Shown here: one piece after another, positions 1 to 64,000 of the stretch
Numbering within the stretch: the first letter of the stretch is position 1
Layout: the number at the start of each line of letters is the position of its first letter
Virus record (IMG/VR): IMGVR_UViG_3300032315_000647
Span: 50,746-114,745 of that record
Source: a virus
Direction: 5' to 3' (one strand)
DNA length: 64,000 nucleotides
Made by a program: the position numbers and the translations under genes
The notes under the pieces: generated by a model
What the model saw: only the letters and a program-made list of their open reading frames with translations
Databases searched by the model: none
Told to the model about the DNA's origin: nothing

Positions 1-269
1 TCACAATAGAGATGTTTTTTCTCTAGATAAGGATCTTGTAAAAAAAAGTGTTCTGTAAGTTTATCCTCAATAAAGTCTTTATAGAAATAAGATGTTTCAC
101 CAAAGTGTAGTATCCTGTCTATATTAGGGTTACCTCTAAAAACATCAGGAAATCCAGAAACAACAATCAACAGATGATTTGGATATTTCTTTTTAATAGC
201 AGAGCATACAGCTGTTGCCATAATACTCTTTCCTATTCCTCCGTTAATCTGGAAGATTATACGCTTCAT
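1..269 (-). CDS. GT9-like (ADP-heptose:LPS heptosyltransferase-like) glycosyltransferase, N-terminal part; runs off the window
   Basis: Not in ORF track; ATG at 269, my translation MKRIIFQINGGIGKSIMATAVCSAIKKKYPNHLLIVVSGFPDVFRGNPNIDRILHF... is open to the edge and resembles the GT9 N-terminus (GGIGD..ATP...LKKxYP....V.....DVFxxNPxID). Confidence 0.7.
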   Translation of the reverse strand, partial: MKRIIFQINGGIGKSIMATAVCSAIKKKYPNHLLIVVSGFPDVFRGNPNIDRILHFGETSYFYKDFIEDKLTEHFFLQDPYLEKKHLYC

Positions 270-288
270 GTAGAAATTATTGGTTTTA

Positions 289-296
289 CAAATTTA
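289..296 (-). promoter_or_regulatory. Bacteroidota sigma -7 box (TAAATTTG) upstream of the glycosyltransferase
   Basis: Matches TAnnTTTG, ~20 nt upstream of the ATG at 269. Confidence 0.55.
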
Positions 297-303
297 CAAA
301 ATA

Positions 304-651
304 TTATACAGTTATAATATCTGGACGATTTACAAATTCTACAACTTGCGTACCAACAGTATTTGCAATTGCTGTTAAAACTACACTATCATCTTCACCC
401 CAATCAGAAAGCTGTTCTTGTGTAAGAACAATATATTGTTCATACACCACATTAAATGGTGGTAATGCTGGATCTGCAGGGGTACCTCCGTTATTAAATA
501 TTCCAAATACCACTCTAAAATTAGTAGACTCTCCTCCTAAAATATATGGACGAGCATAGGCACTCATATATTCAGCATCAACAACTTTAAATTCAAATGC
601 TGAAGTTTGAAATACAATTTTTCCTGTAGGATTGATCTTAGCAAATAACAT
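304..651 (-). CDS. Hypothetical protein (115 aa), possibly fibre-associated
   Basis: ORF co-oriented with and tightly packed behind the fibre genes. Confidence 0.7.
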   Translation of the reverse strand: MLFAKINPTGKIVFQTSAFEFKVVDAEYMSAYARPYILGGESTNFRVVFGIFNNGGTPADPALPPFNVVYEQYIVLTQEQLSDWGEDDSVVLTAIANTVGTQVVEFVNRPDIITV

Positions 652-662
652 AGTTTATGTTT

Positions 663-1367
663 TTAAATGATTCCAATACTAAACCTATTCTTAAATACAT
701 TGAAATTTTGTAACTCCTCATCAGGAGTTAGTGCTCTAGTATAAAAAAGAGCAGTTCCAATCCTTCCTCTTAGCTGAACACTACTTCCATTACTATTACG
801 ATTAATCATCCAAGCATTAGTGAAATTGACAGTTCCTAAGGATCCGTATGTGTTCGTAATCCTACTAGTATTATTTATTCTAATTGACATAGATAAAGTG
901 GATGTGTCTCTCACTCCTGATACAAAATTCCAAACGTTTTGAGTTAATGTAGCGCTTGCAGACCTTCCACCACCGTCTGATACCATAGTGATATTACTAG
1001 GAGCAGTTGTTGTTAATCCAAATGTGTTCCCACCACTATTACTTGATGTAAATAGTCCAGCATTGTCATATTGTCCTTCTGTGTACATTATAACAACTTG
1101 CATAGTTAATCCTGAAAGACCAGTGTAAGATGCTGCACTGTTTATATTGAATACAGAAGAGAAAGGTGAGAAGTCACTGAAGTATATACCATTAAAAACA
1201 TTGGGATAGAACGTAAATGTACCATTCATTGTGGCATCATAACCACTAATCAAATCTTTCCAAGTTGTTCCTGTTCCTCCATAAGACCTTGTTTGGGCAG
1301 CATCGTACCACAATGCTAGTCCATTAGTAACCACTGGTATTCCTGAACTTGCTGCTATACCAAGCAT
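663..1367 (-). CDS. LamG/concanavalin-A-like lectin-fold virion protein
   Basis: VTNGLALWYDAA..SYGGTGTTWKDL start, WNFVSGV core and GRIGTALFYTRALTPDEELQNF end are typical phage LamG-like motifs. Confidence 0.75.
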   Translation of the reverse strand: MLGIAASSGIPVVTNGLALWYDAAQTRSYGGTGTTWKDLISGYDATMNGTFTFYPNVFNGIYFSDFSPFSSVFNINSAASYTGLSGLTMQVVIMYTEGQYDNAGLFTSSNSGGNTFGLTTTAPSNITMVSDGGGRSASATLTQNVWNFVSGVRDTSTLSMSIRINNTSRITNTYGSLGTVNFTNAWMINRNSNGSSVQLRGRIGTALFYTRALTPDEELQNFNVFKNRFSIGII

Positions 1368-1376
1368 TTTTAAGTT

Positions 1377-4300
1377 TTAAGCTGTTAAGTTACCAATTAA
1401 ATACCATTCGTCAGTAGCCACCTTCATAAGTGTTACAGCACCATATTGGGCATTGAGCTTACGCCAACTGTTAGCGCTTCGCAAAGTTACGCCAGCACAA
1501 GCACAAACAGTAGTTTGACCAGCACCATATTGCGTAACATTCAAACAAGTACCAATTGGGAAAGCCACTTGACTACATGCTGGAACACATATGTTGTTTG
1601 CAGCTCCGACATTCATTTCAACCGTCTTACCAGAATCAGCCAAAACTAATGCATAAGAAGCAGCTTGTCTATTGAACTGTGTCAGTCCATTAAGTTTACC
1701 ACAAGAACAAACGTTATTGAAATATGCTGTACAAGCATCAAGACCAGTGAGTCCACAGCCCATAACAATTGTATAATTGTTACAAGCTAAACTGCTCTGA
1801 CCAAATGCTAAGGATCCACAACAGAATGCCTTGTTTGATTGTCCTCCTATAATAGCACTACTTCTACCAAGAGCACAGTTGTCAAATCCTCCTCCTACAC
1901 TAGCATAAACACCTGATGCAGAGTTAGCACTACCTCCTGCTACAGTTGCATAAGTGCCTGCAATATTAACTGCACCCCCACCGACAGTACCGTAGTTTGA
2001 ACACACACAATTTCGTGATCCACCTCCAACTGTTGCTGCTACAGCTGAACCAGCAAATGGACATATTAATCTATTTCTGTCTCCACCACCAATAGATCCA
2101 AAAGGTGTGTTGACATCTATTATATTACAAAAACCTCCACTTATTACCGAACAACAGCTGTTCAGTATATTACAATTACCTCCTCCTATTGTACTATGTA
2201 CTACATTACAAAGCTTATTTGAAGATCCTCCAACAATAGCTGAATAATATCCACCGTCAATTGCATTAGTACATCCTGATCCTATTAATGAAAATTGTCC
2301 AAAAAGCATTGAGTTGCCCTGACCTGAACTTATTCCAGAACCATTACTGTAAGTTGATATAGTATTACCATAACCGCCTGATATTACTGATTGACCAGAG
2401 AAATTTAATATTAAGTTAAGACTACCTCCTCCAACAGTTGAATCAGTTGAATTAATACTGACACAATTTCCACTACCTCCTGAGATTGTTGAATAGTATC
2501 CTGAGGCTGTGTTATTACATCCTCCACTAACAGTGGCATAATTTCCTGTAGTGGTGTTGAGTTGACCACAACGAACACTAGAACCAGTCCCTGCACCAAG
2601 TATAATTACAGGCGCACTTCCTGAAAATGATGTACCAGAACTTCCAGAAGTTCCAGACGTACCAGCCCCTCCAGTAACACCGCTTGTTCCACTAGTTCCA
2701 CTAGTTCCAGTTCCACCATTAACTCCAGAAGTACCTGATGTACCGTTATTACCATTAACTCCAGAGGTACCGCTAGTACCTCTAGTACCTGATGTTCCAG
2801 ACGTACCTGAAGAACCAGCAGCACCATTAACTCCACTGGTTCCACTCGTACCACTTGTACCTGCTGCACCAGTTCCACCATTTACACCAGATGTACCTGA
2901 AGTTCCTGAAGAACCTGCTGCACCGTTGATTCCTGACGTACCACTAGTTCCATTGTTACCATTAACACCGCTAGTACCAGATGTTCCATTTACACCAGAG
3001 GTTCCAGACGTTCCATTATTACCGTTCACTCCAGAAGTTCCACTTGTTCCCCTAGTGCCCGATGTTCCTGATGTACCACTTGTTCCAGCAACACCGTTAA
3101 CACCACTTGTACCTGAAGTGCCAGAACTACCTGCTACACCGTTAACTCCTGAAGTGCCAGAAGTACCACTGCTTCCAGCTGCACCATTTACTCCTGATGT
3201 TCCGCTTGTTCCTGAACTGCCAGCAGCTCCATTAACACCACTAGTCCCACTAGTACCATTTACACCCGAAGTACCTGATGTGCCAGCTGCGCCATTCACA
3301 CCAGACGTTCCACTTGTTCCGTTAACACCTGAAGTTCCTGAAGTTCCGTTCACTCCACTAGTTCCAGAAGTTCCGTTATTTCCATTCACCCCAGATGTAC
3401 CAGAGGTTCCTCGTGTACCTGATGTACCAGAAGTCCCTGTTGTACCACTAGTTCCAGATGTACCAGATGACCCTGCTGCACCGTTAACACCTGATGTACC
3501 GCTAGTACCTGATGATCCTGCAGCTCCGTTAGCTCCACTAGTGCCACTTGTTCCAGATGTTCCATTCACTCCACTTGTACCACTAGTCCCAGAGGTGCCA
3601 TTATTTCCGTTAACACCAGAGGTCCCAGAAGTCCCTGTAGTACCAGAGGTTCCACTAGTACCAGATATACCTGACGTACCGCTACTACCATTTGCACCAG
3701 AAGTTCCAGATGTGCCATTCACACCTGAAGTACCGCTCGTTCCTGAAGTGCCGTTAGCTCCAGATGTCCCAGAGGTTCCATTTATACCAGAAGTTCCGCT
3801 AGTTCCATTGTTACCAGAAGTACCAGACGTACCTGTAGTTCCACTAGTGCCAGACGTACCATTAATCCCTGAAGTACCACTTGTACCATTAATGCCACTA
3901 GTCCCTGATGTACCATTGATTCCACTGGTTCCTGAAGTACCATTGACACCAGAGGTTCCATTTGTACCGTTGATTCCACTAGTGCCACTCGTTCCTCTAG
4001 TTCCACTAGTTCCTGATGTTCCACTAGTTCCATTCACTCCAGAGCTACCCGAAGTGCCTGTGGTACCACTTGTACCTGAGGTTCCATTGATTCCTGAACT
4101 ACCAGAAGTACCGTTCACTCCAGACGTACCGCTCGTACCATTAACTCCACTCGTACCACTCGTTCCTGATGTGCCAGCTAAGCCTGAAGTACCACTAGTT
4201 CCATTAATTCCAGATGTGCCTGATGTACCAGTTGTACCACTAGTGCCATTTAAGCCTGAAGTTCCAGATGTTCCGTTCGTTCCATTAATTCCAGAAGACC

Positions 4301-6782
4301 CACTGGTTCCACTTGTGCCATTTATTCCTGACGTGCCACTTGTACCTGAAGAACCATTATTACCAGAAGTGCCACTTGTACCATTTATCCCAGAGCTACC
4401 AGATGTCCCACTTGTTCCTGTAACACCACTAGTTCCAGATGTACCGTTTGCGCCTGAGGTTCCACTTGTTCCATTAGTTCCATTTGCACCTGAAGACCCA
4501 CTAGAGCCAGATGTTCCGCTGGTTCCATTAGCCCCACTGCTTCCAGAGGTACCGCTAGTTCCTGTGGTGCCTGAAGTTCCACTGCTACCAGATATTCCAC
4601 TAGAACCCGAAGTTCCAGAACTTCCACTTGAACCAGATGTACCATTAGTGCCATTATTTCCATTAACACCACTAGTTCCACTTGTTCCATTTGCGCCTGA
4701 CGATCCACTACTTCCACTAGTTCCTGAAGTCCCATTTATTCCTGACGTACCGTTAGTTCCAGATAAACCTGATGTTCCACTCGTACCTGTGCTGCCTGAA
4801 GTTCCAGAGGTACCGTTTATACCAGAGGTCCCACTAGTTCCGTTAATTCCAGATGAGCCAGAACTGCCAGATGTACCGTTGATTCCAGATGTACCAGACG
4901 TTCCGTTTATACCTGAACTACCTGCTGTTCCTGAAGATCCACTAGATCCAGAACTACCGTTTGTTCCACTAACACCACTTGTACCTGAGCTACCGTTTGA
5001 ACCAGAAGTTCCTGATGTCCCATTATTACCGCTAGTTCCAGAGGAACCAGATAATCCTGAAGTTCCACTACTACCTGATGAACCACTTGTTCCTGATGTT
5101 CCAGGTAAACCATTATTACCTGAAGTTCCACTTGAACCTGAAGTTCCTGAGGTTCCAGAAGAACCGCTCGTCCCTGTTATACCTGAAGAACCAGATGTTC
5201 CTGAAACTCCACTAGTCCCTGAAGACCCACTTATACCAGACGTACCATTAGTTCCGTTACTACCAGATGTACCAGAAGTTCCGTTGTTTCCTGAAGTTCC
5301 ACTTGACCCACTGGTTCCAGAACTACCATTTATTCCAGAACTGCCAGATGTTCCATTTATTCCTGAGCTTCCGCTCGATCCTGAGGTACCATTTATTCCA
5401 CTAGTACCAGACGTGCCATTCAATCCTGATGAACCTGAACTACCAGACGTACCACTTGTACCATTAGTTCCTGAACTACCTGAGGATCCATTAGTCCCAT
5501 TTATACCTGAGCTACCACTTGAACCAGATGATCCACTAGTGCCTGAAGTGCCGTTGTTACCACTCGTGCCAGATGAACCGTTTATTCCTGATGTACCTGA
5601 GGTTCCATTAGAACCACTTGTTCCTGAACTTCCACTAGTTCCTGCAGTTCCTGGTAAACCACTACTTCCACTTGATCCACTTGTTCCTGACAAACCAGAT
5701 GTACCAGATGTACCATTGGAACCTGAAGAACCACTAGTTCCTGCTGTACCATTAATTCCAGATGTCCCACTAGACCCTGAACTACCGCTCGTACCAGCAC
5801 TACCGTTTATTCCACTTGAACCAGAAGTTCCATTTATACCCGAAGATCCTGATGATCCATTAGTACCAGATATTCCACTGCTACCAGATGTACCATTGAG
5901 CCCACTTGTTCCAGAGCTACCAGATGTTCCTGAGGTTCCATTACCACCTGAGGTGCCACTTGATCCGCTAGTGCCAGAGGTTCCTGAAGTGCCACTAGTT
6001 CCTGATCCTCCACCACCTGTTATTACCACTTGAGCATCACCACCTCCCAAATCATTCACTGTAGCACCTGAGAATGTAATTTTGTCAACGTTAGTCACTG
6101 TGGTTGTGCCATCAGTCACTTCAACTATTGAAGATGTCCCACTGCTACCAGAGGTGCCAGAGGTGCCTCTTGTTCCTGAACTACCTGAACTGCCTGAACT
6201 TCCATTTGTGCCTGATACTCCACTTGATCCTGATGTTCCATTGCTACCTGACACACCACTAGACCCTGAGGTTCCGTTACTACCTTGTATTCCGCTTATT
6301 CCAGAGGATCCAGAAGATCCAGATGTACCATTAGAACCACTCAATCCAGAAGTTCCTGAACTTCCAGATGTTCCAGCTGTTCCTGATATACCAGAGCTTC
6401 CACTAGTGCCGTTAGACCCTGATGTTCCTGATGTTCCTGAGCTACCGCTAGTGCCTGAACGTCCAGAGGATCCTGATGTACCACTACTTCCTGAACCACC
6501 TGATCCTGAACCACCTGATTCACAAACAGCCTCTAGTTTTTGTAATATTACCTCAAGATTATCATTTGTTCTAATCCCTGTACAGATTAAATTGGGTCCT
6601 TCATAGAAGACACAAGTTGCGTTCAATATGACAGGGCATGGCTTTATGGAACACAGCACTGTAGGTGTTGTGGGTATATTTATAGGAGGGCAGTAAATAG
6701 GAACATGGATACTACCAGAAGTACCAGAGGATCCACTAGATCCTGAACCACCATAAGATAATATAGAAGGTAGTACGTTCAT
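1377..6782 (-). CDS. Long collagen-like (Gly-X-Y) fibre protein with beta-roll/YadA-head-like repeats and a C-terminal tip domain
   Basis: 1801 aa; Cys-rich N-terminal adaptor; >1200 aa of GTS/GSS/GIN/GVN triplets; ~14-aa (S/A)T(V/I)xGGxxNxA repeats; C-terminal YALVLADSGK...FPIGT...QYGAGQ...LMKVATDEWYLIGNL domain common in phage fibres. Confidence 0.8.
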   Translation of the reverse strand: MNVLPSILSYGGSGSSGSSGTSGSIHVPIYCPPINIPTTPTVLCSIKPCPVILNATCVFYEGPNLICTGIRTNDNLEVILQKLEAVCESGGSGSGGSGSSGTSGSSGRSGTSGSSGTSGTSGSNGTSGSSGISGTAGTSGSSGTSGLSGSNGTSGSSGSSGISGIQGSNGTSGSSGVSGSNGTSGSSGVSGTNGSSGSSGSSGTRGTSGTSGSSGTSSIVEVTDGTTTVTNVDKITFSGATVNDLGGGDAQVVITGGGGSGTSGTSGTSGTSGSSGTSGGNGTSGTSGSSGTSGLNGTSGSSGISGTNGSSGSSGINGTSGSSGINGSAGTSGSSGSSGTSGINGTAGTSGSSGSNGTSGTSGLSGTSGSSGSSGLPGTAGTSGSSGTSGSNGTSGTSGINGSSGTSGNNGTSGTSGSSGSSGSSGINGTNGSSGSSGTNGTSGTSGSSGSSGLNGTSGTSGINGTSGSSGSSGINGTSGSSGINGSSGTSGSSGTSGNNGTSGTSGSNGTNGTSGISGSSGTSGVSGTSGSSGITGTSGSSGTSGTSGSSGTSGNNGLPGTSGTSGSSGSSGTSGLSGSSGTSGNNGTSGTSGSNGSSGTSGVSGTNGSSGSSGSSGTAGSSGINGTSGTSGINGTSGSSGSSGINGTSGTSGINGTSGTSGSTGTSGTSGLSGTNGTSGINGTSGTSGSSGSSGANGTSGTSGVNGNNGTNGTSGSSGSSGTSGSSGISGSSGTSGTTGTSGTSGSSGANGTSGTSGSSGSSGANGTNGTSGTSGANGTSGTSGVTGTSGTSGSSGINGTSGTSGNNGSSGTSGTSGINGTSGTSGSSGINGTNGTSGTSGLNGTSGTTGTSGTSGINGTSGTSGLAGTSGTSGTSGVNGTSGTSGVNGTSGSSGINGTSGTSGTTGTSGSSGVNGTSGTSGTSGTRGTSGTSGINGTNGTSGVNGTSGTSGINGTSGTSGINGTSGTSGINGTSGTSGTTGTSGTSGNNGTSGTSGINGTSGTSGANGTSGTSGTSGVNGTSGTSGANGSSGTSGISGTSGTSGTTGTSGTSGVNGNNGTSGTSGTSGVNGTSGTSGTSGANGAAGSSGTSGTSGVNGAAGSSGTSGTSGTTGTSGTSGTRGTSGTSGVNGNNGTSGTSGVNGTSGTSGVNGTSGTSGVNGAAGTSGTSGVNGTSGTSGVNGAAGSSGTSGTSGVNGAAGSSGTSGTSGVNGVAGSSGTSGTSGVNGVAGTSGTSGTSGTRGTSGTSGVNGNNGTSGTSGVNGTSGTSGVNGNNGTSGTSGINGAAGSSGTSGTSGVNGGTGAAGTSGTSGTSGVNGAAGSSGTSGTSGTRGTSGTSGVNGNNGTSGTSGVNGGTGTSGTSGTSGVTGGAGTSGTSGSSGTSFSGSAPVIILGAGTGSSVRCGQLNTTTGNYATVSGGCNNTASGYYSTISGGSGNCVSINSTDSTVGGGSLNLILNFSGQSVISGGYGNTISTYSNGSGISSGQGNSMLFGQFSLIGSGCTNAIDGGYYSAIVGGSSNKLCNVVHSTIGGGNCNILNSCCSVISGGFCNIIDVNTPFGSIGGGDRNRLICPFAGSAVAATVGGGSRNCVCSNYGTVGGGAVNIAGTYATVAGGSANSASGVYASVGGGFDNCALGRSSAIIGGQSNKAFCCGSLAFGQSSLACNNYTIVMGCGLTGLDACTAYFNNVCSCGKLNGLTQFNRQAASYALVLADSGKTVEMNVGAANNICVPACSQVAFPIGTCLNVTQYGAGQTTVCACAGVTLRSANSWRKLNAQYGAVTLMKVATDEWYLIGNLTA
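2630..6510 (-). repeat. Gly-X-Y (GTS/GSS/GxN) low-complexity coding repeat, interrupted at ~6000-6130 by a ~40-aa knob
   Basis: Gly at every third residue; imperfect 9-nt periodicity in the DNA. Confidence 0.9.
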
Positions 6783-6828
6783 AATTTGAGTGATGTATAA
6801 TTTTTAATATATACGATGTATATATTAA

Positions 6829-6836
6829 CAAAATTA
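6829..6836 (-). promoter_or_regulatory. Bacteroidota -7 box (TAATTTTG) upstream of the collagen-like fibre gene
   Basis: TAnnTTTG consensus in the AT-rich intergenic gap 6783-6895. Confidence 0.55.
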
Positions 6837-6895
6837 TCTGTTAGTAATATATATTCAATGACTTATGAAAAATTAAACTACATAATATAGCGATA

Positions 6896-9800
6896 TCATC
6901 TTCTACTTTCCTTCTGAATAGTAATGTCAAATTCTTTAGCGAATTCAGGATCCAGGATACCACCGTAGGTAAAGATAGATTTTGTGAAAGGAAACATCTT
7001 ACCGAAATTCTTAATAGGTTGAGCTTTCTTTCTAACCTGTTCAACAGTGAGATCAGAATCTGATGTATCCACTCCAGTCATTTCCATCATAGCGTGATCA
7101 ACAAATCTTCCCATGTCTGAGAATATACCAATCGCAGGGAACAGTGATCCACTAAGAATCTTTTGAAATTCAGCAGGATTGTAGAAGAACGAAAGCTCAC
7201 TAATGAATTTATCAATTACACGAAGCTGATATCTATAAAAATTCTTACTAGCTCTATCATCTTCATCATCAGGAGCAGCAAATCCTAAAGCAAACATTGC
7301 GCCAAACATAGACATGAGAATAGAAAGTTCCTTAACCTGGTTTCTGAGATTGATTCTAATCATGTCTATAAACTCATCTCTATCCATCTCCAAAGGTTTG
7401 CCTGTACGTTTTTCATACTTTTCAGCAAACTCTTCGTACATCTTATTCATCAATTCAACACCTTTATCATTGACAGCCAAGATGTTATAGATGTTAGTTG
7501 ATCTGTCTCTTATAGATGTACCTAATACATAAGCAAAGAGTCTAATCCTACCAATGTCATATTTCTGTCCTGTTGTTATTCCATCTTCTCCTATTTCTAC
7601 AGAGAAGTCATCACTCACCTTTCTAAACTCTCCAAAACGTGTATCCACTAGTTTAGGAATCCAGTTTTTGAACACCATCATTGATTTTGTCCAGACACTC
7701 ATTCCCATACGATTGAGATCACTATCTGAAAGTCCACCAGTAGCATTTCTTGATATACGTCTGGTTAAGTTAGTAAGACGTTGAAGCTCATCTATATTAG
7801 ATAAATCAAGACCAGGGATTACAAGTTTACCATTTTCAAGTTTCTTTGTAACACTTATGGCTTTGGTTTTCTTCAATTCTTCTATTTCTTCATTAATCTT
7901 TGAAGCCACTTCTTTATACTTTGAAGAAGAATCATACCTGTCTTTATACTTCCTTTTGACGAACTCACGAATGTTGACAATCTTTCCATTGTCTATCATT
8001 GTGTTATCAAGAAGAGTGAGGAATATAGACTTCTCAATGTGCTGTTCAGGATGCTTCATGAAGAAATATAGCATGTCTGAAAAGTTCTGTCTTGTGAGAA
8101 CTGTTAAACCTGCCTCCTGAAGTTTGTCATACGTAGGATCATCTTTCAGAGGCATAAATATATTCACAAGTTGAATAAACATTTCACGTTCTTCATCATT
8201 CTTGAACTTATTTCCAACAAGCTTTGTTTCATTAGCTAGCACTTCTCTAGCCTTGAAGTAGTTACCAGCTTGTGTAGCAATCTGTATGTTAGCACCAAAT
8301 GCATTCACAGCACCAGAAACAAACTCAAGTCCAAGTGCTTTTAACTGAAATGCTCTGTTTGCAGCATCCATAGTTTTCACCAGAGATGTAGCAGAAGGAT
8401 TCTCATCTATTTTGAACACCTCTCTATTGGCTACATTATTCACTGCACTCTTCATAAAGTTCATCACCTTACCTACACCAAGTGGTGTGTCACTATCAGA
8501 CAAGGGATACTTCTGTTCATATAGTAGTGCTCTAAGGAAGTCATTGAAGATTTTTGCATTACCCTCACTAGTAACTTCTCCTTTAGCCATTACCTTTGGT
8601 CCACGTTCATCGTAAACAACTTCACCAACATTATTTGTATTAAGATAGCCTTTGAAAGTTTCAATAGTTTTAACAAGCTGCAATTGATCCTCCACTTCAG
8701 AAAGATATTTGTACTTCTCCATGTGGTTGATGTACAATATCATATTCTTGAAGATGTCCTCACTTACATCAGAATAGTCATTTGTACCATCTTCCTTACG
8801 AGTGAAGTCATACGTGTAGTATTTAGGAATTGCATTTTCCAATTCACCTGTTAACTCGTTTATTTTTCCATATCCTACATCATCAGTTTGTATCTGTAGA
8901 CTCTTACCAAAGTTCATTACAGCAGAGACATCAAAGTCCCATGCAAGACTTTCTGCCATTCCTTTCCTTATAAAAGGAAGGAATGTAGAAGCCACCTTAT
9001 TACTAATATATCCAGACTCTTTAGCTTTATTATTCATCTCATTGATGAAGTTGTAAAGCTCAAACAGATCATTATCTTTTAGAAGTTCTTTATATTCTTC
9101 TGACTGCCATTTAGCTAGAGGATGTCTTTTAATAATGTAATTCTTCCAACCATTGAAATCTTTCCTATCAATATCCCATTTACGTTTTTCCTCAAGTATC
9201 ATCTCATCCATTCTATCAGGATCATCATCATACAACTTTTTGATTCTTTCTATCTTCTTATCAAGCAGTTCTTTTGCTTCTTTCCTATATGCATCTACAT
9301 CAATGTTATTTAACAACCAGTTTTTATCATGATTTCCTTCGAGTGCATTGTTATCTACACCTTCAAAGAATTCTTTCTTGAACTTGTATATTAGCTTGTT
9401 AACCGTTTTGTTTTTATCATCCTTCTGATAGATTTGTTGAACTAGTTTTCTAACATCCCCACCTCTATCAACAAGTTTTTTACGAATAGCCATGAGTCTA
9501 TCCACTTCACCAAGTGCATCTCTAGAGGCTCTTCCTTTTGCATTTGTGACAAGTTTGAACAACACTTCCAATGATGCCATAGGAAGTTCTGATATTCCTC
9601 TAAAGTTTGAAGACAAACCTTTTACAACAGCTTCAGCATTTAACAGTCCCTTTACAAGATTTCGCTCACCTATGAATTTATCAGCAAACTTTCCAGACAC
9701 CTCTCCAATTTGCTCTGCAGAAAGACGAATCTTTCTAGCTTCATCACTAATGTCTTTAAGTAGATTCTTGTTAAATGCAACACCCTCCTTAGCTTCTTCA

Positions 9801-12169
9801 GTGGTAGCATCTTTTTCCATTTGTTCATTATAGATGAGCTCACCGATTAAGTCATCTATTCTACCAAATACAGTGGCAAACGCATTGTACTCTCGCATGT
9901 CTGCAGCCATTTCAGAGAGTTTCTCATCTGTAAAGTCTTCACCTTTTGTATTAGCGGGTCTATCCTTATAAATGGTGTTATAGTCATTGAGTATTCGTTG
10001 ACCTTCTTTCTTCATCTCTTTAATTACATCTACAAGAGGAGCAATGTTGAGAGTTCCCTGGGCTGCACGAATTGCTTCCTTTAGAATGTTCAACCTATCA
10101 CGTTTGAATTCACGCTCATCTTCATCTGTCACCACCTTCTTAGAAATCTGTTTGTAAGAAGCATTGAGTAGTGAGATGAGTTTATCAAGACGTTCAAAAC
10201 CAGTGGTTTCTGTTTCTTCAGATACAGGAACCAAACGTAAGTCTTCAATCTCTTCTGTGTTTACAGATCCTATTGAAATTCCTGTAACCTTAACAGGAGA
10301 TTTTTTATCTCTAGGATTTTCTTGTTTAATATCCATCAGAATAGGAATTGCCCTATTCATCCCCATTTCTTTCACTCCATATCTATCACGAAGAATATCT
10401 TTATATCGTCCGAGCTGAACATTATATGCTCCTTGTTTATACCAAGCAACATCTTTAGCACCAGCAGCAACACTCATGAACTTCCAGTCAATGATATTAC
10501 CTTTGCCATTCTCTTCTACAATCAACAAGTCTATTGTACCAGCTTCTTTCTCTTTAGGATCATATATAATCACCTCAGAGAACACAAGAGGATTCTTACC
10601 ATCCTTTGAGAACTTAGCTATTAACTCAGTGTAATACTTCTCAAGTTTGTCATATATCTGTTCATCTACATCTGAAAGTTTTAATGTACGAGGTTCAGGA
10701 TTTACCTTTCTTGTTCCATCAGAATTGAAATATCTTCCATGTATCTCTTCAAAATATCCATGCCCTTTAACACCAAACTCTCTTTTGAACTCATTGAATT
10801 TCTTCTCTTCTTCTGTAAAAGTCTTATCACCAAAACGTTGCCTATACCAAGCTTTTACACGATCAGTTACCCTTTTAGTAACACGTTGAAACGTACCATC
10901 AGGTTGCTTTACCTCATACCAGTTAGATGCTTCTTCAGTGTCTACCAAAAGAGGATCAATAGATTTCTTATCTTCAACCTTCTTAATACTATCTTTTGTC
11001 TGAAGGATGCGTTGTTGTATTTCTTTTTGAGCATTAGAGATTTGATAATAAACTCCTTCTCCAACAAGTTCACCTTCAACACCTTCCTCTATAAGAGCAG
11101 CAGCTTCCTTGAACACATCAATGTTAGCTGCTTTATACATCCCTCTGAACCAATCAAGAATCTTCTGCCACCAGTTGTGTACAATGGTTCTGTTGGTCTC
11201 ATTCATCAGTTCAGGGAATTCTGTAGTGCCCTGATTATTATTAATAATTAGTTCAGCAATCAGTTTATCAACAGCTTCTTTCTTAATCTTACGAATGTCT
11301 GGCTTTCCATTAGGAAGTTGATAAGCAGGATTGTTTTTGTATTGTTCAAATGTTTGTTTGTATATAGAAAATCTATCAATCTTGGATATCATTTCTGTAA
11401 CTAGATTGGGATTCTTCTTCTCAATAATGGCTGTAGCTATGTGCACCATCTCTTCTGTAAGAGCAACATCCTCTTTACCCTCTGCAACAGCAATTATCCT
11501 ACTTGTCAAATCAGCAATAGCATTAACACTATTTTCAACAGCAAGCTTTGTCCCTTTCAAATACTCAGAGAGATCCTTAACATCCACGCCCATTTTCTTC
11601 AAAAGCTCTTTCACTTTTGAAATAGTTTCTGGAGAAGCAATTGAGGAAGGCATTCCTTCCATTTGCATCATTGTCTGAGGAATAACCTCAAAGTAATCTC
11701 CTCTATCAACAGCTAAACCTTTATTTAATAAAGATTTCCAAACCCTATTTGCAGAATTATTTATATCTTGTTTACCAAAAAATTCTGATTTTAAAGTTTT
11801 ACCTTCTTTTGCTAATTTATTTGCAAGAGCTAAATAAACTTTTGTACCAAATCCTTTACCTTGAAATTCTTCATATAATTCTACTCCAGCCATTCCTATA
11901 GAAGAAGATATGTAACCTTCATTATCTACAGAAATAACTCCTGCATATCTACCATTTATTTTAATAGGATAACTTGTTGCTTCTGGATTATCTGGATTAA
12001 ATCTTGGGTTATCTAAAGTTAGATCAGGAGTTGAATCAAATAGTTCTTCCACTCCTTGTTTAATACCTTGCTGTTCCCTATCAACTTCTATCTCAGCCAA
12101 TAAACGATTGCCCCCTGTTCTCTCAAGAGCAGCTTTGAATTCTGGGCTATTTGGATTTATACATGCCAT
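6896..12169 (-). CDS. Large virion cargo/ejection protein with N-terminal GNAT-like insert and PD-(D/E)XK nuclease domain
   Basis: 1757 aa directly after the vRNAP; FQGKGFGTKVY acetyl-CoA-type motif; SEVIIYD...EAGTIDLLIV...NIIDWKF...YNVQLGRY nuclease motifs. Confidence 0.75.
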   Translation of the reverse strand: MACINPNSPEFKAALERTGGNRLLAEIEVDREQQGIKQGVEELFDSTPDLTLDNPRFNPDNPEATSYPIKINGRYAGVISVDNEGYISSSIGMAGVELYEEFQGKGFGTKVYLALANKLAKEGKTLKSEFFGKQDINNSANRVWKSLLNKGLAVDRGDYFEVIPQTMMQMEGMPSSIASPETISKVKELLKKMGVDVKDLSEYLKGTKLAVENSVNAIADLTSRIIAVAEGKEDVALTEEMVHIATAIIEKKNPNLVTEMISKIDRFSIYKQTFEQYKNNPAYQLPNGKPDIRKIKKEAVDKLIAELIINNNQGTTEFPELMNETNRTIVHNWWQKILDWFRGMYKAANIDVFKEAAALIEEGVEGELVGEGVYYQISNAQKEIQQRILQTKDSIKKVEDKKSIDPLLVDTEEASNWYEVKQPDGTFQRVTKRVTDRVKAWYRQRFGDKTFTEEEKKFNEFKREFGVKGHGYFEEIHGRYFNSDGTRKVNPEPRTLKLSDVDEQIYDKLEKYYTELIAKFSKDGKNPLVFSEVIIYDPKEKEAGTIDLLIVEENGKGNIIDWKFMSVAAGAKDVAWYKQGAYNVQLGRYKDILRDRYGVKEMGMNRAIPILMDIKQENPRDKKSPVKVTGISIGSVNTEEIEDLRLVPVSEETETTGFERLDKLISLLNASYKQISKKVVTDEDEREFKRDRLNILKEAIRAAQGTLNIAPLVDVIKEMKKEGQRILNDYNTIYKDRPANTKGEDFTDEKLSEMAADMREYNAFATVFGRIDDLIGELIYNEQMEKDATTEEAKEGVAFNKNLLKDISDEARKIRLSAEQIGEVSGKFADKFIGERNLVKGLLNAEAVVKGLSSNFRGISELPMASLEVLFKLVTNAKGRASRDALGEVDRLMAIRKKLVDRGGDVRKLVQQIYQKDDKNKTVNKLIYKFKKEFFEGVDNNALEGNHDKNWLLNNIDVDAYRKEAKELLDKKIERIKKLYDDDPDRMDEMILEEKRKWDIDRKDFNGWKNYIIKRHPLAKWQSEEYKELLKDNDLFELYNFINEMNNKAKESGYISNKVASTFLPFIRKGMAESLAWDFDVSAVMNFGKSLQIQTDDVGYGKINELTGELENAIPKYYTYDFTRKEDGTNDYSDVSEDIFKNMILYINHMEKYKYLSEVEDQLQLVKTIETFKGYLNTNNVGEVVYDERGPKVMAKGEVTSEGNAKIFNDFLRALLYEQKYPLSDSDTPLGVGKVMNFMKSAVNNVANREVFKIDENPSATSLVKTMDAANRAFQLKALGLEFVSGAVNAFGANIQIATQAGNYFKAREVLANETKLVGNKFKNDEEREMFIQLVNIFMPLKDDPTYDKLQEAGLTVLTRQNFSDMLYFFMKHPEQHIEKSIFLTLLDNTMIDNGKIVNIREFVKRKYKDRYDSSSKYKEVASKINEEIEELKKTKAISVTKKLENGKLVIPGLDLSNIDELQRLTNLTRRISRNATGGLSDSDLNRMGMSVWTKSMMVFKNWIPKLVDTRFGEFRKVSDDFSVEIGEDGITTGQKYDIGRIRLFAYVLGTSIRDRSTNIYNILAVNDKGVELMNKMYEEFAEKYEKRTGKPLEMDRDEFIDMIRINLRNQVKELSILMSMFGAMFALGFAAPDDEDDRASKNFYRYQLRVIDKFISELSFFYNPAEFQKILSGSLFPAIGIFSDMGRFVDHAMMEMTGVDTSDSDLTVEQVRKKAQPIKNFGKMFPFTKSIFTYGGILDPEFAKEFDITIQKESRR

Positions 12170-12170
12170 A

Positions 12171-15100
12171 TCAATAACATTCTTTTAGTTTTTTAATTGC
12201 CATCTGTCCTTCCAAAGTAATACATTCCATTATCTCTCCAAGAGCCTCATCTTCTGTCATTTTGTATTTAGCACTATAGTTTTTGAGGATTTGCTTTTGC
12301 CTCTCAGGAGAGAATGCTTTTTCAAATGTCAAAGGAACTCTAGGAGCTGTAGGAGCTTGTTGTGTGGGAACTGACCTCTTATAACTCTTAGGATCTTGCA
12401 AGAACTTGCTGATGATTACATTATTATCAACATCCTCCACTTGTATAAATCCATTCTCAATTACAGACTTGTGATCAACATCATAGAACTCATTAGCTCT
12501 GAAGCTGTCTCCCCATGCATTTACAGCTTTGTAGACAAAGTATTTCTTACCCTCTTGATCGGAATGTTCTAGAGGTGTACCAGAATTATCATACACTTTC
12601 CTGAACAAACCTTTATTCATAAAAGAGAAGTCTCCAGCTTTACGCATTTTAGCCTTCTTATCCTTTATCACTTTATACAATTCAATACCTCTAGCGTTTG
12701 CTTGTTCTATTTCTTCCTTTGTAAGAAGATCATTTTCCTTCTCCCAGGTGTACACTATGTAATCAAAACTTGCTTCTCTGTTGTTCTTAGAACGTGTAAG
12801 TACAGGAGGAATCTCTCCTTTGGCTACAGCATCTTGTACAGGATTAGGCAAGAACTTCATTGATGGATTGTAATACTTCTTACCTGTTTTCTTTGATGTA
12901 ATCAATGCTGCTTTCAAATAAGGAGTGATATCATCATTGTTCCAGTTGTTCCTTTCAAACACACCAAGCTTATAGAAGTCATCTAAGTTAGACAATCCTT
13001 CCAACTTGGAGAGAGTTGCGTTATAAATTTTCTCAAAGTCTTCATAAGGAATAAGAGATGTGAATGATATTGGAGAACTTGACAAACCGCTTTGAAGAAT
13101 TGCTAAGGTGACAATTCTGTCATACAGAGGATTCTTATCATCTTTCAAACGATCTCTAAGTTCACGGAAGGCATATATCACATTGTTCTGATCATACACC
13201 TTGTTCTCTGCCATGTTCAGCTTAACGTTATTCACCCCACCTTTTGCAGCTCTCATGGAAGGAATACCCTCAATGATTCTTATTATTTCATTATTAGCAA
13301 GAGGATCGTTACTTTCTTTAAGCTGATTTACAAAGTTCACAACTTCCCTACCTACACCACCATCATTGATAAGGATGTCTGTAATTTGTTTATTAAGATT
13401 TTGGTCAGTTTGTACAGCCCAGTCAAACAAGTCAGCTACAGCTTTCTGAGCCACCTTCACAAAATCCCTATCACTCATATTTACATAAGGTTTCAACACC
13501 TTCTGTATTACTCCTCTCACCTTAGGACTATCAGACTTCAGAATTTGAGCAAATGCATCTCTCACTTGATTTATATTCTGAGCAAGCTTTCCAACAAAGG
13601 AATTTGAAAGCAATGTATCTACAGAACTGATGATGGTGTTCTGAGCTTTGATTTGCTGCATTTGCTTCTTGAAAATCAGATAGGGATCATTGAAACTAGC
13701 TGTATCATAGTTAGAGCCTTGAGTTACATGGAACATGTGTTCTGCCATCTTGGCATATTTCAAGAACTCCTTCAGCATCAGGTATTGATCTGTCTTCTCC
13801 TGAGCACTCATGTCAGAAGGAAGCTTGCCCAGATTTTTCTCTAGTGCGGTTTCTGAAGGAATTTTGAATGACTGCAATCTTCTATCCAATTCAGTTTCAG
13901 ACATCTCTTGTTCATATCTATAACCCATCAATTCAACAAAGTCATCAATAAACAACCATGAATAACCAGCACTTTCTATTGTACGAAGGTAGTCACGAAT
14001 AATAGGCTGGTTCATGAAATAAGCTACAGTGTTTACAGGAACACCAAGCTTAACCAAGAACAACCATGTGCTTGCTACATTGGGTGTAGCACCAAGTTCC
14101 ATGATCCAAGGACCTTTGGAAATGTCCACATATCCATCAATGAACATACCAATGATATCAGATATGTATTCACCAGCCTTGTTCTTAATCATGGATAAGG
14201 TGGGAACCATTTTACCGTCCACCTCAATAGTGTTGTACTTCTCAAATTTAATATCTGGATTATCTGTAAGCCAGAATCTATCATCTTCAGAAGCTCTATC
14301 AAGCCTATTCTTATCTATATAAATAGGTTGACGTTGATTGAGAGAGTGATTAGTCTGGTTTACAGCTGCAATACCAATTGCATATTTACCTGTTACAAAT
14401 GCATGACGCAAGCTTGACATGAATGTTCTGTCAAGCATATTCTCAACATTCTTGTAATCAAATGTTTGACCTATAGTTTTCTGAGCAATCTTTGCAGAAA
14501 GCTTCTTAAGAACTTCTGCAGAGTTGGGCTTAATAAGGTTTTCATAGTTCTCATCACTTGTGATGAGATTTTCCATACTCTGGATGTAACCATTCTCCAA
14601 GCTCTTTTTGTACAACTTCTTGACAATCTGATCTTTAGAACGAACATCTTTCATGAATTCTGCTGTAAGTTCTTCTTCAGAAAAGAAGTTTCCAAATATT
14701 GATTTTAAGAATTTACCAGCAGCATCATCCATCTCATCTTCCATGAGAAGAGTTTCTTCAGCAATATACCTATCAAGCTCTCTCATTTGTTCAGGAGATA
14801 GGAATTCTCCTTTGTCAAAGAGTTCCTTAAACTTGTCTATTGCTTGCTGACCAATTCCAAAATAAGGAATCAGTTTAGGCTTACCGTTCTTAATATATAC
14901 GTTCTTGAGATAGATGGAGAGTTTATCTATATCAAAGTCAGATCCTACCTTCTGAACCAAAGCAGCAGGGATGACAACACTATCTTTGAATTCCTTAGGA
15001 AGGAACTTCTTGATAACAATAACATCAACAGAGTTTTGCTTTTGTGTAGGAATACGATAACCTACACCAGACAATACCTTTTGTCCTTCTTCTGTATTAT

Positions 15101-18100
15101 TTAAATAGTTAATAAGTTCTTCATCAGATAGTGGACTATCAAACCACCTACCAAGCATCACCTCAGCTACACGCTTACCGTCCTTCTCATAGAACTTGAG
15201 AACCTCAGACTCATAGAATCCATCTTTCAGCTTACGCACACCACTTTCAAGAAGTGTAGAAGGAATCTGAACCTTCATACCACCATTGATCTTTGGAGAG
15301 ATGAATTGTTTGTCAGCTATGGAGTAGATAACGTTTCTCACTTGCTGATATGCAGGAGTGGCTTCAAGCACCACCTTACCCTGAAGAAATCCAGCAAGAG
15401 CATCTGATGCATTATCATTTATCTCCCTCTTCAGCATTTCATCACGAAGAGTTTGTGCAGCTTTAGAGAAGTCTGTTATCTCATATTTTCTTTCAATAAT
15501 TTTACCATCTTTATCTTTAGTGATGGTTTCCTTAATACCCAGTCTCTCAAGAGTGGTTTTATATCCCTCCTCAATAAGAGCTTCAAGAAGGTCTTGATTC
15601 TCTTTTATATTTCTATAAAGCTTAGACCTCTCAAGTTTCTCACCGTCACTAAGTTTATACCAAGCTTTGTATCTGTTGTTAAATGGTTGACCAGGAAAGA
15701 AATCAACAGGTACACCAGCTTCCATGAAATCAAGAGTGATGAGCTTTGTAATCTGACTACCTCTTGTAACATCAGATGTATCCTTAGAAGGAACTTCAGC
15801 CTGAATACTCATGATGGAGAAAGGAACGTTTGTAATGTTCTTTTCTGAATAAGGAGTATTGTTGAACTGCCCATCTATGTAGGTTTCGTGAGGATCTTGA
15901 GCTCCCACCTTTCTACTACTAGCAAACACTATGTAATCAATATCCTCTTTCTGCATCTTTTCATAAAGCTTGATGGCATTAGCATCACTATTGATTTGCT
16001 TCATGATGCGATAGGACAAAGGATAAAGAGCGAACTTATCCAACATTACATTATTGTACGAGCTAGCTGTACCATTTTTAGCAAGCTTGCTACCAGATAC
16101 AATAGGCTTAATTGGAGTGTATGCACTTTGAATGCCAGGATTACCAGCAGCCAACAAAACCCTTTCCTCTGGACTCATGTCCAAACCCTTATCATTCTTT
16201 TCCCAAGCTACATCATATCTGTATTGACGCTCCTCATCACTATTCCAATCACTAGCTCTAATCCTGAAATGACGGTTTGCTCTCATGTTGATTATACCAG
16301 CACCATCAGTTTCTTTAAATTTTTCGTAGTTATGAAGATCAATTATTCCTATTACATCTGCATGTGTTGCTGTACGGAAATAGTCTCTTGTGAACTTTGT
16401 AAAACCAATGTCTCCACTACTGAAACCTTTATTCCAAATGTTATTAAAGGCTGTGTTCATCTTTGGAGAACTATTGATGATAGCCTGACGAGGAGAGTTG
16501 AAGTTTTTAATACGCTTGAGTTCATCCTCATATTGATAGGGATCAGAATACAGAAGCTTATGCATCTCAATATTTGCAATCATGTAGTTTGCAGTGAGAG
16601 CCATGAGTTCTACATTCAGCTCCTTTTCTGTCATGTTCTTAGGAAGCTCTGTATTCTCTATACTAAAACCTTCTTCTGTTTCTTTAAGAATACCATATCG
16701 TGAAAGTACAATTTTGAGTTTGTTCATGTCTGTAGTCATGAAGTCCTCAATCTTTCTGTTTATCTCCTTCTCAAAGTCTTTATAAACTTGTTCAGGTGTT
16801 CCAGTGGCACTCACCACTTTATTATGAAGATCTCCAAGAATACCCTTGAAGAAACGCATTTCTTTAGATTTTCTACCTTTAGCAACAGGACGATCTTCTC
16901 TTACAAGTTCCAACTCAGACAGGAAATACCCTTTAAATATCTCATTGATATCTCCCATTCCTTTTCTTACAGAAGCTGCAGAAATTGCATTCCCAAGTTT
17001 TATCATCCATTCAAGAGATGCATCTCCAGGAACCAGATTCAAATACCAACCTTTGACATTGAGATTGAGCTCTTGTACAAGCCTTTGTCTGTATGTGAGA
17101 CGAGAGGATTCTTTACGCTTTCCTTTTGCCTCATCCACTGTACCACCAACATATCCAATCTCAAAGAGGTCTTCTGAACCTTCTTTTATCTTACCGTTGC
17201 TAGCAAACATCCTGCTAAGAATATTAGAGTTCTTAGCAAATGAGTCTGTCAGAAGGTAGCTATATTGTGTACCCCCTACAGATTCCTTATTGAACACTTT
17301 AACCTTAGAAAGGAATGTTCTTAAATCACTAGCAGCATTTGTACCAATATAAGACTGTGTACGTTCACCAGACACACTGAAATATGTGCTGCTGAATTCA
17401 GGGTTACTAATAGCTGCTCTTACTAAAGCAAGTTCAAGAAGACGACCTCTCATTCCAAGAGCCTTACCAGAGAAGGTTGCTATCTTTTCAGTTTTAGCAA
17501 TGCTTGCTTTAATACCAAGAGTGGCTTCCTTGAACTTTTTATATTGGTCAGAGGTCATTTTGTTTACATCCTCTACACTAAACGGAATACCAAGTTCCTT
17601 CAGAAAGCTAGTTAACCCTGCAGGAGTAGCTAAGTTAGTCACCTTTGCAAGCTTGCTAGGATCCCCCACAAATGCTTTTTCTTTTTCATTATATGTGAAG
17701 AATCCCTTACCCTCTTTTGCTTTGAACACAATAGAGTTGATGTATTCATTTCTAATCTGTTCTCCAGCAGAAGCAAGATTTGCCTCACCAACAACCACTT
17801 CTCCATTCTCAAGGATGAATACATTCTTAACACTAGGATTCTGTTTTTTGAATGTATTCCACAAAGAACTTATAAGTTGCAGTCCATGTTGTGTTTTGAT
17901 TTGCCCTAAATCAACACCCTTCTCCTCCCAAGATCTTTTTGTAATCCTCTTATACAGAGTTCTATAGTTTACATCATTCTCAGCCATCTTGCGAAGGTTC
18001 TCCAACATCTCTTCTATACTAGCAGAGTTGTGAAGATTATTCATCAAGCTGATGTATGTCTTTCCTACAGGAAGAAGAAGTGCTCCACCAATAGAAGAAG

Positions 18101-21100
18101 GGATAATCTTACCTTGTGCATTCACTTGTGGAATAGTGGACAACAGAAGCTTTATTGCAGAGCTTGCTTTCTTGAAATTGTCAATCTTTGAAGCGTCTTG
18201 ATAATCACTTTTGCCACTGTTATGTTCATCTCTCACCATCAGATTTTCGTCCTCATCAAATTCAATCTGATAGCTCTTTAAATATTCTTGATGTCTTTCA
18301 ACAATTGTTTCCCATTGATCCTTAACATGTTGCATCAATTGAAGAACATTGGATATATAAGGATTGACTTCTTCTTGTGTATTTTTATTCTCTCTAACAA
18401 GAGCTTGTGCTTTACGAGCTTTTTTAGCAATTGTTCTATATATTTGATATCTGAGATTGTCGTAAATTTCTTTTTTATTACGTTTTTCAACTTCAAACAA
18501 ACTCTCATCTGTCTTAATCATGTCAGTGAGAGTGAGATAGGTCATGTGTTGAATGATGTCATTCCTCTCTCTATCATTGATTCCTGCAAGACTAAGTACA
18601 GCATCTGAGTCAGCAAATGCATCCTCTACATCAATGATGCCTTGTTTGGCATAAGCAAGACTGTTTACAAGAGGTAGATTGGATTTGTAATATCCTTTAC
18701 CAATCTTGCTGAACATCTTCTCAACCTTGGAATCTGAATCACGACCAAGGAAGAACTCTTTAATAGTTGTCAACATGTCAGCAAACAACTTAAGAATATA
18801 AGGTCTTCCCTTTGCAGGTTTTTGAGGAATCTTCTTAAACTGAATGTAATCTCTAAACTCTTCAGCCAATCTTTCTTCAAGTTGTTCTTCTGTAGCTTTA
18901 GAATAGCTCACATCCTTCAGAGATGCTCTATCAAAGAACTTGCCGCTCCTAGCCCTCATCTCATCCATTACAGACTTCTGTTCTGTAGGATCAGAGAACA
19001 TCCTCCATACAGCATGGAACACTTCATGATAGACAGTGCCCACTTCAGCATTTTCATAGATGTATATTGCACCATCCTTGAACATACCCCAGGCTTGTTT
19101 ACCATTGGTAGCTTGAATGATGTTCTTTACACGATAGATAGGAACATTAGGGAAATTGGCTTTCAGCCAAGTTTCCACTTGATTCCAGTTTTCAGGAACA
19201 AATGCTTTGAGTTCTTGTTCAACAATTACACGAAGAGCTTCATCACTCTCTCCAATTATTTTTTCATTTACAGCATCTATTATAGACTGACTGATAGGTT
19301 TACCAACTTTAGCACTAGCATCAGCTACGGTTGCTTCTGGAACAGCTTCTGGAATGGTGATAACAAGTTCTTCCTCTGTTGCTCTTATTTGATCAAGTGT
19401 AGGAGCAATAGCATTGAATATTGTCTTCTTAAGTATTTCTCCAGGATCCTTACCAGCAGCTTTTATTTTAGCAACCACTTCATCAAGATCACCACCCTTC
19501 AAGATTTTAATCTTGTCAATTAAATTTGCAGGTGTTGTATCAGAAGGTGCAACAAATATTATTTGCTTTCCTTCTGGAGAAACATATATGTTTTTTGATT
19601 CTCCATCAAGAACATATCCACTAGTAGGAACAGCTACAGCTTCAGGAACTCCAACAGTGACAGTTTCAAAAGGAGGTTCTTCTGTAGAAGCAGGGGTTGA
19701 GGGAATAACTGAGGGAGCTTCTACTTTAGGAGCAGCTGTAGGTGTTGCAGGAGCACCAGGGGTGATTCTCTTAATGGTAGCCACCTTCTTCTTCTCAACA
19801 ACAGGAATTACAAAATCATCAGCTGTATCTGTTGTATAGAAATAGATGTCTGTTCTGTTTATGTCTTCCTCATTAGCAACAGGACGCATGGTGGTTGCGA
19901 GAGGGAGCTCTTCACCACTTCTCTTCTTTCCATCAGGAGTGGTGTTTGAAAGCAGATAGGATTGATAGTTCTTCCATGTTCTACTAATCACCTCACCTTT
20001 AGGAGATATGGACAATATCTCTTCGTAAGATTCGTTCAGTTGTTTTGTATAATGAGACTTAATGTTGTTGTACATGTTGGACAACAGAAGCATAATCTCA
20101 TTCTTGTTTTCTTCAAGTGATGTAGGTGTGAAAGGAAAATCCTTACCTCTACCAGAAATAGAGAGCATAAACTTACCTGTCTCAGGATCTTTCTCAAAGA
20201 ATATGCTATTATATCCTGCAGGCTTTCTTTCCTTATTCTGATCTACTGGAATACCCCAATAGACAACAGATTTCAACCAGTTGAGCAAACGCTCAGACTC
20301 AGGACTCTTGATTCCCACCTGAGGATTGAGCATGTTCTTAGCCAGCTGATGAATAACCTGATAGATGGTTTCAGCTTCTTTCTGTGTATGTTTTCTGTTC
20401 TGAAGCTTAACAAGTCCATTAGGCAACTCAAGAACTACACTACCAATAGGTGTTCTGAGTGTTGTTGTACCTTGTTCAAGAACAGCAAGATTGCTTCCTT
20501 CAGAAGGAAGTGTGGGGATGTTAATCAGTTGGCTAGATTCTAGATCAGCAGTTGAGATGAGATTTGCATCTTCTACAGATGTTCTAGTTTCGTAGATGAT
20601 TTTACCATCAGCATCTGTAACATTCTGAACTCTTCCAAAGGATGCACCAATCGCATGGCGATCACGCAAACTAGGATTTTCAAGAACAGATGTTCTCCAT
20701 GCCTTGTATTGAGCAGTTACAGAATCTACCACTTCTTTAGGAGTGTCCTTACGGAACATACTTGCATTATCATACTCAGCACCCCATTTCAATTCAGCAT
20801 CAGGGAACACTTGATATATTGCAGTGTCCAAAGGATTTGCACCTTCAGCAATAGGTTGTCCATCTTCTCCAACAAGAGATATGTTACCATCAGCATCTTC
20901 CTCCACCATTACCAGCGCAATGATTTCATCTTTCTTAATGTCCTCATTTATCTGACCAGCCTCATCCATTCTCAGACGATCTGTTAAGCCAGGGATAATT
21001 TCATCTTCGTTTTTAGATGTTACATATACACCACGAATGTTTTCTCTGTTTGGAAATCTCTCAAGATTGAATCCAAAAGTGTTAGCTCGTACTTGATGAG

Positions 21101-24100
21101 GTTTACCTCTCATCACTCCCGCTGTAGCTCTAGGAAGTATAATGGTAGATTTCTTAGCTGTAGGTTCATATTCCTTACTGAATGGTTCAGTTTGAACATC
21201 GTTATCAGCAGTGCCTAATGCTTCAGCAAGAAGTTGTTGATTCTTGAATAGTCTTTCTTCTTCAGCTTTTCTAAGTTGATAAGCATCTGCCACAGATTGA
21301 AATCTATCAAGAATCTGCTTCTTAGCATTATACTCATTTCCTAATTCATTCAACCTGCCATAAAGATCAGCTATCTCTTTATTTGCATCCTCAAGTTGTT
21401 TCTCACTAACAGCTACGTCTTTCTGTACATCCTGTAGAAGAGCATAATCAGCAAGATATTCTTTCAGAGTCTTAACTTCTGAGAACACTGGGTTATCCTT
21501 CATCCTCTCCATGCTATCCTTTATGTAGGAAGGATAGTCAGCATCAAATTTCTGCAAAGCAGATTGCAGCATAGAGATGAACTCCTTGATGGCAGATTCA
21601 ATATCACCAACCATCTTTGACAATGTATTAATATTGTCACCTGTTTCTTTGACAAGTAAGTCAATCCACTTAACTTGCTCTTTTAGTTCTTTAAGAAACT
21701 CTCCAGAGTTTTCAGGAAGCTCATCAAGGTTTTGTGCAAAGTCTTCAAAATAAGAGAGATTAAACTCAAGCTCATTTTTCTCAGCAGTGAGTTTAGCAAT
21801 CTCATCTTCAGTGTCTTCCTTCATACGAGAAAGCTTAGTAAGAGCTTTACTAGTAGTGGATAGAATTTTACTAAACCTAATATTTTGACGACTGAGTTCA
21901 GGATACTTAGCTTCAATAGCTTTTTCTCTTTTTGTACGAGCTTCAGTTGCTTTTACCTCACCTATCTTTCCTAAGTCATCTTGAATGCTTTGAAGATCTT
22001 TCTTCTTATTTTCAAGCTTACGATTCACTTCCTCAAGACGAGATCTGGTTTCCTCTTCAAGCTCTACAATAATTTCAAGACGATTACCTCTATTTCTTGC
22101 AAGTGTATCTTCAGTTTTCTGACGAGCAATCTCTTCAGGAGATGTAAATTCCTGTCTAGCTTCTGCTTGTTCAGAATTTTCAATTGTCCCTACAACTTTT
22201 ATACGAGCCTCTTTAAATCCTTCCTGTACTTGGAAGTATTCATTCTTAAGAGCTTTTCTTTTGATTTGTCCTTTATCATTTTTATAAACAAAGAAAAGTT
22301 TACCATTATCATATTCTATTCTTCCTTGTTTCTTTCCTCCAAAATTTTTTCCAAAGTTGTATTCAAATATTTCGTTCTTGTGTCTACGGAAATAGTTAAC
22401 GGTTTTATTACTACGAACTTCATCAGCCCTAGCAATTTTATAATCAAAAAGAACATCTTTAGATATGTCTCTTATCTCTCCTTTGTTATCCTTAATCTTG
22501 ATTGTACCATCTGCATTCTCACCAAGTATAGTGAGAGCACTTATAGTGATAGGCACCTCAAGTCCATCTTTATCATAATCAAATGCCTTTCCTACAAAAT
22601 ACTCAACTCCTGTAGCAAGTAAACGATCTTTTTTATCACCTTTAATTGTAATGAGTTTTGCACCTTCAGGAGCTTTTTCTACATCTTCTTGTTCTTCAGC
22701 TTTTTCATCTTCTGGTGTACGCTCATACTCCTTGAATTTCTCAGGAGTCTTTTTTATTTCGTTATATTCTTTCAGGAACTTATCCCTACGAATACTCATT
22801 TCAGCCACATCCTCAAGAGATTGAGCAATGTCATCTTTCTCAACGTCAGAGATGGTCTTCATGTTTGCAATGCTATCAATAGCAGCATTGAAACTATCCA
22901 CCTTACCTTCAATAATATCCTGGACAACACTATCAATGTTAATACCTGCAGCAGCAAGTTTAGGAGTGAGTTTAGGGATACGAACATCATAATCAGCCAC
23001 TTTAGAAGCAGCATACACCATCTGATCAATTACAGATGAAGGATATACACGTTTTCCTTGTTCATCTATTTGACCAGCATATCGTAAGTTGAGAGACTGA
23101 TATAGAGATTTTACATTATCTGCAGTTTGTTGCAGCGATATAACACGCTGCAGAAATGCCTCTCTTGTATCTGTAGGAAGAGCTTTTCCCTCAGCTACAA
23201 GTTGAGCAAATCCTTCATCTGTACTAGCCAGAGCTCTATAGTCATTGATATCAGCTTGCACCAAATCAAACCTACCATACTTAATACGAGGAGAGAGATA
23301 GTTAATTACATAATCTGCCTCCTTATCCTTACTATTCAATACATCACCTTTCTTCAGAAGTTCTTCTCTTTCTTGTTGAAGAACAGTTCCACGGTTGACA
23401 GAATCAATTGTATCTTTAGTAAAGTCTGAAAGTCTATATTTATTGAACTTCTGAACAGCATCAACTGTATTCTTGCTTTGTTCTACATCCTCTTTATACT
23501 TTCCTCTGCCTTGCATAATTGCACCAGACAAGCCACCAATAATAACACTCTCAATACCTTCATCAGTTCCAAAGGTTTGTTGTAACCCTTCTGAAAGACT
23601 GCTGAGAAAGCTTGTAGGTTCATTATTGTTCTTCTTATTGAAATAGTCTTTAACACTTACACCAATTGCATACTGAGCACCTTCTTCAAATGCTTCAGAT
23701 GTAGAAAATGTATAAGGTCTGATTTTGTTAAGAGTTCCTAAAATCTTACCACCAACAGAAGGTTTTGCAATATATTTTCCACCCTCTTCAACAATATTTT
23801 TTGTTTCTGATATAAGAGAATTAATCATTCCCTTTTCAGCAGTGAATGAAGAACCTAATATTTTAGGAAATTGAATATAGTTGGTTGCTGTAAGCAATCC
23901 AACATTAGCCCAGAAAGATGAATCACCTACTTGTTCAGCTTTTCTATTAATAGCGTCCATATCCTCACCTTGAGGATATACACCATTGTTCTCAGCCCTA
24001 TATTCTTCAATTAATCTATCCCTTTCTTCATTTAGATTCTGCAAAGCTTCAAACCCAGCTTCACCTGTTGTAGCTAGTCCAGAAACAACAGCTCTTCCTC

Positions 24101-24941
24101 CAGGGTTTAATACTTTATAAGAGCTGAGGAATTTATCAGAAAGAGATTTAATTTTACCATACGTATCAGCCACCTTATTAGCAGAAGCAAGTCCTGCTTC
24201 TGTAGCAGCTAACACTTCAGCTTGTTTTCCAATTGATACAAGACGAGATATACCAGGAAGTGCACTAAGTCCTTTGATACCAGCAGCATATACACCTCCT
24301 GACAATGCTGCACCAGCAGCGTAGCCAAGATTTTTTACAATACCATTCCAAAGGAAGTTTGCTGTAAAAAGATTATCAGGAGAATACCAAGCTGCATCTT
24401 TCTCAACATTAGTGTAATAGTTAGGAAGAAGATTATTATCAAGTTCTTTATTAAGATTATCTAGTGCCCTGTTCATTTCATTATCGTAGAAAGAAGAGGG
24501 GTTACCAGTGGCTATCCAATTACCAACACCATTAACAAGTCCCACCGTACCTTGTAAAAAGGTGGTACCTGTAAGAACAATTCCTTTCCCAACACCATTG
24601 ACCATTTTCTCAGCCCAAGTCTGACCTTGAGCATATGCATCTTCATTGTTATAATCACCAGGTACAAATGAATTATATCTAGGATTAGACATTTCACTAA
24701 GAGGACGCATGATAGATCCGCCTCTCATTTGACCTGTGGAGGATTTTCTAACAGAAGCATCAAGTGCCTGAAGAGCAGATACTGATTCAGTTCCTCTACC
24801 AGGACCTTCAGGTGTAGGATTATTAAGACCTCTAAAGTCAACATTAGGAAGTGGCTCTGGAGCACCACTAGGTTTATATCCACCAAATTGTTGTTCTAAA
24901 CCTGATCTATCAAGTAACGGTCCTTGTGGATTCTCTGCCAT
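12171..24941 (-). CDS. Giant virion-packaged DNA-dependent RNA polymerase (crAss-like vRNAP) with zincin-like domain
   Basis: 4256 aa; catalytic GSDFDIDKL (~14920-14945), GYRIPTQKQNS and ETDGAG motifs of crAss two-barrel RNAPs; YHEVFHAV HExxH motif (~19010-19040); Gly/Ala-rich hydrophobic N-terminus. Confidence 0.92.
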   Translation of the reverse strand: MAENPQGPLLDRSGLEQQFGGYKPSGAPEPLPNVDFRGLNNPTPEGPGRGTESVSALQALDASVRKSSTGQMRGGSIMRPLSEMSNPRYNSFVPGDYNNEDAYAQGQTWAEKMVNGVGKGIVLTGTTFLQGTVGLVNGVGNWIATGNPSSFYDNEMNRALDNLNKELDNNLLPNYYTNVEKDAAWYSPDNLFTANFLWNGIVKNLGYAAGAALSGGVYAAGIKGLSALPGISRLVSIGKQAEVLAATEAGLASANKVADTYGKIKSLSDKFLSSYKVLNPGGRAVVSGLATTGEAGFEALQNLNEERDRLIEEYRAENNGVYPQGEDMDAINRKAEQVGDSSFWANVGLLTATNYIQFPKILGSSFTAEKGMINSLISETKNIVEEGGKYIAKPSVGGKILGTLNKIRPYTFSTSEAFEEGAQYAIGVSVKDYFNKKNNNEPTSFLSSLSEGLQQTFGTDEGIESVIIGGLSGAIMQGRGKYKEDVEQSKNTVDAVQKFNKYRLSDFTKDTIDSVNRGTVLQQEREELLKKGDVLNSKDKEADYVINYLSPRIKYGRFDLVQADINDYRALASTDEGFAQLVAEGKALPTDTREAFLQRVISLQQTADNVKSLYQSLNLRYAGQIDEQGKRVYPSSVIDQMVYAASKVADYDVRIPKLTPKLAAAGINIDSVVQDIIEGKVDSFNAAIDSIANMKTISDVEKDDIAQSLEDVAEMSIRRDKFLKEYNEIKKTPEKFKEYERTPEDEKAEEQEDVEKAPEGAKLITIKGDKKDRLLATGVEYFVGKAFDYDKDGLEVPITISALTILGENADGTIKIKDNKGEIRDISKDVLFDYKIARADEVRSNKTVNYFRRHKNEIFEYNFGKNFGGKKQGRIEYDNGKLFFVYKNDKGQIKRKALKNEYFQVQEGFKEARIKVVGTIENSEQAEARQEFTSPEEIARQKTEDTLARNRGNRLEIIVELEEETRSRLEEVNRKLENKKKDLQSIQDDLGKIGEVKATEARTKREKAIEAKYPELSRQNIRFSKILSTTSKALTKLSRMKEDTEDEIAKLTAEKNELEFNLSYFEDFAQNLDELPENSGEFLKELKEQVKWIDLLVKETGDNINTLSKMVGDIESAIKEFISMLQSALQKFDADYPSYIKDSMERMKDNPVFSEVKTLKEYLADYALLQDVQKDVAVSEKQLEDANKEIADLYGRLNELGNEYNAKKQILDRFQSVADAYQLRKAEEERLFKNQQLLAEALGTADNDVQTEPFSKEYEPTAKKSTIILPRATAGVMRGKPHQVRANTFGFNLERFPNRENIRGVYVTSKNEDEIIPGLTDRLRMDEAGQINEDIKKDEIIALVMVEEDADGNISLVGEDGQPIAEGANPLDTAIYQVFPDAELKWGAEYDNASMFRKDTPKEVVDSVTAQYKAWRTSVLENPSLRDRHAIGASFGRVQNVTDADGKIIYETRTSVEDANLISTADLESSQLINIPTLPSEGSNLAVLEQGTTTLRTPIGSVVLELPNGLVKLQNRKHTQKEAETIYQVIHQLAKNMLNPQVGIKSPESERLLNWLKSVVYWGIPVDQNKERKPAGYNSIFFEKDPETGKFMLSISGRGKDFPFTPTSLEENKNEIMLLLSNMYNNIKSHYTKQLNESYEEILSISPKGEVISRTWKNYQSYLLSNTTPDGKKRSGEELPLATTMRPVANEEDINRTDIYFYTTDTADDFVIPVVEKKKVATIKRITPGAPATPTAAPKVEAPSVIPSTPASTEEPPFETVTVGVPEAVAVPTSGYVLDGESKNIYVSPEGKQIIFVAPSDTTPANLIDKIKILKGGDLDEVVAKIKAAGKDPGEILKKTIFNAIAPTLDQIRATEEELVITIPEAVPEATVADASAKVGKPISQSIIDAVNEKIIGESDEALRVIVEQELKAFVPENWNQVETWLKANFPNVPIYRVKNIIQATNGKQAWGMFKDGAIYIYENAEVGTVYHEVFHAVWRMFSDPTEQKSVMDEMRARSGKFFDRASLKDVSYSKATEEQLEERLAEEFRDYIQFKKIPQKPAKGRPYILKLFADMLTTIKEFFLGRDSDSKVEKMFSKIGKGYYKSNLPLVNSLAYAKQGIIDVEDAFADSDAVLSLAGINDRERNDIIQHMTYLTLTDMIKTDESLFEVEKRNKKEIYDNLRYQIYRTIAKKARKAQALVRENKNTQEEVNPYISNVLQLMQHVKDQWETIVERHQEYLKSYQIEFDEDENLMVRDEHNSGKSDYQDASKIDNFKKASSAIKLLLSTIPQVNAQGKIIPSSIGGALLLPVGKTYISLMNNLHNSASIEEMLENLRKMAENDVNYRTLYKRITKRSWEEKGVDLGQIKTQHGLQLISSLWNTFKKQNPSVKNVFILENGEVVVGEANLASAGEQIRNEYINSIVFKAKEGKGFFTYNEKEKAFVGDPSKLAKVTNLATPAGLTSFLKELGIPFSVEDVNKMTSDQYKKFKEATLGIKASIAKTEKIATFSGKALGMRGRLLELALVRAAISNPEFSSTYFSVSGERTQSYIGTNAASDLRTFLSKVKVFNKESVGGTQYSYLLTDSFAKNSNILSRMFASNGKIKEGSEDLFEIGYVGGTVDEAKGKRKESSRLTYRQRLVQELNLNVKGWYLNLVPGDASLEWMIKLGNAISAASVRKGMGDINEIFKGYFLSELELVREDRPVAKGRKSKEMRFFKGILGDLHNKVVSATGTPEQVYKDFEKEINRKIEDFMTTDMNKLKIVLSRYGILKETEEGFSIENTELPKNMTEKELNVELMALTANYMIANIEMHKLLYSDPYQYEDELKRIKNFNSPRQAIINSSPKMNTAFNNIWNKGFSSGDIGFTKFTRDYFRTATHADVIGIIDLHNYEKFKETDGAGIINMRANRHFRIRASDWNSDEERQYRYDVAWEKNDKGLDMSPEERVLLAAGNPGIQSAYTPIKPIVSGSKLAKNGTASSYNNVMLDKFALYPLSYRIMKQINSDANAIKLYEKMQKEDIDYIVFASSRKVGAQDPHETYIDGQFNNTPYSEKNITNVPFSIMSIQAEVPSKDTSDVTRGSQITKLITLDFMEAGVPVDFFPGQPFNNRYKAWYKLSDGEKLERSKLYRNIKENQDLLEALIEEGYKTTLERLGIKETITKDKDGKIIERKYEITDFSKAAQTLRDEMLKREINDNASDALAGFLQGKVVLEATPAYQQVRNVIYSIADKQFISPKINGGMKVQIPSTLLESGVRKLKDGFYESEVLKFYEKDGKRVAEVMLGRWFDSPLSDEELINYLNNTEEGQKVLSGVGYRIPTQKQNSVDVIVIKKFLPKEFKDSVVIPAALVQKVGSDFDIDKLSIYLKNVYIKNGKPKLIPYFGIGQQAIDKFKELFDKGEFLSPEQMRELDRYIAEETLLMEDEMDDAAGKFLKSIFGNFFSEEELTAEFMKDVRSKDQIVKKLYKKSLENGYIQSMENLITSDENYENLIKPNSAEVLKKLSAKIAQKTIGQTFDYKNVENMLDRTFMSSLRHAFVTGKYAIGIAAVNQTNHSLNQRQPIYIDKNRLDRASEDDRFWLTDNPDIKFEKYNTIEVDGKMVPTLSMIKNKAGEYISDIIGMFIDGYVDISKGPWIMELGATPNVASTWLFLVKLGVPVNTVAYFMNQPIIRDYLRTIESAGYSWLFIDDFVELMGYRYEQEMSETELDRRLQSFKIPSETALEKNLGKLPSDMSAQEKTDQYLMLKEFLKYAKMAEHMFHVTQGSNYDTASFNDPYLIFKKQMQQIKAQNTIISSVDTLLSNSFVGKLAQNINQVRDAFAQILKSDSPKVRGVIQKVLKPYVNMSDRDFVKVAQKAVADLFDWAVQTDQNLNKQITDILINDGGVGREVVNFVNQLKESNDPLANNEIIRIIEGIPSMRAAKGGVNNVKLNMAENKVYDQNNVIYAFRELRDRLKDDKNPLYDRIVTLAILQSGLSSSPISFTSLIPYEDFEKIYNATLSKLEGLSNLDDFYKLGVFERNNWNNDDITPYLKAALITSKKTGKKYYNPSMKFLPNPVQDAVAKGEIPPVLTRSKNNREASFDYIVYTWEKENDLLTKEEIEQANARGIELYKVIKDKKAKMRKAGDFSFMNKGLFRKVYDNSGTPLEHSDQEGKKYFVYKAVNAWGDSFRANEFYDVDHKSVIENGFIQVEDVDNNVIISKFLQDPKSYKRSVPTQQAPTAPRVPLTFEKAFSPERQKQILKNYSAKYKMTEDEALGEIMECITLEGQMAIKKLKECY

Positions 24942-27538
24942 TATAACGGTTTTTTAGAAGCCTTTTCCAATAGTTGCAAATCGTTTCTAGTAGCTTGTCT
25001 ACCATCATTCAGTAATTCATGAATAGCCGCATCTGTAAGTTGCGACATGATAGGAACTACTTCTTCCTCACTAAGCATTCTAGGATAGCCAATATCATTA
25101 TGGTAGGTTTTTGTAATAGGATCGTACATGTTAAGTCTTAATGAGTATGTCCTCCCACCGTCATTACTAATCACTGCACCAGTAACTCCATAACTTCTTA
25201 TATTAGGAAAGTCAATTGCTTTAAGATTTGAATTCTGATATGTTATATCCCCTTTTGTAGGATTAGTTGATAGAAAAGAACTATTAGGATCACTAAACTT
25301 TTGCATCATCCTTTGATAAGGTCTGAATGCTCTCACTGCTGGAGAAGGTTCAAATCTATCACCAAACATAGCATACTTCTGTTCAGGAGTCATATTGAAA
25401 GTGGTAGTACCAGCTTTACCTCTGGCTGTAATTTGATATATAGGAGGACTAAATTCTGTACCTTCTATTATTGTTACACTGCCTTCAGCGTCCCCACCCT
25501 CTGAAATTCCTCTTAATATGTCTTTGTTTAGTGATGGAGATTCAGCAATTGCTCCTTTTTGAGAATCAGCAAGGTCTGCTACTTTACCAAATAAGGATGA
25601 TAAACTCTCTTTCTGTGCTTTTGTAGTTGTAGGAATATTATAAGAAACACCTTGTGCGCTCAACACTCTTCTTTTAACTTCCTCTTCTATAAACTCGTTT
25701 TTCTTCTTAAGAACATCATTGTATTTGACATTCACATTTTTTGAATAATAGTTCAAGTTATCTGTTAACACTTTATCTGCCTGAGTAAATCCTTTTCCAA
25801 GAAATCTTGCTTTTTCTGCTTCATAAAGCCTATACTCTTTTTGAGAAAGTTCATTTTTTGCTCTATTGTCATCAAACGTAACATTAGCTCTACCTCCAGC
25901 TTCTGCCGAACTTACAATTTTGTAATTATTAATTTTTGAATTAAAGTCAACTAGATCTTTTGGAGTGTAGGTGAATCTGTTTCCTTTGTTATCAGTATAG
26001 TTAAGATTGGGAGCATTTTTAGGAATACCGCTATACACATCGCCATACACTCTATCAGCTTCTGAACTAATTTTACCAATCATCACTTTATTCTCTTCAG
26101 CAACTCTTCTTAATCGTTCTGTATTATCAAAATGCTGTTTTACTACAGGATCCACTCCATTTGGAGATCTTAAATAAGCTTCTCTTTGTTGATTCAACCA
26201 AGCTTGATCTTTTCCTTTACTAGCTGCAAAATCAGCATCTGATTTTGCAATAGCTGATGAATAATTCTCTGTTTGGTTTACTACAGTACCTAAAACAACT
26301 TTTGGGAGAGTGTTAGGATCAACAGGACCAGGAAGACCACCGTAACCTTCAAGTTCAGTTCTTTTCAAACGGTTCTCTTCTTTTTTCTCAAAAAGTTCTT
26401 GTTCTCTAAGAGAAAGATTCTTTTTAGACAAATCATAATCAAGAAGAAATTTCTTCCAATCCTGTTCCTTCTTTTCTCTTTCTAATGCAATTTGTGCAAG
26501 AGGGTTATTTTCATATGTCTGAGAAGTTTCTGTGAACGAGAATGCATTAGAAAATCCATTCATGAAATCAGAAGTGAACAATCTTGCTTTTGCAGAATCT
26601 ATATCTCCACTAGCAAATGTTTTTGAAATATTACCATATTCAGTGGAGATGTTATTTAAGATTTTATCAAGATCTTTTATCTTCCTATCCAGCTGTGCCT
26701 TTTCTACAGCAGATGATGTAGAGCTTTTAGCATTCTCAAGAACATTACGTTGTTGAGCAAATGAATCGTATTTGTTTTTATAGGAAGAGTTAACAGATTT
26801 TACAAATTGTTCACCGTCAAGATTTGCATAACTATACCTACCATCAATTTCCATCTGTTTCCAGTCAGAAGGAGTGAGTCCTGCAAGAAGAGCTTGTTGA
26901 ATTTTCTCAGGAGAAATACCTGCCATCTTCTCTCTTAGAATAGCATCTTGAATTACCAAATTACCTTTACTATCTATTCTGAAGGCATCATCTCTAATAC
27001 TTGAATCTTTTGTAAGACTCTTTATTACCTCAAGTGCATTCTTTTTGTAATTAGTGTAAGGGTTATAAGTTCCGTTAAATGTGTCATCTAAACTTTTGCT
27101 GTTCAGCCATTTACTAGCTCTATCTTTAAAATCCCAATCATTTGAAGGAGACCCTTTACCTTCTTTATTGAAGGTTGCCATATCATTCAAACCCTTTCTA
27201 TAGGCTTGTGTAGAAGACAAAGCATTTACAACATTACGATCTTTGACAATCTGATTTGTCATACCTGCTACAGAGTTAACCAACTGAAAGTTGGAAAAGT
27301 CACCAGCTGCTACTGTTTTGAGATTGTTCCCAAGTTCATTCAACTTAGATTGCAAATATGCTTTATCTATATCACGAACTACGTCTAGTCCAGCAATATT
27401 ATCTATCTGAGATTGAATCTTCTGAACGCCTTCATCATAGCGCTTTTGCTTTTCCATACCAACTTTCACCATAGCTTCCACAGGAAGCTGCTGGATGTAT
27501 GGATTAAATTGCGGTATAAGATCTGTAAATGAAGCCAT
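24941..27538 (-). CDS. Virion cargo/ejection protein (865 aa)
   Basis: Position before the vRNAP; FNPYIQQLPVEAMVKVGMEKQKRYD N-terminus typical of crAss-like internal proteins; stop overlaps the RNAP start. Confidence 0.7.
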   Translation of the reverse strand: MASFTDLIPQFNPYIQQLPVEAMVKVGMEKQKRYDEGVQKIQSQIDNIAGLDVVRDIDKAYLQSKLNELGNNLKTVAAGDFSNFQLVNSVAGMTNQIVKDRNVVNALSSTQAYRKGLNDMATFNKEGKGSPSNDWDFKDRASKWLNSKSLDDTFNGTYNPYTNYKKNALEVIKSLTKDSSIRDDAFRIDSKGNLVIQDAILREKMAGISPEKIQQALLAGLTPSDWKQMEIDGRYSYANLDGEQFVKSVNSSYKNKYDSFAQQRNVLENAKSSTSSAVEKAQLDRKIKDLDKILNNISTEYGNISKTFASGDIDSAKARLFTSDFMNGFSNAFSFTETSQTYENNPLAQIALEREKKEQDWKKFLLDYDLSKKNLSLREQELFEKKEENRLKRTELEGYGGLPGPVDPNTLPKVVLGTVVNQTENYSSAIAKSDADFAASKGKDQAWLNQQREAYLRSPNGVDPVVKQHFDNTERLRRVAEENKVMIGKISSEADRVYGDVYSGIPKNAPNLNYTDNKGNRFTYTPKDLVDFNSKINNYKIVSSAEAGGRANVTFDDNRAKNELSQKEYRLYEAEKARFLGKGFTQADKVLTDNLNYYSKNVNVKYNDVLKKKNEFIEEEVKRRVLSAQGVSYNIPTTTKAQKESLSSLFGKVADLADSQKGAIAESPSLNKDILRGISEGGDAEGSVTIIEGTEFSPPIYQITARGKAGTTTFNMTPEQKYAMFGDRFEPSPAVRAFRPYQRMMQKFSDPNSSFLSTNPTKGDITYQNSNLKAIDFPNIRSYGVTGAVISNDGGRTYSLRLNMYDPITKTYHNDIGYPRMLSEEEVVPIMSQLTDAAIHELLNDGRQATRNDLQLLEKASKKPL

Positions 27539-27553
27539 TTTATATCAAGTTAG

Positions 27554-27630
27554 CAAATGTATTATTAACGATTATATTTTCCAAGAGAAATAACAATTTT
27601 TGGTAAACGGCTATAACTGAATTAGTTATA
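27554..27630 (-). promoter_or_regulatory. Promoter (-7 TACATTTG at 27554-27561) with upstream tandem TAAC-N7-GTTA palindromes
   Basis: TAnnTTTG box; TATATTTTCCAA at 27573-27584; TAACAATTTTTGGTA at 27591 and TAACTGAATTAGTTA at 27614. Confidence 0.65.
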
Positions 27631-30391
27631 GATTTTTAAGAGCTTTTACAATCGAACCGTTCTTACCTTTCTTTTTAGGAACTAAAGGAGGTGTTGCAAG
27701 ACTTGGTTGTTCACTATCACCTGTGTAAATAGTTGGGATGTTGAACTGACCAAGTTGGAAATTCTGAGTTCTAAAATTAGGACTGTAACGATAATTGTAC
27801 ATGTTCTCATAAACTTGCAACTCTCTATTCTGCAATTTGTTCTGAGCATATTTAGAAGCAATTGAATTGAGAGCAGCCTGTGTTGTAGCCTTTGTTTTAC
27901 TCATAGCTTCAGACTGCCTTACATATTGCTTATCAAGAATTTCTAGATTTTGAAGCTGTGTTTTATTCAGAAGATCTCTGTTCTCTCTTGAGATTTGATC
28001 TCTCACAGCTTGATTTATACGGAATTGCTCACCTAATACCTTCTGGTTTGCAGCATATTTTTGAGCAGCTAATTGATTTTGAAGAGCTGGATTGTAACCA
28101 ACAATTCTCTGTTGTGATCTGAAGGTAGCTTCGTTTTCATTTAACACATCCTGAAGAGATACATTATAAGGAGTGCTTAATTGAGGCTGGAACTTCTGGG
28201 CCTGAACAGGTTGTAGTTGATTGGTAGATAGTGCAAACATTTCACCACGCAACTGATTAGGATCCAATTCTTCAACATCACTAGGTCTTATGTATGGAAG
28301 AACTTGACTGATTAAATCTGAAATTTTAGATGTTCCGTATTGAGGAATTTTAATGTTATCTCCAGGTTTAATAGTGGTTGTTCCAATTGTTGTAACAAGT
28401 GGAAAATCTGGTATGCCTGAAGTTCCATCTTCATATTCAACTGCTGCACTAGCAGTTTGTTCTCCTAATTTACGATCCTCTAGAAGCTGTACATTACTAT
28501 TAGTTTCTTTGGCAAGTTTATCAAAAGCTTTTTGAAACTTTAAAACATCAGCTTTATTCTTAGGATTGAAGTTTGTCCAATCATACCACGGATTATTTTT
28601 CTTCAATGTTTCAATATCGTCAAGTGTTACATTTCCATAAGCAATGTTTGTTTGTCTTTGTCCTTTAGGAACTTCAGCCAATGCTGTTGCTCTTTTTGGT
28701 TTTTTTGTACCAGCTTGAGCTTTTGAAATAAATGCACCTTCTCTAGCCATAATTGTTCCTTTATCTGTGGCTTGTAGTCCAAATTCCTCAACAGTGTCGT
28801 TCATAGCTGTTTGCAAAGCTGCAGCATCCATTTTATTCTGAGCTATGTCTTTAAGCTTTTGATTTCCACCATCTATCTGAGCTTTCAATGTATTGAAAGC
28901 CAATTGATCATAAGGAGTAATTACATCAAGCTCATCAAGTTTATTCACTGCACTGTTCACCTTCTGATTAATCTTATTTTCATTCTTTGAAAGATCAGCA
29001 ACGTATTTCTTAAAATTGAGACCGTCAGCACCAGGAAGCATACCTTTAGGAACTTTTAGATTACCAAATACTACTAAACTACTATCACCACCAGAACCAT
29101 CTTTCATCTTCATAGCTGGCTCATTACGCTCAACTTCTACAGGACTATTACCAAATGTTACACCTATACCAGTGTTACCTTTTCCATCAGATTCTTCATG
29201 AGACTGACCTTTGAACATAATTGTTTCTCCATCCTCAGGAAGATATGGATTGTAAGACATAGGTTCAGCATATCCACCCCAATGGGTTTGGAGTTCTCCA
29301 CCTTCTTGCATCATCGGTCTTTCTGTAGACATAGCTCTTGCACTAGGGGGAGTGTAATCTTTTAAGTGTCCACCAGCCCTAAGCATATCAGCATCCTTAG
29401 GAGACTTCAGCAAGTCTTTCAATTTATGTTCTCCAAAGGTAGTGATTACTTGAGGTTGCCATGAATTACTCACCCATTTATACTCATCATCAATGTTCAC
29501 AGTTCCACCATCTTTCATGAACGAACCAAACTGACTAGCGAGTGCTTGATTCATAGCACCTTGTTCCATATTTTGTAAACCTTGCTCCATGTACTTTTTG
29601 GTATCTCTACCAATAAAATACTCTGGTATAGCACGTTGTAACCCTAGTCCTAAATCTAACACTTGCATTCCAGCATCTATCATTGTGCCAGTTTGAGCAT
29701 CTTGAATATATCCTCCTTCTTCAAACTGTTTAAGTCTACTACTTTCATCAAGAGGTTCATATCCAAGATTGTCATACAAAGTCCCAGGACTATAAGTATT
29801 CTGTATTTCAGCACCATTCTTCGCCATACCAAGAACATCATATCCTCCACCATAAGGCATCACTCCCATTTGATCAGCCTCAATAGGATTGTCTTCAGGT
29901 CTTACATATTGACGTTTTGCAAGATCAGGAGTTTGTGAAGCGGCTTGTTTAACTATTTTACTAATATCTAAAAACTTCTTAGCCTCTTTTCTTTGTTTAA
30001 AAGCATCAACAACAGCTCCTACATTTTGAATAGTTTTAGCTAAAGGGGTTCCTCCAAGAGCACCAAAGTTGAACTTTCCAACATTTTTTGTTTCTTGAGG
30101 AGTCATTCCTGTAATATCATATGCAGTGGGACTCACCTGACTTTCTAAACTAGGAAGACCTTGTGGCGTATAATTTAGAGAAGGTGTTCCACCGAACTCT
30201 ACAGGCTGCATGAACTTAGGGGCAGAAGCATTATATTTAGGAAGTCCTTTTAAACCCCACTGTTCAATGCCTGTTTGAGCTTTTTTAAACTCTTTACCAT
30301 GAGCTTTCATGAATGCCTCTTCTGTAGGATATTTCTTATAGAATTCCTTTTCAGACTTTACACCAGCGAGTTTGAGCATTTTTGCTTTCAT
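27626..30391 (-). CDS. Virion cargo protein (crAss cargo-protein-1-like) with repeated xxxG(G) motifs
   Basis: 921 aa; GQSHEES...VEVERNE...VVFG block; Gln-rich coiled-coil C-terminus; many AQTG/MKDGG/MQEGG-type motifs. Confidence 0.7.
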   Translation of the reverse strand: MKAKMLKLAGVKSEKEFYKKYPTEEAFMKAHGKEFKKAQTGIEQWGLKGLPKYNASAPKFMQPVEFGGTPSLNYTPQGLPSLESQVSPTAYDITGMTPQETKNVGKFNFGALGGTPLAKTIQNVGAVVDAFKQRKEAKKFLDISKIVKQAASQTPDLAKRQYVRPEDNPIEADQMGVMPYGGGYDVLGMAKNGAEIQNTYSPGTLYDNLGYEPLDESSRLKQFEEGGYIQDAQTGTMIDAGMQVLDLGLGLQRAIPEYFIGRDTKKYMEQGLQNMEQGAMNQALASQFGSFMKDGGTVNIDDEYKWVSNSWQPQVITTFGEHKLKDLLKSPKDADMLRAGGHLKDYTPPSARAMSTERPMMQEGGELQTHWGGYAEPMSYNPYLPEDGETIMFKGQSHEESDGKGNTGIGVTFGNSPVEVERNEPAMKMKDGSGGDSSLVVFGNLKVPKGMLPGADGLNFKKYVADLSKNENKINQKVNSAVNKLDELDVITPYDQLAFNTLKAQIDGGNQKLKDIAQNKMDAAALQTAMNDTVEEFGLQATDKGTIMAREGAFISKAQAGTKKPKRATALAEVPKGQRQTNIAYGNVTLDDIETLKKNNPWYDWTNFNPKNKADVLKFQKAFDKLAKETNSNVQLLEDRKLGEQTASAAVEYEDGTSGIPDFPLVTTIGTTTIKPGDNIKIPQYGTSKISDLISQVLPYIRPSDVEELDPNQLRGEMFALSTNQLQPVQAQKFQPQLSTPYNVSLQDVLNENEATFRSQQRIVGYNPALQNQLAAQKYAANQKVLGEQFRINQAVRDQISRENRDLLNKTQLQNLEILDKQYVRQSEAMSKTKATTQAALNSIASKYAQNKLQNRELQVYENMYNYRYSPNFRTQNFQLGQFNIPTIYTGDSEQPSLATPPLVPKKKGKNGSIVKALKNL

Positions 30392-30392
30392 G

Positions 30393-32309
30393 TTATTGAT
30401 ATTTGTCTAACCAGCCACCTTTTGTAGGCTTGTTATAATTTGTAAAGTTAAGAAGTTGATCAAGCTTTTCAATGGGTTTAGCATCAGCTTGATTTATGCT
30501 AATTCCTTTTTTAGCTATAGGAAACTCTGTAACGTATTCACCATCAAATTCATAATCCTCTCCAGGTTCCATATATTGCATATCTCCTGTATTGGATATT
30601 CCTATTAATGGTTCATACACATCCTCCATAGTGATGTCTGTGGAAGGGATGATGACAGGGTTGCCCCAGTTCTCAGGGTTCCAATATCCTTCAGGGTCTA
30701 CAGCAATTTCTCCACCATCTTGAAAAGATTTTGGTTGTTTACCTAAATCAAATATAGTGGGAACATTAGATGTAAATTTTTTAGATTCTTCAGGTTGTTC
30801 ATAGAGTTTTGTGTATGGAGAAGTTTTGATTGCCTCTTGAAACTCTTCTTCAAACCCAGGGTCTTTATTAAGTAGTATCTGATTTATATATGTAGATGTT
30901 TCTTTAGGAAGCATCTTCATCCAATCTAATGATTTATATATATCTGTATTTTGTTTTGCTTTATCAAGAGCTTTGGTCAAATTACCCATTCCCCAATTAT
31001 AACCAGCAAGAACTTTAGCTAGTTTAACCTCTTCCGATTGATTAGGATTATTTAGAGCTTTTCTATTATACAAATCATCCATTACCCACTTCTGCACTTT
31101 TACAGAATATTCAGGATCAGTAAGGTCTCCAGGTTTTTCTTTTGTAGCATTGAGATAGTGCTTGTGTGTAATAGGCATTATTTGTGTAAGTCCAACCGCA
31201 CCTACAGGAGAAACAGCTTCAGGATCAAGTCCTGACTCTCTGAATGCTTGTTTAATCAAAATATCTTTTGGTACACTTTTTCCATCTTGTGCTATCTCTA
31301 CACCATCTCTACTGATAGTTTTAGGCTCAAAATCAAGTCCTGCTTGATAGTAGGACATCATTTTACCACCGTTATTATACTCTTTAGTGTTCTTACTAAT
31401 GCTTTTAATTTTCTCTTTAAGCAAAGGTTCAATTATGCTATGAGCTTCATTCTCTACAGTTCCTTTTTTAGTATATGGTGTTGATGTTTTCAATTCCGCA
31501 AAGTCTATGTCAGAATAGTCTAAAGGAGAAGTATCCTTACCATATTTCAACTTGTTCTTCAGGTCTATGATAGGTTTCTTTACATATTGTGGTAAATCAT
31601 TGTTTAACCATTGCGTTCCTTTTTCAATAAAATTATCTTTCATTTGTACATGATGTGCCATTTCAGCAATCCATGTATCAATATTGTTTGCGTATATAGT
31701 TTTTGTCAAAGGGTTATAATGCCCTGGGACATTTTTAAAAAGTCCTTCTCTAATTGCAGGATTGACTTTTGGAAAACCATATTGTTTACCAAGAGCCATT
31801 ATTCCTGAGTACGTTCCCATCTCACTATCATATTCTGATTCTGGATTACCTACTTCTTTTCTGATTTCATCTAATATGTTGTTATAAAAATCTCTTGTCT
31901 GTTTATCTTTTGATCCAACAATAGTTATTTCAGGAAGATTTCTTGAATCAGTAAAAGTTTCTTTTTCAGTGATGATTGGTTGTTTAACTCTTGTTGAATC
32001 TGCAACAGCTTTTTGCTTTATTCCATTCTGAGCACTAGCCTTTGTCTTCTTAGCATAAGGACCATTACTAGGAGCTCCATGTCTTGCATACATATTTCCT
32101 ACAGCACCTGGAAGATTACCACCCATTGCAAACTGTCCACCCCATGCAGGACTGTAATTACGTCCTTTAATATTGTTACCCATCCCTACAAATCCTGGAG
32201 GTAATGTAGCATCAACATCATTGGGATTGGGCTTTTTGCCATAGTTATCCTTGGTCTTTTGCTTTAATACACCACCACCATTTTCATATTTATCAAGCCA
32301 GTTGTTCAT
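30393..32309 (-). CDS. Virion-associated protein with soluble lytic transglycosylase (SLT) domain
   Basis: QAFRESGLDPEAVSPVGAVGLTQIMP and LAGYNWGMGN are the SLT ES/GLxQ/AYNxG motifs (~30860-31270). Confidence 0.8.
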   Translation of the reverse strand: MNNWLDKYENGGGVLKQKTKDNYGKKPNPNDVDATLPPGFVGMGNNIKGRNYSPAWGGQFAMGGNLPGAVGNMYARHGAPSNGPYAKKTKASAQNGIKQKAVADSTRVKQPIITEKETFTDSRNLPEITIVGSKDKQTRDFYNNILDEIRKEVGNPESEYDSEMGTYSGIMALGKQYGFPKVNPAIREGLFKNVPGHYNPLTKTIYANNIDTWIAEMAHHVQMKDNFIEKGTQWLNNDLPQYVKKPIIDLKNKLKYGKDTSPLDYSDIDFAELKTSTPYTKKGTVENEAHSIIEPLLKEKIKSISKNTKEYNNGGKMMSYYQAGLDFEPKTISRDGVEIAQDGKSVPKDILIKQAFRESGLDPEAVSPVGAVGLTQIMPITHKHYLNATKEKPGDLTDPEYSVKVQKWVMDDLYNRKALNNPNQSEEVKLAKVLAGYNWGMGNLTKALDKAKQNTDIYKSLDWMKMLPKETSTYINQILLNKDPGFEEEFQEAIKTSPYTKLYEQPEESKKFTSNVPTIFDLGKQPKSFQDGGEIAVDPEGYWNPENWGNPVIIPSTDITMEDVYEPLIGISNTGDMQYMEPGEDYEFDGEYVTEFPIAKKGISINQADAKPIEKLDQLLNFTNYNKPTKGGWLDKYQ

Positions 32310-33175
32310 TACTTATAAGAAATTTGAGCAGGTGTATAAATGAATTGACTAACGAGATGAGCATCATGTCTGTTATCAAGGATGTGCCTAACCTTCAGTT
32401 CTTTAGCCCTTAACGGTTCCTTCTTAAAGGATCTTTTGCCATAGTCCATATTGGATTGGTTTACCACCTTATCTATAGACAATGATTCGCATGTACGTAC
32501 AAACAGAGGTTCTTGTTTATTCTTCACCAATGACCAGAAAGTATTGTATTGGTAGAAGTTATCACTCTTAGTGAATGTTATGGTTTTACTTTCTGTTCCA
32601 TAGATTGGATATTTCATATAATCTTTCAGGTTGTTGATTGGTTTTGCAACCAGTTCAAGCACTCCTGTAGATTGTTGACCGTTGTACAACACTGCCTTAT
32701 TAAACCAAGCATTGTCAGTTTCTACCTTGCGATTGTCATCAGATACGCCATCTGTATCAGGAAAATACTTATATGCCTTTGTGTAATCCTTAACACACTG
32801 CAATATCTCGTCATGATATTGATATGCAAAAGGATATTCAATGATGTAGGGTTCTATGTTCCCATAGAAGTAGTTATATATCACTGGATTTTTCAGGTGT
32901 CTCCAGATACAAGCTGTTGTTGTCTGCTTATATCCTGCAAATGCTAAATCATATGATGTCACTGTTCCAATTGGAAAAGTTTTCTTCTTTTTACATTTTC
33001 CAGTGGACTGTAAAGTGATTAGTGTAACATCATCACTAACACTGTAGCTAGTTCCATCAATCATTTTTTCTTTAGAAACATCACTTGCTATGATGTTTCC
33101 AAATTGATCACTGATTGTGAATGGGCCAACATTTGCTGCTGAACTAGTTAATTTTATGATGATTGTTTTTGACAT
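32309..33175 (-). CDS. Putative separated C-terminal part of the muzzle/tail stabilisation protein, with a small N-terminal beta domain
   Basis: IWRH...YNYFYG...PYIIEY...FNKAVLYNGQQSTGVLEL resembles the C-terminus of crAss-like stabilisation proteins as I recall them. Confidence 0.55.
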   Translation of the reverse strand: MSKTIIIKLTSSAANVGPFTISDQFGNIIASDVSKEKMIDGTSYSVSDDVTLITLQSTGKCKKKKTFPIGTVTSYDLAFAGYKQTTTACIWRHLKNPVIYNYFYGNIEPYIIEYPFAYQYHDEILQCVKDYTKAYKYFPDTDGVSDDNRKVETDNAWFNKAVLYNGQQSTGVLELVAKPINNLKDYMKYPIYGTESKTITFTKSDNFYQYNTFWSLVKNKQEPLFVRTCESLSIDKVVNQSNMDYGKRSFKKEPLRAKELKVRHILDNRHDAHLVSQFIYTPAQISYK

Positions 33176-33186
33176 CTTATTCTATT

Positions 33187-36100
33187 TTAACATGATAGGG
33201 TTCCACAACTATTAGCAGAAGATTGTGCTGTAACATAAGGAGAAGTTGGTGAAGTCTCTGGACCAAGTTCATATTGGTATCCATCATCACCACAAACCCA
33301 AGATTGTGTAATAGGTGATAGGGAGTATATAATTGATTCATTCACCCCACCATTCTGTACACAGTTCAAGTATTGTGTAGCAAGATAGTAACGTTCTCCA
33401 GCAGTTGTAGTTGTTGTAGTTGTGGGTGGTTCTGTTGTAGTGGTAGTGGTAGTTGTTGCAGAACAATCAAACACACTTATTATTACACCACTTGAATTAG
33501 TTTCATAACAAATATTGTTGTATGTATAAGCTATTGTCTGATAGGGTGTTCCATTTGAATTATACAATATACAACCTAATACAGGAACCTGACAGTTTGA
33601 ATATTTATCACCTGTTGGAATTCTTGCTAATGGTACAGGGCAACAATTTAAGTTCTTACCTATATATCCATCAACTAATAAATACAACACTGTTGTAGTT
33701 GTAGTGGTTGTTGTAATATTACTATTTTCACAATCTACACAAGTCTCATATACTGTCGATGGTACATTTGCAATTGGTTCACCACTAGATGTGTCAGTGA
33801 TGAGCCAACATTTTCCATCATAAAAGAAACTCTGTCCAACAATTCCTCCATCATTTGATAAGAAGAGCGCATTTTCAAGAGGATTGCTACACCATTGAGC
33901 GTTATAAATATATTCAATTAGTTCTGTAGTAGTTGATGTGGTTGTAGATGTGGAACTAGAAGTTGTAGAACTTGTTGTTGTAGTTGTTACTTCAATAGTT
34001 GTTGTAGTGGTTGTGGTCGTAGGTTCAGTGGTGGTTGTTGTGGTGGTTGTGGGAGACTCAGTAGTGGTGGTAGTAGTGGTTACAGGTTGTGTGGTTGTAG
34101 TGGTGGTAGTTGTTATAAATTCTGTAGTTGTAGTTGTTGTAGTGGTAATAGGTTGTGTTGTACTAGTTGTTGTTGTTACAGGTTCAACAGTGGTGGTGGT
34201 TGTTGTAGTTGCAGGTTGAGTTGTAGTGCTAGTGGTTGTAGTTGTGATAGGTTCAGTTGTGGATGTAGTAGTTGTAGTAGTAATGAGTTCTGTAGTTGAT
34301 GTAGTGGTGGTAGTAGAAGGAGGTTCAGTGGTAGTAGTAGTTGTAGTGGTTGGTAATTCTGTTGTTGTAGATGTTGTTGTAGAGGGCATATTAGTTGTTG
34401 ATGTAGTGGTTGTAGTGGTTGATGATGATGTACTTGTGGTAGTTGTTGTTACACAACTATTTTGACATTCAGTCGTACCACCTGTAATGATCAAACCTGT
34501 ACCTGAAGGAATGTCCCTACTACATACATTTATAGATGAACCATTGTCAAGAATCTCAGTTGTGGTTACACCTGAACAACAATCAGTCCACTGAGCAGTT
34601 TGTTGCACACCACTTGAATTCAGGATGCTGTATTCATAGCAAACTAAAGGTGCTTCGGTGGTAGTGGTAGTGGTTGTAGTTGGTGTTTCTGTTGTGGATG
34701 TGGTTGTTGTTGTGGGTGTTTCTGTAGTGCTACTAGTTGTTGTTGTAGTGATAGGTGCGATGGTTGTGGATGTAGATGTAGTGGTGGTGGTGATTGGTGG
34801 AATTGTTGTAGTTGTTGTTGTGGTTGGTTCTATAATTGTGGTTGATGTGGTAGTAGTGGTAATTGGTGATTCAGTTGTACTTGTAGTGGTTGTGGTTGGA
34901 ACTTGAGTTGTTGTTGTACTAGTTGTAGTGGTAGAAGAGGATGTAGTTGTTGTGCTTGATGTGCTAGTGGTAGTAGTGGTGGTGCTGCTTGTAGATGTTG
35001 TAGTAGTTGTAGATGTACTACTGGTTGTAGATGTAGATGTGTACTGTATAGCAGTGGTTGTGCTCGTGGTACTAGGAATAGGACCAGGAGTTCCCAATAT
35101 TACATCAAAATCATCACAACATCCATTTATACCAGAATAGAAGAAATTGTTTTCTCCTATGTACCAGTTTGGCAGATAGCTATGGAAGCTTATCCAACTT
35201 TTTGTATTAAAGTTAAAAGATACTGTCCAACTTTTATTACAGAAATATCTGTCATCTGTTAGATATATCACCTCACGTATGGAAAGTGAATCGTACATTT
35301 TATCAATGTAGAATTCATTCTCTTCAGCATCATATTTTACATCAGTGGTCTTTGGAATATAATCAAGTTTTGTAATAATCACCCTATCATACTTACTATC
35401 ATATACACCATGTAAACCAACTCCTGTGAAATGATTATCTGTAGGTACATTAGGAAAGTAACGCAATATTTCAAAAGCAAGATGGTCTGTAAAGAACCTG
35501 TTCATTCCTGATCCGAATGCAGATAGATCTACAGCTTGTGTACCAGTGATTAAGAAAACTTGACCACGTTTAGCATCTATTGTCACTTGTCCTTGAGGAA
35601 TCTTCAGTAACATTTTGTTCTGTGTTCCTACATATCCCAAATCTGTTTCTGCAAAATCAATAGGAGGTGCACCTCTAAAGAGTGTAGGGCTTCCTACGTA
35701 TGCAGCTTGAGGATTGCTTGTATCTATCGTAAGGAGGTTATTATACATAAGTGTCTTGTTCTCAAAGCGAGCAAGAACAGCTTTGTTTTGAATTCCATCT
35801 AACGATATAAGATTGCCATAGTTTTGAGGAAAGTCATAATAAGACAGAGGTCTGTATATCAACCAACTATTCACTCTGTTATCAGAATCAATGTTCTGAG
35901 GATCAGAATACACTGCTCTGAAGGGATAATATGTGAAACAAGGTTTATCCCAATCAACTGGCAGATGAGTGAATGTGTTTTCTCTATTCTGTTTAGAATA
36001 TGTGGTGTTATAGTAATACGTATTGTCCTGAGCAATGGGTACAGAAGTTTCTTGGAGCCAACTATCAGGAATTGCTGAACTAACACGAGGCCAGAAGTCT

Positions 36101-39100
36101 CCTTCTGCATTGTTGAATGCTTGGCGTAAATCTACGTTTACAGAGGATTCACAATAGAAGTTAGGGATACCGTATGCAAACAGATACATCTTTCCATCAT
36201 AAAATGTTCTGTCAGGGTTTAATACTGGAGGAGTGGCGTTAGGATCAGGCTTGGGAAATTGACTATTTGGACAGTCAAAATAATGTGCCTTTATAGATAT
36301 GATGTTAGTTAATGGATCAAGTGCTACAGTGGGATCAAAATTAAAAAGTACAGACCTTGCTGAAAACCAATATTTAGGATAGGCCACATTACCTATTTCA
36401 TCATAGAATATATCACTGTCATCAGGAGCTCCCACTCTATTGTCTATAAAGAAAGGAAGCTTTGTCTTGAATGTAAATCTATTAATAAATGTATCACCAC
36501 CAAACACAACATCGGTGTTAGGAGTGGTGTTATCAAGAAGTTGTTGATATCCTGTATCTATTGTTTCATAAGAATATATCTGTCCCCATTGGTTAGGGAA
36601 GATAGTTTTCATACTTCCGTAATAAGAAACAACCTTTATTTCAGACTGTTTCTCTGGTGAGGAGCATAGATTTCTTTGTGAAACCGTATATCTAGAATCA
36701 TCAGTGATAGCAGGAGTTATTCCTCCAACAAGAAGGTTTGGTGTGTTTTGTGCATACGGTAGTGCAGATAACGTTTCCTTTGTTTTTATATATACAGAGG
36801 ATTCTCTATTGTAATTGTTTACATCAAGATCATCTCCTGTGTTTTGAACACCTGGAATCAAATATCTAGCAATGTCTAGAGATCTTTGTTTAACTCCTAA
36901 GTTGTTATCAACGTTTGCTGAATAGTCATAGTTAGCTATGCTATTGAATGAATAAGTGTAGTTCCTTCTAGTGATGCCGTTGATGTATATAGAGAGATAT
37001 GCTTGATATGCAGTGAATAGTGCAACAATATCAGTGCCTGCTATATTTTCACTAGATGTTAAAGCATCTAACTGAGCTTGGTATGAAAGAAGTTTGTACA
37101 AAGCATGTTCTTGCACTTGTACATGATGACCTCTTCCTGCACCAAATATAGCACTCTCAATCTTCAGAACATTTCCTAAGAAAGGTTGTCCAAAGGATGT
37201 TTCAGGAGAATTGAATACATATCTATATTTAGAGGAATCAGTATCGAAAGCCTTCAGTTGATTTGGAAGACAGTATTCATTAGCACCAACACTTCCATCA
37301 GACAGTTGTCTAATAGTGTACCCTCCTACATGCGATCCTACACTAGGGGATGTTCCAATTTTAACTTGTAAAGTTCTGTTCTGTCTTGTAAGTAGTAAAA
37401 ATGATTGTACATTATTGTATATATCTACATACGAGAAGTTTGCAAATATACCATCACATGATACATAATATGTATCGTATTGTAGTACAATTGGATCTGC
37501 TAAAAATGTACCACCGCTACCAGGAACAGGAACAGGTGTGGTTGTTGAACACTGTGTATATTTTTGGTTAGCAAACATTTCTGCTGTCTGCAAACTATTG
37601 TCAGAACAGCTTGTATATTCATAATATCCACTTGTTGCACAAGTGAATTCAAATGTCAGACATTCTTCATTGTAAGCATTGTTTTCCTCTAACAAGAAAG
37701 GATCTTCTCTAAGATCATTATATGGATAGTTAGGAAAGTAGTATTCTGTTTCTTCTCTCTTATACTTACCAATATTCCTCAGTATTCCCTTTGCTACAAT
37801 AGATTTATTAGTGGATCTGTTACCTCTAACTATCTTGAATCCAGCAATGTTTTCTTTTTGTTCAACTGTAAGATTTGATAGAGAAATCAAAGATTCTATC
37901 TGACTGATGTCAATCTTCACTCCTATTGGGAATACACTCACATCCTGCATAACAACAGGAATATTTGGAGAAAGAGTGTAAGCCCCACTTTCAAATATAG
38001 GACTAACAAGAACATCAGGAAACTTGTGGTGTCTGATGGGAGTGTTTGCAAGATCACCCCACACTTCCTTATTGCAAGGGTAGAGATCTGTGGATTCCCA
38101 ATATGCAAAATCTCCATATTGATATGGAGTGGCATTACCAATATTAACTCCTGTTGCAGACCCTGTTACAGATGCAGTGTTATAGATCTTCCAATAAGGA
38201 GAATATCCCACACCACCAGATGTGTAATCAGGAGTGCCTATGAAATCAGGATTTGTATCAGGAACATCTGGTTGAGAAAGCTCATTTGCATTCTTTATTC
38301 TTCCTGGGATGTGGAATCCGTCTGTTTGTTTACCATTCTTAAGTAGGAACACTATTTCAAAAGCATACACTTCATCTCTTAGATAACCTCTAAGATTAGT
38401 GGCATTCAACTCATCTGCATAGTTTTCATCTGCAGGAAGTTTGTATGTTTGCCACTGAAGAGATATTTGATTAGCAATGCCTTGATAGTTTACACGATCA
38501 ATAGATGTAAGATTGTCCCATATCAAAACATCTTGTGCATTAGTGATGTCTTGTGCAACATCATAGTATGGGAACTTTTCAAATACATCATCAATACTTA
38601 AACGGATCTGTGTAACATTCTGACCTGTGTAAGTGATTTGTCTTTGTACGTCATTAATATCATACGTTCCTACCAACTCTACAGAGGTGATAGCATTTAT
38701 TGTTTTAATGACAGCCAGATTGAAATTCTGGTAGAGACCAGTGTCCTCAAGATTTGAAACATTGATAATAATGGACTTTCCAACAGGATAGTTGAAATTC
38801 GGTGTTGTTATGAACTCATCAGCAATTGGTGTTGGGTTTGTAATAGAATAATATGATGTATAAGGATTGCCTTGAGCATCACTATATTGTATTGCAAATT
38901 GATAAGTACCAGCAATTAGATTTCCTGTACTCGTAACATCAACTATTTCTAATTGAGGAATCTTGAAATTAGGTTGAATCTTGAGTTGATTACAATCAAG
39001 ATCATCTGTGTAACTAGCGCTACAGAAGGGAGTTCCAGACTTTAAGATCTTTGGAACATTATCAATATCTAAGTATCTTCTAGAATTATATCCGTCAGTC

Positions 39101-39525
39101 CAATATATTTCAGTGCTACAGTTTGTTATTCTGTGCGCCACCTTATGAATTGGATAGTCAATATTAAAATTAAGGCAAGGAGCATTTACAATGACACGAT
39201 AGACACAATCATTATTCTCCATATATCCAATCTGACTGTCTCCAGTATCTGGATTGGTGACAAAGAATATATGTTTATTCTTCTCTTGGATGAAATGTTT
39301 ACCTATAAGTATAAATCCAGAAGGGAATGTAACACAAAGCTCATTCCCTGGTTCATTCTGATAGTTTACAGAATTGGCATCAAAGTTCTCAACAGCTGCA
39401 TTTAGTGCATAAGTGAGCGATCCCTTTTGAACTTGATTAAGGGTCTGGTCCATGTTAAGACCAGTGGTAGCATTGTTATACTCCTGTCTAACGTTACCTT
39501 GTTCTTGTTCAGCCATTGTAATCAA
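33187..39525 (-). CDS. Tail stabilisation/muzzle protein (P22 gp10-like, crAss type) with C-terminal Thr-rich mucin-like extension
   Basis: 2112 aa; GLNMD..YALNA N-terminus, IYWTDGYN, GYLRDEVYAFEI, FGGDTFINRF, WISFHSYLP motifs; position after the ring protein; last ~630 aa are Thr tracts plus Cys modules. Confidence 0.8.
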   Translation of the reverse strand: MITMAEQEQGNVRQEYNNATTGLNMDQTLNQVQKGSLTYALNAAVENFDANSVNYQNEPGNELCVTFPSGFILIGKHFIQEKNKHIFFVTNPDTGDSQIGYMENNDCVYRVIVNAPCLNFNIDYPIHKVAHRITNCSTEIYWTDGYNSRRYLDIDNVPKILKSGTPFCSASYTDDLDCNQLKIQPNFKIPQLEIVDVTSTGNLIAGTYQFAIQYSDAQGNPYTSYYSITNPTPIADEFITTPNFNYPVGKSIIINVSNLEDTGLYQNFNLAVIKTINAITSVELVGTYDINDVQRQITYTGQNVTQIRLSIDDVFEKFPYYDVAQDITNAQDVLIWDNLTSIDRVNYQGIANQISLQWQTYKLPADENYADELNATNLRGYLRDEVYAFEIVFLLKNGKQTDGFHIPGRIKNANELSQPDVPDTNPDFIGTPDYTSGGVGYSPYWKIYNTASVTGSATGVNIGNATPYQYGDFAYWESTDLYPCNKEVWGDLANTPIRHHKFPDVLVSPIFESGAYTLSPNIPVVMQDVSVFPIGVKIDISQIESLISLSNLTVEQKENIAGFKIVRGNRSTNKSIVAKGILRNIGKYKREETEYYFPNYPYNDLREDPFLLEENNAYNEECLTFEFTCATSGYYEYTSCSDNSLQTAEMFANQKYTQCSTTTPVPVPGSGGTFLADPIVLQYDTYYVSCDGIFANFSYVDIYNNVQSFLLLTRQNRTLQVKIGTSPSVGSHVGGYTIRQLSDGSVGANEYCLPNQLKAFDTDSSKYRYVFNSPETSFGQPFLGNVLKIESAIFGAGRGHHVQVQEHALYKLLSYQAQLDALTSSENIAGTDIVALFTAYQAYLSIYINGITRRNYTYSFNSIANYDYSANVDNNLGVKQRSLDIARYLIPGVQNTGDDLDVNNYNRESSVYIKTKETLSALPYAQNTPNLLVGGITPAITDDSRYTVSQRNLCSSPEKQSEIKVVSYYGSMKTIFPNQWGQIYSYETIDTGYQQLLDNTTPNTDVVFGGDTFINRFTFKTKLPFFIDNRVGAPDDSDIFYDEIGNVAYPKYWFSARSVLFNFDPTVALDPLTNIISIKAHYFDCPNSQFPKPDPNATPPVLNPDRTFYDGKMYLFAYGIPNFYCESSVNVDLRQAFNNAEGDFWPRVSSAIPDSWLQETSVPIAQDNTYYYNTTYSKQNRENTFTHLPVDWDKPCFTYYPFRAVYSDPQNIDSDNRVNSWLIYRPLSYYDFPQNYGNLISLDGIQNKAVLARFENKTLMYNNLLTIDTSNPQAAYVGSPTLFRGAPPIDFAETDLGYVGTQNKMLLKIPQGQVTIDAKRGQVFLITGTQAVDLSAFGSGMNRFFTDHLAFEILRYFPNVPTDNHFTGVGLHGVYDSKYDRVIITKLDYIPKTTDVKYDAEENEFYIDKMYDSLSIREVIYLTDDRYFCNKSWTVSFNFNTKSWISFHSYLPNWYIGENNFFYSGINGCCDDFDVILGTPGPIPSTTSTTTAIQYTSTSTTSSTSTTTTTSTSSTTTTTTSTSSTTTTSSSTTTTSTTTTQVPTTTTTSTTESPITTTTTSTTIIEPTTTTTTTIPPITTTTTSTSTTIAPITTTTTSSTTETPTTTTTSTTETPTTTTTTTTEAPLVCYEYSILNSSGVQQTAQWTDCCSGVTTTEILDNGSSINVCSRDIPSGTGLIITGGTTECQNSCVTTTTTSTSSSTTTTTTSTTNMPSTTTSTTTELPTTTTTTTTEPPSTTTTTSTTELITTTTTTSTTEPITTTTTSTTTQPATTTTTTTVEPVTTTTSTTQPITTTTTTTTEFITTTTTTTTQPVTTTTTTTESPTTTTTTTTEPTTTTTTTTIEVTTTTTSSTTSSSTSTTTSTTTELIEYIYNAQWCSNPLENALFLSNDGGIVGQSFFYDGKCWLITDTSSGEPIANVPSTVYETCVDCENSNITTTTTTTTVLYLLVDGYIGKNLNCCPVPLARIPTGDKYSNCQVPVLGCILYNSNGTPYQTIAYTYNNICYETNSSGVIISVFDCSATTTTTTTTEPPTTTTTTTAGERYYLATQYLNCVQNGGVNESIIYSLSPITQSWVCGDDGYQYELGPETSPTSPYVTAQSSANSCGTLSC
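33400..35080 (-). repeat. Thr-rich (TTTTTT-E/Q-P) coding tracts separated by small Cys-rich modules
   Basis: (ACN)n codons, seen as gtt/gta/gtg runs on the + strand. Confidence 0.9.
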
Positions 39526-40493
39526 TTATTTCTACGCCATCCGTACCTATTGGTTCGGTTAGGTAGTTCATACCTATTAAACCTGTTCAAATCATTCTTA
39601 ATCCTACGTTGCTTAGTCCAAGCATCCTGCTTCTTAATCTCAATATCAGCCATGATGAATGCTTCATCAGCTTGCTGCTTGTAGAAAACAAGCTTTGATT
39701 GAAGCTGATTGAATGTTTCATCATTAGTCTGATGTGTGAGAGTTTCTATCACCTTATATTTAATAAAGGCCTCAACATACTCTCTGATACGATAGTTATC
39801 AGGAATTAACTGATTACCCACTTTATCATATTCTGTAGCATAGAACAATAAATGAACAATACCATTTCGGAAGTTTGTTACAAATTTATTATCTCTAATA
39901 TCAAATGAATCGTATCCTGAAGAACCAGGAGTGAACTGGTTAAGAGGTGGGGCTTCTTGATAGAATTCCCAATTACTTGTATAATCAACACCACAGTTTT
40001 TCTGTGCGGAGATATTACCAGGTTTGAGTAGATATTCCTTTCGATAGACAACAGCTGCTTGGTTATTACTTTTGTACACAGCTTGCACTAGATTGGGCAT
40101 GCACTTAGGGCAAAACTCTTGACCACAATTTCCTGCTTCACAAGGATTACCGTGCACAATTACAGGACTCACCTGAATTGTTGTAGAACTAGCAGCTTGT
40201 GAATAGAAAGAGTTAGCTTGTTGATATGGATAACCATTTACAGCTGTGCAAAGCCAAGCTTCACGAACAGCATAGAAGTTATCTGGAAGTCTGGCTTGAT
40301 AGTCAGATATATGAAGGATGTCTTCAGAAATTACATATGTTGTCCTGCCTAACTTTCTGAGACATTTGTCTAGATAAGTGGGGAACATCAAGTCATCAAC
40401 AGCACCTGTATCAAAATAGCTTTTGAATTCCTCTTTAACAATGGAATACACAGGTTCTGGGCTGACAAAATTATATTTGTAATAGTATGACAT
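39522..40493 (-). CDS. Tail ring/adaptor protein (P22 gp4-like tail tubular, crAss type)
   Basis: Immediately upstream of the muzzle; ISDYQARLPDNFY and LIPDNYRIREYVEAFIKYK motifs. Confidence 0.6.
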   Translation of the reverse strand: MSYYYKYNFVSPEPVYSIVKEEFKSYFDTGAVDDLMFPTYLDKCLRKLGRTTYVISEDILHISDYQARLPDNFYAVREAWLCTAVNGYPYQQANSFYSQAASSTTIQVSPVIVHGNPCEAGNCGQEFCPKCMPNLVQAVYKSNNQAAVVYRKEYLLKPGNISAQKNCGVDYTSNWEFYQEAPPLNQFTPGSSGYDSFDIRDNKFVTNFRNGIVHLLFYATEYDKVGNQLIPDNYRIREYVEAFIKYKVIETLTHQTNDETFNQLQSKLVFYKQQADEAFIMADIEIKKQDAWTKQRRIKNDLNRFNRYELPNRTNRYGWRRNN

Positions 40494-40500
40494 TGTTTAT

Positions 40501-40974
40501 TTACTTTTTCCATTCGTGATACATGTGTTGGTATTTATCACTAACTTTTAAATAATGGGATAGAAGTCTAGAAGTGTTTCTTGAAGGTTTAAAATACCAC
40601 AGATTAGATTGTCTAAATCTAGCCGTATCTTTAAACCACATCCATCCAAAGAAGTAACCTTCAGTGTGAAAATTGAAATTGTAAATTCTCTTCCCTTTCT
40701 CTTTTGTCTTTTTCCAGTCAATAGGAAGATTTACAAACTCATCGTTAGAACCTTTTAGTTTCCTTCTCTTCTTTTTATTGATGGAAAATTCACCAAACCC
40801 AAAAGGAAGTTTTGCTCTTTCTCCTGTTTCAAGAATGTATTCCTTGAAAGCATCATTGAAGGAGTAGACGATGTTTCTCCACTCGTCAAAGGTGAGCTTT
40901 ATAGACGGATGTTTCTTACAGAAACTGTTGTAGTTTTCTTTACTAGCGCTTCTCCAATCAATCTTCACTCTCAT
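40501..40974 (-). CDS. IHF/HU-like DNA-binding protein (crAss structural-module type)
   Basis: KLPFGFGEFSINKKKR HU-like motif; IDWKKTKE..IYNFNFHTEGY; basic. Confidence 0.65.
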   Translation of the reverse strand: MRVKIDWRSASKENYNSFCKKHPSIKLTFDEWRNIVYSFNDAFKEYILETGERAKLPFGFGEFSINKKKRRKLKGSNDEFVNLPIDWKKTKEKGKRIYNFNFHTEGYFFGWMWFKDTARFRQSNLWYFKPSRNTSRLLSHYLKVSDKYQHMYHEWKK

Positions 40975-40977
40975 GTA

Positions 40978-41706
40978 TCATCTCAAGTTTGGAGCGTTAG
41001 GTGCTTGACCATCAACCCCGTCACTTGTGATATCTGTCTTCAGTCTGAAATATGTAGACAGAAGTTTTTGAGAAGTGAGTTCTAAAACCTGCTTTTCCAA
41101 ATAACCAGGAACAGGTGATTCCTTATCAAGAGGATTTTTACAAAGCTCTTCTACGGTGTACGAAGGACTTCCACATCCACATTCGGGATACATTATATTG
41201 TTTGGAACATCTTCCTCAAAAAGAGCAACAAGTCTGATGGCTTTCAATAGAGGATTGTTCACATAGAGATAACCATTGGAAACCCAGTAGTATTCTTCAT
41301 TCTTAACGATGGGAAGTTTGAGCAGATTTATATATCGGTTGATAGTTATTTCTTTAAGTTTCTTTCCCTGTCCACTCATGATGTTTATAGAATAGACACC
41401 CTGAATAACATATTGATAATTACCTTCTGTAATTCTAGGGAGTTTGAATTTTGTTCTAGAAACAGAGCAAGGATCTACATAATCGCAACATTCAGAAATA
41501 GAAACTTCTACCATTTCCAAACAAGGGATGGTGGTAAAAACTGTATCAGTTGCCCACAGCTTCCTAAGATTAGTCTCACGCTTTATCAAAAGGAAGGCAT
41601 TATTCTTAATTTCAGACATGACAGCTCTATCCGTGATCAAGTTGTCTGTAGAGAGCAACTTGTGCATAGAGCGAACATCTGAAACTAACTTCCTATAAGT
41701 TGACAT
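40978..41706 (-). CDS. Tail ring protein (crAss type)
   Basis: 242 aa; synteny with the IHF-like gene and second ring protein; TIPCLEMVEV..CC and YYWVSNGYLYV motifs. Confidence 0.55.
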   Translation of the reverse strand: MSTYRKLVSDVRSMHKLLSTDNLITDRAVMSEIKNNAFLLIKRETNLRKLWATDTVFTTIPCLEMVEVSISECCDYVDPCSVSRTKFKLPRITEGNYQYVIQGVYSINIMSGQGKKLKEITINRYINLLKLPIVKNEEYYWVSNGYLYVNNPLLKAIRLVALFEEDVPNNIMYPECGCGSPSYTVEELCKNPLDKESPVPGYLEKQVLELTSQKLLSTYFRLKTDITSDGVDGQAPNAPNLR

Positions 41707-42956
41707 TATAAATACTGTTTGAATATGTTTGTTATCCCATTATCAAAGTCTATTAAAAATCCTGTTATCTCTCCTTTGGTAGTTATATATCCATTCTTAT
41801 CATCCCAAGTGCTTCTTGCTTTTGAGAAAGCTGGAAGCTGATAGAACTTAATACCATTAAAGTCCAAGCTCATCTCATGATGTTTATCACCAGTGAATAC
41901 ATAGAAATTATCATGATTTGACCATTCATCTTTGTATTCTATTGGAAATATATGAGCAAGCTTGGCAGGTTTTATAGCATCACCATGATTGAACATTATT
42001 GCAGAACTACCATAGCTAACATACTTCCTGTATCTAGGAGATATGTCAAAGAACACACGACTTTCATTTTTGTAATATGCTTTTAACCAACTGGCTAAAT
42101 GCCATCCAACGTACTCATCATGATTTCCAGAAACAAATATTACGTCTACATTTGCTCCCTCCTGAAGAAGAAGGTTTATGACGCATATCTCATGATCGCA
42201 GATTGCCTGAAAAGAGTCATAATATGGAAGGATGTTCTTTTGAGGAGTTCCTTTTGTAGTTGTACCAGTGAATTCACTGTTAAACTCGTCAGACCCTATG
42301 ATGTACATAATGTCTGTAAGATTACTAGATAGGGAAGCTTGATCTAGAATTATATTAACCTTTTCAATGAATCCATTAAATCGGTCTTCAATATTATTAT
42401 CTCCTCCTATGTCTAGCTTATCTAAATGAGAGTCCTGCTTGTTTATTATTAAACAGCCGTTTGGTTTTTTCAAATCAAACTTTGGAGCAGTTACATTAAG
42501 AGAAGATGGTTTATAGTTCTCTAGAAATGAAATGAAGTTGTCTTGGAACAACTTCTCTTCATTTTTTCTACTTAACCACGCTTTTACTTGATAGTGAGGA
42601 CTTTGAACATTTCCCCAGTAGTTCTGTACGTATTTAGTTATTTCCCATACCTCTGTATCAATCTTGCATTTTGCAATCAGATCATCTAGGTCTTTAATCT
42701 CTTCTTTGGAATTGATTACAATCTCACCTGTTTTTTTCTTAATGTCCTCAGAAAACTTTACAACATGATCCTCAAGTTCTCCAATATAACTAGCAGTTTC
42801 TGCATCAGTTCTCGCAATTTGTGAATTGCGAAGCTCAACCATTAAATCATCCACATCATCCTCACTGATGTTCAGCTTATCTGCATAATATTTTTTACTC
42901 TTCTTCCAATGAAGCATTTGCTCAAGTTGAAATAGAAGAGATTGATTATCAGGCAT
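41706..42956 (-). CDS. Calcineurin-like metallophosphoesterase with N-terminal HTH-like region
   Basis: DSH, GSDEFN, SGNHD, FNHGD and GDKHH metal-binding motifs. Confidence 0.8.
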   Translation of the reverse strand: MPDNQSLLFQLEQMLHWKKSKKYYADKLNISEDDVDDLMVELRNSQIARTDAETASYIGELEDHVVKFSEDIKKKTGEIVINSKEEIKDLDDLIAKCKIDTEVWEITKYVQNYWGNVQSPHYQVKAWLSRKNEEKLFQDNFISFLENYKPSSLNVTAPKFDLKKPNGCLIINKQDSHLDKLDIGGDNNIEDRFNGFIEKVNIILDQASLSSNLTDIMYIIGSDEFNSEFTGTTTKGTPQKNILPYYDSFQAICDHEICVINLLLQEGANVDVIFVSGNHDEYVGWHLASWLKAYYKNESRVFFDISPRYRKYVSYGSSAIMFNHGDAIKPAKLAHIFPIEYKDEWSNHDNFYVFTGDKHHEMSLDFNGIKFYQLPAFSKARSTWDDKNGYITTKGEITGFLIDFDNGITNIFKQYL

Positions 42957-42984
42957 TTAGGATATCGTTTGATTAAAATTGCAG

Positions 42985-43060
42985 TAAAGATATAAAAAAG
43001 TTTCTATATTTTCCAAATTATTTTAACCAAATAAGTTATTGCAAATAACCAATTTAGTTA
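42985..43060 (-). promoter_or_regulatory. Promoter (-7 TATCTTTA, -33 TTTG) with two TAAC-N7-GTTA palindromes
   Basis: TAAAGATA at 42985-42992 and CAAA at 43014 (21-nt spacer); TAACCAAATAAGTTA at 43024 and TAACCAATTTAGTTA at 43046. Confidence 0.65.
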
Positions 43061-43096
43061 TAAAATAAAACTCCCCAGGGTAGAAACCCCAGGGAG
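43061..43096 (-). terminator. Intrinsic terminator
   Basis: Minus strand CTCCCTGGGG-TTTCTA-CCCTGGGGAG followed by TTTTATTTT. Confidence 0.8.
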
Positions 43097-43136
43097 AAAC
43101 TCTGAAAACCAACAAACAGAGTTTTTATATTTTATT

Positions 43137-44234
43137 TTAACATTGTGCAGTGCTCAAACCAATGATTACACCTGTTGATGAATTTATATCCCAGTTTGAA
43201 CCATTCATGAACACATTTGCATAACCGACTAATGTCAGTAGTGGCGCACTGTTATTAGTGTAAACTGTACATCCTGCACCAAATGTGATAGTAGAACAAT
43301 ATGAATATAGAGTTCTGTTGTTTATTGCTGCATCATCACATGCTTCTGCATAATCTTGTCCTACTCCACTTCCAGTAAATTCTTTCAGAGTGGGTTCTGT
43401 AGTAGTGGTAGTAGTTGTGGATGAAGCAACTGAACAATCACCTGCAGTGGTACAATTTGTTCCCAAAGGTGTAAGAACATGACTTGGAACAGGTCCAACA
43501 GCACAGCTAGTTCCGAAAGAAACTGTAATACCAGCGGTGTATTCAGCTTGAACACACAGATAGATTGTTGATTCTACAGGAACAACAGTACATACAGGCA
43601 CTTCTGTACTACCTCCACATTCATAATAAGAGACTGAAATATCCACACTATCTGTATTTTGAATGCTGTAACACAAACAAGGTGCTGCTGTAGTAGTTGA
43701 TGTTGTTGTACTGCTTGTAGAAGTGGTAGTGCTACTTGTAGAAGTTGTACTACTAGTTGTTGTAGAAGTGGTGCTACTAGTAGTGCTAGTAGTTGTACTA
43801 CTTGTAGAAGTGGTTGTACTGTCTATTATTGTAGTGCTTGTCGTAGTGGTGGTTAAAGGTATGATTGTAGAAGTGGTAGTTGTAGTTGTGTTGCTAATTG
43901 GTGTAGTTGTTGTTGTTGTTGTAGGTAAAAGAGTTGTACTAGTGCTTGTAGTAGTTGTTGTACCTATAGGAACAGTTGTAGTTGTGCTAGTTGTACAACA
44001 GTTTTCTATTGTTTGTTGTAGAATATCAATCTGTTCTTGTAAAGAACAAATTTGTTCATCTACCTTTTGAAGCGCAACAGTTACTGTGTCACAAGTTCGT
44101 ATGTTTGTACAGGGCAGGTTGGGCCCGCTGTATGTAACATAATCTGTAGGAATCGGTTGTGCATTGCAAGGATCTCCACAATGAGATGAGGATCCTCCTT
44201 GTGAACAACACGGATTTTGTGGAAGAAATACCAT
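43137..44234 (-). CDS. Fibre/decoration protein with Thr/Ser-rich stalk and Cys-rich modules
   Basis: 365 aa; N-terminal YSGPNLPCTNIRTCD..LQK adaptor, coiled coil, ~100-aa Thr/Ser tract, two C-terminal modules. Confidence 0.7.
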   Translation of the reverse strand: MVFLPQNPCCSQGGSSSHCGDPCNAQPIPTDYVTYSGPNLPCTNIRTCDTVTVALQKVDEQICSLQEQIDILQQTIENCCTTSTTTTVPIGTTTTTSTSTTLLPTTTTTTTPISNTTTTTTSTIIPLTTTTTSTTIIDSTTTSTSSTTTSTTSSTTSTTTSSTTSTSSTTTSTSSTTTSTTTAAPCLCYSIQNTDSVDISVSYYECGGSTEVPVCTVVPVESTIYLCVQAEYTAGITVSFGTSCAVGPVPSHVLTPLGTNCTTAGDCSVASSTTTTTTTEPTLKEFTGSGVGQDYAEACDDAAINNRTLYSYCSTITFGAGCTVYTNNSAPLLTLVGYANVFMNGSNWDINSSTGVIIGLSTAQC

Positions 44235-44255
44235 TTTATGATAGTAGTTTAACTG

Positions 44256-45365
44256 TTAAGGAATATACATAATGTAGTAGCACCCTATAGCAGGTTGATT
44301 GTTAGGATGGGATTGTCCACCACCAGTGCTTGTCACAGTTATGGTGGCAAATCCAGTGGTTACATCACTCAAACCAGCTATAGGAGTTGTGAAAACATTT
44401 CCTCCTAAATCAGTGGTAGAGTTGAATGTAGGATAGACTGCTGCACCATTAGGAGCTGTAGATCCAGAAGTGGTTCCTGTAATTTTGTGCTGGTGACCAC
44501 TATCTGTAGCTGTGTGCGTGTGTGATGGAATTTGAGAAGTGCTAAGACTAATATAATTAGCTCCTGCTTTTGTCATCAGTGAGTAACTTGGATTCAGTGG
44601 ATTTGCAGGATCTACTGCAGCATCCAAAGGTCCTCCACCCATACCTGATGTAGCACCTATAGGAACTCTACCTCTTTTATCAGGAGTGGTAAAACCGTTA
44701 AACGTGTTACCGTTACACAAGTAGATTTTCTCCCAATCACCTAGTCCAGCTCCAGATACATCAAACTTACCAGTCAAATCACCGTAGTATTCCACCACTG
44801 TAAAAGGCACCATGCGTGTGTAATACTTTGTGGATCCCAAACCAGAAAGATATGCTGCAATAAGAGCATCTAGATCTGCAAGCTTTACATAACTTGTTTC
44901 TACAGTGAGAGCAAGAGCATCAAGTTCAACTTCCAGTGCACAAAGTTTATTGATTGCTGCCTGAAGGATGGCATGAGTTCCAGAAGTGCTAGTCACACCT
45001 GTAAGACAGCTAACTGTATAGGATCCTTCTAAAGCAGCAAAGTCTTCCTCAAGAGCGACAACTCTCTCTTCAAGTTCACAAATAGCTTTTATAAGTGCTT
45101 GAATTATATTAGGAAGTGTAAGGTCGTCACACGCCACTAAGTATTTACTTACTATCTCACAAATAATTGATTGATCAATTGTAAGTTTTATACCTGTACC
45201 GTCTAATGTAGAAAGCAGAAATGTAATAAGAGCTTGCTCAACTTGCAAAAGAGAATCTCCTGTTTCAATTCCTAAAGTGGGAACGCTAAGACCTGTGTAC
45301 CTGACACATTGGTCAGATGTAGTTTCTACACATCCGTTATAACAATTTGAACAGTTATTGGACAT
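44256..45365 (-). CDS. Tail fibre/collar-domain protein
   Basis: GWEKIYLCNG..TPDKRGRVPIG and LSTSQIPSHTH...GGGQSHPNNQPAIGCYYIM phage tail-collar signature. Confidence 0.8.
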   Translation of the reverse strand: MSNNCSNCYNGCVETTSDQCVRYTGLSVPTLGIETGDSLLQVEQALITFLLSTLDGTGIKLTIDQSIICEIVSKYLVACDDLTLPNIIQALIKAICELEERVVALEEDFAALEGSYTVSCLTGVTSTSGTHAILQAAINKLCALEVELDALALTVETSYVKLADLDALIAAYLSGLGSTKYYTRMVPFTVVEYYGDLTGKFDVSGAGLGDWEKIYLCNGNTFNGFTTPDKRGRVPIGATSGMGGGPLDAAVDPANPLNPSYSLMTKAGANYISLSTSQIPSHTHTATDSGHQHKITGTTSGSTAPNGAAVYPTFNSTTDLGGNVFTTPIAGLSDVTTGFATITVTSTGGGQSHPNNQPAIGCYYIMYIP

Positions 45366-45632
45366 TTATTTATATTTTAGAATTTTCACTCTACTTGCTA
45401 TCATGTTAACTGTATAGCAACTAGCATAACTAGGATTAAAATACTTATAAATAAGTATTCTTCTATAGTTTATGAGATCCAACATTGCCTCTGCAGGCAC
45501 AGGTTGGTTCAACATAAACGAAATGTTATTATACAAATTCTTTCCAAGCTCTGTCAACCTGCAATCTATCTCAAGGATGAGTGCAGGTATATTAGCGCAT
45601 TCTGGACAACTTGTAAGTCTGGGTGATAGCAT
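45366..45632 (-). CDS. Small structural protein (tail-hub-like by synteny)
   Basis: 88 aa in the structural operon. Confidence 0.55.
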   Translation of the reverse strand: MLSPRLTSCPECANIPALILEIDCRLTELGKNLYNNISFMLNQPVPAEAMLDLINYRRILIYKYFNPSYASCYTVNMIASRVKILKYK

Positions 45633-45744
45633 TTCCTATAAGTTTTCGTCCTTGTTTTAAAGCAGCGTTACATGCAGCACAAAGACCATTAATTAATTGA
45701 CATCCGCATCCAACGTTAGCCCCACATTTTTTACAGCTAGCCAT
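45592..45744 (-). CDS. Small Cys-rich protein (50 aa, CxxC-GCGC-CxxC)
   Basis: Not in ORF track; my translation MASCKKCGANVGCGCQLINGLCAACNAALKQGRKLIGNAITQTYKLSRMR; starts 1 nt after the previous stop and fills an otherwise empty gap. Confidence 0.65.
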   Translation of the reverse strand: MASCKKCGANVGCGCQLINGLCAACNAALKQGRKLIGNAITQTYKLSRMR

Positions 45745-45745
45745 A

Positions 45746-46309
45746 TTAATAGAAGTTTATAATATAATTATTTCCAGAACAACCGCAGTTATTCCTGATA
45801 AAATTATCTAACATCATGTCTGCTTGAGCGTATAATTTTTGTGACTCATTTATTGCACAGTTATTAGCTGCAGCAACTGATCCTTGTATGAAGAAATAGA
45901 TAGTGTTCAAATTCACTTTAGCCTGTGTTTTGATTGCCATATCGCATTCCATCATGTCAAGTTTCATAAATGCACTGTCAAACTTTTCCTGTATCTGCTC
46001 AACACGAATAAAAGACCTCTCAACAAAGTTTTTATACGCAGGAGCTACGGAATACTTCAGATGATAAACTCCATCAGGCAGTGGTTGATACACGCCCACA
46101 GGACTTATTCCTAAGTTTGACGTAGTGTATATGTTAAAATCATTAACGCTGAAAGGTTTCATGAATGTTCCAAATCCAGGAACATTTATCTCAATGGTGG
46201 GACTATCTACAACAGGAGGATCAGTTGGGTAGATGGACGCATCAGCAACTCCTAGCGTTGTTGTATTATATGTAGGAATCACCAATATGTCTAATTTCAA
46301 ATCTGCCAT
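45746..46309 (-). CDS. Structural protein (tail-hub-like by synteny)
   Basis: 187 aa; LPDGVYHLKYSV motif; follows the auxiliary capsid gene. Confidence 0.55.
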   Translation of the reverse strand: MADLKLDILVIPTYNTTTLGVADASIYPTDPPVVDSPTIEINVPGFGTFMKPFSVNDFNIYTTSNLGISPVGVYQPLPDGVYHLKYSVAPAYKNFVERSFIRVEQIQEKFDSAFMKLDMMECDMAIKTQAKVNLNTIYFFIQGSVAAANNCAINESQKLYAQADMMLDNFIRNNCGCSGNNYIINFY

Positions 46310-46323
46310 GTTGTTTTAAATAA

Positions 46324-46367
46324 TTAAGCCAGAGGATTGAGTTTTAATCCTCTCACCTCTGGCTTAG
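46324..46367 (-). terminator. Stem-loop after the auxiliary capsid gene (terminator or stabiliser)
   Basis: TAAGCCAGAGG...CCTCTGGCTTA inverted repeat. Confidence 0.6.
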
Positions 46368-46395
46368 GTTATGTGATATTGTTTCCTTATTACCC

Positions 46396-47571
46396 TTACG
46401 GAATCAGAGTGCTAGTGGTAGTGGTTGTGCTAGTAGGAGTGCTACTAGTAGTCGTTGTGGTTGTAAGACACGGTCCATTTTGACTAACAACTGTACCAAG
46501 AGCTGCTTCAAGAACTGCCTCAATAGCAGTTTCCATAGTGCTACCTTTTTCAACAGCAATAATCACCATGCTATCTTCCTTGATGTAATCACCCCAGCTG
46601 TACACAGATTTGTCATACTCGTTGAACTTGATGTAATAAGTGCTGTACGTAGTACCGTCACTTACCCAGCTTTCAAAGTTCTCGTTATAACCATTCATCC
46701 TGTACAAATGCTTGAGGTAACCAGCCTGATAGCTGTAGTAGTTCTTCTCAAGTTGTGCAATTTCTGCAGAAGTACCAGTGGCATAGTTAGAACGCTGAAC
46801 AATAACAGGATTTGCAACAATGTTACAAGCATCTGTTACAATGAAGTCAGCAGTGGTTGCAGGTCCACTGTACACAAATGTACGGAACCACATCCTGTCA
46901 TACTCGTAAGGAAATGCTGCAATGTCGCAAGGCTGAGCATACTTAGTGAGTGGCTTAGCAGAAATGCGGAGAATAGCATTTGCATTATTACCAATGCGCT
47001 GAAAACTGTAGAAATCAGAGAAGGTAATGTTGTCAGGATTGATGCCAGGACCCTGGAGGCTGAAATGATAGATGATATCATCAATCAGAGCAGGAACATC
47101 AACCAGATCACAAGGATCACCACCGCAATCGCAACAAGGAGCTTGTACAGTTACAGAGCGAGTGAAACCATTGAAATACAGAGTATCCAGATAGGAAGAA
47201 TGTGCACGGAGAGTAACAGTTACAACCTCACCACACTTTACATTCCAATCAGTAACATCTGTAATCTGAGTGACAGGCGTAGGACAACCATCCACCTTGT
47301 ACCATTCAGTTACATTGCTCTTACAACCAGAACCAGACGGACAGCCTTTAATCTTATCGGAACGCTTAGAGCCTTGCAGATAAGTGTTTGTACGGCCCTG
47401 CGCAATATAAAAATAGGGAGCAGCAGCAATGTTACCAGCTGTTGCAAGACTGTAGTCATTACGGTAAATACCAACGTGACCAGCAGTGAGAAGTTGCGTA
47501 GATCCAGAGCTAGGGAGCGCAGTTTGCCCTACTGGTACTACGAAGAGAGTAGTTAATGAAAAATCAGCCAT
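46396..47571 (-). CDS. Auxiliary capsid protein-like (crAss type) with Thr-rich C-terminal tail
   Basis: 391 aa; synteny; strong codon bias like the MCP; ends TTTTTSSTPTSTTTTTSTLIP. Confidence 0.6.
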   Translation of the reverse strand: MADFSLTTLFVVPVGQTALPSSGSTQLLTAGHVGIYRNDYSLATAGNIAAAPYFYIAQGRTNTYLQGSKRSDKIKGCPSGSGCKSNVTEWYKVDGCPTPVTQITDVTDWNVKCGEVVTVTLRAHSSYLDTLYFNGFTRSVTVQAPCCDCGGDPCDLVDVPALIDDIIYHFSLQGPGINPDNITFSDFYSFQRIGNNANAILRISAKPLTKYAQPCDIAAFPYEYDRMWFRTFVYSGPATTADFIVTDACNIVANPVIVQRSNYATGTSAEIAQLEKNYYSYQAGYLKHLYRMNGYNENFESWVSDGTTYSTYYIKFNEYDKSVYSWGDYIKEDSMVIIAVEKGSTMETAIEAVLEAALGTVVSQNGPCLTTTTTTSSTPTSTTTTTSTLIP

Positions 47572-47598
47572 TTTGCTTTATTTTAATGATTAAGAAAA

Positions 47599-48330
47599 CT
47601 ATTCGTTTGTTTGTATTCTGAGTTGTGCACTTTGGACAGCAGCAACATTCTCAGTGTACATTGCGAGGTTTTGAACTGTCAAGTCTACTAATTCATCCTC
47701 TAGATAGAGCTCAAGTTCGCAGTCTTGGTTTACTGAGTCAGTTCCATCGAATTTTATATATCCCTCTTTATCAATGTACACAGGATATCGCATGTAAGAC
47801 ATGTAAACTTCACTTGGTGTAAATGTACCATCTGTGAAGACACTTATCTCATCTGTCGAAAGGAAGTTGAAAGTCTCTTGATATTCAAAGCTTGGTTTGT
47901 AATGATCATTGTTCAGAATAAACTGAAGATCACCATGTTTAGCCAAATCTCTGTTTATCCAGATCTTTCTATCTTTACACACACCTTTGTCAGCCAATAT
48001 GTAACTATCAATGTAGAACATATATTTTGGCTGAAGAGCATGCAAATAAGCAAACCACTGATTTAGTTCTTTATTCTTAAGGGTGAGCTTAAGAGGTTGA
48101 TGGTTGTAGGGCATAACCAAGCTTTGTAGGTCTTCATAACGCTTCTTAAAAGCATCAAGTCCCATTCCACTCACTACACTAAAACCATCAACCTTTTGTT
48201 TTATCAGCTTAATTTGGGCTTCATTCAAAGCCAAAATTTTATCTTCTAAATTAATTTGCTGGTGTACGTTGGTTGACAGTTTATTTAGTTTCTGATCAAT
48301 CTTATATAATAAACTGTCTACCTGTATCAT
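47599..48330 (-). CDS. Tail ring protein (crAss conserved structural gene)
   Basis: 243 aa; LALNEAQIKLIK, YMSYMRYP and CELELYLEDELVDLTV motifs; synteny. Confidence 0.6.
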   Translation of the reverse strand: MIQVDSLLYKIDQKLNKLSTNVHQQINLEDKILALNEAQIKLIKQKVDGFSVVSGMGLDAFKKRYEDLQSLVMPYNHQPLKLTLKNKELNQWFAYLHALQPKYMFYIDSYILADKGVCKDRKIWINRDLAKHGDLQFILNNDHYKPSFEYQETFNFLSTDEISVFTDGTFTPSEVYMSYMRYPVYIDKEGYIKFDGTDSVNQDCELELYLEDELVDLTVQNLAMYTENVAAVQSAQLRIQTNE

Positions 48331-49295
48331 ACTGCAGCTAATTTCTTAGTTTTTAGTTTTCCTTCAAGAGTGAGAAGCAAATCTTGATTATCATCATCAG
48401 AGAGTTGTTTAATTAGATCGTCCTCATCTTTTGCTATTTCAAACTCACCTTCATATATCTTACCGTTAGGTTTAAGTCTATATATAGAGTGAGCAATTGC
48501 TTGTTTCACCAAATCCTTGATATGGAGTAAGTTATCCTTCATGTCAGCAAAGCGTGTGAACACTTCGACAGGATTAAGTCCTTGATACTTACCGTTTTTA
48601 AATTCGGTTTGTTTGAGAACATTATCTACAAGATTGTAAACTGCTTCCTCTTTAGTATCATCAGTTACAGGTAGTCCCAACAAGCGTGCAACTTTCCTTT
48701 TTCTCTCAGGAGTCATGCTGTCAAACTTGACAATTGCCTTGTTAATGAGTTGTTTCTTCTTAAACAGAACAGCATTTTCAAGCTCATCATCAGCTACATA
48801 AAACTGTGAATCTGCAGGATATTCACCCCTCTCCCACGCTTGATAAGAGCTTGCGATAGTAGGGTGAACTCGTAACCAAGAAAAAGCTAGTTCTTGAAAA
48901 GGAATGGACAGATCAAAGAAGTTATCACCATCCAAAAGCTTAACAGGTTGAACATGCAATGTGTCATTTGTAGATGTAGACAGTCCGTAATTCCAGAAAG
49001 TTGAACGAGGACCAAGATCAATATCTCCAAGAGCAGCTTGCAATTTAGCTTTCAACTTTGTAACACGCTCAATTTCCATTTCTCTTTCCAAAGGATCTTG
49101 AATTCTACGGATGTATGCAGCATCAGGATCTATTCCAGTTCTGTATTTACCATCCAACTCTTTGTAAGGATATTTGAAAACTCCTGTTCCAGGAATACGT
49201 GTTAATCCTTTCAAAGAAAGTCCACCTTGCATCGTTTGAAGCTGAGAGTTGTTATACTCTTTCTTAATTGTTGAGATTTTACCTAACTTACCCAT
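48327..49295 (-). CDS. Conserved crAss-like protein downstream of the MCP
   Basis: 322 aa; invariant position after the MCP in crAss-like phages. Confidence 0.6.
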   Translation of the reverse strand: MGKLGKISTIKKEYNNSQLQTMQGGLSLKGLTRIPGTGVFKYPYKELDGKYRTGIDPDAAYIRRIQDPLEREMEIERVTKLKAKLQAALGDIDLGPRSTFWNYGLSTSTNDTLHVQPVKLLDGDNFFDLSIPFQELAFSWLRVHPTIASSYQAWERGEYPADSQFYVADDELENAVLFKKKQLINKAIVKFDSMTPERKRKVARLLGLPVTDDTKEEAVYNLVDNVLKQTEFKNGKYQGLNPVEVFTRFADMKDNLLHIKDLVKQAIAHSIYRLKPNGKIYEGEFEIAKDEDDLIKQLSDDDNQDLLLTLEGKLKTKKLAAV

Positions 49296-49320
49296 ATGTA
49301 GTTTTTGTTTATTTGGTTTA

Positions 49321-49461
49321 TTTGCAGAGTGTCCCCTTTAACGGGCAGTGCTTACAGACACATATCTGTTACACGCACTCTGTGATTGAGAAGAGCTCCC
49401 CCACAGGGATTGTGGGGGGTACTCTCTTCTCGGTATTGGGTCTAGGAATACTATTCCTAGA
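49321..49461 (-). promoter_or_regulatory. Multi-hairpin intergenic element after the MCP gene (terminator/attenuator/stabiliser)
   Basis: TCTAGGAATA-C-TATTCCTAGA (49441-49461); CCCCCACA..TGTGGGGG hairpin; CAGAGTG...CACTCTG enclosing two small stems. Confidence 0.6.
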
Positions 49462-49469
49462 GAGGATCC

Positions 49470-51023
49470 TTAGAACTGCGGGATCTCTTCAATCAAGACT
49501 GTGCGAGACAGATCTTCAATGAATACATCACAACGGTCTTTCATCCAGATTTCATAACCAGGGAACTTGTTGGCAGAGCTCATACCTTGAGACTTAGCAA
49601 AGCCCAGGTGATGACGAGTACCATCAATATAACCCCAAGTCATAGAAGGCGCACCCTTCATACGAACTTCACGGATGTTGTTAACCAGAGAACCATCAGA
49701 CATCGGAGATACGTCAAACACCATGAATACAGGGGTAGACTTCTTATTCTGACCAAATTCCAGGTTAGTTTGAGGCAGATCAAGTTCCTTCAGGTGAATC
49801 AGTTCAACACGACCAGTCTCACGAGTAACCATTGCATCGAATGCAAAGTTGTAAGTGATGTGTTGACCTTCGCCTTGCATGTAACGGTTACCGCTATCAG
49901 CCATGAAGGTAAGACCGCTATTCAAAGCGTCATTCTTCAAAGCCTGCTGGAACACATCAAAGCCTGCTTCATTGGTGTACATTTTAACCCTACGGTCTTT
50001 AACATCCACCCTACGATAGAACAGATCACCAAATACAGAACGAATCAGATTTGCAGTGAATTCACCACGGTTGTACTGAACAAGGTTACCGTTGTTACGC
50101 ATCCTGTGATATACACCAGCAGACGTGCGCTTAACTTCTTGCTTAGAACCATTGGTCTTAACAGTACCTGGACGAGACCAAATCATACGCTTAACTTTCA
50201 GTTCAAGCATAGACTTACGCATCCAGAACTCAATGAACGGTTCCCACTTAACATCGTTACGAGTGAGAGGGAGCTGGTTCCTACGCTGAGGAGCATATAC
50301 CAGAATATCCAAAGGACGACCAGAACTATCACGCATCATTTTGTCATCAGCCCACTCAGTGATCTTATGCTCAAAACCATAAGCACTACCGAGGGATTCA
50401 AACATAGTGATTTGCTCACCCAGACGAGGAAGACCAAGCAGATCCTGATCAAACTCACCAATTGCAGCATCTACCAGCTCAAGTTCAATACCAACTTGCA
50501 GGAAGGTGGGGCTTACAAAATCCACAGTGGGATTGTCAGTCACCAGGGTGAAGCTATAAAGGTAGCCCATGTTCCAAGGAACAGGATCCTTAATAACATA
50601 AAAACGAGGACCATACTGGCGAGAACCAACAGAAACGATTGCATTCTTAGAGAATTCGTTAGTGTCAATAACCAATTGGAACTCTTGACCATCAATACCA
50701 GGCTTGTCCAAATCAAGCGTAGACTGGGGAACATCAATGATCTTGGGGAATTTGTACGGAACAGCTACTTGCCACTTCCACGCATCACTATTGTTGTCAA
50801 TGTAATACGGAGTGGACTTGTTGATCATGTCAAGAAAGTCGTTACTGTACAGAGAGCTCTGAGTATAGAGACTGATGATCTTCTTATCGTAATCAGCAGG
50901 CTCAGTTGAGTGAAAGCTCTCCAGGTGGTTAGCGTCCGTTAGCTTACCTACAGCACGCTTGTCCATAGAAGCAACACGAGCATACGTGAAGCCAGTTAGA
51001 CCTGGGATTGTTTGAATTGCCAT
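49470..51023 (-). CDS. Major capsid protein (crAss-like HK97 fold)
   Basis: 517 aa; after portal and scaffold; strongly biased codon usage; conserved-looking GVYHRMRNNGN and YTNEAGF segments. Confidence 0.85.
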   Translation of the reverse strand: MAIQTIPGLTGFTYARVASMDKRAVGKLTDANHLESFHSTEPADYDKKIISLYTQSSLYSNDFLDMINKSTPYYIDNNSDAWKWQVAVPYKFPKIIDVPQSTLDLDKPGIDGQEFQLVIDTNEFSKNAIVSVGSRQYGPRFYVIKDPVPWNMGYLYSFTLVTDNPTVDFVSPTFLQVGIELELVDAAIGEFDQDLLGLPRLGEQITMFESLGSAYGFEHKITEWADDKMMRDSSGRPLDILVYAPQRRNQLPLTRNDVKWEPFIEFWMRKSMLELKVKRMIWSRPGTVKTNGSKQEVKRTSAGVYHRMRNNGNLVQYNRGEFTANLIRSVFGDLFYRRVDVKDRRVKMYTNEAGFDVFQQALKNDALNSGLTFMADSGNRYMQGEGQHITYNFAFDAMVTRETGRVELIHLKELDLPQTNLEFGQNKKSTPVFMVFDVSPMSDGSLVNNIREVRMKGAPSMTWGYIDGTRHHLGFAKSQGMSSANKFPGYEIWMKDRCDVFIEDLSRTVLIEEIPQF

Positions 51024-51049
51024 TTTTTAACCCTTTTGTTTATTAAAAT

Positions 51050-52315
51050 TTATAAGAACCATGAATTTTGTTTAGATGGCTGACTACCACTGCTTGGTGA
51101 CTTAGTACGAGTGACTTGTCTAGCAACTTCCCCAAACAGTTCATTGGATTTCTTTGAAACCCCTGTTTTCTGGATGGTGGATAGAGTTGGGTCTTTTTCA
51201 AGAATTTTTAGCAGTAGGGCAACCTTAACTTTTGTTGCATGGTTCTCAGGTCTCTTCAATTCCAAGATGGTTTTGTCGAAATCAGTGAGAGTTTCACCGC
51301 TTGCTGTTTTATACTTATCCACCAGCAGGAAGTCTTGTAGTTCGTTTGCCAACTTAGGATTGATGGGAATACCATCAAACTCTTTTGTTTTCAGTTTGTC
51401 CTGTAGGACTTGCTGAACATTCTGGATGTATTGGTTTTTAACTGCTTGTTTCTGTTGAAGCTCTTGTTCAGCCCTCTGTTCCATTTGAGCGAGTTTTTGG
51501 GCTTCCTTTTTAACCAACACTTTATGATGTTTTGTAGCTACGGTTTCCAGATCACCATAGTTCTTCAGCCTTTCCACTTCTGTATCTACATCTTCCGCTT
51601 CAAAACCTTGATCAGAAAGAGCTTGCCTAATTACTGCCACTTGATTATTCTCTTGTGACAAATCCATTTCAGCAAAACTCACTACATTATTATATGTACC
51701 AAAATATTCTTTTGGACTAACTCCTTTTACGAATATAGCATCGAACGCTTGTTGATAGTCTTCGCCAAACTGACCAATGAAGTTTTGTACCATCTCAACA
51801 GCACCTTTCTTCTTCTCATTTTGAAAACGTTCAAGGAATGCTTCAGGAGTGGAGATATCTATATCATCTTCATCCTCATCCTTTGAGAAGACACCAAGTT
51901 TGAACAAGTCACGAGAAAGTGCGGTGAATTGATTAGTTTCATCATCCTCTTGTTCATCACCTGCAGGTTCTTTTGATTCAACTGCTTTTGCAGGTTTGGT
52001 GACAGGTTCATCATTATCATCATCATCTTCATCTCCATCATTGTCACCAAGAAAGTTTGAAATGAGGTCCTGAGCAGAAGGCTCTTTTCCATCTTCATTA
52101 GGAACAACTTCTTTTCCTTTGGGAACATCAGGTTTTTGAGATGGGGGAGGGTCTTGCACACCCTTCACGATTTCTTGTATAGTATCAGGACTACTTGTGG
52201 AAGTTTCAGGAGCCATTAAATCATTAATTAGCTCTGCACCTCCAGGTCCCACCATTTCCATAGTATTTTCAATACTAAAATTGCCGAATGACGGACTATC
52301 AAGGTTCTCAGCCAT
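51050..52315 (-). CDS. Acidic scaffold-like protein
   Basis: 421 aa; Asp/Glu-rich N-half and coiled-coil C-half; between portal and MCP. Confidence 0.65.
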   Translation of the reverse strand: MAENLDSPSFGNFSIENTMEMVGPGGAELINDLMAPETSTSSPDTIQEIVKGVQDPPPSQKPDVPKGKEVVPNEDGKEPSAQDLISNFLGDNDGDEDDDDNDEPVTKPAKAVESKEPAGDEQEDDETNQFTALSRDLFKLGVFSKDEDEDDIDISTPEAFLERFQNEKKKGAVEMVQNFIGQFGEDYQQAFDAIFVKGVSPKEYFGTYNNVVSFAEMDLSQENNQVAVIRQALSDQGFEAEDVDTEVERLKNYGDLETVATKHHKVLVKKEAQKLAQMEQRAEQELQQKQAVKNQYIQNVQQVLQDKLKTKEFDGIPINPKLANELQDFLLVDKYKTASGETLTDFDKTILELKRPENHATKVKVALLLKILEKDPTLSTIQKTGVSKKSNELFGEVARQVTRTKSPSSGSQPSKQNSWFL

Positions 52316-52347
52316 ATGTAGTTTATTTTATTTGGTTTATACGCCCG

Positions 52348-52420
52348 TAAAAGTATATTGATTGAGTTGAATAACAAAGAGTTATGTTATAATTACATTC
52401 GTTTTCAAATATAATATAGC
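52348..52420 (-). promoter_or_regulatory. Promoter for the scaffold-MCP unit (-7 TACTTTTA, -33 TTTG) plus ATAATATAGC box
   Basis: TAAAAGTA at 52348-52355, CAAA at 52375 (19-nt spacer), ATAATATAGC at 52411-52420. Confidence 0.55.
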
Positions 52421-52460
52421 ATTAATACATTCATTTACTATAATCAAGATTGTTTTTTAG

Positions 52461-55043
52461 TTATTTCTGTTTACTTGCTCTATTCTTAGCATTCATTTTT
52501 GCTATCTCAAGATCATTCTTTTGGTTCTCTCTAGCCACCTTCAACTTCTCTCTTTCAATCTCAAGCTTTTGAAGATTCTGAACATTCTTGGCTTGAATGT
52601 CTGCCATTTTGGTTTCATAATCTTTGCTTGTACGTGATTGCTCAGCTGTAAGTTTTTGAATCTCAAGTACATCAGGTACACCAGTTTGATCTGCATCTGT
52701 CAGAGGTCCTGATTTTGCTTCAGCAGCAATCAGAGCAATCTCTTTCTTATTTATCCTATCCAGCTCATTCTGGTAATTCTGATTTGCAATGTCTTGTTCT
52801 TTCTGAAGCATCGCTTGCTGCATTTGAGCAGCTGCAATCTCCCTCTGTTGTTCAATCTGCTGCTGTTGTTGTTGCATCTGCTGATCTTGCATTTGAATTT
52901 GCCTGTCTCGCAGATCTTTGAACACCTTCTTCATAGCCCTCATAGACTTAGTGCTGTAGAGTTCTATTACATCATACAAACTTCCACCATTCTGGATAAT
53001 GGCTTGAGACAATCCTCTAAGCTCATCGAACATTTGTTTATCTTCAGGACGATTTGTAAGGAACACTTTCAAATCACGAAACTTAAGATCAGACCCATTC
53101 ACTTGTACAAATGCACTTTCTCCTTCAGAAGTGATGTAAGAGAGCGTTGATTGGGGTTTTTTGCTTTCTGTGTAAAGAGCAGCATCAATAATAGCTTGAT
53201 AGAGTTGACCCATTACATATTCATGTGCCACAAACAGAGGTTCTGTTTGAGAATATGATTGTTGAACAGCAGCATTCACACCTGTAGCAGATTCACTAGC
53301 TGCAACAGATCCCATGCGCTGTCTAGTCATACCTACAAGTTCCCAACACTCACTCTTTAACTGTTGAGCAAGTGTGTAACGAGATTGAATCTCCTGTGTG
53401 CGTGTCATGTCAATATCCCTGAACTGATTAAATGAACTTGGACTCTTCAAGTTCTCAGGACTATCATCAATGAACACTACACCCCTATTACGAGCTTCCA
53501 TTTCCCAAATGTCAAGAGCATCTTGTGCATCACCATCCTTTGGAATAGGAATATGCCTGATAGACATCAATTGTACTTTACCTACCTCTTTCTCAAGAAG
53601 TTTGTAAAGCTGATTCATACAAACGTTATACAACACTTGGAAAGGTTTCATTAAGTCTACAAGACTCTTTGCTTCCGTGTTCTTCACCTCAAAGGTGGTT
53701 CCAATAATAGGACAATAATCAAGAAGTTTGAATGGTTTGATGTGATAGATGTCTGGACCAATCTTAATTCCCTGATACCATTGGTTTATCCATCCCCATT
53801 CCAAAGATTGTTGTGTAGGAATAGTTCCAGATTTGTAATTCTCATCTACAAGAATAGATTGTTCATTACCAAGCTCGTCTGTGTAAATCACCTTACCAAT
53901 CTTCTTCTTACTAATCCAATAGGATCTTACAACAACGTATTTATAACCAAATGAGCTTACGTTAGACGTAAGTCCCAAGAAGTCCTTCAACCCATCGTTG
54001 TTTTCTTTCATCTCACTCTCAATAATCATTCTTGTCTGAAGGACAAGAGGATCATAAGTGTCATACATCACTGAATCTATACCAGGAATTGCATCAGGGT
54101 TACCCAAGTTTGATTCCCTAACATTAATCAGTCCATAATCTTGCAGAGAGCTCCTGAGATGGTCAATTTCTTCTTTAGTGAGGTCAGGGATACTTTCAAT
54201 AATTTCTGAAAGTTCCATAACCTGAACTGTACCAGCGGCATAAGCCCCTTGAGCTCTACCTGTAGGATCAGAGATCCACTTACGATCAGGAGTTGTAAGA
54301 AACCAAGTGTTTTTTGGGTTAGCCACTTCAATGTTAAATCCAAGCTTTGAGTTGTCTTCATATATATGATAGAATTCTCTTCCAGATATCAGCATATCAC
54401 GAAATGCATCCTCTGATTTTTCTTTCAGATTGAATTCTGCTTTCTGACACGTAAGAACGTGATTTGCCCATTTTTCAGCAACAGATGTATAGCTGTCTAG
54501 AACATCCTTCACCTGATCCATGCTCATTTGCTGCAACTCTTCAGGATCAATTTCTTCACCATTCATAGCAGCTTGCTGCATCATTTTTTGCTTCACCTGA
54601 TTGATTACATATTGCTGAAGGATTTCAGTTTTGAACTGCAATTCTTCAGACTTACTGTCATCATCAAATGCTTTCACCCTGAATGTGTCAGGACGTTTTG
54701 TAATCTCACCCACCAATTCATTCACAGGTGTGGTCATAATGGAATACATCTTTACATATGCAGGAAGCTGTAAATCAGCAGTTAGCATATCTGTAAATGA
54801 CCTCACCTGGGGCTCTTGATAGAAGTCTTCCATTCTAAGAATACCTTTGATCAGGTCATAGTTTTTGACAAACGTATCCCTGTTCTTTACATACTCAGCA
54901 TATGCCTTGTTTGCAAAGTAGTCCATTGTATTCTTTATCCAACTCTCATCCTGTTTTTCTTTGTCAGTTTTAAACTGGTCAGGAAATATATTGAGATAGG
55001 CATACCTAATTGTAGCGTCTTTGGTATATCTAATAATTGCCAT
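52461..55043 (-). CDS. Portal protein
   Basis: 860 aa after TerL; FRDMLISGREFY, LVGMTRQRMG..ASESATGV and long Gln-rich C-terminal barrel typical of podovirus/crAss portals. Confidence 0.88.
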   Translation of the reverse strand: MAIIRYTKDATIRYAYLNIFPDQFKTDKEKQDESWIKNTMDYFANKAYAEYVKNRDTFVKNYDLIKGILRMEDFYQEPQVRSFTDMLTADLQLPAYVKMYSIMTTPVNELVGEITKRPDTFRVKAFDDDSKSEELQFKTEILQQYVINQVKQKMMQQAAMNGEEIDPEELQQMSMDQVKDVLDSYTSVAEKWANHVLTCQKAEFNLKEKSEDAFRDMLISGREFYHIYEDNSKLGFNIEVANPKNTWFLTTPDRKWISDPTGRAQGAYAAGTVQVMELSEIIESIPDLTKEEIDHLRSSLQDYGLINVRESNLGNPDAIPGIDSVMYDTYDPLVLQTRMIIESEMKENNDGLKDFLGLTSNVSSFGYKYVVVRSYWISKKKIGKVIYTDELGNEQSILVDENYKSGTIPTQQSLEWGWINQWYQGIKIGPDIYHIKPFKLLDYCPIIGTTFEVKNTEAKSLVDLMKPFQVLYNVCMNQLYKLLEKEVGKVQLMSIRHIPIPKDGDAQDALDIWEMEARNRGVVFIDDSPENLKSPSSFNQFRDIDMTRTQEIQSRYTLAQQLKSECWELVGMTRQRMGSVAASESATGVNAAVQQSYSQTEPLFVAHEYVMGQLYQAIIDAALYTESKKPQSTLSYITSEGESAFVQVNGSDLKFRDLKVFLTNRPEDKQMFDELRGLSQAIIQNGGSLYDVIELYSTKSMRAMKKVFKDLRDRQIQMQDQQMQQQQQQIEQQREIAAAQMQQAMLQKEQDIANQNYQNELDRINKKEIALIAAEAKSGPLTDADQTGVPDVLEIQKLTAEQSRTSKDYETKMADIQAKNVQNLQKLEIEREKLKVARENQKNDLEIAKMNAKNRASKQK

Positions 55044-57070
55044 TATATAAAAAGTTTACTTTTTTTTCTTGTATTAAACATTCCACGAGATTCTGTAAAC
55101 AGAATATTTTTATTATTGGGCTTAAAAATTGCATCTAATCTAGGATCAGAAGATCCTCCCACCTTACCTAGAATTGGATCCATTTTAAGAGCCTGAGCTA
55201 TCGCAAGCTCAGCAGCCACAATACGGTCAAAGTTTCCCTGATCATTATATTGGATGATTTCCTCCAGTAGAACAGGGTCAAATATCTTTGACACACCTGT
55301 CACTTCTTTTGTAATTTTCCCATCCTCATCTTTCTCCTGATATACAACACTTCCCATGTATTTCTTCAAGCAGTTATGGAGATAGTCTCTTATCTTTTCT
55401 GCTGAACGATGCACCCCATAATCACGCTTCACAGTTGTTCCAGGAACCACTTCTTTGAGCCAATCAGGTTGTTTCTCAAGGTAGTGGGCATCTCCTTTAG
55501 CTTTCATATATTCTATAAAGGAAATGTCATCATTTTCACACAATGTACGAGCATTGTAGTATTTGATGAGTAGACGAGCTTGTTCTTCCCATGTTTCCTT
55601 CTTATCAGGTCTTGCACAGTAGGAAGCAACAAACATATCCTGATACTTCTCTCCTGTTAAATCGTGCATCCTTTTATATATGTACACAGAGCCTAGAGAT
55701 GTAGAATATGCTGCTTGTCCTTGTCTATATGGATCCACTCCTGCAACATAGAGTCCGTATGGAGGATTTTCCATAGGAAATTCATATATTACAATAGGAG
55801 CATCCTTTGTATCACTATTCTTCAAAGGGAAGTTAGTGATTGGTTGTTTATCTGTGAATTCGTGAGTGATATTCTCACCATCATGAAATAAAACAACTGG
55901 AATTCCTGTACGCTCTTGCAAAAGCAATCTAGACTTCTGACGTTTAGCTGCTTCTATATCAAATATGTTTGTATCCTCATTCAGAAAAATATCATCCACC
56001 TCTAATGGGTAGTACATCTTTTCCTTTAGATAGGCAATCCTGTCTCCTGCCTTTTTCAACCTTTCTAGGTTGTTTGTGGTGATTTCAAGAGCCTTTTCAG
56101 GATTACTAACTAGCATTTTTACATTGTGAAGATCGTTTTCTTTAGGTTGTTCCAAAAACTCACCCAACGTACTCTCTTCTTTAGCCTCCATGCGATATTT
56201 ATACGAAATAAATAAGCCATGAACACGTTTTTCATCTTTTTCATTATTATAACTTAGGAAGTTAAAGTTGTCTGCGTCAAACATCAAACTTTTAGCATCC
56301 ATAAACTTCTTCATGTCACCACCTGTTCCTGTCAGGAGAGGAGAACATCCCCATCCATACGGAGTGGTGAAACCAGGAACAGCAGCTTGGAAACCTCTTA
56401 AGAAGTTCCCTTTACCAATCTCATCAATAATTAGTTTACGAGGTTTTGTACCTGCAATTGCTTCCTCATTATTTCCCTCATCTAGGTTACGAATAAGAAT
56501 TTGAGAGAAAGGGATACGTTCCCCTGATTTAGTTTTGATGCCTAATGTCACCTGATTCTTCCAATTATCTTCAACTCTCTGCCACCTCCATGCTTCTGGG
56601 AGGAAGTTAAGTCCCTTGTCAAGCTTGTCTGTAATAAGCTTAATATCAGGAGCATTCAGTCCAGCGATAATGTTTTGGGAGTTCTCATCAAAGGTGGCAC
56701 CCCATCCTATATAACTAGCCTCAAGTACGGATTTTGCAAAACGCCTGATTCCAAGAATGATGAGTCCTTTCTTCTCACGTTGTGCCCTGTCTATCTCATT
56801 TGTCACTATCCACTCATTATCTCTGAGCAGGGGATTGGCATATTTCTGAGATATTCTTCCTCTCTCATCAATAACATCCACCTCTGTGTGCCACACATTC
56901 ATGTGCCAGTATAGGAATGGGTTGATGTACACCCCACCCATCATACATCCATTGAGACATATATCTTTGTGAAAGTCAAAGAACTGTTTATATTCCACTG
57001 AATTGCGATCAGGGATGCGAGGCTGGTTTATTAACCAATCTTTATAGTCTATAGTTTTAATACCGTTCAT
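55043..57070 (-). CDS. terL: Terminase large subunit
   Basis: Walker A GIRRFAKS, Walker B LIIDEIGK, motif III TGTGG, nuclease VAGVDPY and NFDRIVA. Confidence 0.92.
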   Translation of the reverse strand: MNGIKTIDYKDWLINQPRIPDRNSVEYKQFFDFHKDICLNGCMMGGVYINPFLYWHMNVWHTEVDVIDERGRISQKYANPLLRDNEWIVTNEIDRAQREKKGLIILGIRRFAKSVLEASYIGWGATFDENSQNIIAGLNAPDIKLITDKLDKGLNFLPEAWRWQRVEDNWKNQVTLGIKTKSGERIPFSQILIRNLDEGNNEEAIAGTKPRKLIIDEIGKGNFLRGFQAAVPGFTTPYGWGCSPLLTGTGGDMKKFMDAKSLMFDADNFNFLSYNNEKDEKRVHGLFISYKYRMEAKEESTLGEFLEQPKENDLHNVKMLVSNPEKALEITTNNLERLKKAGDRIAYLKEKMYYPLEVDDIFLNEDTNIFDIEAAKRQKSRLLLQERTGIPVVLFHDGENITHEFTDKQPITNFPLKNSDTKDAPIVIYEFPMENPPYGLYVAGVDPYRQGQAAYSTSLGSVYIYKRMHDLTGEKYQDMFVASYCARPDKKETWEEQARLLIKYYNARTLCENDDISFIEYMKAKGDAHYLEKQPDWLKEVVPGTTVKRDYGVHRSAEKIRDYLHNCLKKYMGSVVYQEKDEDGKITKEVTGVSKIFDPVLLEEIIQYNDQGNFDRIVAAELAIAQALKMDPILGKVGGSSDPRLDAIFKPNNKNILFTESRGMFNTRKKSKLFI

Positions 57071-57402
57071 TTCCTACTCTTAAGGAAGTCTTCAGCCATA
57101 GAGCTCAATTCTCCATTACCTCTAACTTCCACCTTAGCTTCTTCCTTTTCACGCAGTTTATCTACCACCTCTAGAAGAGCAAGATAGTTCTTCATTGTCT
57201 CCTGGATGAATTTTCCCTGTGCCTCAATACTGGCAATCACCATAGGTAACATACCACCTTTAGCTGTAGGTTTCCATTCAATCCTGTCTTTCAGCTCATG
57301 AAGGGGATTAGCATCTACATAAGCTTTCCAACTTTGTAGCTGCTGTTCTGCCCAATCAAGCTCAGCATTTATGTATGTAGTTTTCTTAATAATCTTCGAC
57401 AT
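57067..57402 (-). CDS. Hypothetical protein, candidate terminase small subunit
   Basis: 111 aa, helical, overlaps the TerL start. Confidence 0.5.
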   Translation of the reverse strand: MSKIIKKTTYINAELDWAEQQLQSWKAYVDANPLHELKDRIEWKPTAKGGMLPMVIASIEAQGKFIQETMKNYLALLEVVDKLREKEEAKVEVRGNGELSSMAEDFLKSRK

Positions 57403-57676
57403 CTTCTTCTTTTAGAATATTATCCAGATCCATCCCATCCTTAATAATGCGATCAATTTCGCCCACATCATCCTTATGAGGGAAATCCATATTAAGCTCA
57501 GCTACGTATTTCTCAAGAGCAAATAGAAACTCCTTATCTGTCAATCCCCACACATCTCCATATTCATCCAAAGCTGTAGATATATGTCTACCCAGATTGT
57601 AACTGGGATAGCTTATGTGCAGCTGCTGGAGAAGTCCAAGAATTCTTTGATAATTGTTGGGTTTTCCCATATTCAA
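57386..57676 (-). CDS. Hypothetical protein
   Basis: 96 aa, tightly packed in the operon. Confidence 0.65.
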   Translation of the reverse strand: MNMGKPNNYQRILGLLQQLHISYPSYNLGRHISTALDEYGDVWGLTDKEFLFALEKYVAELNMDFPHKDDVGEIDRIIKDGMDLDNILKEEDVEDY

Positions 57677-57858
57677 ACATTAAGCACAATTCCTGAACTT
57701 GCTGCTGTAAACTTTGTCAAACTTGGCTTAACAATAGAATTGAGCAGTTTTTCAATCTCCTCATTAGCCAATGTTTTCACTTCCTTACTTACATCAGGCG
57801 TAGCTATCAGAGCTGCAAATTTTTCAATAACTATCCATGCCTCTACCACTGGATTCAT
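57673..57858 (-). CDS. Hypothetical protein
   Basis: 61 aa with ATGA-type overlaps at both ends. Confidence 0.6.
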   Translation of the reverse strand: MNPVVEAWIVIEKFAALIATPDVSKEVKTLANEEIEKLLNSIVKPSLTKFTAASSGIVLNV

Positions 57859-58142
57859 ATCAATTCGTTTAAATTGTCATCTGTTAAATCTATTGATGAA
57901 TCCTCATCCCCCTCCTCAGGAGATTCGTCATCAACATCACTGGTGTATTCATCCTTAATAATCACCATTAAATTATCCTGAGTATCTCCTACAACGCCCA
58001 CTAAATCAAAATAATCAGCCCCTCTTTCCCAGGCATCCTGAAGAATGTCCAAAATAGGCTTAATGGGGATTTTCGTAATCGTAACCTCGTTATTGTTTTC
58101 CATTGTCCTTCTTGATTTGTTCTTCTTGTTCCAATGTGGCAA
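57855..58142 (-). CDS. Acidic hypothetical protein (true start probably the internal MENNN, ~58103)
   Basis: Asp/Glu-rich C-terminus; fills the operon gap. Confidence 0.6.
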   Translation of the reverse strand: MPHWNKKNKSRRTMENNNEVTITKIPIKPILDILQDAWERGADYFDLVGVVGDTQDNLMVIIKDEYTSDVDDESPEEGDEDSSIDLTDDNLNELI

Positions 58143-58386
58143 CAGCTTCCCAAAAGTTTAACGGACAGCTGCATGAAAGACATTTGGTTTTTGCAGACAG
58201 CGTACATCCACATTCTGTGCAATGAGCGTCCACTCTAATTGTGCTGTAGTTTTTCTTGTTAGCAGAATGGTGTTCACACTGCTTACAAATGGAAATCCTC
58301 TCACTGCTGATTCTGTTGATTTCCTCCTTCAGCTTCTTGGGAGGAAGCAGATTGTTCCTCCATCCCTCGTAAATCTGTGAAAGCAT
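58090..58386 (-). CDS. Zinc-finger protein
   Basis: CKQC...CTECGC...KTKCLSCSCP..W Cys cluster. Confidence 0.7.
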   Translation of the reverse strand: MLSQIYEGWRNNLLPPKKLKEEINRISSERISICKQCEHHSANKKNYSTIRVDAHCTECGCTLSAKTKCLSCSCPLNFWEAVATLEQEEQIKKDNGKQ

Positions 58387-58765
58387 ACATCTTTGGTTTT
58401 AAGGCTTTTATATTCTCCTCGGCTGTCTCCAGCTTTTTTCTGGCATTGTGACGTTTCTGCTCTGATAAACACTCATCGTTGGCTATTTTGGAGAACAATG
58501 CTTTCTGGCTCTCAAACTTCTGCATTTGCTTAATTGCCTTCTTCTCATTGAACACAAACTTCCCAAACCCACTTATTTCCAAACTGTTGTTATTTAGCAG
58601 AGCCTCATGAGCTGATTGAAACTGATGGTTGACAACAGCCTCAATTGTCTTCTCACTGAGCAAAAGGGAGGGAGCCATTTTCCTAATTATCCAATCCTTA
58701 ATGGAAAGGCTAATTGGCTTATTGTTTGTGAAGGAGTCTGATTTCAAGAACGGCATCATTTTCAA
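58301..58765 (-). CDS. HU/IHF-like DNA-binding protein
   Basis: LEISGFGKFVF HU signature with helical N-terminus. Confidence 0.7.
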   Translation of the reverse strand: MKMMPFLKSDSFTNNKPISLSIKDWIIRKMAPSLLLSEKTIEAVVNHQFQSAHEALLNNNSLEISGFGKFVFNEKKAIKQMQKFESQKALFSKIANDECLSEQKRHNARKKLETAEENIKALKPKMYAFTDLRGMEEQSASSQEAEGGNQQNQQ

Positions 58766-59066
58766 AATTTAATAATATCACAGGATTCACCTTCACCTTC
58801 GTTCCATCCTTAACCAGAATTCCCATTTTCTTCAGCCTGGAAATAATGTTGTTTATAGAAGCATTTGTTGTGCCATGCTTCTCACAAAATTCCTTCCTTA
58901 TATTAGCATAGGAAATATTTCCCTTGACAGCTGTAAAAGCTACAAGCTGAACTTCCCTCTGTGTAAGCTTAAGATTGTTAACAGCAGAAATAATCATATA
59001 ATACCTCTCAGCTAATTGGTATTCATCTTTCTCCTGTCTCTTAAGCTTTTGTAATATCAGCTTCAT
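58719..59066 (-). CDS. Winged-helix DNA-binding protein
   Basis: LTQREVQLV...RKEFCEKHGTTNASINNIISRLKKMGIL wHTH pattern; first gene of the late arm. Confidence 0.65.
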   Translation of the reverse strand: MKLILQKLKRQEKDEYQLAERYYMIISAVNNLKLTQREVQLVAFTAVKGNISYANIRKEFCEKHGTTNASINNIISRLKKMGILVKDGTKVKVNPVILLNFENDAVLEIRLLHKQ

Positions 59067-59083
59067 GAACTATGTAATTACTA

Positions 59084-59115
59084 CAAAGATAGATGGTATA
59101 TATAACATCATCAAA
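59084..59115 (-). promoter_or_regulatory. Consensus Bacteroidota promoter driving the late arm
   Basis: -7 TATCTTTG (59084-59091) and -33 TTTG (59112-59115), 20-nt spacer. Confidence 0.75.
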
Positions 59116-59495
59116 TACAATAATTTATGCAATTGCTATATTATGCCTTTTTTCTTCAAGAATACTGAAAATCCCATTATTGTCTTTGCTTACTGAGGAA
59201 GACCTTAATTCCCTCATTCCCCACCCTCCACCCCAAAGATAGGGGGAATATAATTAACACAGAAATATCGCTTCCTATATATAGAATGTATATAAGAGAA
59301 ATCGTCAAGCTATCCCTTTACAAACATGCCCCCTATGTAAAGCTATTGTTTTACAAAGCCCCCCCTTATTTCCTGCAATATGGAAAATCCCCCCTGTAGG
59401 TGATGGGTGAGGCTACTTCCAGCAACAACCCCACGCATGTTTGGAGATTGTGGGGTAGTCCCCCCATTTATTATTAACCTTATCAATTTTATGTT

Positions 59496-59894
59496 ATGGC
59501 TTTGAATTACGTTAAGTACGAACGCACAGACCGCAAATCTTTGGGAACTGTAGCAGAATTGTTGGGACCTGGTGGTAGCTATCGTCCAGCTAGCATGGCT
59601 AACTGGACTTCAGCCAAGCGCGTTGCGCTTGTCTTCATTAACAAGGCAGGAGAGTCCTGCCTTGTACTGTGCTCACCACAAGTGAGCGAGAAGCTCCGCT
59701 CCAAGGAGCTTCGCTTGTCTCAACTGCAATCGTTTGAGGTGTGCGAATTCATCACTGATAGTGGTAAGATTGTTAACACCATTGTAATGCCTAGTGTTGC
59801 TACCAACATGCCTAGCGTTGAGATTGGTGCGCAGCCTGTGGCTGCTTACCAACCCACTCAACGCTTCTCTCATGAGGAGCTAATTGCCTTCTAA
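59496..59894 (+). CDS. First early-arm protein, hypothetical (132 aa)
   Basis: A/T-rich leader; GC-richer, strongly biased codons; followed by a strong hairpin. Confidence 0.8.
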   Translation: MALNYVKYERTDRKSLGTVAELLGPGGSYRPASMANWTSAKRVALVFINKAGESCLVLCSPQVSEKLRSKELRLSQLQSFEVCEFITDSGKIVNTIVMPSVATNMPSVEIGAQPVAAYQPTQRFSHEELIAF

Positions 59895-59930
59895 TGCTGC
59901 GAGAGCCCCTTCGGGGGCTCTCTTGCATTA
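59892..59930 (+). terminator. Strong stem-loop with cUUCGg tetraloop
   Basis: GAGAGCCCC-TTCG-GGGGCTCTC, extended by TAATGC/GCATTA; weak U-tail. Confidence 0.65.
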
Positions 59931-60128
59931 TATATAGGGTGGGAAACATGAAATGTTTTATAGGGTGGGCTTTTGGAAAGCAAAAAGAATAGGAATAATA
60001 ATGTAAATGGGAATGTAAATAGGTTGATGTAAGACCCATTCATATACAACATAGGAAATAATGTAGCTATGCAAAACAGAATTGCATGGCATATATATAG
60101 CAATTATTAACTATTTAATTGAATAATC

Positions 60129-60341
60129 ATGAACACATCAGTTCGAGGTATTATAGGCAATACTGTCTACCTATATATGCATGGTGAAAGAGTGGCAGTG
60201 GAATGTTCTATCTCCAATAAGTCTAAAAAAGATTTGTTGGAACATGGAGGAGTGAAAGAATACACATCTTTTGATGAGATGATGGATGATGACAACTTCT
60301 CATTTGAACAAGTTCTTAAAGAATTAAACTTAAGAAAATGA
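60129..60341 (+). CDS. Hypothetical early protein
   Basis: 70 aa; ATGA overlap with the next gene. Confidence 0.65.
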   Translation: MNTSVRGIIGNTVYLYMHGERVAVECSISNKSKKDLLEHGGVKEYTSFDEMMDDDNFSFEQVLKELNLRK

Positions 60342-60619
60342 AATATTATTCTTACGGAGATGTTGTCATGCCATTTGAAGATGGGACACATTATAAACAC
60401 ATTGTGTCTCATATGAGATTCATATTGGACAATAACAGTATAATGATAGAGGACATTGAAGAATGTTCTCAAGATGATTATATTGCTTATTTAGAGGAAT
60501 GGATTAGGAGAGCAGACAATGACATTAAAAACCTTAAAAAGGTGATGTCTACAAATTATTCCTCTATAGATGTAGAAGGATTATACGGAGAGGGTTATGA
60601 TAGGTCTCTTCCATTGTAA
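60338..60619 (+). CDS. Hypothetical acidic early protein
   Basis: 93 aa. Confidence 0.65.
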   Translation: MKYYSYGDVVMPFEDGTHYKHIVSHMRFILDNNSIMIEDIEECSQDDYIAYLEEWIRRADNDIKNLKKVMSTNYSSIDVEGLYGEGYDRSLPL

Positions 60620-60761
60620 TATATTGTCCTCAGCATGACGTTAAACTGCTGAATTTCTAATGCATATTGTAACATCAGGGCTCTGTTTCCTGTCTATGAA
60701 GTTTTGCAGAATTGCAAAATGGAGAGAAAGCAATAAAATTGTTACAATGTGCATTTAGAAC

Positions 60762-60805
60762 AGGCTACATATTAGGAGAAATTCTAATGTGTAGCCTTTT
60801 ATTTT
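60762..60805 (+). terminator. Intrinsic terminator
   Basis: AGGCTACATATTAG...CTAATGTGTAGCCT followed by TTTATTTT. Confidence 0.75.
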
Positions 60806-60842
60806 GTCATTTTTATTCTAAACCCCATAAATTGTAAATGTT

Positions 60843-61103
60843 ATGACGCATCATTTGATGTTTTTGATGGCAGCAGCCACAGACACAGAAACAATTGTTA
60901 GCCATCTTAAGGATGCAGCACAAGATGTCATTCTGTTTCCTGATGATCAGGAAAAGAAAGAGCATCTTGTTATGCACTGTATGATGTTTCTTTTAAATCA
61001 CCAATCAGGAGGTGATGTTTCTAAAGCCATGCAAATGGCTAAGGATGTTGACAATAGAGAGAAAAAGCTCTCTATGTTTGACATTGAAGATCTCCTGAAC
61101 TAA
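60843..61103 (+). CDS. Hypothetical early protein
   Basis: 86 aa, helical. Confidence 0.7.
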   Translation: MTHHLMFLMAAATDTETIVSHLKDAAQDVILFPDDQEKKEHLVMHCMMFLLNHQSGGDVSKAMQMAKDVDNREKKLSMFDIEDLLN

Positions 61104-61111
61104 TGTCTTTT

Positions 61112-61144
61112 AAGAACTGTCTATTTCACCAATAGGCAGTTCTT
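61112..61144 (+). terminator. 14-bp intergenic stem-loop
   Basis: AAGAACTGTCTATT-TCACC-AATAGGCAGTTCTT. Confidence 0.55.
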
Positions 61145-61174
61145 CCTTCCTAAACCTAACAAAATCATTTAGTT

Positions 61175-61384
61175 ATGAAATCTCAATTCAAAGCAAATTT
61201 ATTGCTCACCATCATTTTCGCTATTCTACCATTTATTTTAGTATGGATAGCGTTCTTTATGACATTCTTCGCCTTTAGCAGTGTAGATGTGTTTACATCT
61301 CCTGTATTTTGGGGATTGTCATGTATATATTGGTTCATTTATATATGTGCTGCTATTCCAGCTATATGGGATGATAATAAATAA
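61175..61384 (+). CDS. Small two-TM membrane protein
   Basis: Two hydrophobic segments. Confidence 0.7.
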   Translation: MKSQFKANLLLTIIFAILPFILVWIAFFMTFFAFSSVDVFTSPVFWGLSCIYWFIYICAAIPAIWDDNK

Positions 61385-61405
61385 CATTATAAAAATCAAT
61401 TCATT

Positions 61406-61753
61406 ATGAAAGAGTTTATGTACAATTTGCAAGCAGTCAATATTAAGATTGCTCGCTATGGGAATGGTCGTAAGGCCATTCAGCTCTACAGTGCTGTAGA
61501 TAAAATGCCTGTAATGACAGCCACAATGAATGTCTCTGAGAAAGAGGTGGGCATTGAGGATGTTATTATTAAGGATTATTCTGAGAACATGGGCATTTAT
61601 GAATGGCTCTTGAACAAGAACATTATTGAACCAGCTCATGCATTGTATGAATTGGCATTTGATAGTGTTCCTGTGTGTAAATTGCTTCCTGAGGAAGAAT
61701 GGCATGATGAGAGTTTTCAATACGATCAGGACCTCTATGATTTCATTGATTAA
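61406..61753 (+). CDS. Hypothetical protein (DUF4313-like)
   Basis: YGNGRKAIQL...ATMNV...VIIKDYSENMGIYEWLLNKNII pattern common in phage early genes. Confidence 0.65.
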   Translation: MKEFMYNLQAVNIKIARYGNGRKAIQLYSAVDKMPVMTATMNVSEKEVGIEDVIIKDYSENMGIYEWLLNKNIIEPAHALYELAFDSVPVCKLLPEEEWHDESFQYDQDLYDFID

Positions 61754-61762
61754 CAACATCTT

Positions 61763-62005
61763 ATGAGATATATAATTGCAGCAATCATTTTGTTCTTAGG
61801 ACTTCCATTAATACACCTATTGTTCACTACATTATTATTCATCATTGGTAATGAGAATGATTTTGTTGTTCTCCTAAGGAAGAATGATATAAAAGTGGGC
61901 AGTTTATTCATGTGGTTAACCATATTGTATGTAGTGATAATGGAAGTGATAAGACTAGACGATGAGGACGATGATAATAATAATCAACGTCCTGTAATAT
62001 TTTAG
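61763..62005 (+). CDS. Small membrane protein
   Basis: Two hydrophobic segments and an acidic tail. Confidence 0.65.
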   Translation: MRYIIAAIILFLGLPLIHLLFTTLLFIIGNENDFVVLLRKNDIKVGSLFMWLTILYVVIMEVIRLDDEDDDNNNQRPVIF

Positions 62006-62010
62006 GGTTT

Positions 62011-62056
62011 AGGTGGGAGGATCTCTATTCTTATGAATACGTAGATCCTCTCACTT
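62011..62056 (+). terminator. Intergenic long stem-loop
   Basis: AGGTGGGAGGATCT...AGATCCTCTCACTT with inner TATTC/GAATA, followed by T-rich sequence. Confidence 0.55.
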
Positions 62057-62102
62057 ATTATCTATTTATTCTATTTAATTTTACACATAAATCGCAGTTA
62101 TT

Positions 62103-62309
62103 ATGTCAAAACTGAATTTAGTAGTGCTTGATGTGCAAAAAACAGGCATCAAGTCACATGGTCCTACAGATGATAGTGGGGCAGTGAGAATCCTCATGAA
62201 AATATGTCAAGATCAACCTCTTGCATATTTTGAGCAAGTTCCAGGATTGTACATTGCTGACTTAGAGACAGGAACAATTAGAAAACCTGTTTTAAAATTA
62301 GAGATATGA
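62103..62309 (+). CDS. Hypothetical protein
   Basis: 68 aa; ATGA overlap with thyX. Confidence 0.65.
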   Translation: MSKLNLVVLDVQKTGIKSHGPTDDSGAVRILMKICQDQPLAYFEQVPGLYIADLETGTIRKPVLKLEI

Positions 62310-62983
62310 ACAACACTGTAGAACTAATAGGCTGGTATGGAAGTGATGAAGTTCATGCTCAAAGTGCTTGGACATCAACAAATAGGGATTTAACACCTGA
62401 AAAGGTGGAAAGAATCCCTAATTTGTTAGAGATGTTGGCAGAGAATGGTCATGAAACACCATTTGAGAAGTCAAGCTTGCATTTTCTGGTTACATGTGAT
62501 CAAGCATCACATATACACTTGCTTAAGCATAGGATAGGTGTAAGTATTAATGCAGAGAGTGCAAGGTATAAGGAGTTGAAAGAGGACAAGTTTTATGTTC
62601 CTGAAGATTGGGATGATATACCATATAATGGATACCCAAATTATCCTTTCATGTTTAAAGATGGTACAAAATTGGATTGGATTGAAATACTTAACAACTA
62701 TACAAAAATTGGTAATCAACTATACCACGATTGTTTAGATGATTTAACACCTATTTTAGGAAGGAAAAGAGCAAAGGAATCAGCAAGGTTCTTCAAGACC
62801 ATGAATAGCCAAATCACTATGGATGTGATGTTTAACTTTAGGTCATTTGTTCACTTTCAAATGCTGAGAAATCATCATGATGCCCAGTTGGAGATTGCTG
62901 ATATAGCACAGAACATGTTAATGCTTGTTAAGAACATAGAAGGAAAACCATTTGAGCATACACTAAAAGCCTTTAAACTGTGA
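62306..62983 (+). CDS. thyX: Flavin-dependent thymidylate synthase
   Basis: GHETPFE, KHRIGVSINAESARY (RHRx7SxR-like), AKESAR, NFRSFVHFQMLR..HAQLEI. Confidence 0.9.
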   Translation: MNNTVELIGWYGSDEVHAQSAWTSTNRDLTPEKVERIPNLLEMLAENGHETPFEKSSLHFLVTCDQASHIHLLKHRIGVSINAESARYKELKEDKFYVPEDWDDIPYNGYPNYPFMFKDGTKLDWIEILNNYTKIGNQLYHDCLDDLTPILGRKRAKESARFFKTMNSQITMDVMFNFRSFVHFQMLRNHHDAQLEIADIAQNMLMLVKNIEGKPFEHTLKAFKL

Positions 62984-63258
62984 AATACAGAATAAACGAG
63001 ATCAAGTACAAAGGCAAGACAATGTACGAACCTCAAGTCTGCAAAAAAGTAAAGACTAAAATACCAACAGGGGAGTGGGAAGTAGTAGAGACTTGGGATA
63101 GGATTATAGGAAAATATAGTATTATCACTTATGAAACTTATTATTACACGCTTCCAACAACTATAGAAGAAGCAGAGGAAGTAATAAAAGAGTACCACAG
63201 AAAACTTCAACCACCTACAGAACCCATCATCAAGACAATAAAAGAGTTTGAGCTATGA
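62980..63258 (+). CDS. Hypothetical protein
   Basis: 92 aa; GTGA overlap with thyX. Confidence 0.65.
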   Translation: MKYRINEIKYKGKTMYEPQVCKKVKTKIPTGEWEVVETWDRIIGKYSIITYETYYYTLPTTIEEAEEVIKEYHRKLQPPTEPIIKTIKEFEL

Positions 63259-63328
63259 AAAAGTCAACATGGATTGTATTAGGAACAACGTATGTAGGTC
63301 TTATTATTTACACATTAAACCAATTATT

Positions 63329-63454
63329 ATGAAAAAACTCATTATTTTAGTAGTTATTGCTATATTAGTGTTGCAAAGCTGTGCAACAGGATATGGCTGC
63401 AGAGGAAGATCAAAAGACATGACAGGAACATCAGGACGTTTCAAAGCAATATAA
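63329..63454 (+). CDS. Small lipoprotein (41 aa)
   Basis: Internal ATG of track ORF 63248-63454 gives MKKLIILVVIAILVLQSC (signal peptide II, lipobox LQSC) behind an AAACCAA leader. Confidence 0.7.
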   Translation: MKKLIILVVIAILVLQSCATGYGCRGRSKDMTGTSGRFKAI

Positions 63455-63455
63455 C

Positions 63456-63740
63456 ATGAAAAACACGTACGAAAGACTTAAACCAGAATACAAGAAAGCG
63501 CTTGAACAGTATTATGCAAAACCTTATCCAAATACTTATGCATATGCAAAAGAAAGATTGGAAAAGTATTTCTCTATAGGAGAAGTACCTTTTGGCGTGA
63601 TGGTGGATCTTAAATTTGCTGTTCAAGCATGTTCTCAAGAGTTTCGTGGTAAGAATATGACTATATCAGAAATGTATGATATGTTCTATAAGCCTGATGA
63701 AATGGAGAGCGTAAAGGTTGATGATTTTGTAATCTCTTAA
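63456..63740 (+). CDS. Hypothetical protein
   Basis: 94 aa. Confidence 0.65.
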   Translation: MKNTYERLKPEYKKALEQYYAKPYPNTYAYAKERLEKYFSIGEVPFGVMVDLKFAVQACSQEFRGKNMTISEMYDMFYKPDEMESVKVDDFVIS

Positions 63741-63750
63741 AAATAAATGT

Positions 63751-63826
63751 TGTTGTTCCCTTGAGAAAGGAGATGAGTAAATGTAGCTAGTAGTGTTGCT
63801 ACCAACACAGGGGACTTCTCATCCCC
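63751..63826 (+). ncRNA. Candidate structured RNA: three-way junction plus kissing-loop hairpin
   Basis: TGTTG/CAACA, TTCC/GGAG, GTAGC/GCTAC and GGGGA/TCCCC stems; loops TGAGAA and TTCTCA are complementary. Confidence 0.5.
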
Positions 63827-63835
63827 ACTTTTAAC

Positions 63836-63995
63836 AGTCAGGTGGCGAAATTGGTAGACGCTTTATGTATTTGTGATATAAAAAAATTGCTATGGTCAGA
63901 GTCTCGGCAGAGTTACCGCATAGGTGGTGTCCAGAACACCTAAGCAATACATAAGATGGTGTACAACAATACAGGTTCGAATCCTGTCCTGACTA
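63836..63995 (+). tRNA. tRNA-like RNA (Leu-type D-arm) with anticodon loop replaced by a ~74-nt insert
   Basis: Acceptor AGTCAGG/CCTGACT, D-arm GGCGAAATTGGTAGACGC, T-arm ACAGG-TTCGAAT-CCTGT; 9-bp TTATGTATT/AATACATAA stem encloses 63872-63945; no canonical anticodon and no encoded CCA. Confidence 0.75.
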
Positions 63996-64000
63996 CTAAA

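Follow-up and report, generated by a model that had tools for sequence, protein, structure and literature searches.

Polyvalent proteins, as defined by Iyer, Burroughs, Anand, de Souza and Aravind (2017; PMC5512222), are virion-associated products of late genes which combine many domains in variable architectures and are presumed to be injected together with the DNA. Crass-like phages are not mentioned in that work (0 occurrences; PMC5512222). In crassviruses, the genes 3' of the muzzle gene encode ejected cargo proteins, and in crAss001 one segment of cargo protein 1 (gp45 residues 425–552, with AFGGWLNTQGG at its start) is seen as an ordered region on the portal wing, its cryo-EM density running unbroken through three GG motifs (PMC10172136). 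Structures of crassvirus ejection proteins are still needed, as pointed out in a 2026 study on the ejection proteins of N4 (PMC13434306).

The window analysed here is a stretch of 64,000 nucleotides (positions 50,746 to 114,745 of IMG/VR record IMGVR_UViG_3300032315_000647) from a complete 114.7-kb crAss-like phage. Two genes encoding proteins of 638 and 921 aa are located a short way downstream of the muzzle gene (Table 1), with the ring and muzzle genes recognised upstream of the pair and the portal gene at window positions 52461–55043. The order muzzle, 288 aa, 638-aa family, 921-aa family and 865-aa family is found in all four of the related loci for which an order was listed. The 638-aa gene sits between the muzzle and cargo-like genes, a late or virion neighbourhood of the kind that characterises polyvalent proteins, while the 921-aa gene occupies the position of cargo protein 1, being 3' of the muzzle and 5' of large RNA-polymerase-associated genes. 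In tblastn searches of 50,697 phage records the 921-aa protein gave no match, and the 638-aa protein matched only SLT domains and the E module of a protein in Leptolyngbya phage Lbo-JY46.

Table 1. Features of the two genes and of the neighbouring muzzle gene, in positions of the window.
Feature	Residues (aa)	Position	Strand	Remarks
Muzzle protein gene (context)		33187..39525	-	PF25731 crAss_MUZ, E 1.1e-29
638-aa protein, scaffold module A	1-129	31923..32309	-	Starts WLDKY-ENGG
638-aa protein, zincin-like cassette in slot 2	130-313	31371..31922	-	pLDDT 76-94; ends in YNNGG (311-315)
638-aa protein, connector C	314-344	31278..31370	-	GG-KMMSYYQAG-LDFEPKTISRDG-VEIAQDG; pLDDT <50
638-aa protein, SLT cassette in slot 3	345-505	30795..31277	-	PF01464, E 2e-17
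638-aa protein, spacer	506-534	30708..30794	-	pLDDT <50; ends FQDGG (529-533), closing slot 3 on the right
638-aa protein, small beta domain E	535-600	30510..30707	-	pLDDT 81-90, six strands; closed by IAKKG (598-602)
638-aa protein, disordered conserved tail	601-638	30396..30509	-	pLDDT <50; ends KGG-WLDKY-Q
921-aa protein, small helical N-domain	1-41	30269..30391	-	Ends KKAQTG, then hypervariable stretch
921-aa protein, conserved island	186-235	29687..29836	-	MAKNG, FEEGG, DAQTG; then variable Gly-rich region
921-aa protein, segment	290-363	29303..29524	-	FMKDGG, LRAGGHLK, approach to MQEGG
921-aa protein, segment beginning GG-ELQTHW-GG	364-480	28952..29302	-	hhalign to gp45
921-aa protein, segment	545-561	28709..28759	-	IMAREGAFISKAQAG; then variable region, up to about 280 aa in relatives
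921-aa protein, conserved helical C-terminal domain	690-921	27629..28324	-	Ends KGKNG-SIVKALKNL; helices at 747-880

The 638-aa protein is an alternation of disordered and folded modules. Module A, with AlphaFold2 pLDDT below 50 at aa 1–27 and 38–129, holds most of the near-invariant columns among 120 homologues, and includes both AWGG-QFAMGG (slot 1, which is empty in this protein) and KASAQNG (the left edge of slot 2). The cassette in slot 2 was modelled as a three-stranded sheet followed by the motif helix, and its structural neighbours in the atlas are SprT-like, ImmA/IrrE, M78, MPTase-PolyVal and LPD1 folds, at TM scores of only 0.35–0.44 when modelled within the whole protein. Its conserved motif is [AS]EMAHH rather than HExxH; 20 of 20 aligned members with this domain fit [ASGD]E[MI]AHH, the first His being absent from all of them, and a Pfam search of the cassette gave no match. 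The end of connector C, which is common to about 115 of 119 homologues, forms the left edge of slot 3. The SLT cassette occupying this slot is recognised by fold as well as by HMM, with a VIA-align Z score of 13.2 to MltC, further matches in Foldseek and a Z score of 7.0 to T7 gp16 (chain 6yt5_G). Fold searches with the whole 638-aa model were filled by SLT-domain matches. Domain E is conserved and is the most widely shared scaffold module (48.5% identical to the Lbo-JY46 protein), and in 76 related loci the WLDKY motif almost always closes the family ORF.

A sequence-only reading of this DNA had proposed that glycine-ending 5-mers bracket the two enzyme-like domains, and this holds for both folds: the SLT domain lies between IAQDG (339–343) and FQDGG, and the zincin-like fold between SAQNG (92–96) and YNNGG. 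Four of the six AlphaFold2 domain edges are within 3 aa of a listed glycine, a result matched by random sets of nine glycines in 123 of 20,000 draws.

The same reading had listed nine such 5-mers in the 638-aa protein and ten in the 921-aa protein. All are present, each once, with final glycines at aa 12, 64, 96, 315, 324, 336, 343, 533 and 602 of the former and aa 41, 193, 227, 235, 296, 341, 365, 552, 561 and 912 of the latter. The two proteins contain 53 and 76 glycines, respectively, of which these are 19, and a pattern selected by eye from 129 glycines might be due to chance. In keeping with chance, a position matrix built from the 5-mers of either protein is only weakly enriched when scored on its partner, with the genome's other 125 ORFs as background (Fisher p 0.05–0.6; Mann-Whitney p 0.04 and 0.0125), and enrichment of [ND]G dipeptides was not found in the two proteins. 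The pattern xxxG(G) as originally written is indeed nearly uninformative, but tighter forms, picked post hoc and compared with 2000 shuffles, are enriched and conserved. AQxG occurs 5 times in the two proteins versus 0.58 in shuffles (and 4 times in the other 34,319 aa of the genome), and [FYMLIW]-x-[DENQKR]-GG 6 times versus 0.97, with 0 of 2000 shuffles reaching either count. The tight forms (AQxG, hydrophobic-x-polar-GG and GGWLDKY) are 6- to 9-fold above shuffles and are kept in homologues beside hypervariable sequence. Among 120 homologues of the 921-aa protein, conservation is 89% at the listed glycines and 53% at its remaining glycines (p 0.04). Together with the coincidence of insertion points and motif sites in relatives (111 of 111, see below), this makes a chance origin very improbable.

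The 921-aa family displays the same juxtaposition of fixed motifs and variable sequence. Alignment is lost at aa 42–43 in 62 of 119 homologues, the next 10 columns after KAQTG being 2% identical (identity downstream of KAQAG is 16%). In the conserved island G193 and G226 are invariant, and 103 alignment breaks fall at aa 236–242. G295/296 and G340/341 are invariant in 16 orthologues, as are N911 and G912 in the ortholog alignment. The AlphaFold2 model of this protein is poor (pLDDT 49), such that predicted disorder may partly reflect shallow alignments, and comparison of the family profile with PDB sequences gave no meaningful match.

Glycine codon usage is similar within the motifs (GGT 0.50, GGA 0.42) and elsewhere (GGT 0.43, GGA 0.47), the two WLDKY ends of the 638-aa gene differ in their synonymous sites, and a DNA-level recombination signal sought at the motif Gly codons was not found. 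The codon choice is thus not homogenised and gives no sign of a DNA-level constraint, supporting the view that selection on the motifs acts at the protein level. AAT and GAT are somewhat over-used in the motifs (n=24–25, in related sequences). The idea of a recurring signal survives in that the motifs do recur and are selected as protein, but not as a single 5-mer code: there are at least three sub-motifs, set within longer conserved connector peptides.

Comparison with relatives reveals where domains are gained and lost. The scaffold of the 638-aa family, about 240 aa with the layout WLDKY, module A, connector C, domain E, WLDKY, also exists bare (199–258 aa). It is predicted by AlphaFold2 to be disordered yet is highly conserved; connectors with pLDDT below 50 hold most of the near-invariant columns. 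When a bare scaffold was compared with 120 homologues using phmmer and insertions of at least 40 aa were counted, all 111 were found at three motif-end points: 38 after AWGG-xxxxGG, 45 after KASAQ[ND]G and 27 after KTISQDG/ISKNGG, plus one after VAQIG. These events are not phylogenetically independent. A second, anchor-based count of inserts >60 aa in 163 distinct proteins, in which the presence of the left motif copy follows in part from the anchor patterns, gave 60, 56 and 51 inserts at slots 1–3, of which 59, 56 and 51 close with a new motif copy. The inserts directly follow a motif glycine and close with a fresh copy, located 5–9 aa before GYW in 51 of 51 large slot-3 inserts. They form at least 20 sequence clusters, one of which is found in two slots; this number is approximate because the largest cluster mixes slots, probably on account of inserts which contain duplicated parts of the scaffold. 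Identified guests comprise SLT, the zincin-like fold (present in about half of the family and absent from many relatives), ART-PolyVal, the histidine phosphatase His_Phos_1 and GNAT, and the majority have no Pfam match. WLDKY occurs at gene termini and, in fused forms, at internal junctions. The proposal that foreign domains are slotted in at the motifs is borne out by this comparison, since domain gain and loss coincide with motif boundaries, and the data support the conclusion that the motifs delimit positions at which foreign domains have repeatedly been slotted into a putative ejected virion protein.

Gly-rich linkers and GG hinges are common at domain edges. On this basis, the motifs could be ordinary flexible linkers and recombination scars, with a hinge role only, the cassettes moving from one homologous scaffold to another by recombination in conserved flanks and each module bringing its copy of the motif along. 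Duplication of the motif at insert edges resembles a target duplication and is exact in some lineages (SAQNG on both sides), module A is itself duplicated in many homologues, and the occurrence of one insert cluster in different slots is also as expected of such movement. However, few parts of the family are as well conserved as the connectors (identity of about 80% beside otherwise unalignable sequence), the inserts use only two points in a disordered stretch of 129 aa, and hydrophobic and polar positions before the GG are conserved too. These observations, and the glycine codon choice described above, make a pure linker a possible but somewhat unlikely explanation.

The 921-aa protein most likely corresponds to cargo protein 1 of crAss001, judging by position and profile similarity. 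The hhalign comparison of a 120-sequence family of the 921-aa protein with a 151-sequence gp45 family aligned aa 364–480 with gp45 427–525 (E 4e-4, probability 35%, 96 columns), and a direct BLAST against gp45 gave E 0.017, both of them weak links. The gp45 alignment was derived from a search of representatives, a homologue search with gp45 having returned only proteins at least 96% identical; hhalign of the 921-aa family profile with gp45 as a lone sequence found nothing. The HMM PF25725 (crAss_CARG1) gave no match in the 921-aa protein, eight homologues or the whole genome, whereas gp45 itself matched at E 2.3e-66 over residues 424–555. [quoted passage not shown] In the gp45 family, AxGG islands are conserved amid gapped regions, and an insert specific to crAss001 ends in IAKDGG; similar motifs are carried by Lbo-JY46, a cultured relative whose relevant proteins are XAI97386 and XAI97384. 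Beyond short motifs, the bare scaffold showed no significant hhalign similarity to the gp45 and 921-aa families (E 0.05–0.25). A collinear resemblance of motifs was seen in these alignments, for example FQDGGEIAVDPEGYW versus FMKDGGTVNIDDEYKW. The 921-aa protein and gp45 share a position after the muzzle, a variable Gly-rich N-terminal half, a conserved mid-domain, a helical C-terminal half and GG-punctuated motifs (GGWLNTQGG in gp45, GGELQTHWGG in the 921-aa protein); they differ in that pairwise similarity is marginal and the Pfam HMM misses the 921-aa protein. crAss001 also differs in having no SLT-bearing scaffold protein between the muzzle and C1. Through this putative homology, a binding-tag role is plausible for one motif instance, the MQEGG…HWGG stretch.

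The gp45 structure also bears on the suggestion that the motifs are di-Gly protease sites, cut after G or GG during maturation or after injection to release the cassettes from a polyprotein. The guest domains are flanked by the motif on both sides, WLDKY is found both at gene termini and at internal junctions, a pattern that would follow if cleavage yielded the same ends that separate genes encode, roughly half of the family carries a zincin-like cassette, and processing of polyvalent proteins by metallopeptidases has been proposed (Iyer et al. 2017, PMC5512222). Against this, the putatively homologous gp45 425–552 is one continuous density across its three GG motifs (PMC10172136), cleavage at each motif copy would leave only peptides of 6–30 aa from the bare scaffold, and motifs are placed 2–3 residues from the start and 1–2 from the end of the 638-aa protein. 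The zincin-like domain, moreover, lacks HExxH and is missing from many relatives, and MPTase-PolyVal (PF18818), the only protease family searched for, has no match in the genome at E values up to 10. Cleavage is disfavoured on these grounds and we consider it improbable.

We propose instead that the motifs are connectors, for hinging and docking, in an ejected polyvalent protein with three slots, a reading to which we assign roughly an even chance. The motifs, their conservation, the slots, the motif copy at both ends of the inserts and the variety of those inserts are observed. On this view both genes would specify cargo proteins which a crAss-like phage ejects, the 638-aa protein being a scaffold, predicted to be disordered but conserved, whose two guests are the zincin-like domain and the lytic transglycosylase. 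The motifs that end in glycine (KAQxG, hydrophobic-x-x-GG and GGWLDKY) would be the ends of conserved connector peptides, probably acting as flexible hinges, while the connectors probably become folded only once bound within the virion (portal, tail barrel) or the ejection channel. The slots would be permissive in that a folded domain could be looped out without breaking the scaffold, so that enzymes might be packaged with it and injected into the host.

The scaffold, its WLDKY ends and the glycine-punctuated connectors could even serve crAss-like phages in general as an address for loading and ejection, with plug-in payload delivery, although we regard this broader idea as tentative and unlikely. 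If it were true, any domain placed in a slot would be packaged and injected, and the largely unknown guests would be early host-takeover or anti-defence effectors. The short conserved scaffold with its three slots provides a concrete handle on cargo choice and carriage in crassviruses, the more than 20 groups of unknown guest domains are candidate injected effectors, and the slots suggest where a reporter could sit to follow protein ejection in laboratory pairs of phage and host. Even if the motifs are only hinges, the family remains a clear example of a virion protein whose domains are shuffled at set positions.

Among known systems, the T7 gp16 and podophage ejectosome is similar in that an internal virion protein carries an SLT domain and leaves the particle before the DNA so as to open the peptidoglycan. 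In gp16, however, this domain is fixed at the N-terminus of a large folded core protein, whereas here SLT is a guest that can be exchanged within a short scaffold predicted to be disordered. The adenovirus protease and ASFV pS273R cut viral polyproteins at Gly-Gly-X, and there too a short GG-ending motif marks the domain limits; in contrast, the putatively homologous crAss001 segment is uncut in the virion. The 638-aa family also resembles the polyvalent proteins. It combines SLT and a zincin-like fold in one chain, and its relatives vary in their guests (ART-PolyVal, His_Phos_1, GNAT and at least 20 insert clusters), such that ART-PolyVal, a peptidoglycan-cleaving domain and a zincin-like fold all recur, although the model of MPTase-PolyVal, a domain that polyvalent proteins often but not always carry, is unmatched in this genome. 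Unlike in polyvalent proteins, the guests occupy three defined slots within a single scaffold, which is conserved, predicted to be disordered and bounded by WLDKY on either side, and each is bracketed by a repeated glycine motif. The comparison supports a modular, polyvalent cargo protein.

The virus record is complete (114,745 bp, direct terminal repeats), and the window covers its right part. The muzzle gene is followed downstream by ORFs of 288, 638, 921, 865, 4256, 1757 and 1801 aa, and the order of the muzzle gene, the 288-aa gene and the 638-, 921- and 865-aa families is the same in four related loci with bare scaffolds (the conserved part of the 638-aa family, described below), all of which possess the 288-aa gene. 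Leptolyngbya phage Lbo-JY46 is the only cultured relative found and its major capsid protein is 25.5% identical over the whole length, placing the virus in a distant crAss-like lineage. The 1801-aa protein is probably a collagen-like fibre. The place of the 4256-aa ORF in the gene order would make it the giant virion protein associated with RNA polymerase.

Features of the post-muzzle region (window nucleotides), the 638-aa protein (aa), its family scaffold, and the tighter motif forms
Feature	Position	Strand	Details
Ring protein 1	39522-40493	-	Pfam
Crassvirus muzzle protein	33187-39525	-	PF25731, E 1.1e-29 (Pfam)
288-aa ORF	32309-33175	-	matches only C-terminal end of PHROG virion structural (muzzle-like) family, positions 1587-1776/1783
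638-aa protein	30396-32309	-	
921-aa protein	27629-30391	-	
4256-aa ORF	12171-24941	-	no Pfam match at E up to 0.01
1757-aa protein	6896-12169	-	weak GNAT acetyltransferase match near N-terminus, aa 54-144, E 0.003, below Pfam cut-off
1801-aa protein	1377-6782	-	28.5% glycine; collagen triple-helix repeat PF01391, E 5e-165
Folded part	aa 130-313		pLDDT 76-94 (AlphaFold2)
Folded part	aa 345-505		pLDDT 80-91 (AlphaFold2)
Folded part, all beta	aa 535-600		pLDDT 81-90 (AlphaFold2)
Scaffold start	at or near WLDKY-xxGG		
Scaffold module A			AWGG-xxxxGG-SLPGAVG + KKTKASAQNG
Scaffold connector C			contains EMKYYQEGLDFKPKTISQDG
Scaffold beta domain E	between connector C and C-terminal end		
Scaffold end	KPTKGG-WLDKY		
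Slot 1	after AWGG-xxxxGG		38 insertions >=40 aa; 60 inserts >60 aa, 59 closed by fresh motif copy, typically DFAMGG
Slot 2	after KASAQ[ND]G		45 insertions >=40 aa; 56 inserts >60 aa, 56 closed, typically YQNGG, SAQNGQ
Slot 3	after KTISQDG or ISKNGG		27 insertions >=40 aa; 51 inserts >60 aa, 51 closed, typically QKQDGG
AQxG	5 in 1,559 aa		shuffle mean 0.58; 0/2000 shuffles reach 5; 4 in rest of genome (34,319 aa)
[FYMLIW]-x-[DENQKR]-GG	6 in 1,559 aa		shuffle mean 0.97; 0/2000 shuffles reach 6; 13 in rest of genome (34,319 aa)

The 638-aa protein belongs to a strikingly mosaic family: many relatives match only ~17% of its length, at ~80% identity, have lengths between 374 and 1,116 aa and include other domains. 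The columns found in most of 120 sequences define a scaffold of ~240 aa, and complete genes of the bare scaffold (199–258 aa) occur in related viral contigs. In most of 76 loci the ORF ends with WLDKY, and the motif also stands either at the ORF start or after an extra N-terminal domain. Many relatives (e.g. P0135, P0138, P0212 and P0232) have before the first GGWLDKY an extra module of ~45 aa (AKEILHDKSVHG-PLT-KQR-FFGAIAGG) that is missing from the window protein.

The sequence-only reading had proposed that the glycine motif would let foreign domains be slotted into a polyprotein, and in relatives the inserted domains do sit at motifs. Mapped by phmmer with the bare scaffold as query and no anchor patterns involved, insertions of at least 40 aa (n = 111) all fall at three motif-marked scaffold points, except for one after VAQIG. 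Inserts of >60 aa were counted by separate anchor patterns on 163 distinct proteins, a count that includes events not independent of one another and in which the patterns themselves force part of the left-hand motif copies. By sequence the inserts group into at least 20 clusters, one of which occurs in two different slots. Pfam names SLT, ART-PolyVal, histidine phosphatase and GNAT guests in relatives, and most guests have no Pfam match. The slots filled in the window protein are slot 2 (aa 130–313) and slot 3 (the SLT domain).

An AlphaFold2 model of the 638-aa protein (alignment of 48 sequences) contains three folded parts and five segments with pLDDT <50 (1–27, 38–129, 314–343, 507–533 and 600–638). 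All motifs listed for this protein lie inside or at the edges of the latter segments, and four of the six domain edges have a listed glycine no more than 3 aa away (p ~0.006). Most near-invariant columns of the family also fall in these low-pLDDT segments; conservation together with predicted disorder usually signals peptides that fold on binding. The SLT domain is identified securely (PF01464, E 2e-17; Z 13.2 to MltC and 7.0 to the SLT portion of the T7 gp16 chain). The label "zincin-like" given to aa 130–313 is only partly supported: its Atlas structural neighbours are SprT, ImmA/IrrE, M78, MPTase-PolyVal and LPD1 (TM 0.35–0.44), its family motif is [AS]EMAHH, never HExxH, and neither Pfam nor the MPTase-PolyVal model matches. 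Lbo-JY46 protein XAI97386 (L078:8974-10461; 495 aa) opens directly with the scaffold E beta domain (NVDPMGYWN…) and has a lysozyme/SLT-like segment at its end, so in this cyanophage domain E is found apart from modules A and C.

All 19 listed 5-mers are present, each once. The "xxxG(G)" motif as originally worded holds almost no information (19 of 129 glycines were chosen), and over-representation is clear for tighter forms defined post hoc, after the data had been seen. When a position matrix was built on the sites of one protein and applied to the other, with the remaining ORFs of the genome as background, enrichment was only weak (Fisher p 0.05–0.6; Mann-Whitney p 0.04 and 0.0125), with the listed sites ranking top; we regard chance as a very improbable source of the motifs. 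They might instead be inert linkers and recombination scars, an account which we consider rather unlikely. Motif glycine codons are used much as elsewhere (GGT 0.50 and GGA 0.42 versus 0.43 and 0.47) and synonymous sites differ between the two WLDKY ends of the 638-aa gene, arguing against a purely DNA-level recombination signal, and selection on the motifs is at the protein level.

The 921-aa protein has >2,000 relatives. Across 16 orthologues (~50–65% identity), motif glycines G193, G226, G295/296, G340/341, G364/365, G552 and G912 are invariant and separated by long unalignable stretches, and among 120 homologues its listed glycines are 89% conserved versus 53% for its other glycines. Alignment breaks fall directly after KKAQxG (62 at aa 42–43), DAQTG (103 at aa 236–242) and KAQAG (at least 15 at aa 563–568), so that KAQxG stands where conserved sequence gives way to variable, while hydrophobic-x-x-GG is usually where conserved sequence resumes. 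In the orthologue alignment (A1), most relatives display a Gly-rich, membrane-helix-like segment at columns ~370–440 (TatA in some source annotations), where the window protein has a deletion.

This protein is a probable counterpart of the crAss001 cargo protein gp45 (L001:11988-14516). BLAST pairs its residues 260–424 with gp45 340–475 (E 0.017) and hhalign, using a 151-member gp45 alignment and a 120-member alignment of the 921-aa family, pairs residues 364–480 with gp45 427–525 (E 4e-4, probability 35%), matching GGELQTHWGG with GGWLNTQ-GG, GQSHEESDG with GGSHEENP and PVEVERNEP with NLVEQGEVV. The Pfam crAss_CARG1 HMM (gp45 424–555) does not detect the window protein, which we therefore call a probable counterpart rather than a proven member of the family. 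By cryoEM, gp45 residues 425–552 form a compact domain on the portal wing (PMC10172136) and, on the hhalign match, the MQEGG…HWGG instance would correspond to the first ordered residues of this portal-bound domain. Three GG motifs lie within one continuous gp45 density, so the chain is not cut at them in virions of crAss001. Across the gp45 family, conserved AxGG islands stand out from gapped surroundings, and the post-muzzle proteins of Lbo-JY46 carry MLQAGG, SRQNGG, YFQTGG, GFQQGG and KAQIG. In crAss001 gp45, residues 221–380, ending in IAKDGG, are missing from 79–99% of 150 diverse relatives and so represent a ~160-aa lineage-specific insert of crAss001. This insert holds a small module (LRLAGLHGNESVRRKVLAKYPSLKAF) like the N-terminal helical domain of the 921-aa protein.

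It had also been suggested that the motifs are di-Gly protease sites, which now appears improbable. Cutting at every motif would leave the bare scaffold in fragments, several motifs lie just 1–3 residues from a protein end, the homologue is not cut in crAss001, and a search for one protease family gave no hit; such general cleavage is therefore unlikely. With cleavage unlikely and selection acting on the protein, we favour, at about even odds, a reading of the motifs as hinge and docking connectors, with the slots they define as permissive sites of a polyvalent ejected protein. Such connector peptides would serve as hinges and as docking segments that fold upon binding, and the slots would be permissive points for guest domains.

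In the literature searched, no description was found of a scaffold that is conserved yet disordered and has WLDKY at either end, of three fixed slots, or of a glycine motif duplicated around every guest, and "WLDKY" is absent from all relevant papers. Injected polyvalent proteins with shuffled domains are a known concept (PMC5512222), as are crassvirus cargo proteins (PMC10172136).

What the first reader, a model, noticed from the sequence alone, without database searches (positions are those of the whole stretch)
63751..63826. Compact kissing-loop RNA immediately 5' of the tRNA-like gene
P1 TGTTG(63751)/CAACA(63803) closes a junction with P2 (loop CTTGAGAAA) and P3 GTAGC/GCTAC. A following GGGGA/TCCCC hairpin displays TTCTCA, the exact complement of TGAGAA in the P2 loop. 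Alternative pairings (GATGAG/CTCATC, GTGTTG/CAACAC) could make it a switch. I do not recognise a known riboswitch or ribozyme core. Sitting 9 nt before a tRNA-like 5' end, it may be a processing ribozyme or a co-transcribed ncRNA released by RNase P. tRNA-linked ribozymes are known in gut phages, but those are HDV-like and lie 3' of the tRNA.
Basis: partly seen in the sequence, partly recalled or inferred. Interest (0 to 1): 0.7.

Follow-up and report, generated by a model that had tools for sequence, protein, structure and literature searches.

The report
Conserved kissing-loop RNA of phage tRNA arrays
The 76-nt element is a real copy of a widespread, phage-only, apparently unnamed small structured RNA: a three-way junction plus a hairpin whose loop pairs with a junction loop; it sits among phage tRNA and tRNA-like genes and its function is unknown.

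Summary
The window sequence alone is not statistically unusual: MFE z is -0.6, and the 6-mer TTCTCA occurs 85 times in the window. Comparison with other phages settles the matter.

- **Family size.** The core pattern occurs in more than 119 IMG/VR phage contigs. I collected 110 distinct copies. There are usually one to three copies per phage.
- **Absent from cells.** A scan of 185,579 prokaryotic species genomes gave no true copy.
- **Not in Rfam.** No Rfam 15 family matches.
- **The window copy belongs.** It scores 66.6 bits (E 7e-11) against my covariance model.
- **Structure.** P1, P2, P3, P4 and the loop-loop pairing UGAGAA/UUCUCA all show compensatory changes.
- **Ribozyme idea.** I found no resemblance to any known ribozyme.
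- **Context.** Copies lie in phage tRNA arrays. About 45% sit 5-7 nt before a GUCAGG-type tRNA-like scaffold; others precede true tRNAs or other small RNAs.
- **Cultured homologue.** Cellulophaga phage phi14:2 carries a divergent copy, probably inside an intergenic region reported as abundantly and persistently transcribed.

Best reading: a stable small RNA co-transcribed with tRNAs and probably released by RNase P. Its molecular function is unknown. The scan had not noted this motif on other DNA.

The parts
63749..63755 (+). P1 5' strand. The family register is UGUGUUG; here it reads GTTGTTG, and only 63751-63755 (TGTTG) pair.
   Evidence: P1 is 95.6% paired across 110 copies. It shows a U-A to C-G double change in L098:1383-1478.
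63756..63759 (+). P2 5' strand, TTCC.
   Evidence: Compensatory changes: UUUC/GAAA in L011 and UCAC/GUGG in phage phi14:2.
63760..63768 (+). L2, the 9-nt loop CUUGAGAAA. UGAGAA is the 5' partner of the loop-loop pairing.
   Evidence: Nearly invariant in the family. Covaries with L4.
63769..63772 (+). P2 3' strand, GGAG. 63772 G forms a G-U pair with 63756 T.
63773..63782 (+). J2/3, a purine-rich single-stranded linker. It varies in sequence and length across the family.
63783..63802 (+). P3 hairpin, GTAGC-tagtagtgtt-GCTAC. This is the variable arm; its 3' strand abuts P1.
   Evidence: The terminal stem averages 4.77 bp against 3.82 +/- 0.13 in shuffles (z 7.5) over 95 distinct copies. Compensatory changes between relatives: GTAG/CTAC and GTGG/CCAC; TAGGG/CCCTA and TAGTG/CACTA.
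63803..63809 (+). P1 3' strand, CAACACA.
63810..63826 (+). P4 hairpin, GGGGA-CTTCTCA-TCCCC. UUCUCA in loop L4 (63815-63821) is the 3' partner of the kissing pair.
   Evidence: Four P4 pairs show changes on both sides. Against the consensus GAGGA/UCCUC, the window copy itself carries an A-U to G-C change.
63827..63835 (+). 9-nt spacer, ACTTTTAAC. It would be the 5' leader of the downstream tRNA-like RNA.
   Evidence: Most family spacers are 5-7 nt and end in AUA.
63836..63995 (+). Neighbouring GUCAGG-type tRNA-like gene. It has acceptor, D and T arms, and about 100 nt in place of the anticodon arm. It is context for this finding, not part of the motif.
   Evidence: Rfam tRNA 36.7 bits with a 100-nt insert. 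ARAGORN finds it only in intron mode. The same shell with other interiors occurs in 63 IMG/VR contigs.

Best explanation
Window 63749-63826 encodes one copy of a widespread family of small phage RNAs, about 80-105 nt long, that I could not find named anywhere.

**Fold.**
- A three-way junction made of three helices.
- P1 has up to 7 bp and a conserved sequence.
- P2 has 4 bp and the invariant 9-nt loop CUUGAGAAA.
- P3 is a hypervariable hairpin.
- Directly after P1 comes a 4-5 bp hairpin, P4.
- The 7-nt loop of P4 (UUCUCA) pairs with UGAGAA of the P2 loop.

**Likely biogenesis and role (inferred).**
- The RNA is made on the same strand as the phage's tRNA and tRNA-like genes and is co-transcribed with them.
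- RNase P cutting at the 5' end of the downstream tRNA-like RNA would set its 3' end.
- Where a tRNA lies upstream, 3' processing of that tRNA would set its 5' end.
- I think it then acts as a stable non-coding RNA, most likely by binding a conserved host or phage factor.

**Shown versus inferred.** The fold and the family are shown. The processing route and the trans-acting role are inferred. The molecular target is unknown.
For: **Family.**
- More than 119 IMG/VR contigs hold the core pattern.
- There are 110 distinct copies aligned to model R1, and the window copy scores 66.6 bits.
- Whole-contig searches find 1-3 copies per phage and one copy in the window's own genome.
- It is phage-only. 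The single hit among 185,579 prokaryote genomes lacks P1 and P4.

**Structure.**
- 95.9% of cells pair, and 9 pairs change on both sides, against 2.3 in shuffles.
- P2: UUCC/GGAA becomes UUUC/GAAA in L011 and UCAC/GUGG in phi14:2.
- Kissing pairs: G10-C becomes U-A in L219 and L224, which have different P4 backgrounds.
- Kissing pairs: A9-U becomes G-C and G10-C becomes A-U in L098.
- Kissing pairs: G8-C becomes U-A in L217, L240 and L232.
- P3: z 7.5 against shuffles.

**Context.**
- The motif lies on the same strand as flanking tRNAs, inside tRNA arrays.
- It is 3-4 nt after a tRNA 3' end in about 20-25% of copies.
- It is 5-7 nt before a GUCAGG tRNA-like RNA in about 45% of copies. Elsewhere it precedes tRNA-Arg, Met, Asp, Phe or Leu, or other small RNAs.

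**Expression (literature).**
- Cellulophaga phage phi14:2 has a homologue at 3128-3211.
- bioRxiv 10.1101/2020.03.07.982082 reports two long intergenic regions there, transcribed rightward, above most genes, from the earliest time point and without later decline.
- Placing the homologue in one of these regions is my inference from the gene layout.
Against: - Neither discrete ends nor RNase P processing are shown.
- **No protein partner.** No protein family is shared by most flanks: the best cluster is in 24 of about 125 loci.
- **Conserved stems.** P1 and P2 are largely conserved in sequence rather than covarying, which could point to roles beyond pairing.
- **Steric doubt.** P2 and P4 each follow P1 with no linker. 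A stacked P2, 6-bp kissing helix and P4 (about 15 bp) would therefore have to be anchored at the two ends of a 7-bp P1, which looks strained. By my own reasoning this makes an intramolecular kissing contact questionable, so the pairing may be between molecules.
- **Unrepaired or incomplete copies.** Some copies leave a loop change uncompensated (L222; the L226 group; L228). Some lack P4 (L231, L234). One has P4 only (L104:13601-13684).
Confidence: 0.5

Rival explanations
1. The L2-L4 complementarity acts between molecules. The RNA would then form dimers, rings or larger assemblies. This is how phi29 pRNA loops work, and GOLLD, ROOL and manA RNAs also build RNA-only assemblies.
For: - Covariation cannot tell pairing within one molecule from pairing between identical molecules.
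- P2 and P4 both join P1 with no linker, so an intramolecular kissing helix looks sterically strained (my inference).
- The two halves can occur apart: a lone P4/L4 hairpin 0.8 kb from a full copy in L104, and P4-less copies in L231 and L234.
- The same arrays hold GOLLD.
- Small phage RNAs that form cages and filaments are reported in bioRxiv 10.64898/2026.07.01.735769.
- The phi29 pRNA precedent is from my own knowledge.
Against: - There is no direct evidence of oligomers.
- In type-B copies (phi14:2) the UUCUCA element lies 6 nt after P1 with no evident hairpin. That spacing allows an ordinary intramolecular H-type pseudoknot.
- Rfam pRNA, GOLLD and ROOL models do not match.
Confidence: 0.15
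2. It is a cis-acting 5' leader domain. It would help the downstream tRNA-like or small RNA to fold, be processed or survive, and would have no function of its own after release.
For: - It nearly always lies immediately 5' of another structured RNA.
- The spacing to GUCAGG-type scaffolds is tightly distributed: 5-7 nt in 40 of 46 cases.
- Other GUCAGG scaffolds carry different hairpin modules in the same upstream position.
Against: - The downstream partners are very diverse: scaffolds, ordinary tRNAs and unrelated small RNAs.
- Most GUCAGG scaffolds lack the motif: only about 9 of 63 loci have it within 7 kb.
- The motif's variable region is no more complementary to its own downstream insert than to permuted partners.
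- Short spacers are normal in phage tRNA arrays.
Confidence: 0.15
3. It is a new class of self-cleaving ribozyme that helps to process the tRNA array.
For: - Its nucleotides are highly conserved around a pseudoknotted compact fold.
- It is linked to tRNAs in phages, as theta ribozymes are (PMC10879173).
- It is about the size of small ribozymes.
Against: - No ribozyme family matches at E<=10.
- The order of helices is incompatible with the HDV-like nested double pseudoknot.
- Few conserved unpaired nucleotides remain once L2 and L4 pair.
- The distance to the downstream RNA varies from 2 to 12 nt or more, and there are only 1-3 copies per genome against dozens of tRNAs.
- The motif starts 3-4 nt after an upstream tRNA end, not at it.
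Confidence: 0.07
4. It is a free-standing small-molecule aptamer, for example a sponge for a host defence signal, or a sensor.
For: A three-way junction locked by a loop-loop contact, with invariant junction-proximal nucleotides, is a common aptamer architecture (purine-riboswitch type; my own knowledge). The family is phage-only.
Against: - There is no expression platform and no downstream ORF.
- The kissing partner lies outside the junction.
- No riboswitch family matches.
- No ligand clue comes from neighbouring genes.
Confidence: 0.05

Closest known systems
phi29-family packaging RNA (pRNA, Rfam RF00044)
   Same: Both are small phage-encoded RNAs built on a three-way junction, with two loops whose complementarity is kept by covariation. 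The phi14:2 homologue lies near the genome's left end and, if my placement of it is right, in an early and abundant transcript.
   Different: There is no sequence or model match. One of the pairing loops lies outside the junction. The host phages have ordinary large-terminase and portal genes. The motif sits in tRNA arrays and occurs in phages of 45-320 kb. Whether its pairing is intermolecular is untested.
Small stable RNAs inside phage tRNA clusters (T4 species 1 and 2, rnaC/rnaD), and GOLLD/ROOL, which sit beside phage tRNAs
   Same: All are non-tRNA structured RNAs embedded in, or next to, phage tRNA genes, presumably co-transcribed, and of unknown function. GOLLD occurs in one of the same arrays, L014:1293-1710. 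The tRNA proximity of GOLLD and ROOL is noted in PMC5737381.
   Different: The fold and size differ entirely: about 90 nt against 120-140 nt (T4) or 400-800 nt (GOLLD, ROOL). There is no model match.
Theta (minimal HDV-like) ribozymes next to phage tRNAs (PMC10879173)
   Same: Both are small structured RNAs directly adjacent to phage tRNA genes, and the motif often follows a tRNA 3' end.
   Different: - Theta ribozymes have the HDV nested double pseudoknot and cleave within +/-1 nt of the tRNA 3' end.
- This motif has a three-way junction plus hairpin.
- It starts 3-4 nt after the tRNA.
- It occurs 1-3 times per genome.
- It matches no HDV model.
tRNA (the D-loop/T-loop elbow)
   Same: The helix sizes echo a tRNA: a 7-bp P1, a 4-bp stem with a 9-nt loop, a variable arm, and a 5-bp stem with a 7-nt loop beginning UUC. 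As in the D-loop/T-loop contact, two loops touch.
   Different: The order of elements differs: the T-arm-like hairpin follows the 3' strand of P1. The loops pair by 6 Watson-Crick pairs rather than by the elbow geometry. Neither ARAGORN nor Rfam tRNA finds it.
Unnamed 'csRNA' catalogue predicted from IMG/VR (PMC10690425)
   Same: That study mined the same database for covarying intergenic structures, including tRNA-like ones. This motif may be one of its 8,495 numbered candidates.
   Different: I could not check this. The supplementary models are not held, and the main text describes no such motif.

Membership tests
The phage 3WJ/kissing-loop RNA family defined here (model R1) | P1 UGUGUUG/CAACACA closing a three-way junction | tested here: met
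   The window has 5 of the 7 pairs (63751-55 with 63803-07).
The phage 3WJ/kissing-loop RNA family defined here (model R1) | P2 UUCC/GGAR with the 9-nt loop CUUGAGAAA | tested here: met
   63756-63772 is identical to the consensus apart from a terminal U-G pair.
The phage 3WJ/kissing-loop RNA family defined here (model R1) | A variable P3 hairpin abutting the 3' strand of P1 | tested here: met
   GTAGC/GCTAC, with offset 0 to P1.
The phage 3WJ/kissing-loop RNA family defined here (model R1) | A P4 hairpin directly after P1 whose loop holds UUCUCA, complementary to L2 | tested here: met
   63810-63826. Overall score 66.6 bits, E 7e-11.
HDV-like / theta ribozymes | Nested double pseudoknot (P1-P2-P3-P1.1-P4), with the cleavage site at the ribozyme 5' end, at a tRNA 3' end | tested here: not met
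   No Rfam HDV-type match at E<=10. The helix order P1-P2hp-P3hp-P1'-P4hp cannot be threaded onto the HDV topology. The motif starts 3-4 nt after upstream tRNAs.
HDV-like / theta ribozymes | Self-scission | not testable with these tools
   This needs in-vitro transcription and cleavage assays.
Hammerhead, twister, twister-sister, pistol, hatchet and hairpin ribozymes | The family covariance model and its conserved catalytic core | tested here: not met
   cmscan against all 4,227 Rfam 15 models, with permissive filters and E<=10, gave nothing overlapping 63741-63835.
tRNA | Cloverleaf with acceptor, D, anticodon and T arms in the canonical order | tested here: not met
   ARAGORN found nothing. 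Rfam tRNA hits only 63836-63995.
phi29 pRNA (RF00044) | Match to the family model | tested here: not met
   No match.
phi29 pRNA (RF00044) | Three-way junction with two mutually complementary, covarying loops | tested here: met
   This is a resemblance in architecture only.
phi29 pRNA (RF00044) | The loop-loop pairing is intermolecular and builds a ring on the portal | not testable with these tools
   This needs native gels, trans-complementation of loop mutants, or cryo-EM.
GOLLD / ROOL | Match to the family model; size of 400 nt or more | tested here: not met
   No match in the window. The motif is about 85 nt. GOLLD is a separate gene in L014.
Riboswitch (cis-regulatory aptamer) | Lies in the 5' UTR of a regulated ORF and has an expression platform | tested here: not met
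   It is followed by tRNA, tRNA-like or small-RNA genes, not ORFs. There is no terminator-like site after P4 in the window.

The most novel reading that the evidence does not exclude
The conserved UGAGAA/UUCUCA complementarity acts between molecules. This roughly 90-nt phage RNA would then self-assemble head-to-tail into dimers, rings or larger RNA-only structures. That would make it a second, independent pRNA-like or GOLLD/ROOL-like assembly principle, one that is widespread in environmental phages and encoded within tRNA arrays.
Probability: 0.15. Interest if true: 0.85.

Novelty: new variant of a known kind. Interest (0 to 1): 0.68.

Why it matters
Phage tRNA arrays are usually annotated as tRNAs plus "spacers". 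This element shows that one such spacer is a sharply conserved, pseudoknotted RNA.

- It is shared by well over a hundred otherwise unrelated phage contigs of 45-320 kb.
- It is absent from cellular genomes.
- It is missing from Rfam.
- Its invariant loops and stems imply a specific molecular partner or activity.

A cultured model phage, the crAss-like Cellulophaga phage phi14:2, carries a homologue. It probably lies in a region already reported as one of the most abundant and persistent transcripts "of unknown function". The role of these long-puzzling phage ncRNAs can therefore be tested directly by genetics and biochemistry.

If the loop pairing proves to be intermolecular, or the RNA proves catalytic, the importance would rise sharply.

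Tried and rejected
1. **Known families.** Rfam at gathering thresholds over the whole window, and at E<=10 over 63000-64000, gave only the neighbouring tRNA-like gene.
2. **Thermodynamic significance of the single sequence.** Not significant: z is -0.6.
3. **Homologues through proteins.** The upstream 94-aa ORF has no relatives in IMG/VR and no PHROG match. blastn of window 63300-64000 against cultured phages found nothing.
4. **Recoding or suppressor context.** Code 11 already gives 90% ORF coverage. ARAGORN's 'SeC(tca) with a 73-nt intron' call for the neighbour is probably an artefact of intron mode.
5. **Alternative P2 (CCUU-GAGA-AAGG tetraloop hairpin).** Most copies can form it, but it shows no covariation. 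It is broken in L008, L011 and phi14:2, whereas the 4-bp stem with the 9-nt loop is kept there by compensatory changes.
6. **Guide-target idea.** Duplex energies between the motif's variable region and its own downstream insert are no better than with permuted partners.
7. **A conserved neighbouring protein.** None. The best cluster is in 24 of about 125 loci and has no Pfam match.
8. **Cellular origin.** The one hit among prokaryote genomes (L213) is a chance match without P1 or P4.
9. **Synteny with phi14:2.** The upstream proteins are unrelated.
10. **Cellulophaga phage phi4:1.** There is only a 22.7-bit, poorly paired hit, which I treat as a false positive.
11. **My own regex parsers.** They produced many false positives. 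I dropped them in favour of the Infernal alignment.
12. **Strand test by G-U against A-C counts.** 43 against 28, which is not decisive.
14. **Published IMG/VR catalogue.** Its supplements are not held.

Full report
**Setting.** The window is the last 64 kb of a 114,745-base contig whose ends overlap by 32 bases, so the genome is a circle of about 114.7 kb. It has 37% G+C and reads well under the standard code. It encodes a phage portal, a large terminase and virion proteins. Its terminase is closest to those of Leptolyngbya phage Lbo-JY46 (40%) and Cellulophaga phages phi17:2 and phi4:1 (34%), with crAss-like phages at 27-29%. The finding lies in the 95-nt gap between a small ORF (63456-63740) and a tRNA-like gene (63836-63995). 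Rfam's tRNA model matches that gene only by skipping about 100 nt where the anticodon arm should be.

**Check of the observation.**
- P1 is 63751-55 with 63803-07.
- P2 is 63756-59 with 63769-72, and its loop is CTTGAGAAA.
- P3 is 63783-87 with 63798-802.
- P4 is 63810-14 with 63822-26, and its loop is CTTCTCA.

TTCTCA is the complement of TGAGAA. Taken alone this is not remarkable. The predicted energy is ordinary (z -0.6), and TTCTCA occurs 85 times in the window against 75 expected. No Rfam 15 family matches the element, even at E<=10.

**Homologues.**
- Searching IMG/VR for the 5' 25-mer of the neighbouring tRNA-like gene returned 63 contigs. One of them (L018) carried an obvious relative of the finding just upstream.
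These gave 89 distinct copies.
- A covariance model (R1) recovered all of these plus divergent copies, 110 distinct sequences in total. The window copy scores 66.6 bits, E 7e-11.
- Whole-contig searches of 50 phage contigs (23-322 kb) found one copy in most, two in about eleven and three in one. The window's own genome has exactly one.
- The same pattern scanned over one genome for each of 185,579 prokaryotic species gave a single hit. That hit lacks P1 and P4 and is a chance match. The element therefore appears to be confined to phages, mostly ones not integrated in sequenced hosts.

**Structure.** The consensus reads:

(U)GUGUUG | UUCC-CUUGAGAAA-GGAA | variable purine-rich linker | variable hairpin | (Y)CAACACA | GAGGA-CUUCUCA-UCCUC | AA.

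- **Whole fold.** On the 110-sequence alignment, the full structure including the loop-loop helix is paired in 95.9% of cells. Nine pairs change on both sides, against 2.3 +/- 1.0 in shuffles (0 of 500 shuffles reach this). All slid controls fall to 38-57% pairing.
- **P4.** It covaries at four of its five pairs. The window copy itself has GGGGA/UCCCC where the consensus has GAGGA/UCCUC.
- **P1.** It is mostly conserved in sequence but shows U-A to C-G in L098:1383-1478.
- **P2.** Two foldings are possible: UUCC/GGAA with a 9-nt loop, or CCUU/AAGG with a GAGA tetraloop. Only the first is preserved by compensatory change. It becomes UUUC/GAAA in L011 and UCAC/GUGG in phage phi14:2. The tetraloop form shows no covariation and is broken in L008, L011 and phi14:2.
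- **P3.** It cannot be aligned, but a stem abutting P1 is present far more often than in shuffles: mean 4.77 bp against 3.82 +/- 0.13, z 7.5. Close relatives differ by compensatory changes, such as GTAG/CTAC and GTGG/CCAC, TAGGG/CCCTA and TAGTG/CACTA, and GTAACTA/TAGTTAC and GCAACTA/TAGTTGC.

**The kissing loop.** My first pattern fixed L2, so I scanned separately for L2 variants.
- **G10 to U.** It occurs in three true family members. Two of them (L219 and L224, which have different P4 types and variable regions) have the matching C-to-A change in L4 (UGAUAA with UUAUCA). The third (L222) does not.
- **L098:1383-1478.** It has L2 CUUUGAAAA with L4 AUUUCUA. That gives two compensated pairs and one broken pair.
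- **G8 to U.** It is compensated (UUCUAG or UUCUAA) in L217, L240 and L232. It is not compensated in the L226/L227/L229/L236 group. G8 to A is not compensated in L228.
- **A9.** I found no A9 variants in IMG/VR.
- **With canonical L2.** Changes in L4 are wobble (C to U opposite G8 in L071 and L090) or fall on the terminal pairs.

The central pairs are thus supported by independent double changes. Some copies are unrepaired.

The proposed alternative "switch" pairings use J2/3 and the P3 loop. These are hypervariable, and the pairings are already lost in the close relative L148.

**Within one molecule or between molecules?** Covariation cannot say. P2 follows the 5' strand of P1 with no linker, and P4 follows the 3' strand of P1 with no linker. 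If P2, the 6-bp kissing helix and P4 stack as kissing complexes usually do, a helix of about 15 bp would have to be anchored at the two ends of a 7-bp P1. By my own reasoning that looks strained, and I have no model to test it. Either the fold is sharply bent or the pairing joins two molecules. The latter is what happened historically with phi29 pRNA, whose loop complementarity was first drawn as an intramolecular pseudoknot (my own knowledge).

On the other hand, a "type-B" subfamily that includes phi14:2 has the UUCUCA element 6 nt after P1 with no evident hairpin. That geometry would allow an ordinary intramolecular pseudoknot. I keep intermolecular assembly as a serious rival and as the novel case.

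**Genomic context.**
- The loci are phage tRNA arrays. Rfam finds dozens of tRNAs around the copies, and a GOLLD RNA in L014. ARAGORN finds 12 tRNAs in L224.
- The motif is always on the tRNA strand.
- About 20-25% of copies start 3-4 nt after the discriminator of an upstream tRNA or tRNA-like gene (...CCUGACUA-CAAA-UGUGUUG).
- About 45% are followed, mostly 5-7 nt after P4, by a "GUCAGG" tRNA-like scaffold.
- The rest are followed by ordinary tRNAs (Arg-UCU, Met, Asp, Phe, Leu) or by other recurrent unidentified small RNAs.
- In L224 one copy sits between a tRNA-like gene and tRNA-Leu, with spacers of only a few nucleotides on each side.
- No protein family accompanies the motif. The commonest neighbouring cluster is in 24 of about 125 loci. 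Annotated neighbours include a T9SS-sorting (CHU_C) protein, which hints at Bacteroidota hosts, and an RNA-repair HAD domain.
- The motif's variable region is no more complementary to its own downstream insert than to permuted partners.

**A cultured homologue with expression data.**
- blastn with a consensus copy found Cellulophaga phage phi14:2 (Crassvirales; host Cellulophaga baltica). R1 places a single copy at 3128-3211 on the + strand: 38 bits, P1 identical, L2 and UUCUCA identical, P2 compensated.
- GenBank annotates only tiny minus-strand ORFs there.
- Drobysheva et al. [quoted passage not shown] - From the gene layout, the two longest early-region gaps flank gp010: 2905-3589, which holds the motif, and 4102-4601, which overlaps a near-threshold tmRNA match. 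Equating these with the published regions is my inference, because the paper's numbering table is not available to me.

**What it most likely is and does.**
- **Shown:** a conserved, phage-restricted, pseudoknotted small-RNA fold on the tRNA strand, embedded in tRNA arrays.
- **Inferred:** it is co-transcribed with its neighbours and excised by the tRNA-processing enzymes. RNase P at the downstream tRNA or tRNA-like gene would set its 3' end, and 3' processing of an upstream tRNA would set its 5' end. This resembles tRNA-punctuated processing. The RNA would then persist as a stable product.
- **Also inferred:** its invariant loops and stems suggest a specific partner. I cannot name that partner.
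- **Ribozyme reading.** I rate a self-cleaving ribozyme as unlikely but untested. No known core is present, few conserved unpaired nucleotides remain, the spacing varies, and there are only 1-3 copies among dozens of tRNAs.
- **Cis-leader reading.** It fits the frequent coupling to GUCAGG scaffolds. It fits poorly with the diversity of downstream partners and with the many scaffolds that lack the motif.

**Novelty.**
- It is not in Rfam 15.
- My literature searches found no description.
- It may be one of the unnamed candidates in the IMG/VR csRNA catalogue (PMC10690425), which I could not inspect.
- Earlier notes of this scan describe similar arrays of small RNA modules and tRNA-Leu-like scaffolds in other phages. 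A sequence look-up found this motif nowhere else in the scan.

I class it as a new fold within a known kind of system: structured ncRNAs embedded in phage tRNA arrays.

Noticed in passing
window 63836-63995; loci L001-L063: The neighbouring tRNA-like gene belongs to a large family with a near-invariant shell. The 5' part is GUCAGGUGGCGAAAUUGGUAGACGC, and the 3' part is ACAGGUUCGAAUCCUGUCCUGACUAC. The interiors vary wildly, from about 13 nt (L172) or a plain hairpin (L104) to more than 150 nt. Copies are sometimes tandem. The exact 25-mer occurs in 63 IMG/VR contigs.
   Followed up: partly
window 63969-64000 and contig start (G000:C1:1-32): The contig ends repeat 32 bases, and the repeat lies inside the tRNA-like gene. 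The genome is therefore circular or terminally redundant, and the tRNA-like gene is complete only when read to the contig end.
   Followed up: yes
L064, L073, L076, L109, L129, L143, L147, L090, L105, L131, L155 (directly after the motif): A second recurrent RNA-like module follows the motif in at least 10 loci and was not identified. It reads ...GUGAACUUCGGUACCCAUACCGCUGACGAUGGGCUAAGUAAGAUACAAUUCC...GCCGAAGAGCU. Rfam gathering scans of L064 and L090 show nothing there.
   Followed up: no
L071, L094, L101, L110, L117, L135, L136, L140, L166, L055 (directly before the motif): Another conserved module precedes the motif in about 13 loci...GUUAAGAUUGGGACGAGACGGGUAUCCCAACACUAUCAACAAUAU. It contains a UUGGGA/UCCCAA hairpin.
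   Followed up: no
L014:1293-1710: A GOLLD RNA (262 bits) lies in the same phage tRNA array as a motif copy (L014:10287-10395).
   Followed up: no
Cellulophaga phage phi14:2, KC821624.1:4031-4502 (L242:2401-2872): There is a near-threshold Rfam tmRNA match (46 bits against a gathering score of 47; E 2e-16) in the second long intergenic region of this crAss-like phage. GenBank annotates small minus-strand ORFs over both ncRNA regions (gp007-009, gp013-014); these are probably spurious.
   Followed up: partly
L226, L227, L229, L236, L240, L217, L232, L007:7505-7605, phi14:2 3128-3400: A 'type-B' version of the motif lacks the P4 hairpin. It continues into a longer conserved RNA...AAUGAGUUCUCAGCAAG[UAGUUA...UAACUA]CGUGACCCUACUCUUAU...AUAAGAAAGAGGGUGCUAA. 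A piece of this downstream part also occurs in Cellulophaga phages phi4:1 and phi17:2, at about 131.5 kb.
   Followed up: partly
L169:5843-6520, L136:5019-6614 and relatives: Neighbouring proteins include a HAD domain of 'Swiss Army Knife' RNA-repair proteins (11 loci) and a protein with a CHU_C type IX secretion sorting domain (12 loci). The latter hints at Bacteroidota hosts.
   Followed up: no
L224:1342-1477 and 1629-1712: One phage carries two copies with different loop pairs. The first is a degenerate copy with canonical UUCUCA. The second has the matched variant pair UGAUAA/UUAUCA.
   Followed up: partly
window 62306-62983: The ORF three genes upstream matches a phage thymidylate synthase family (phrog_85, E 3.5e-31).
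   Followed up: no
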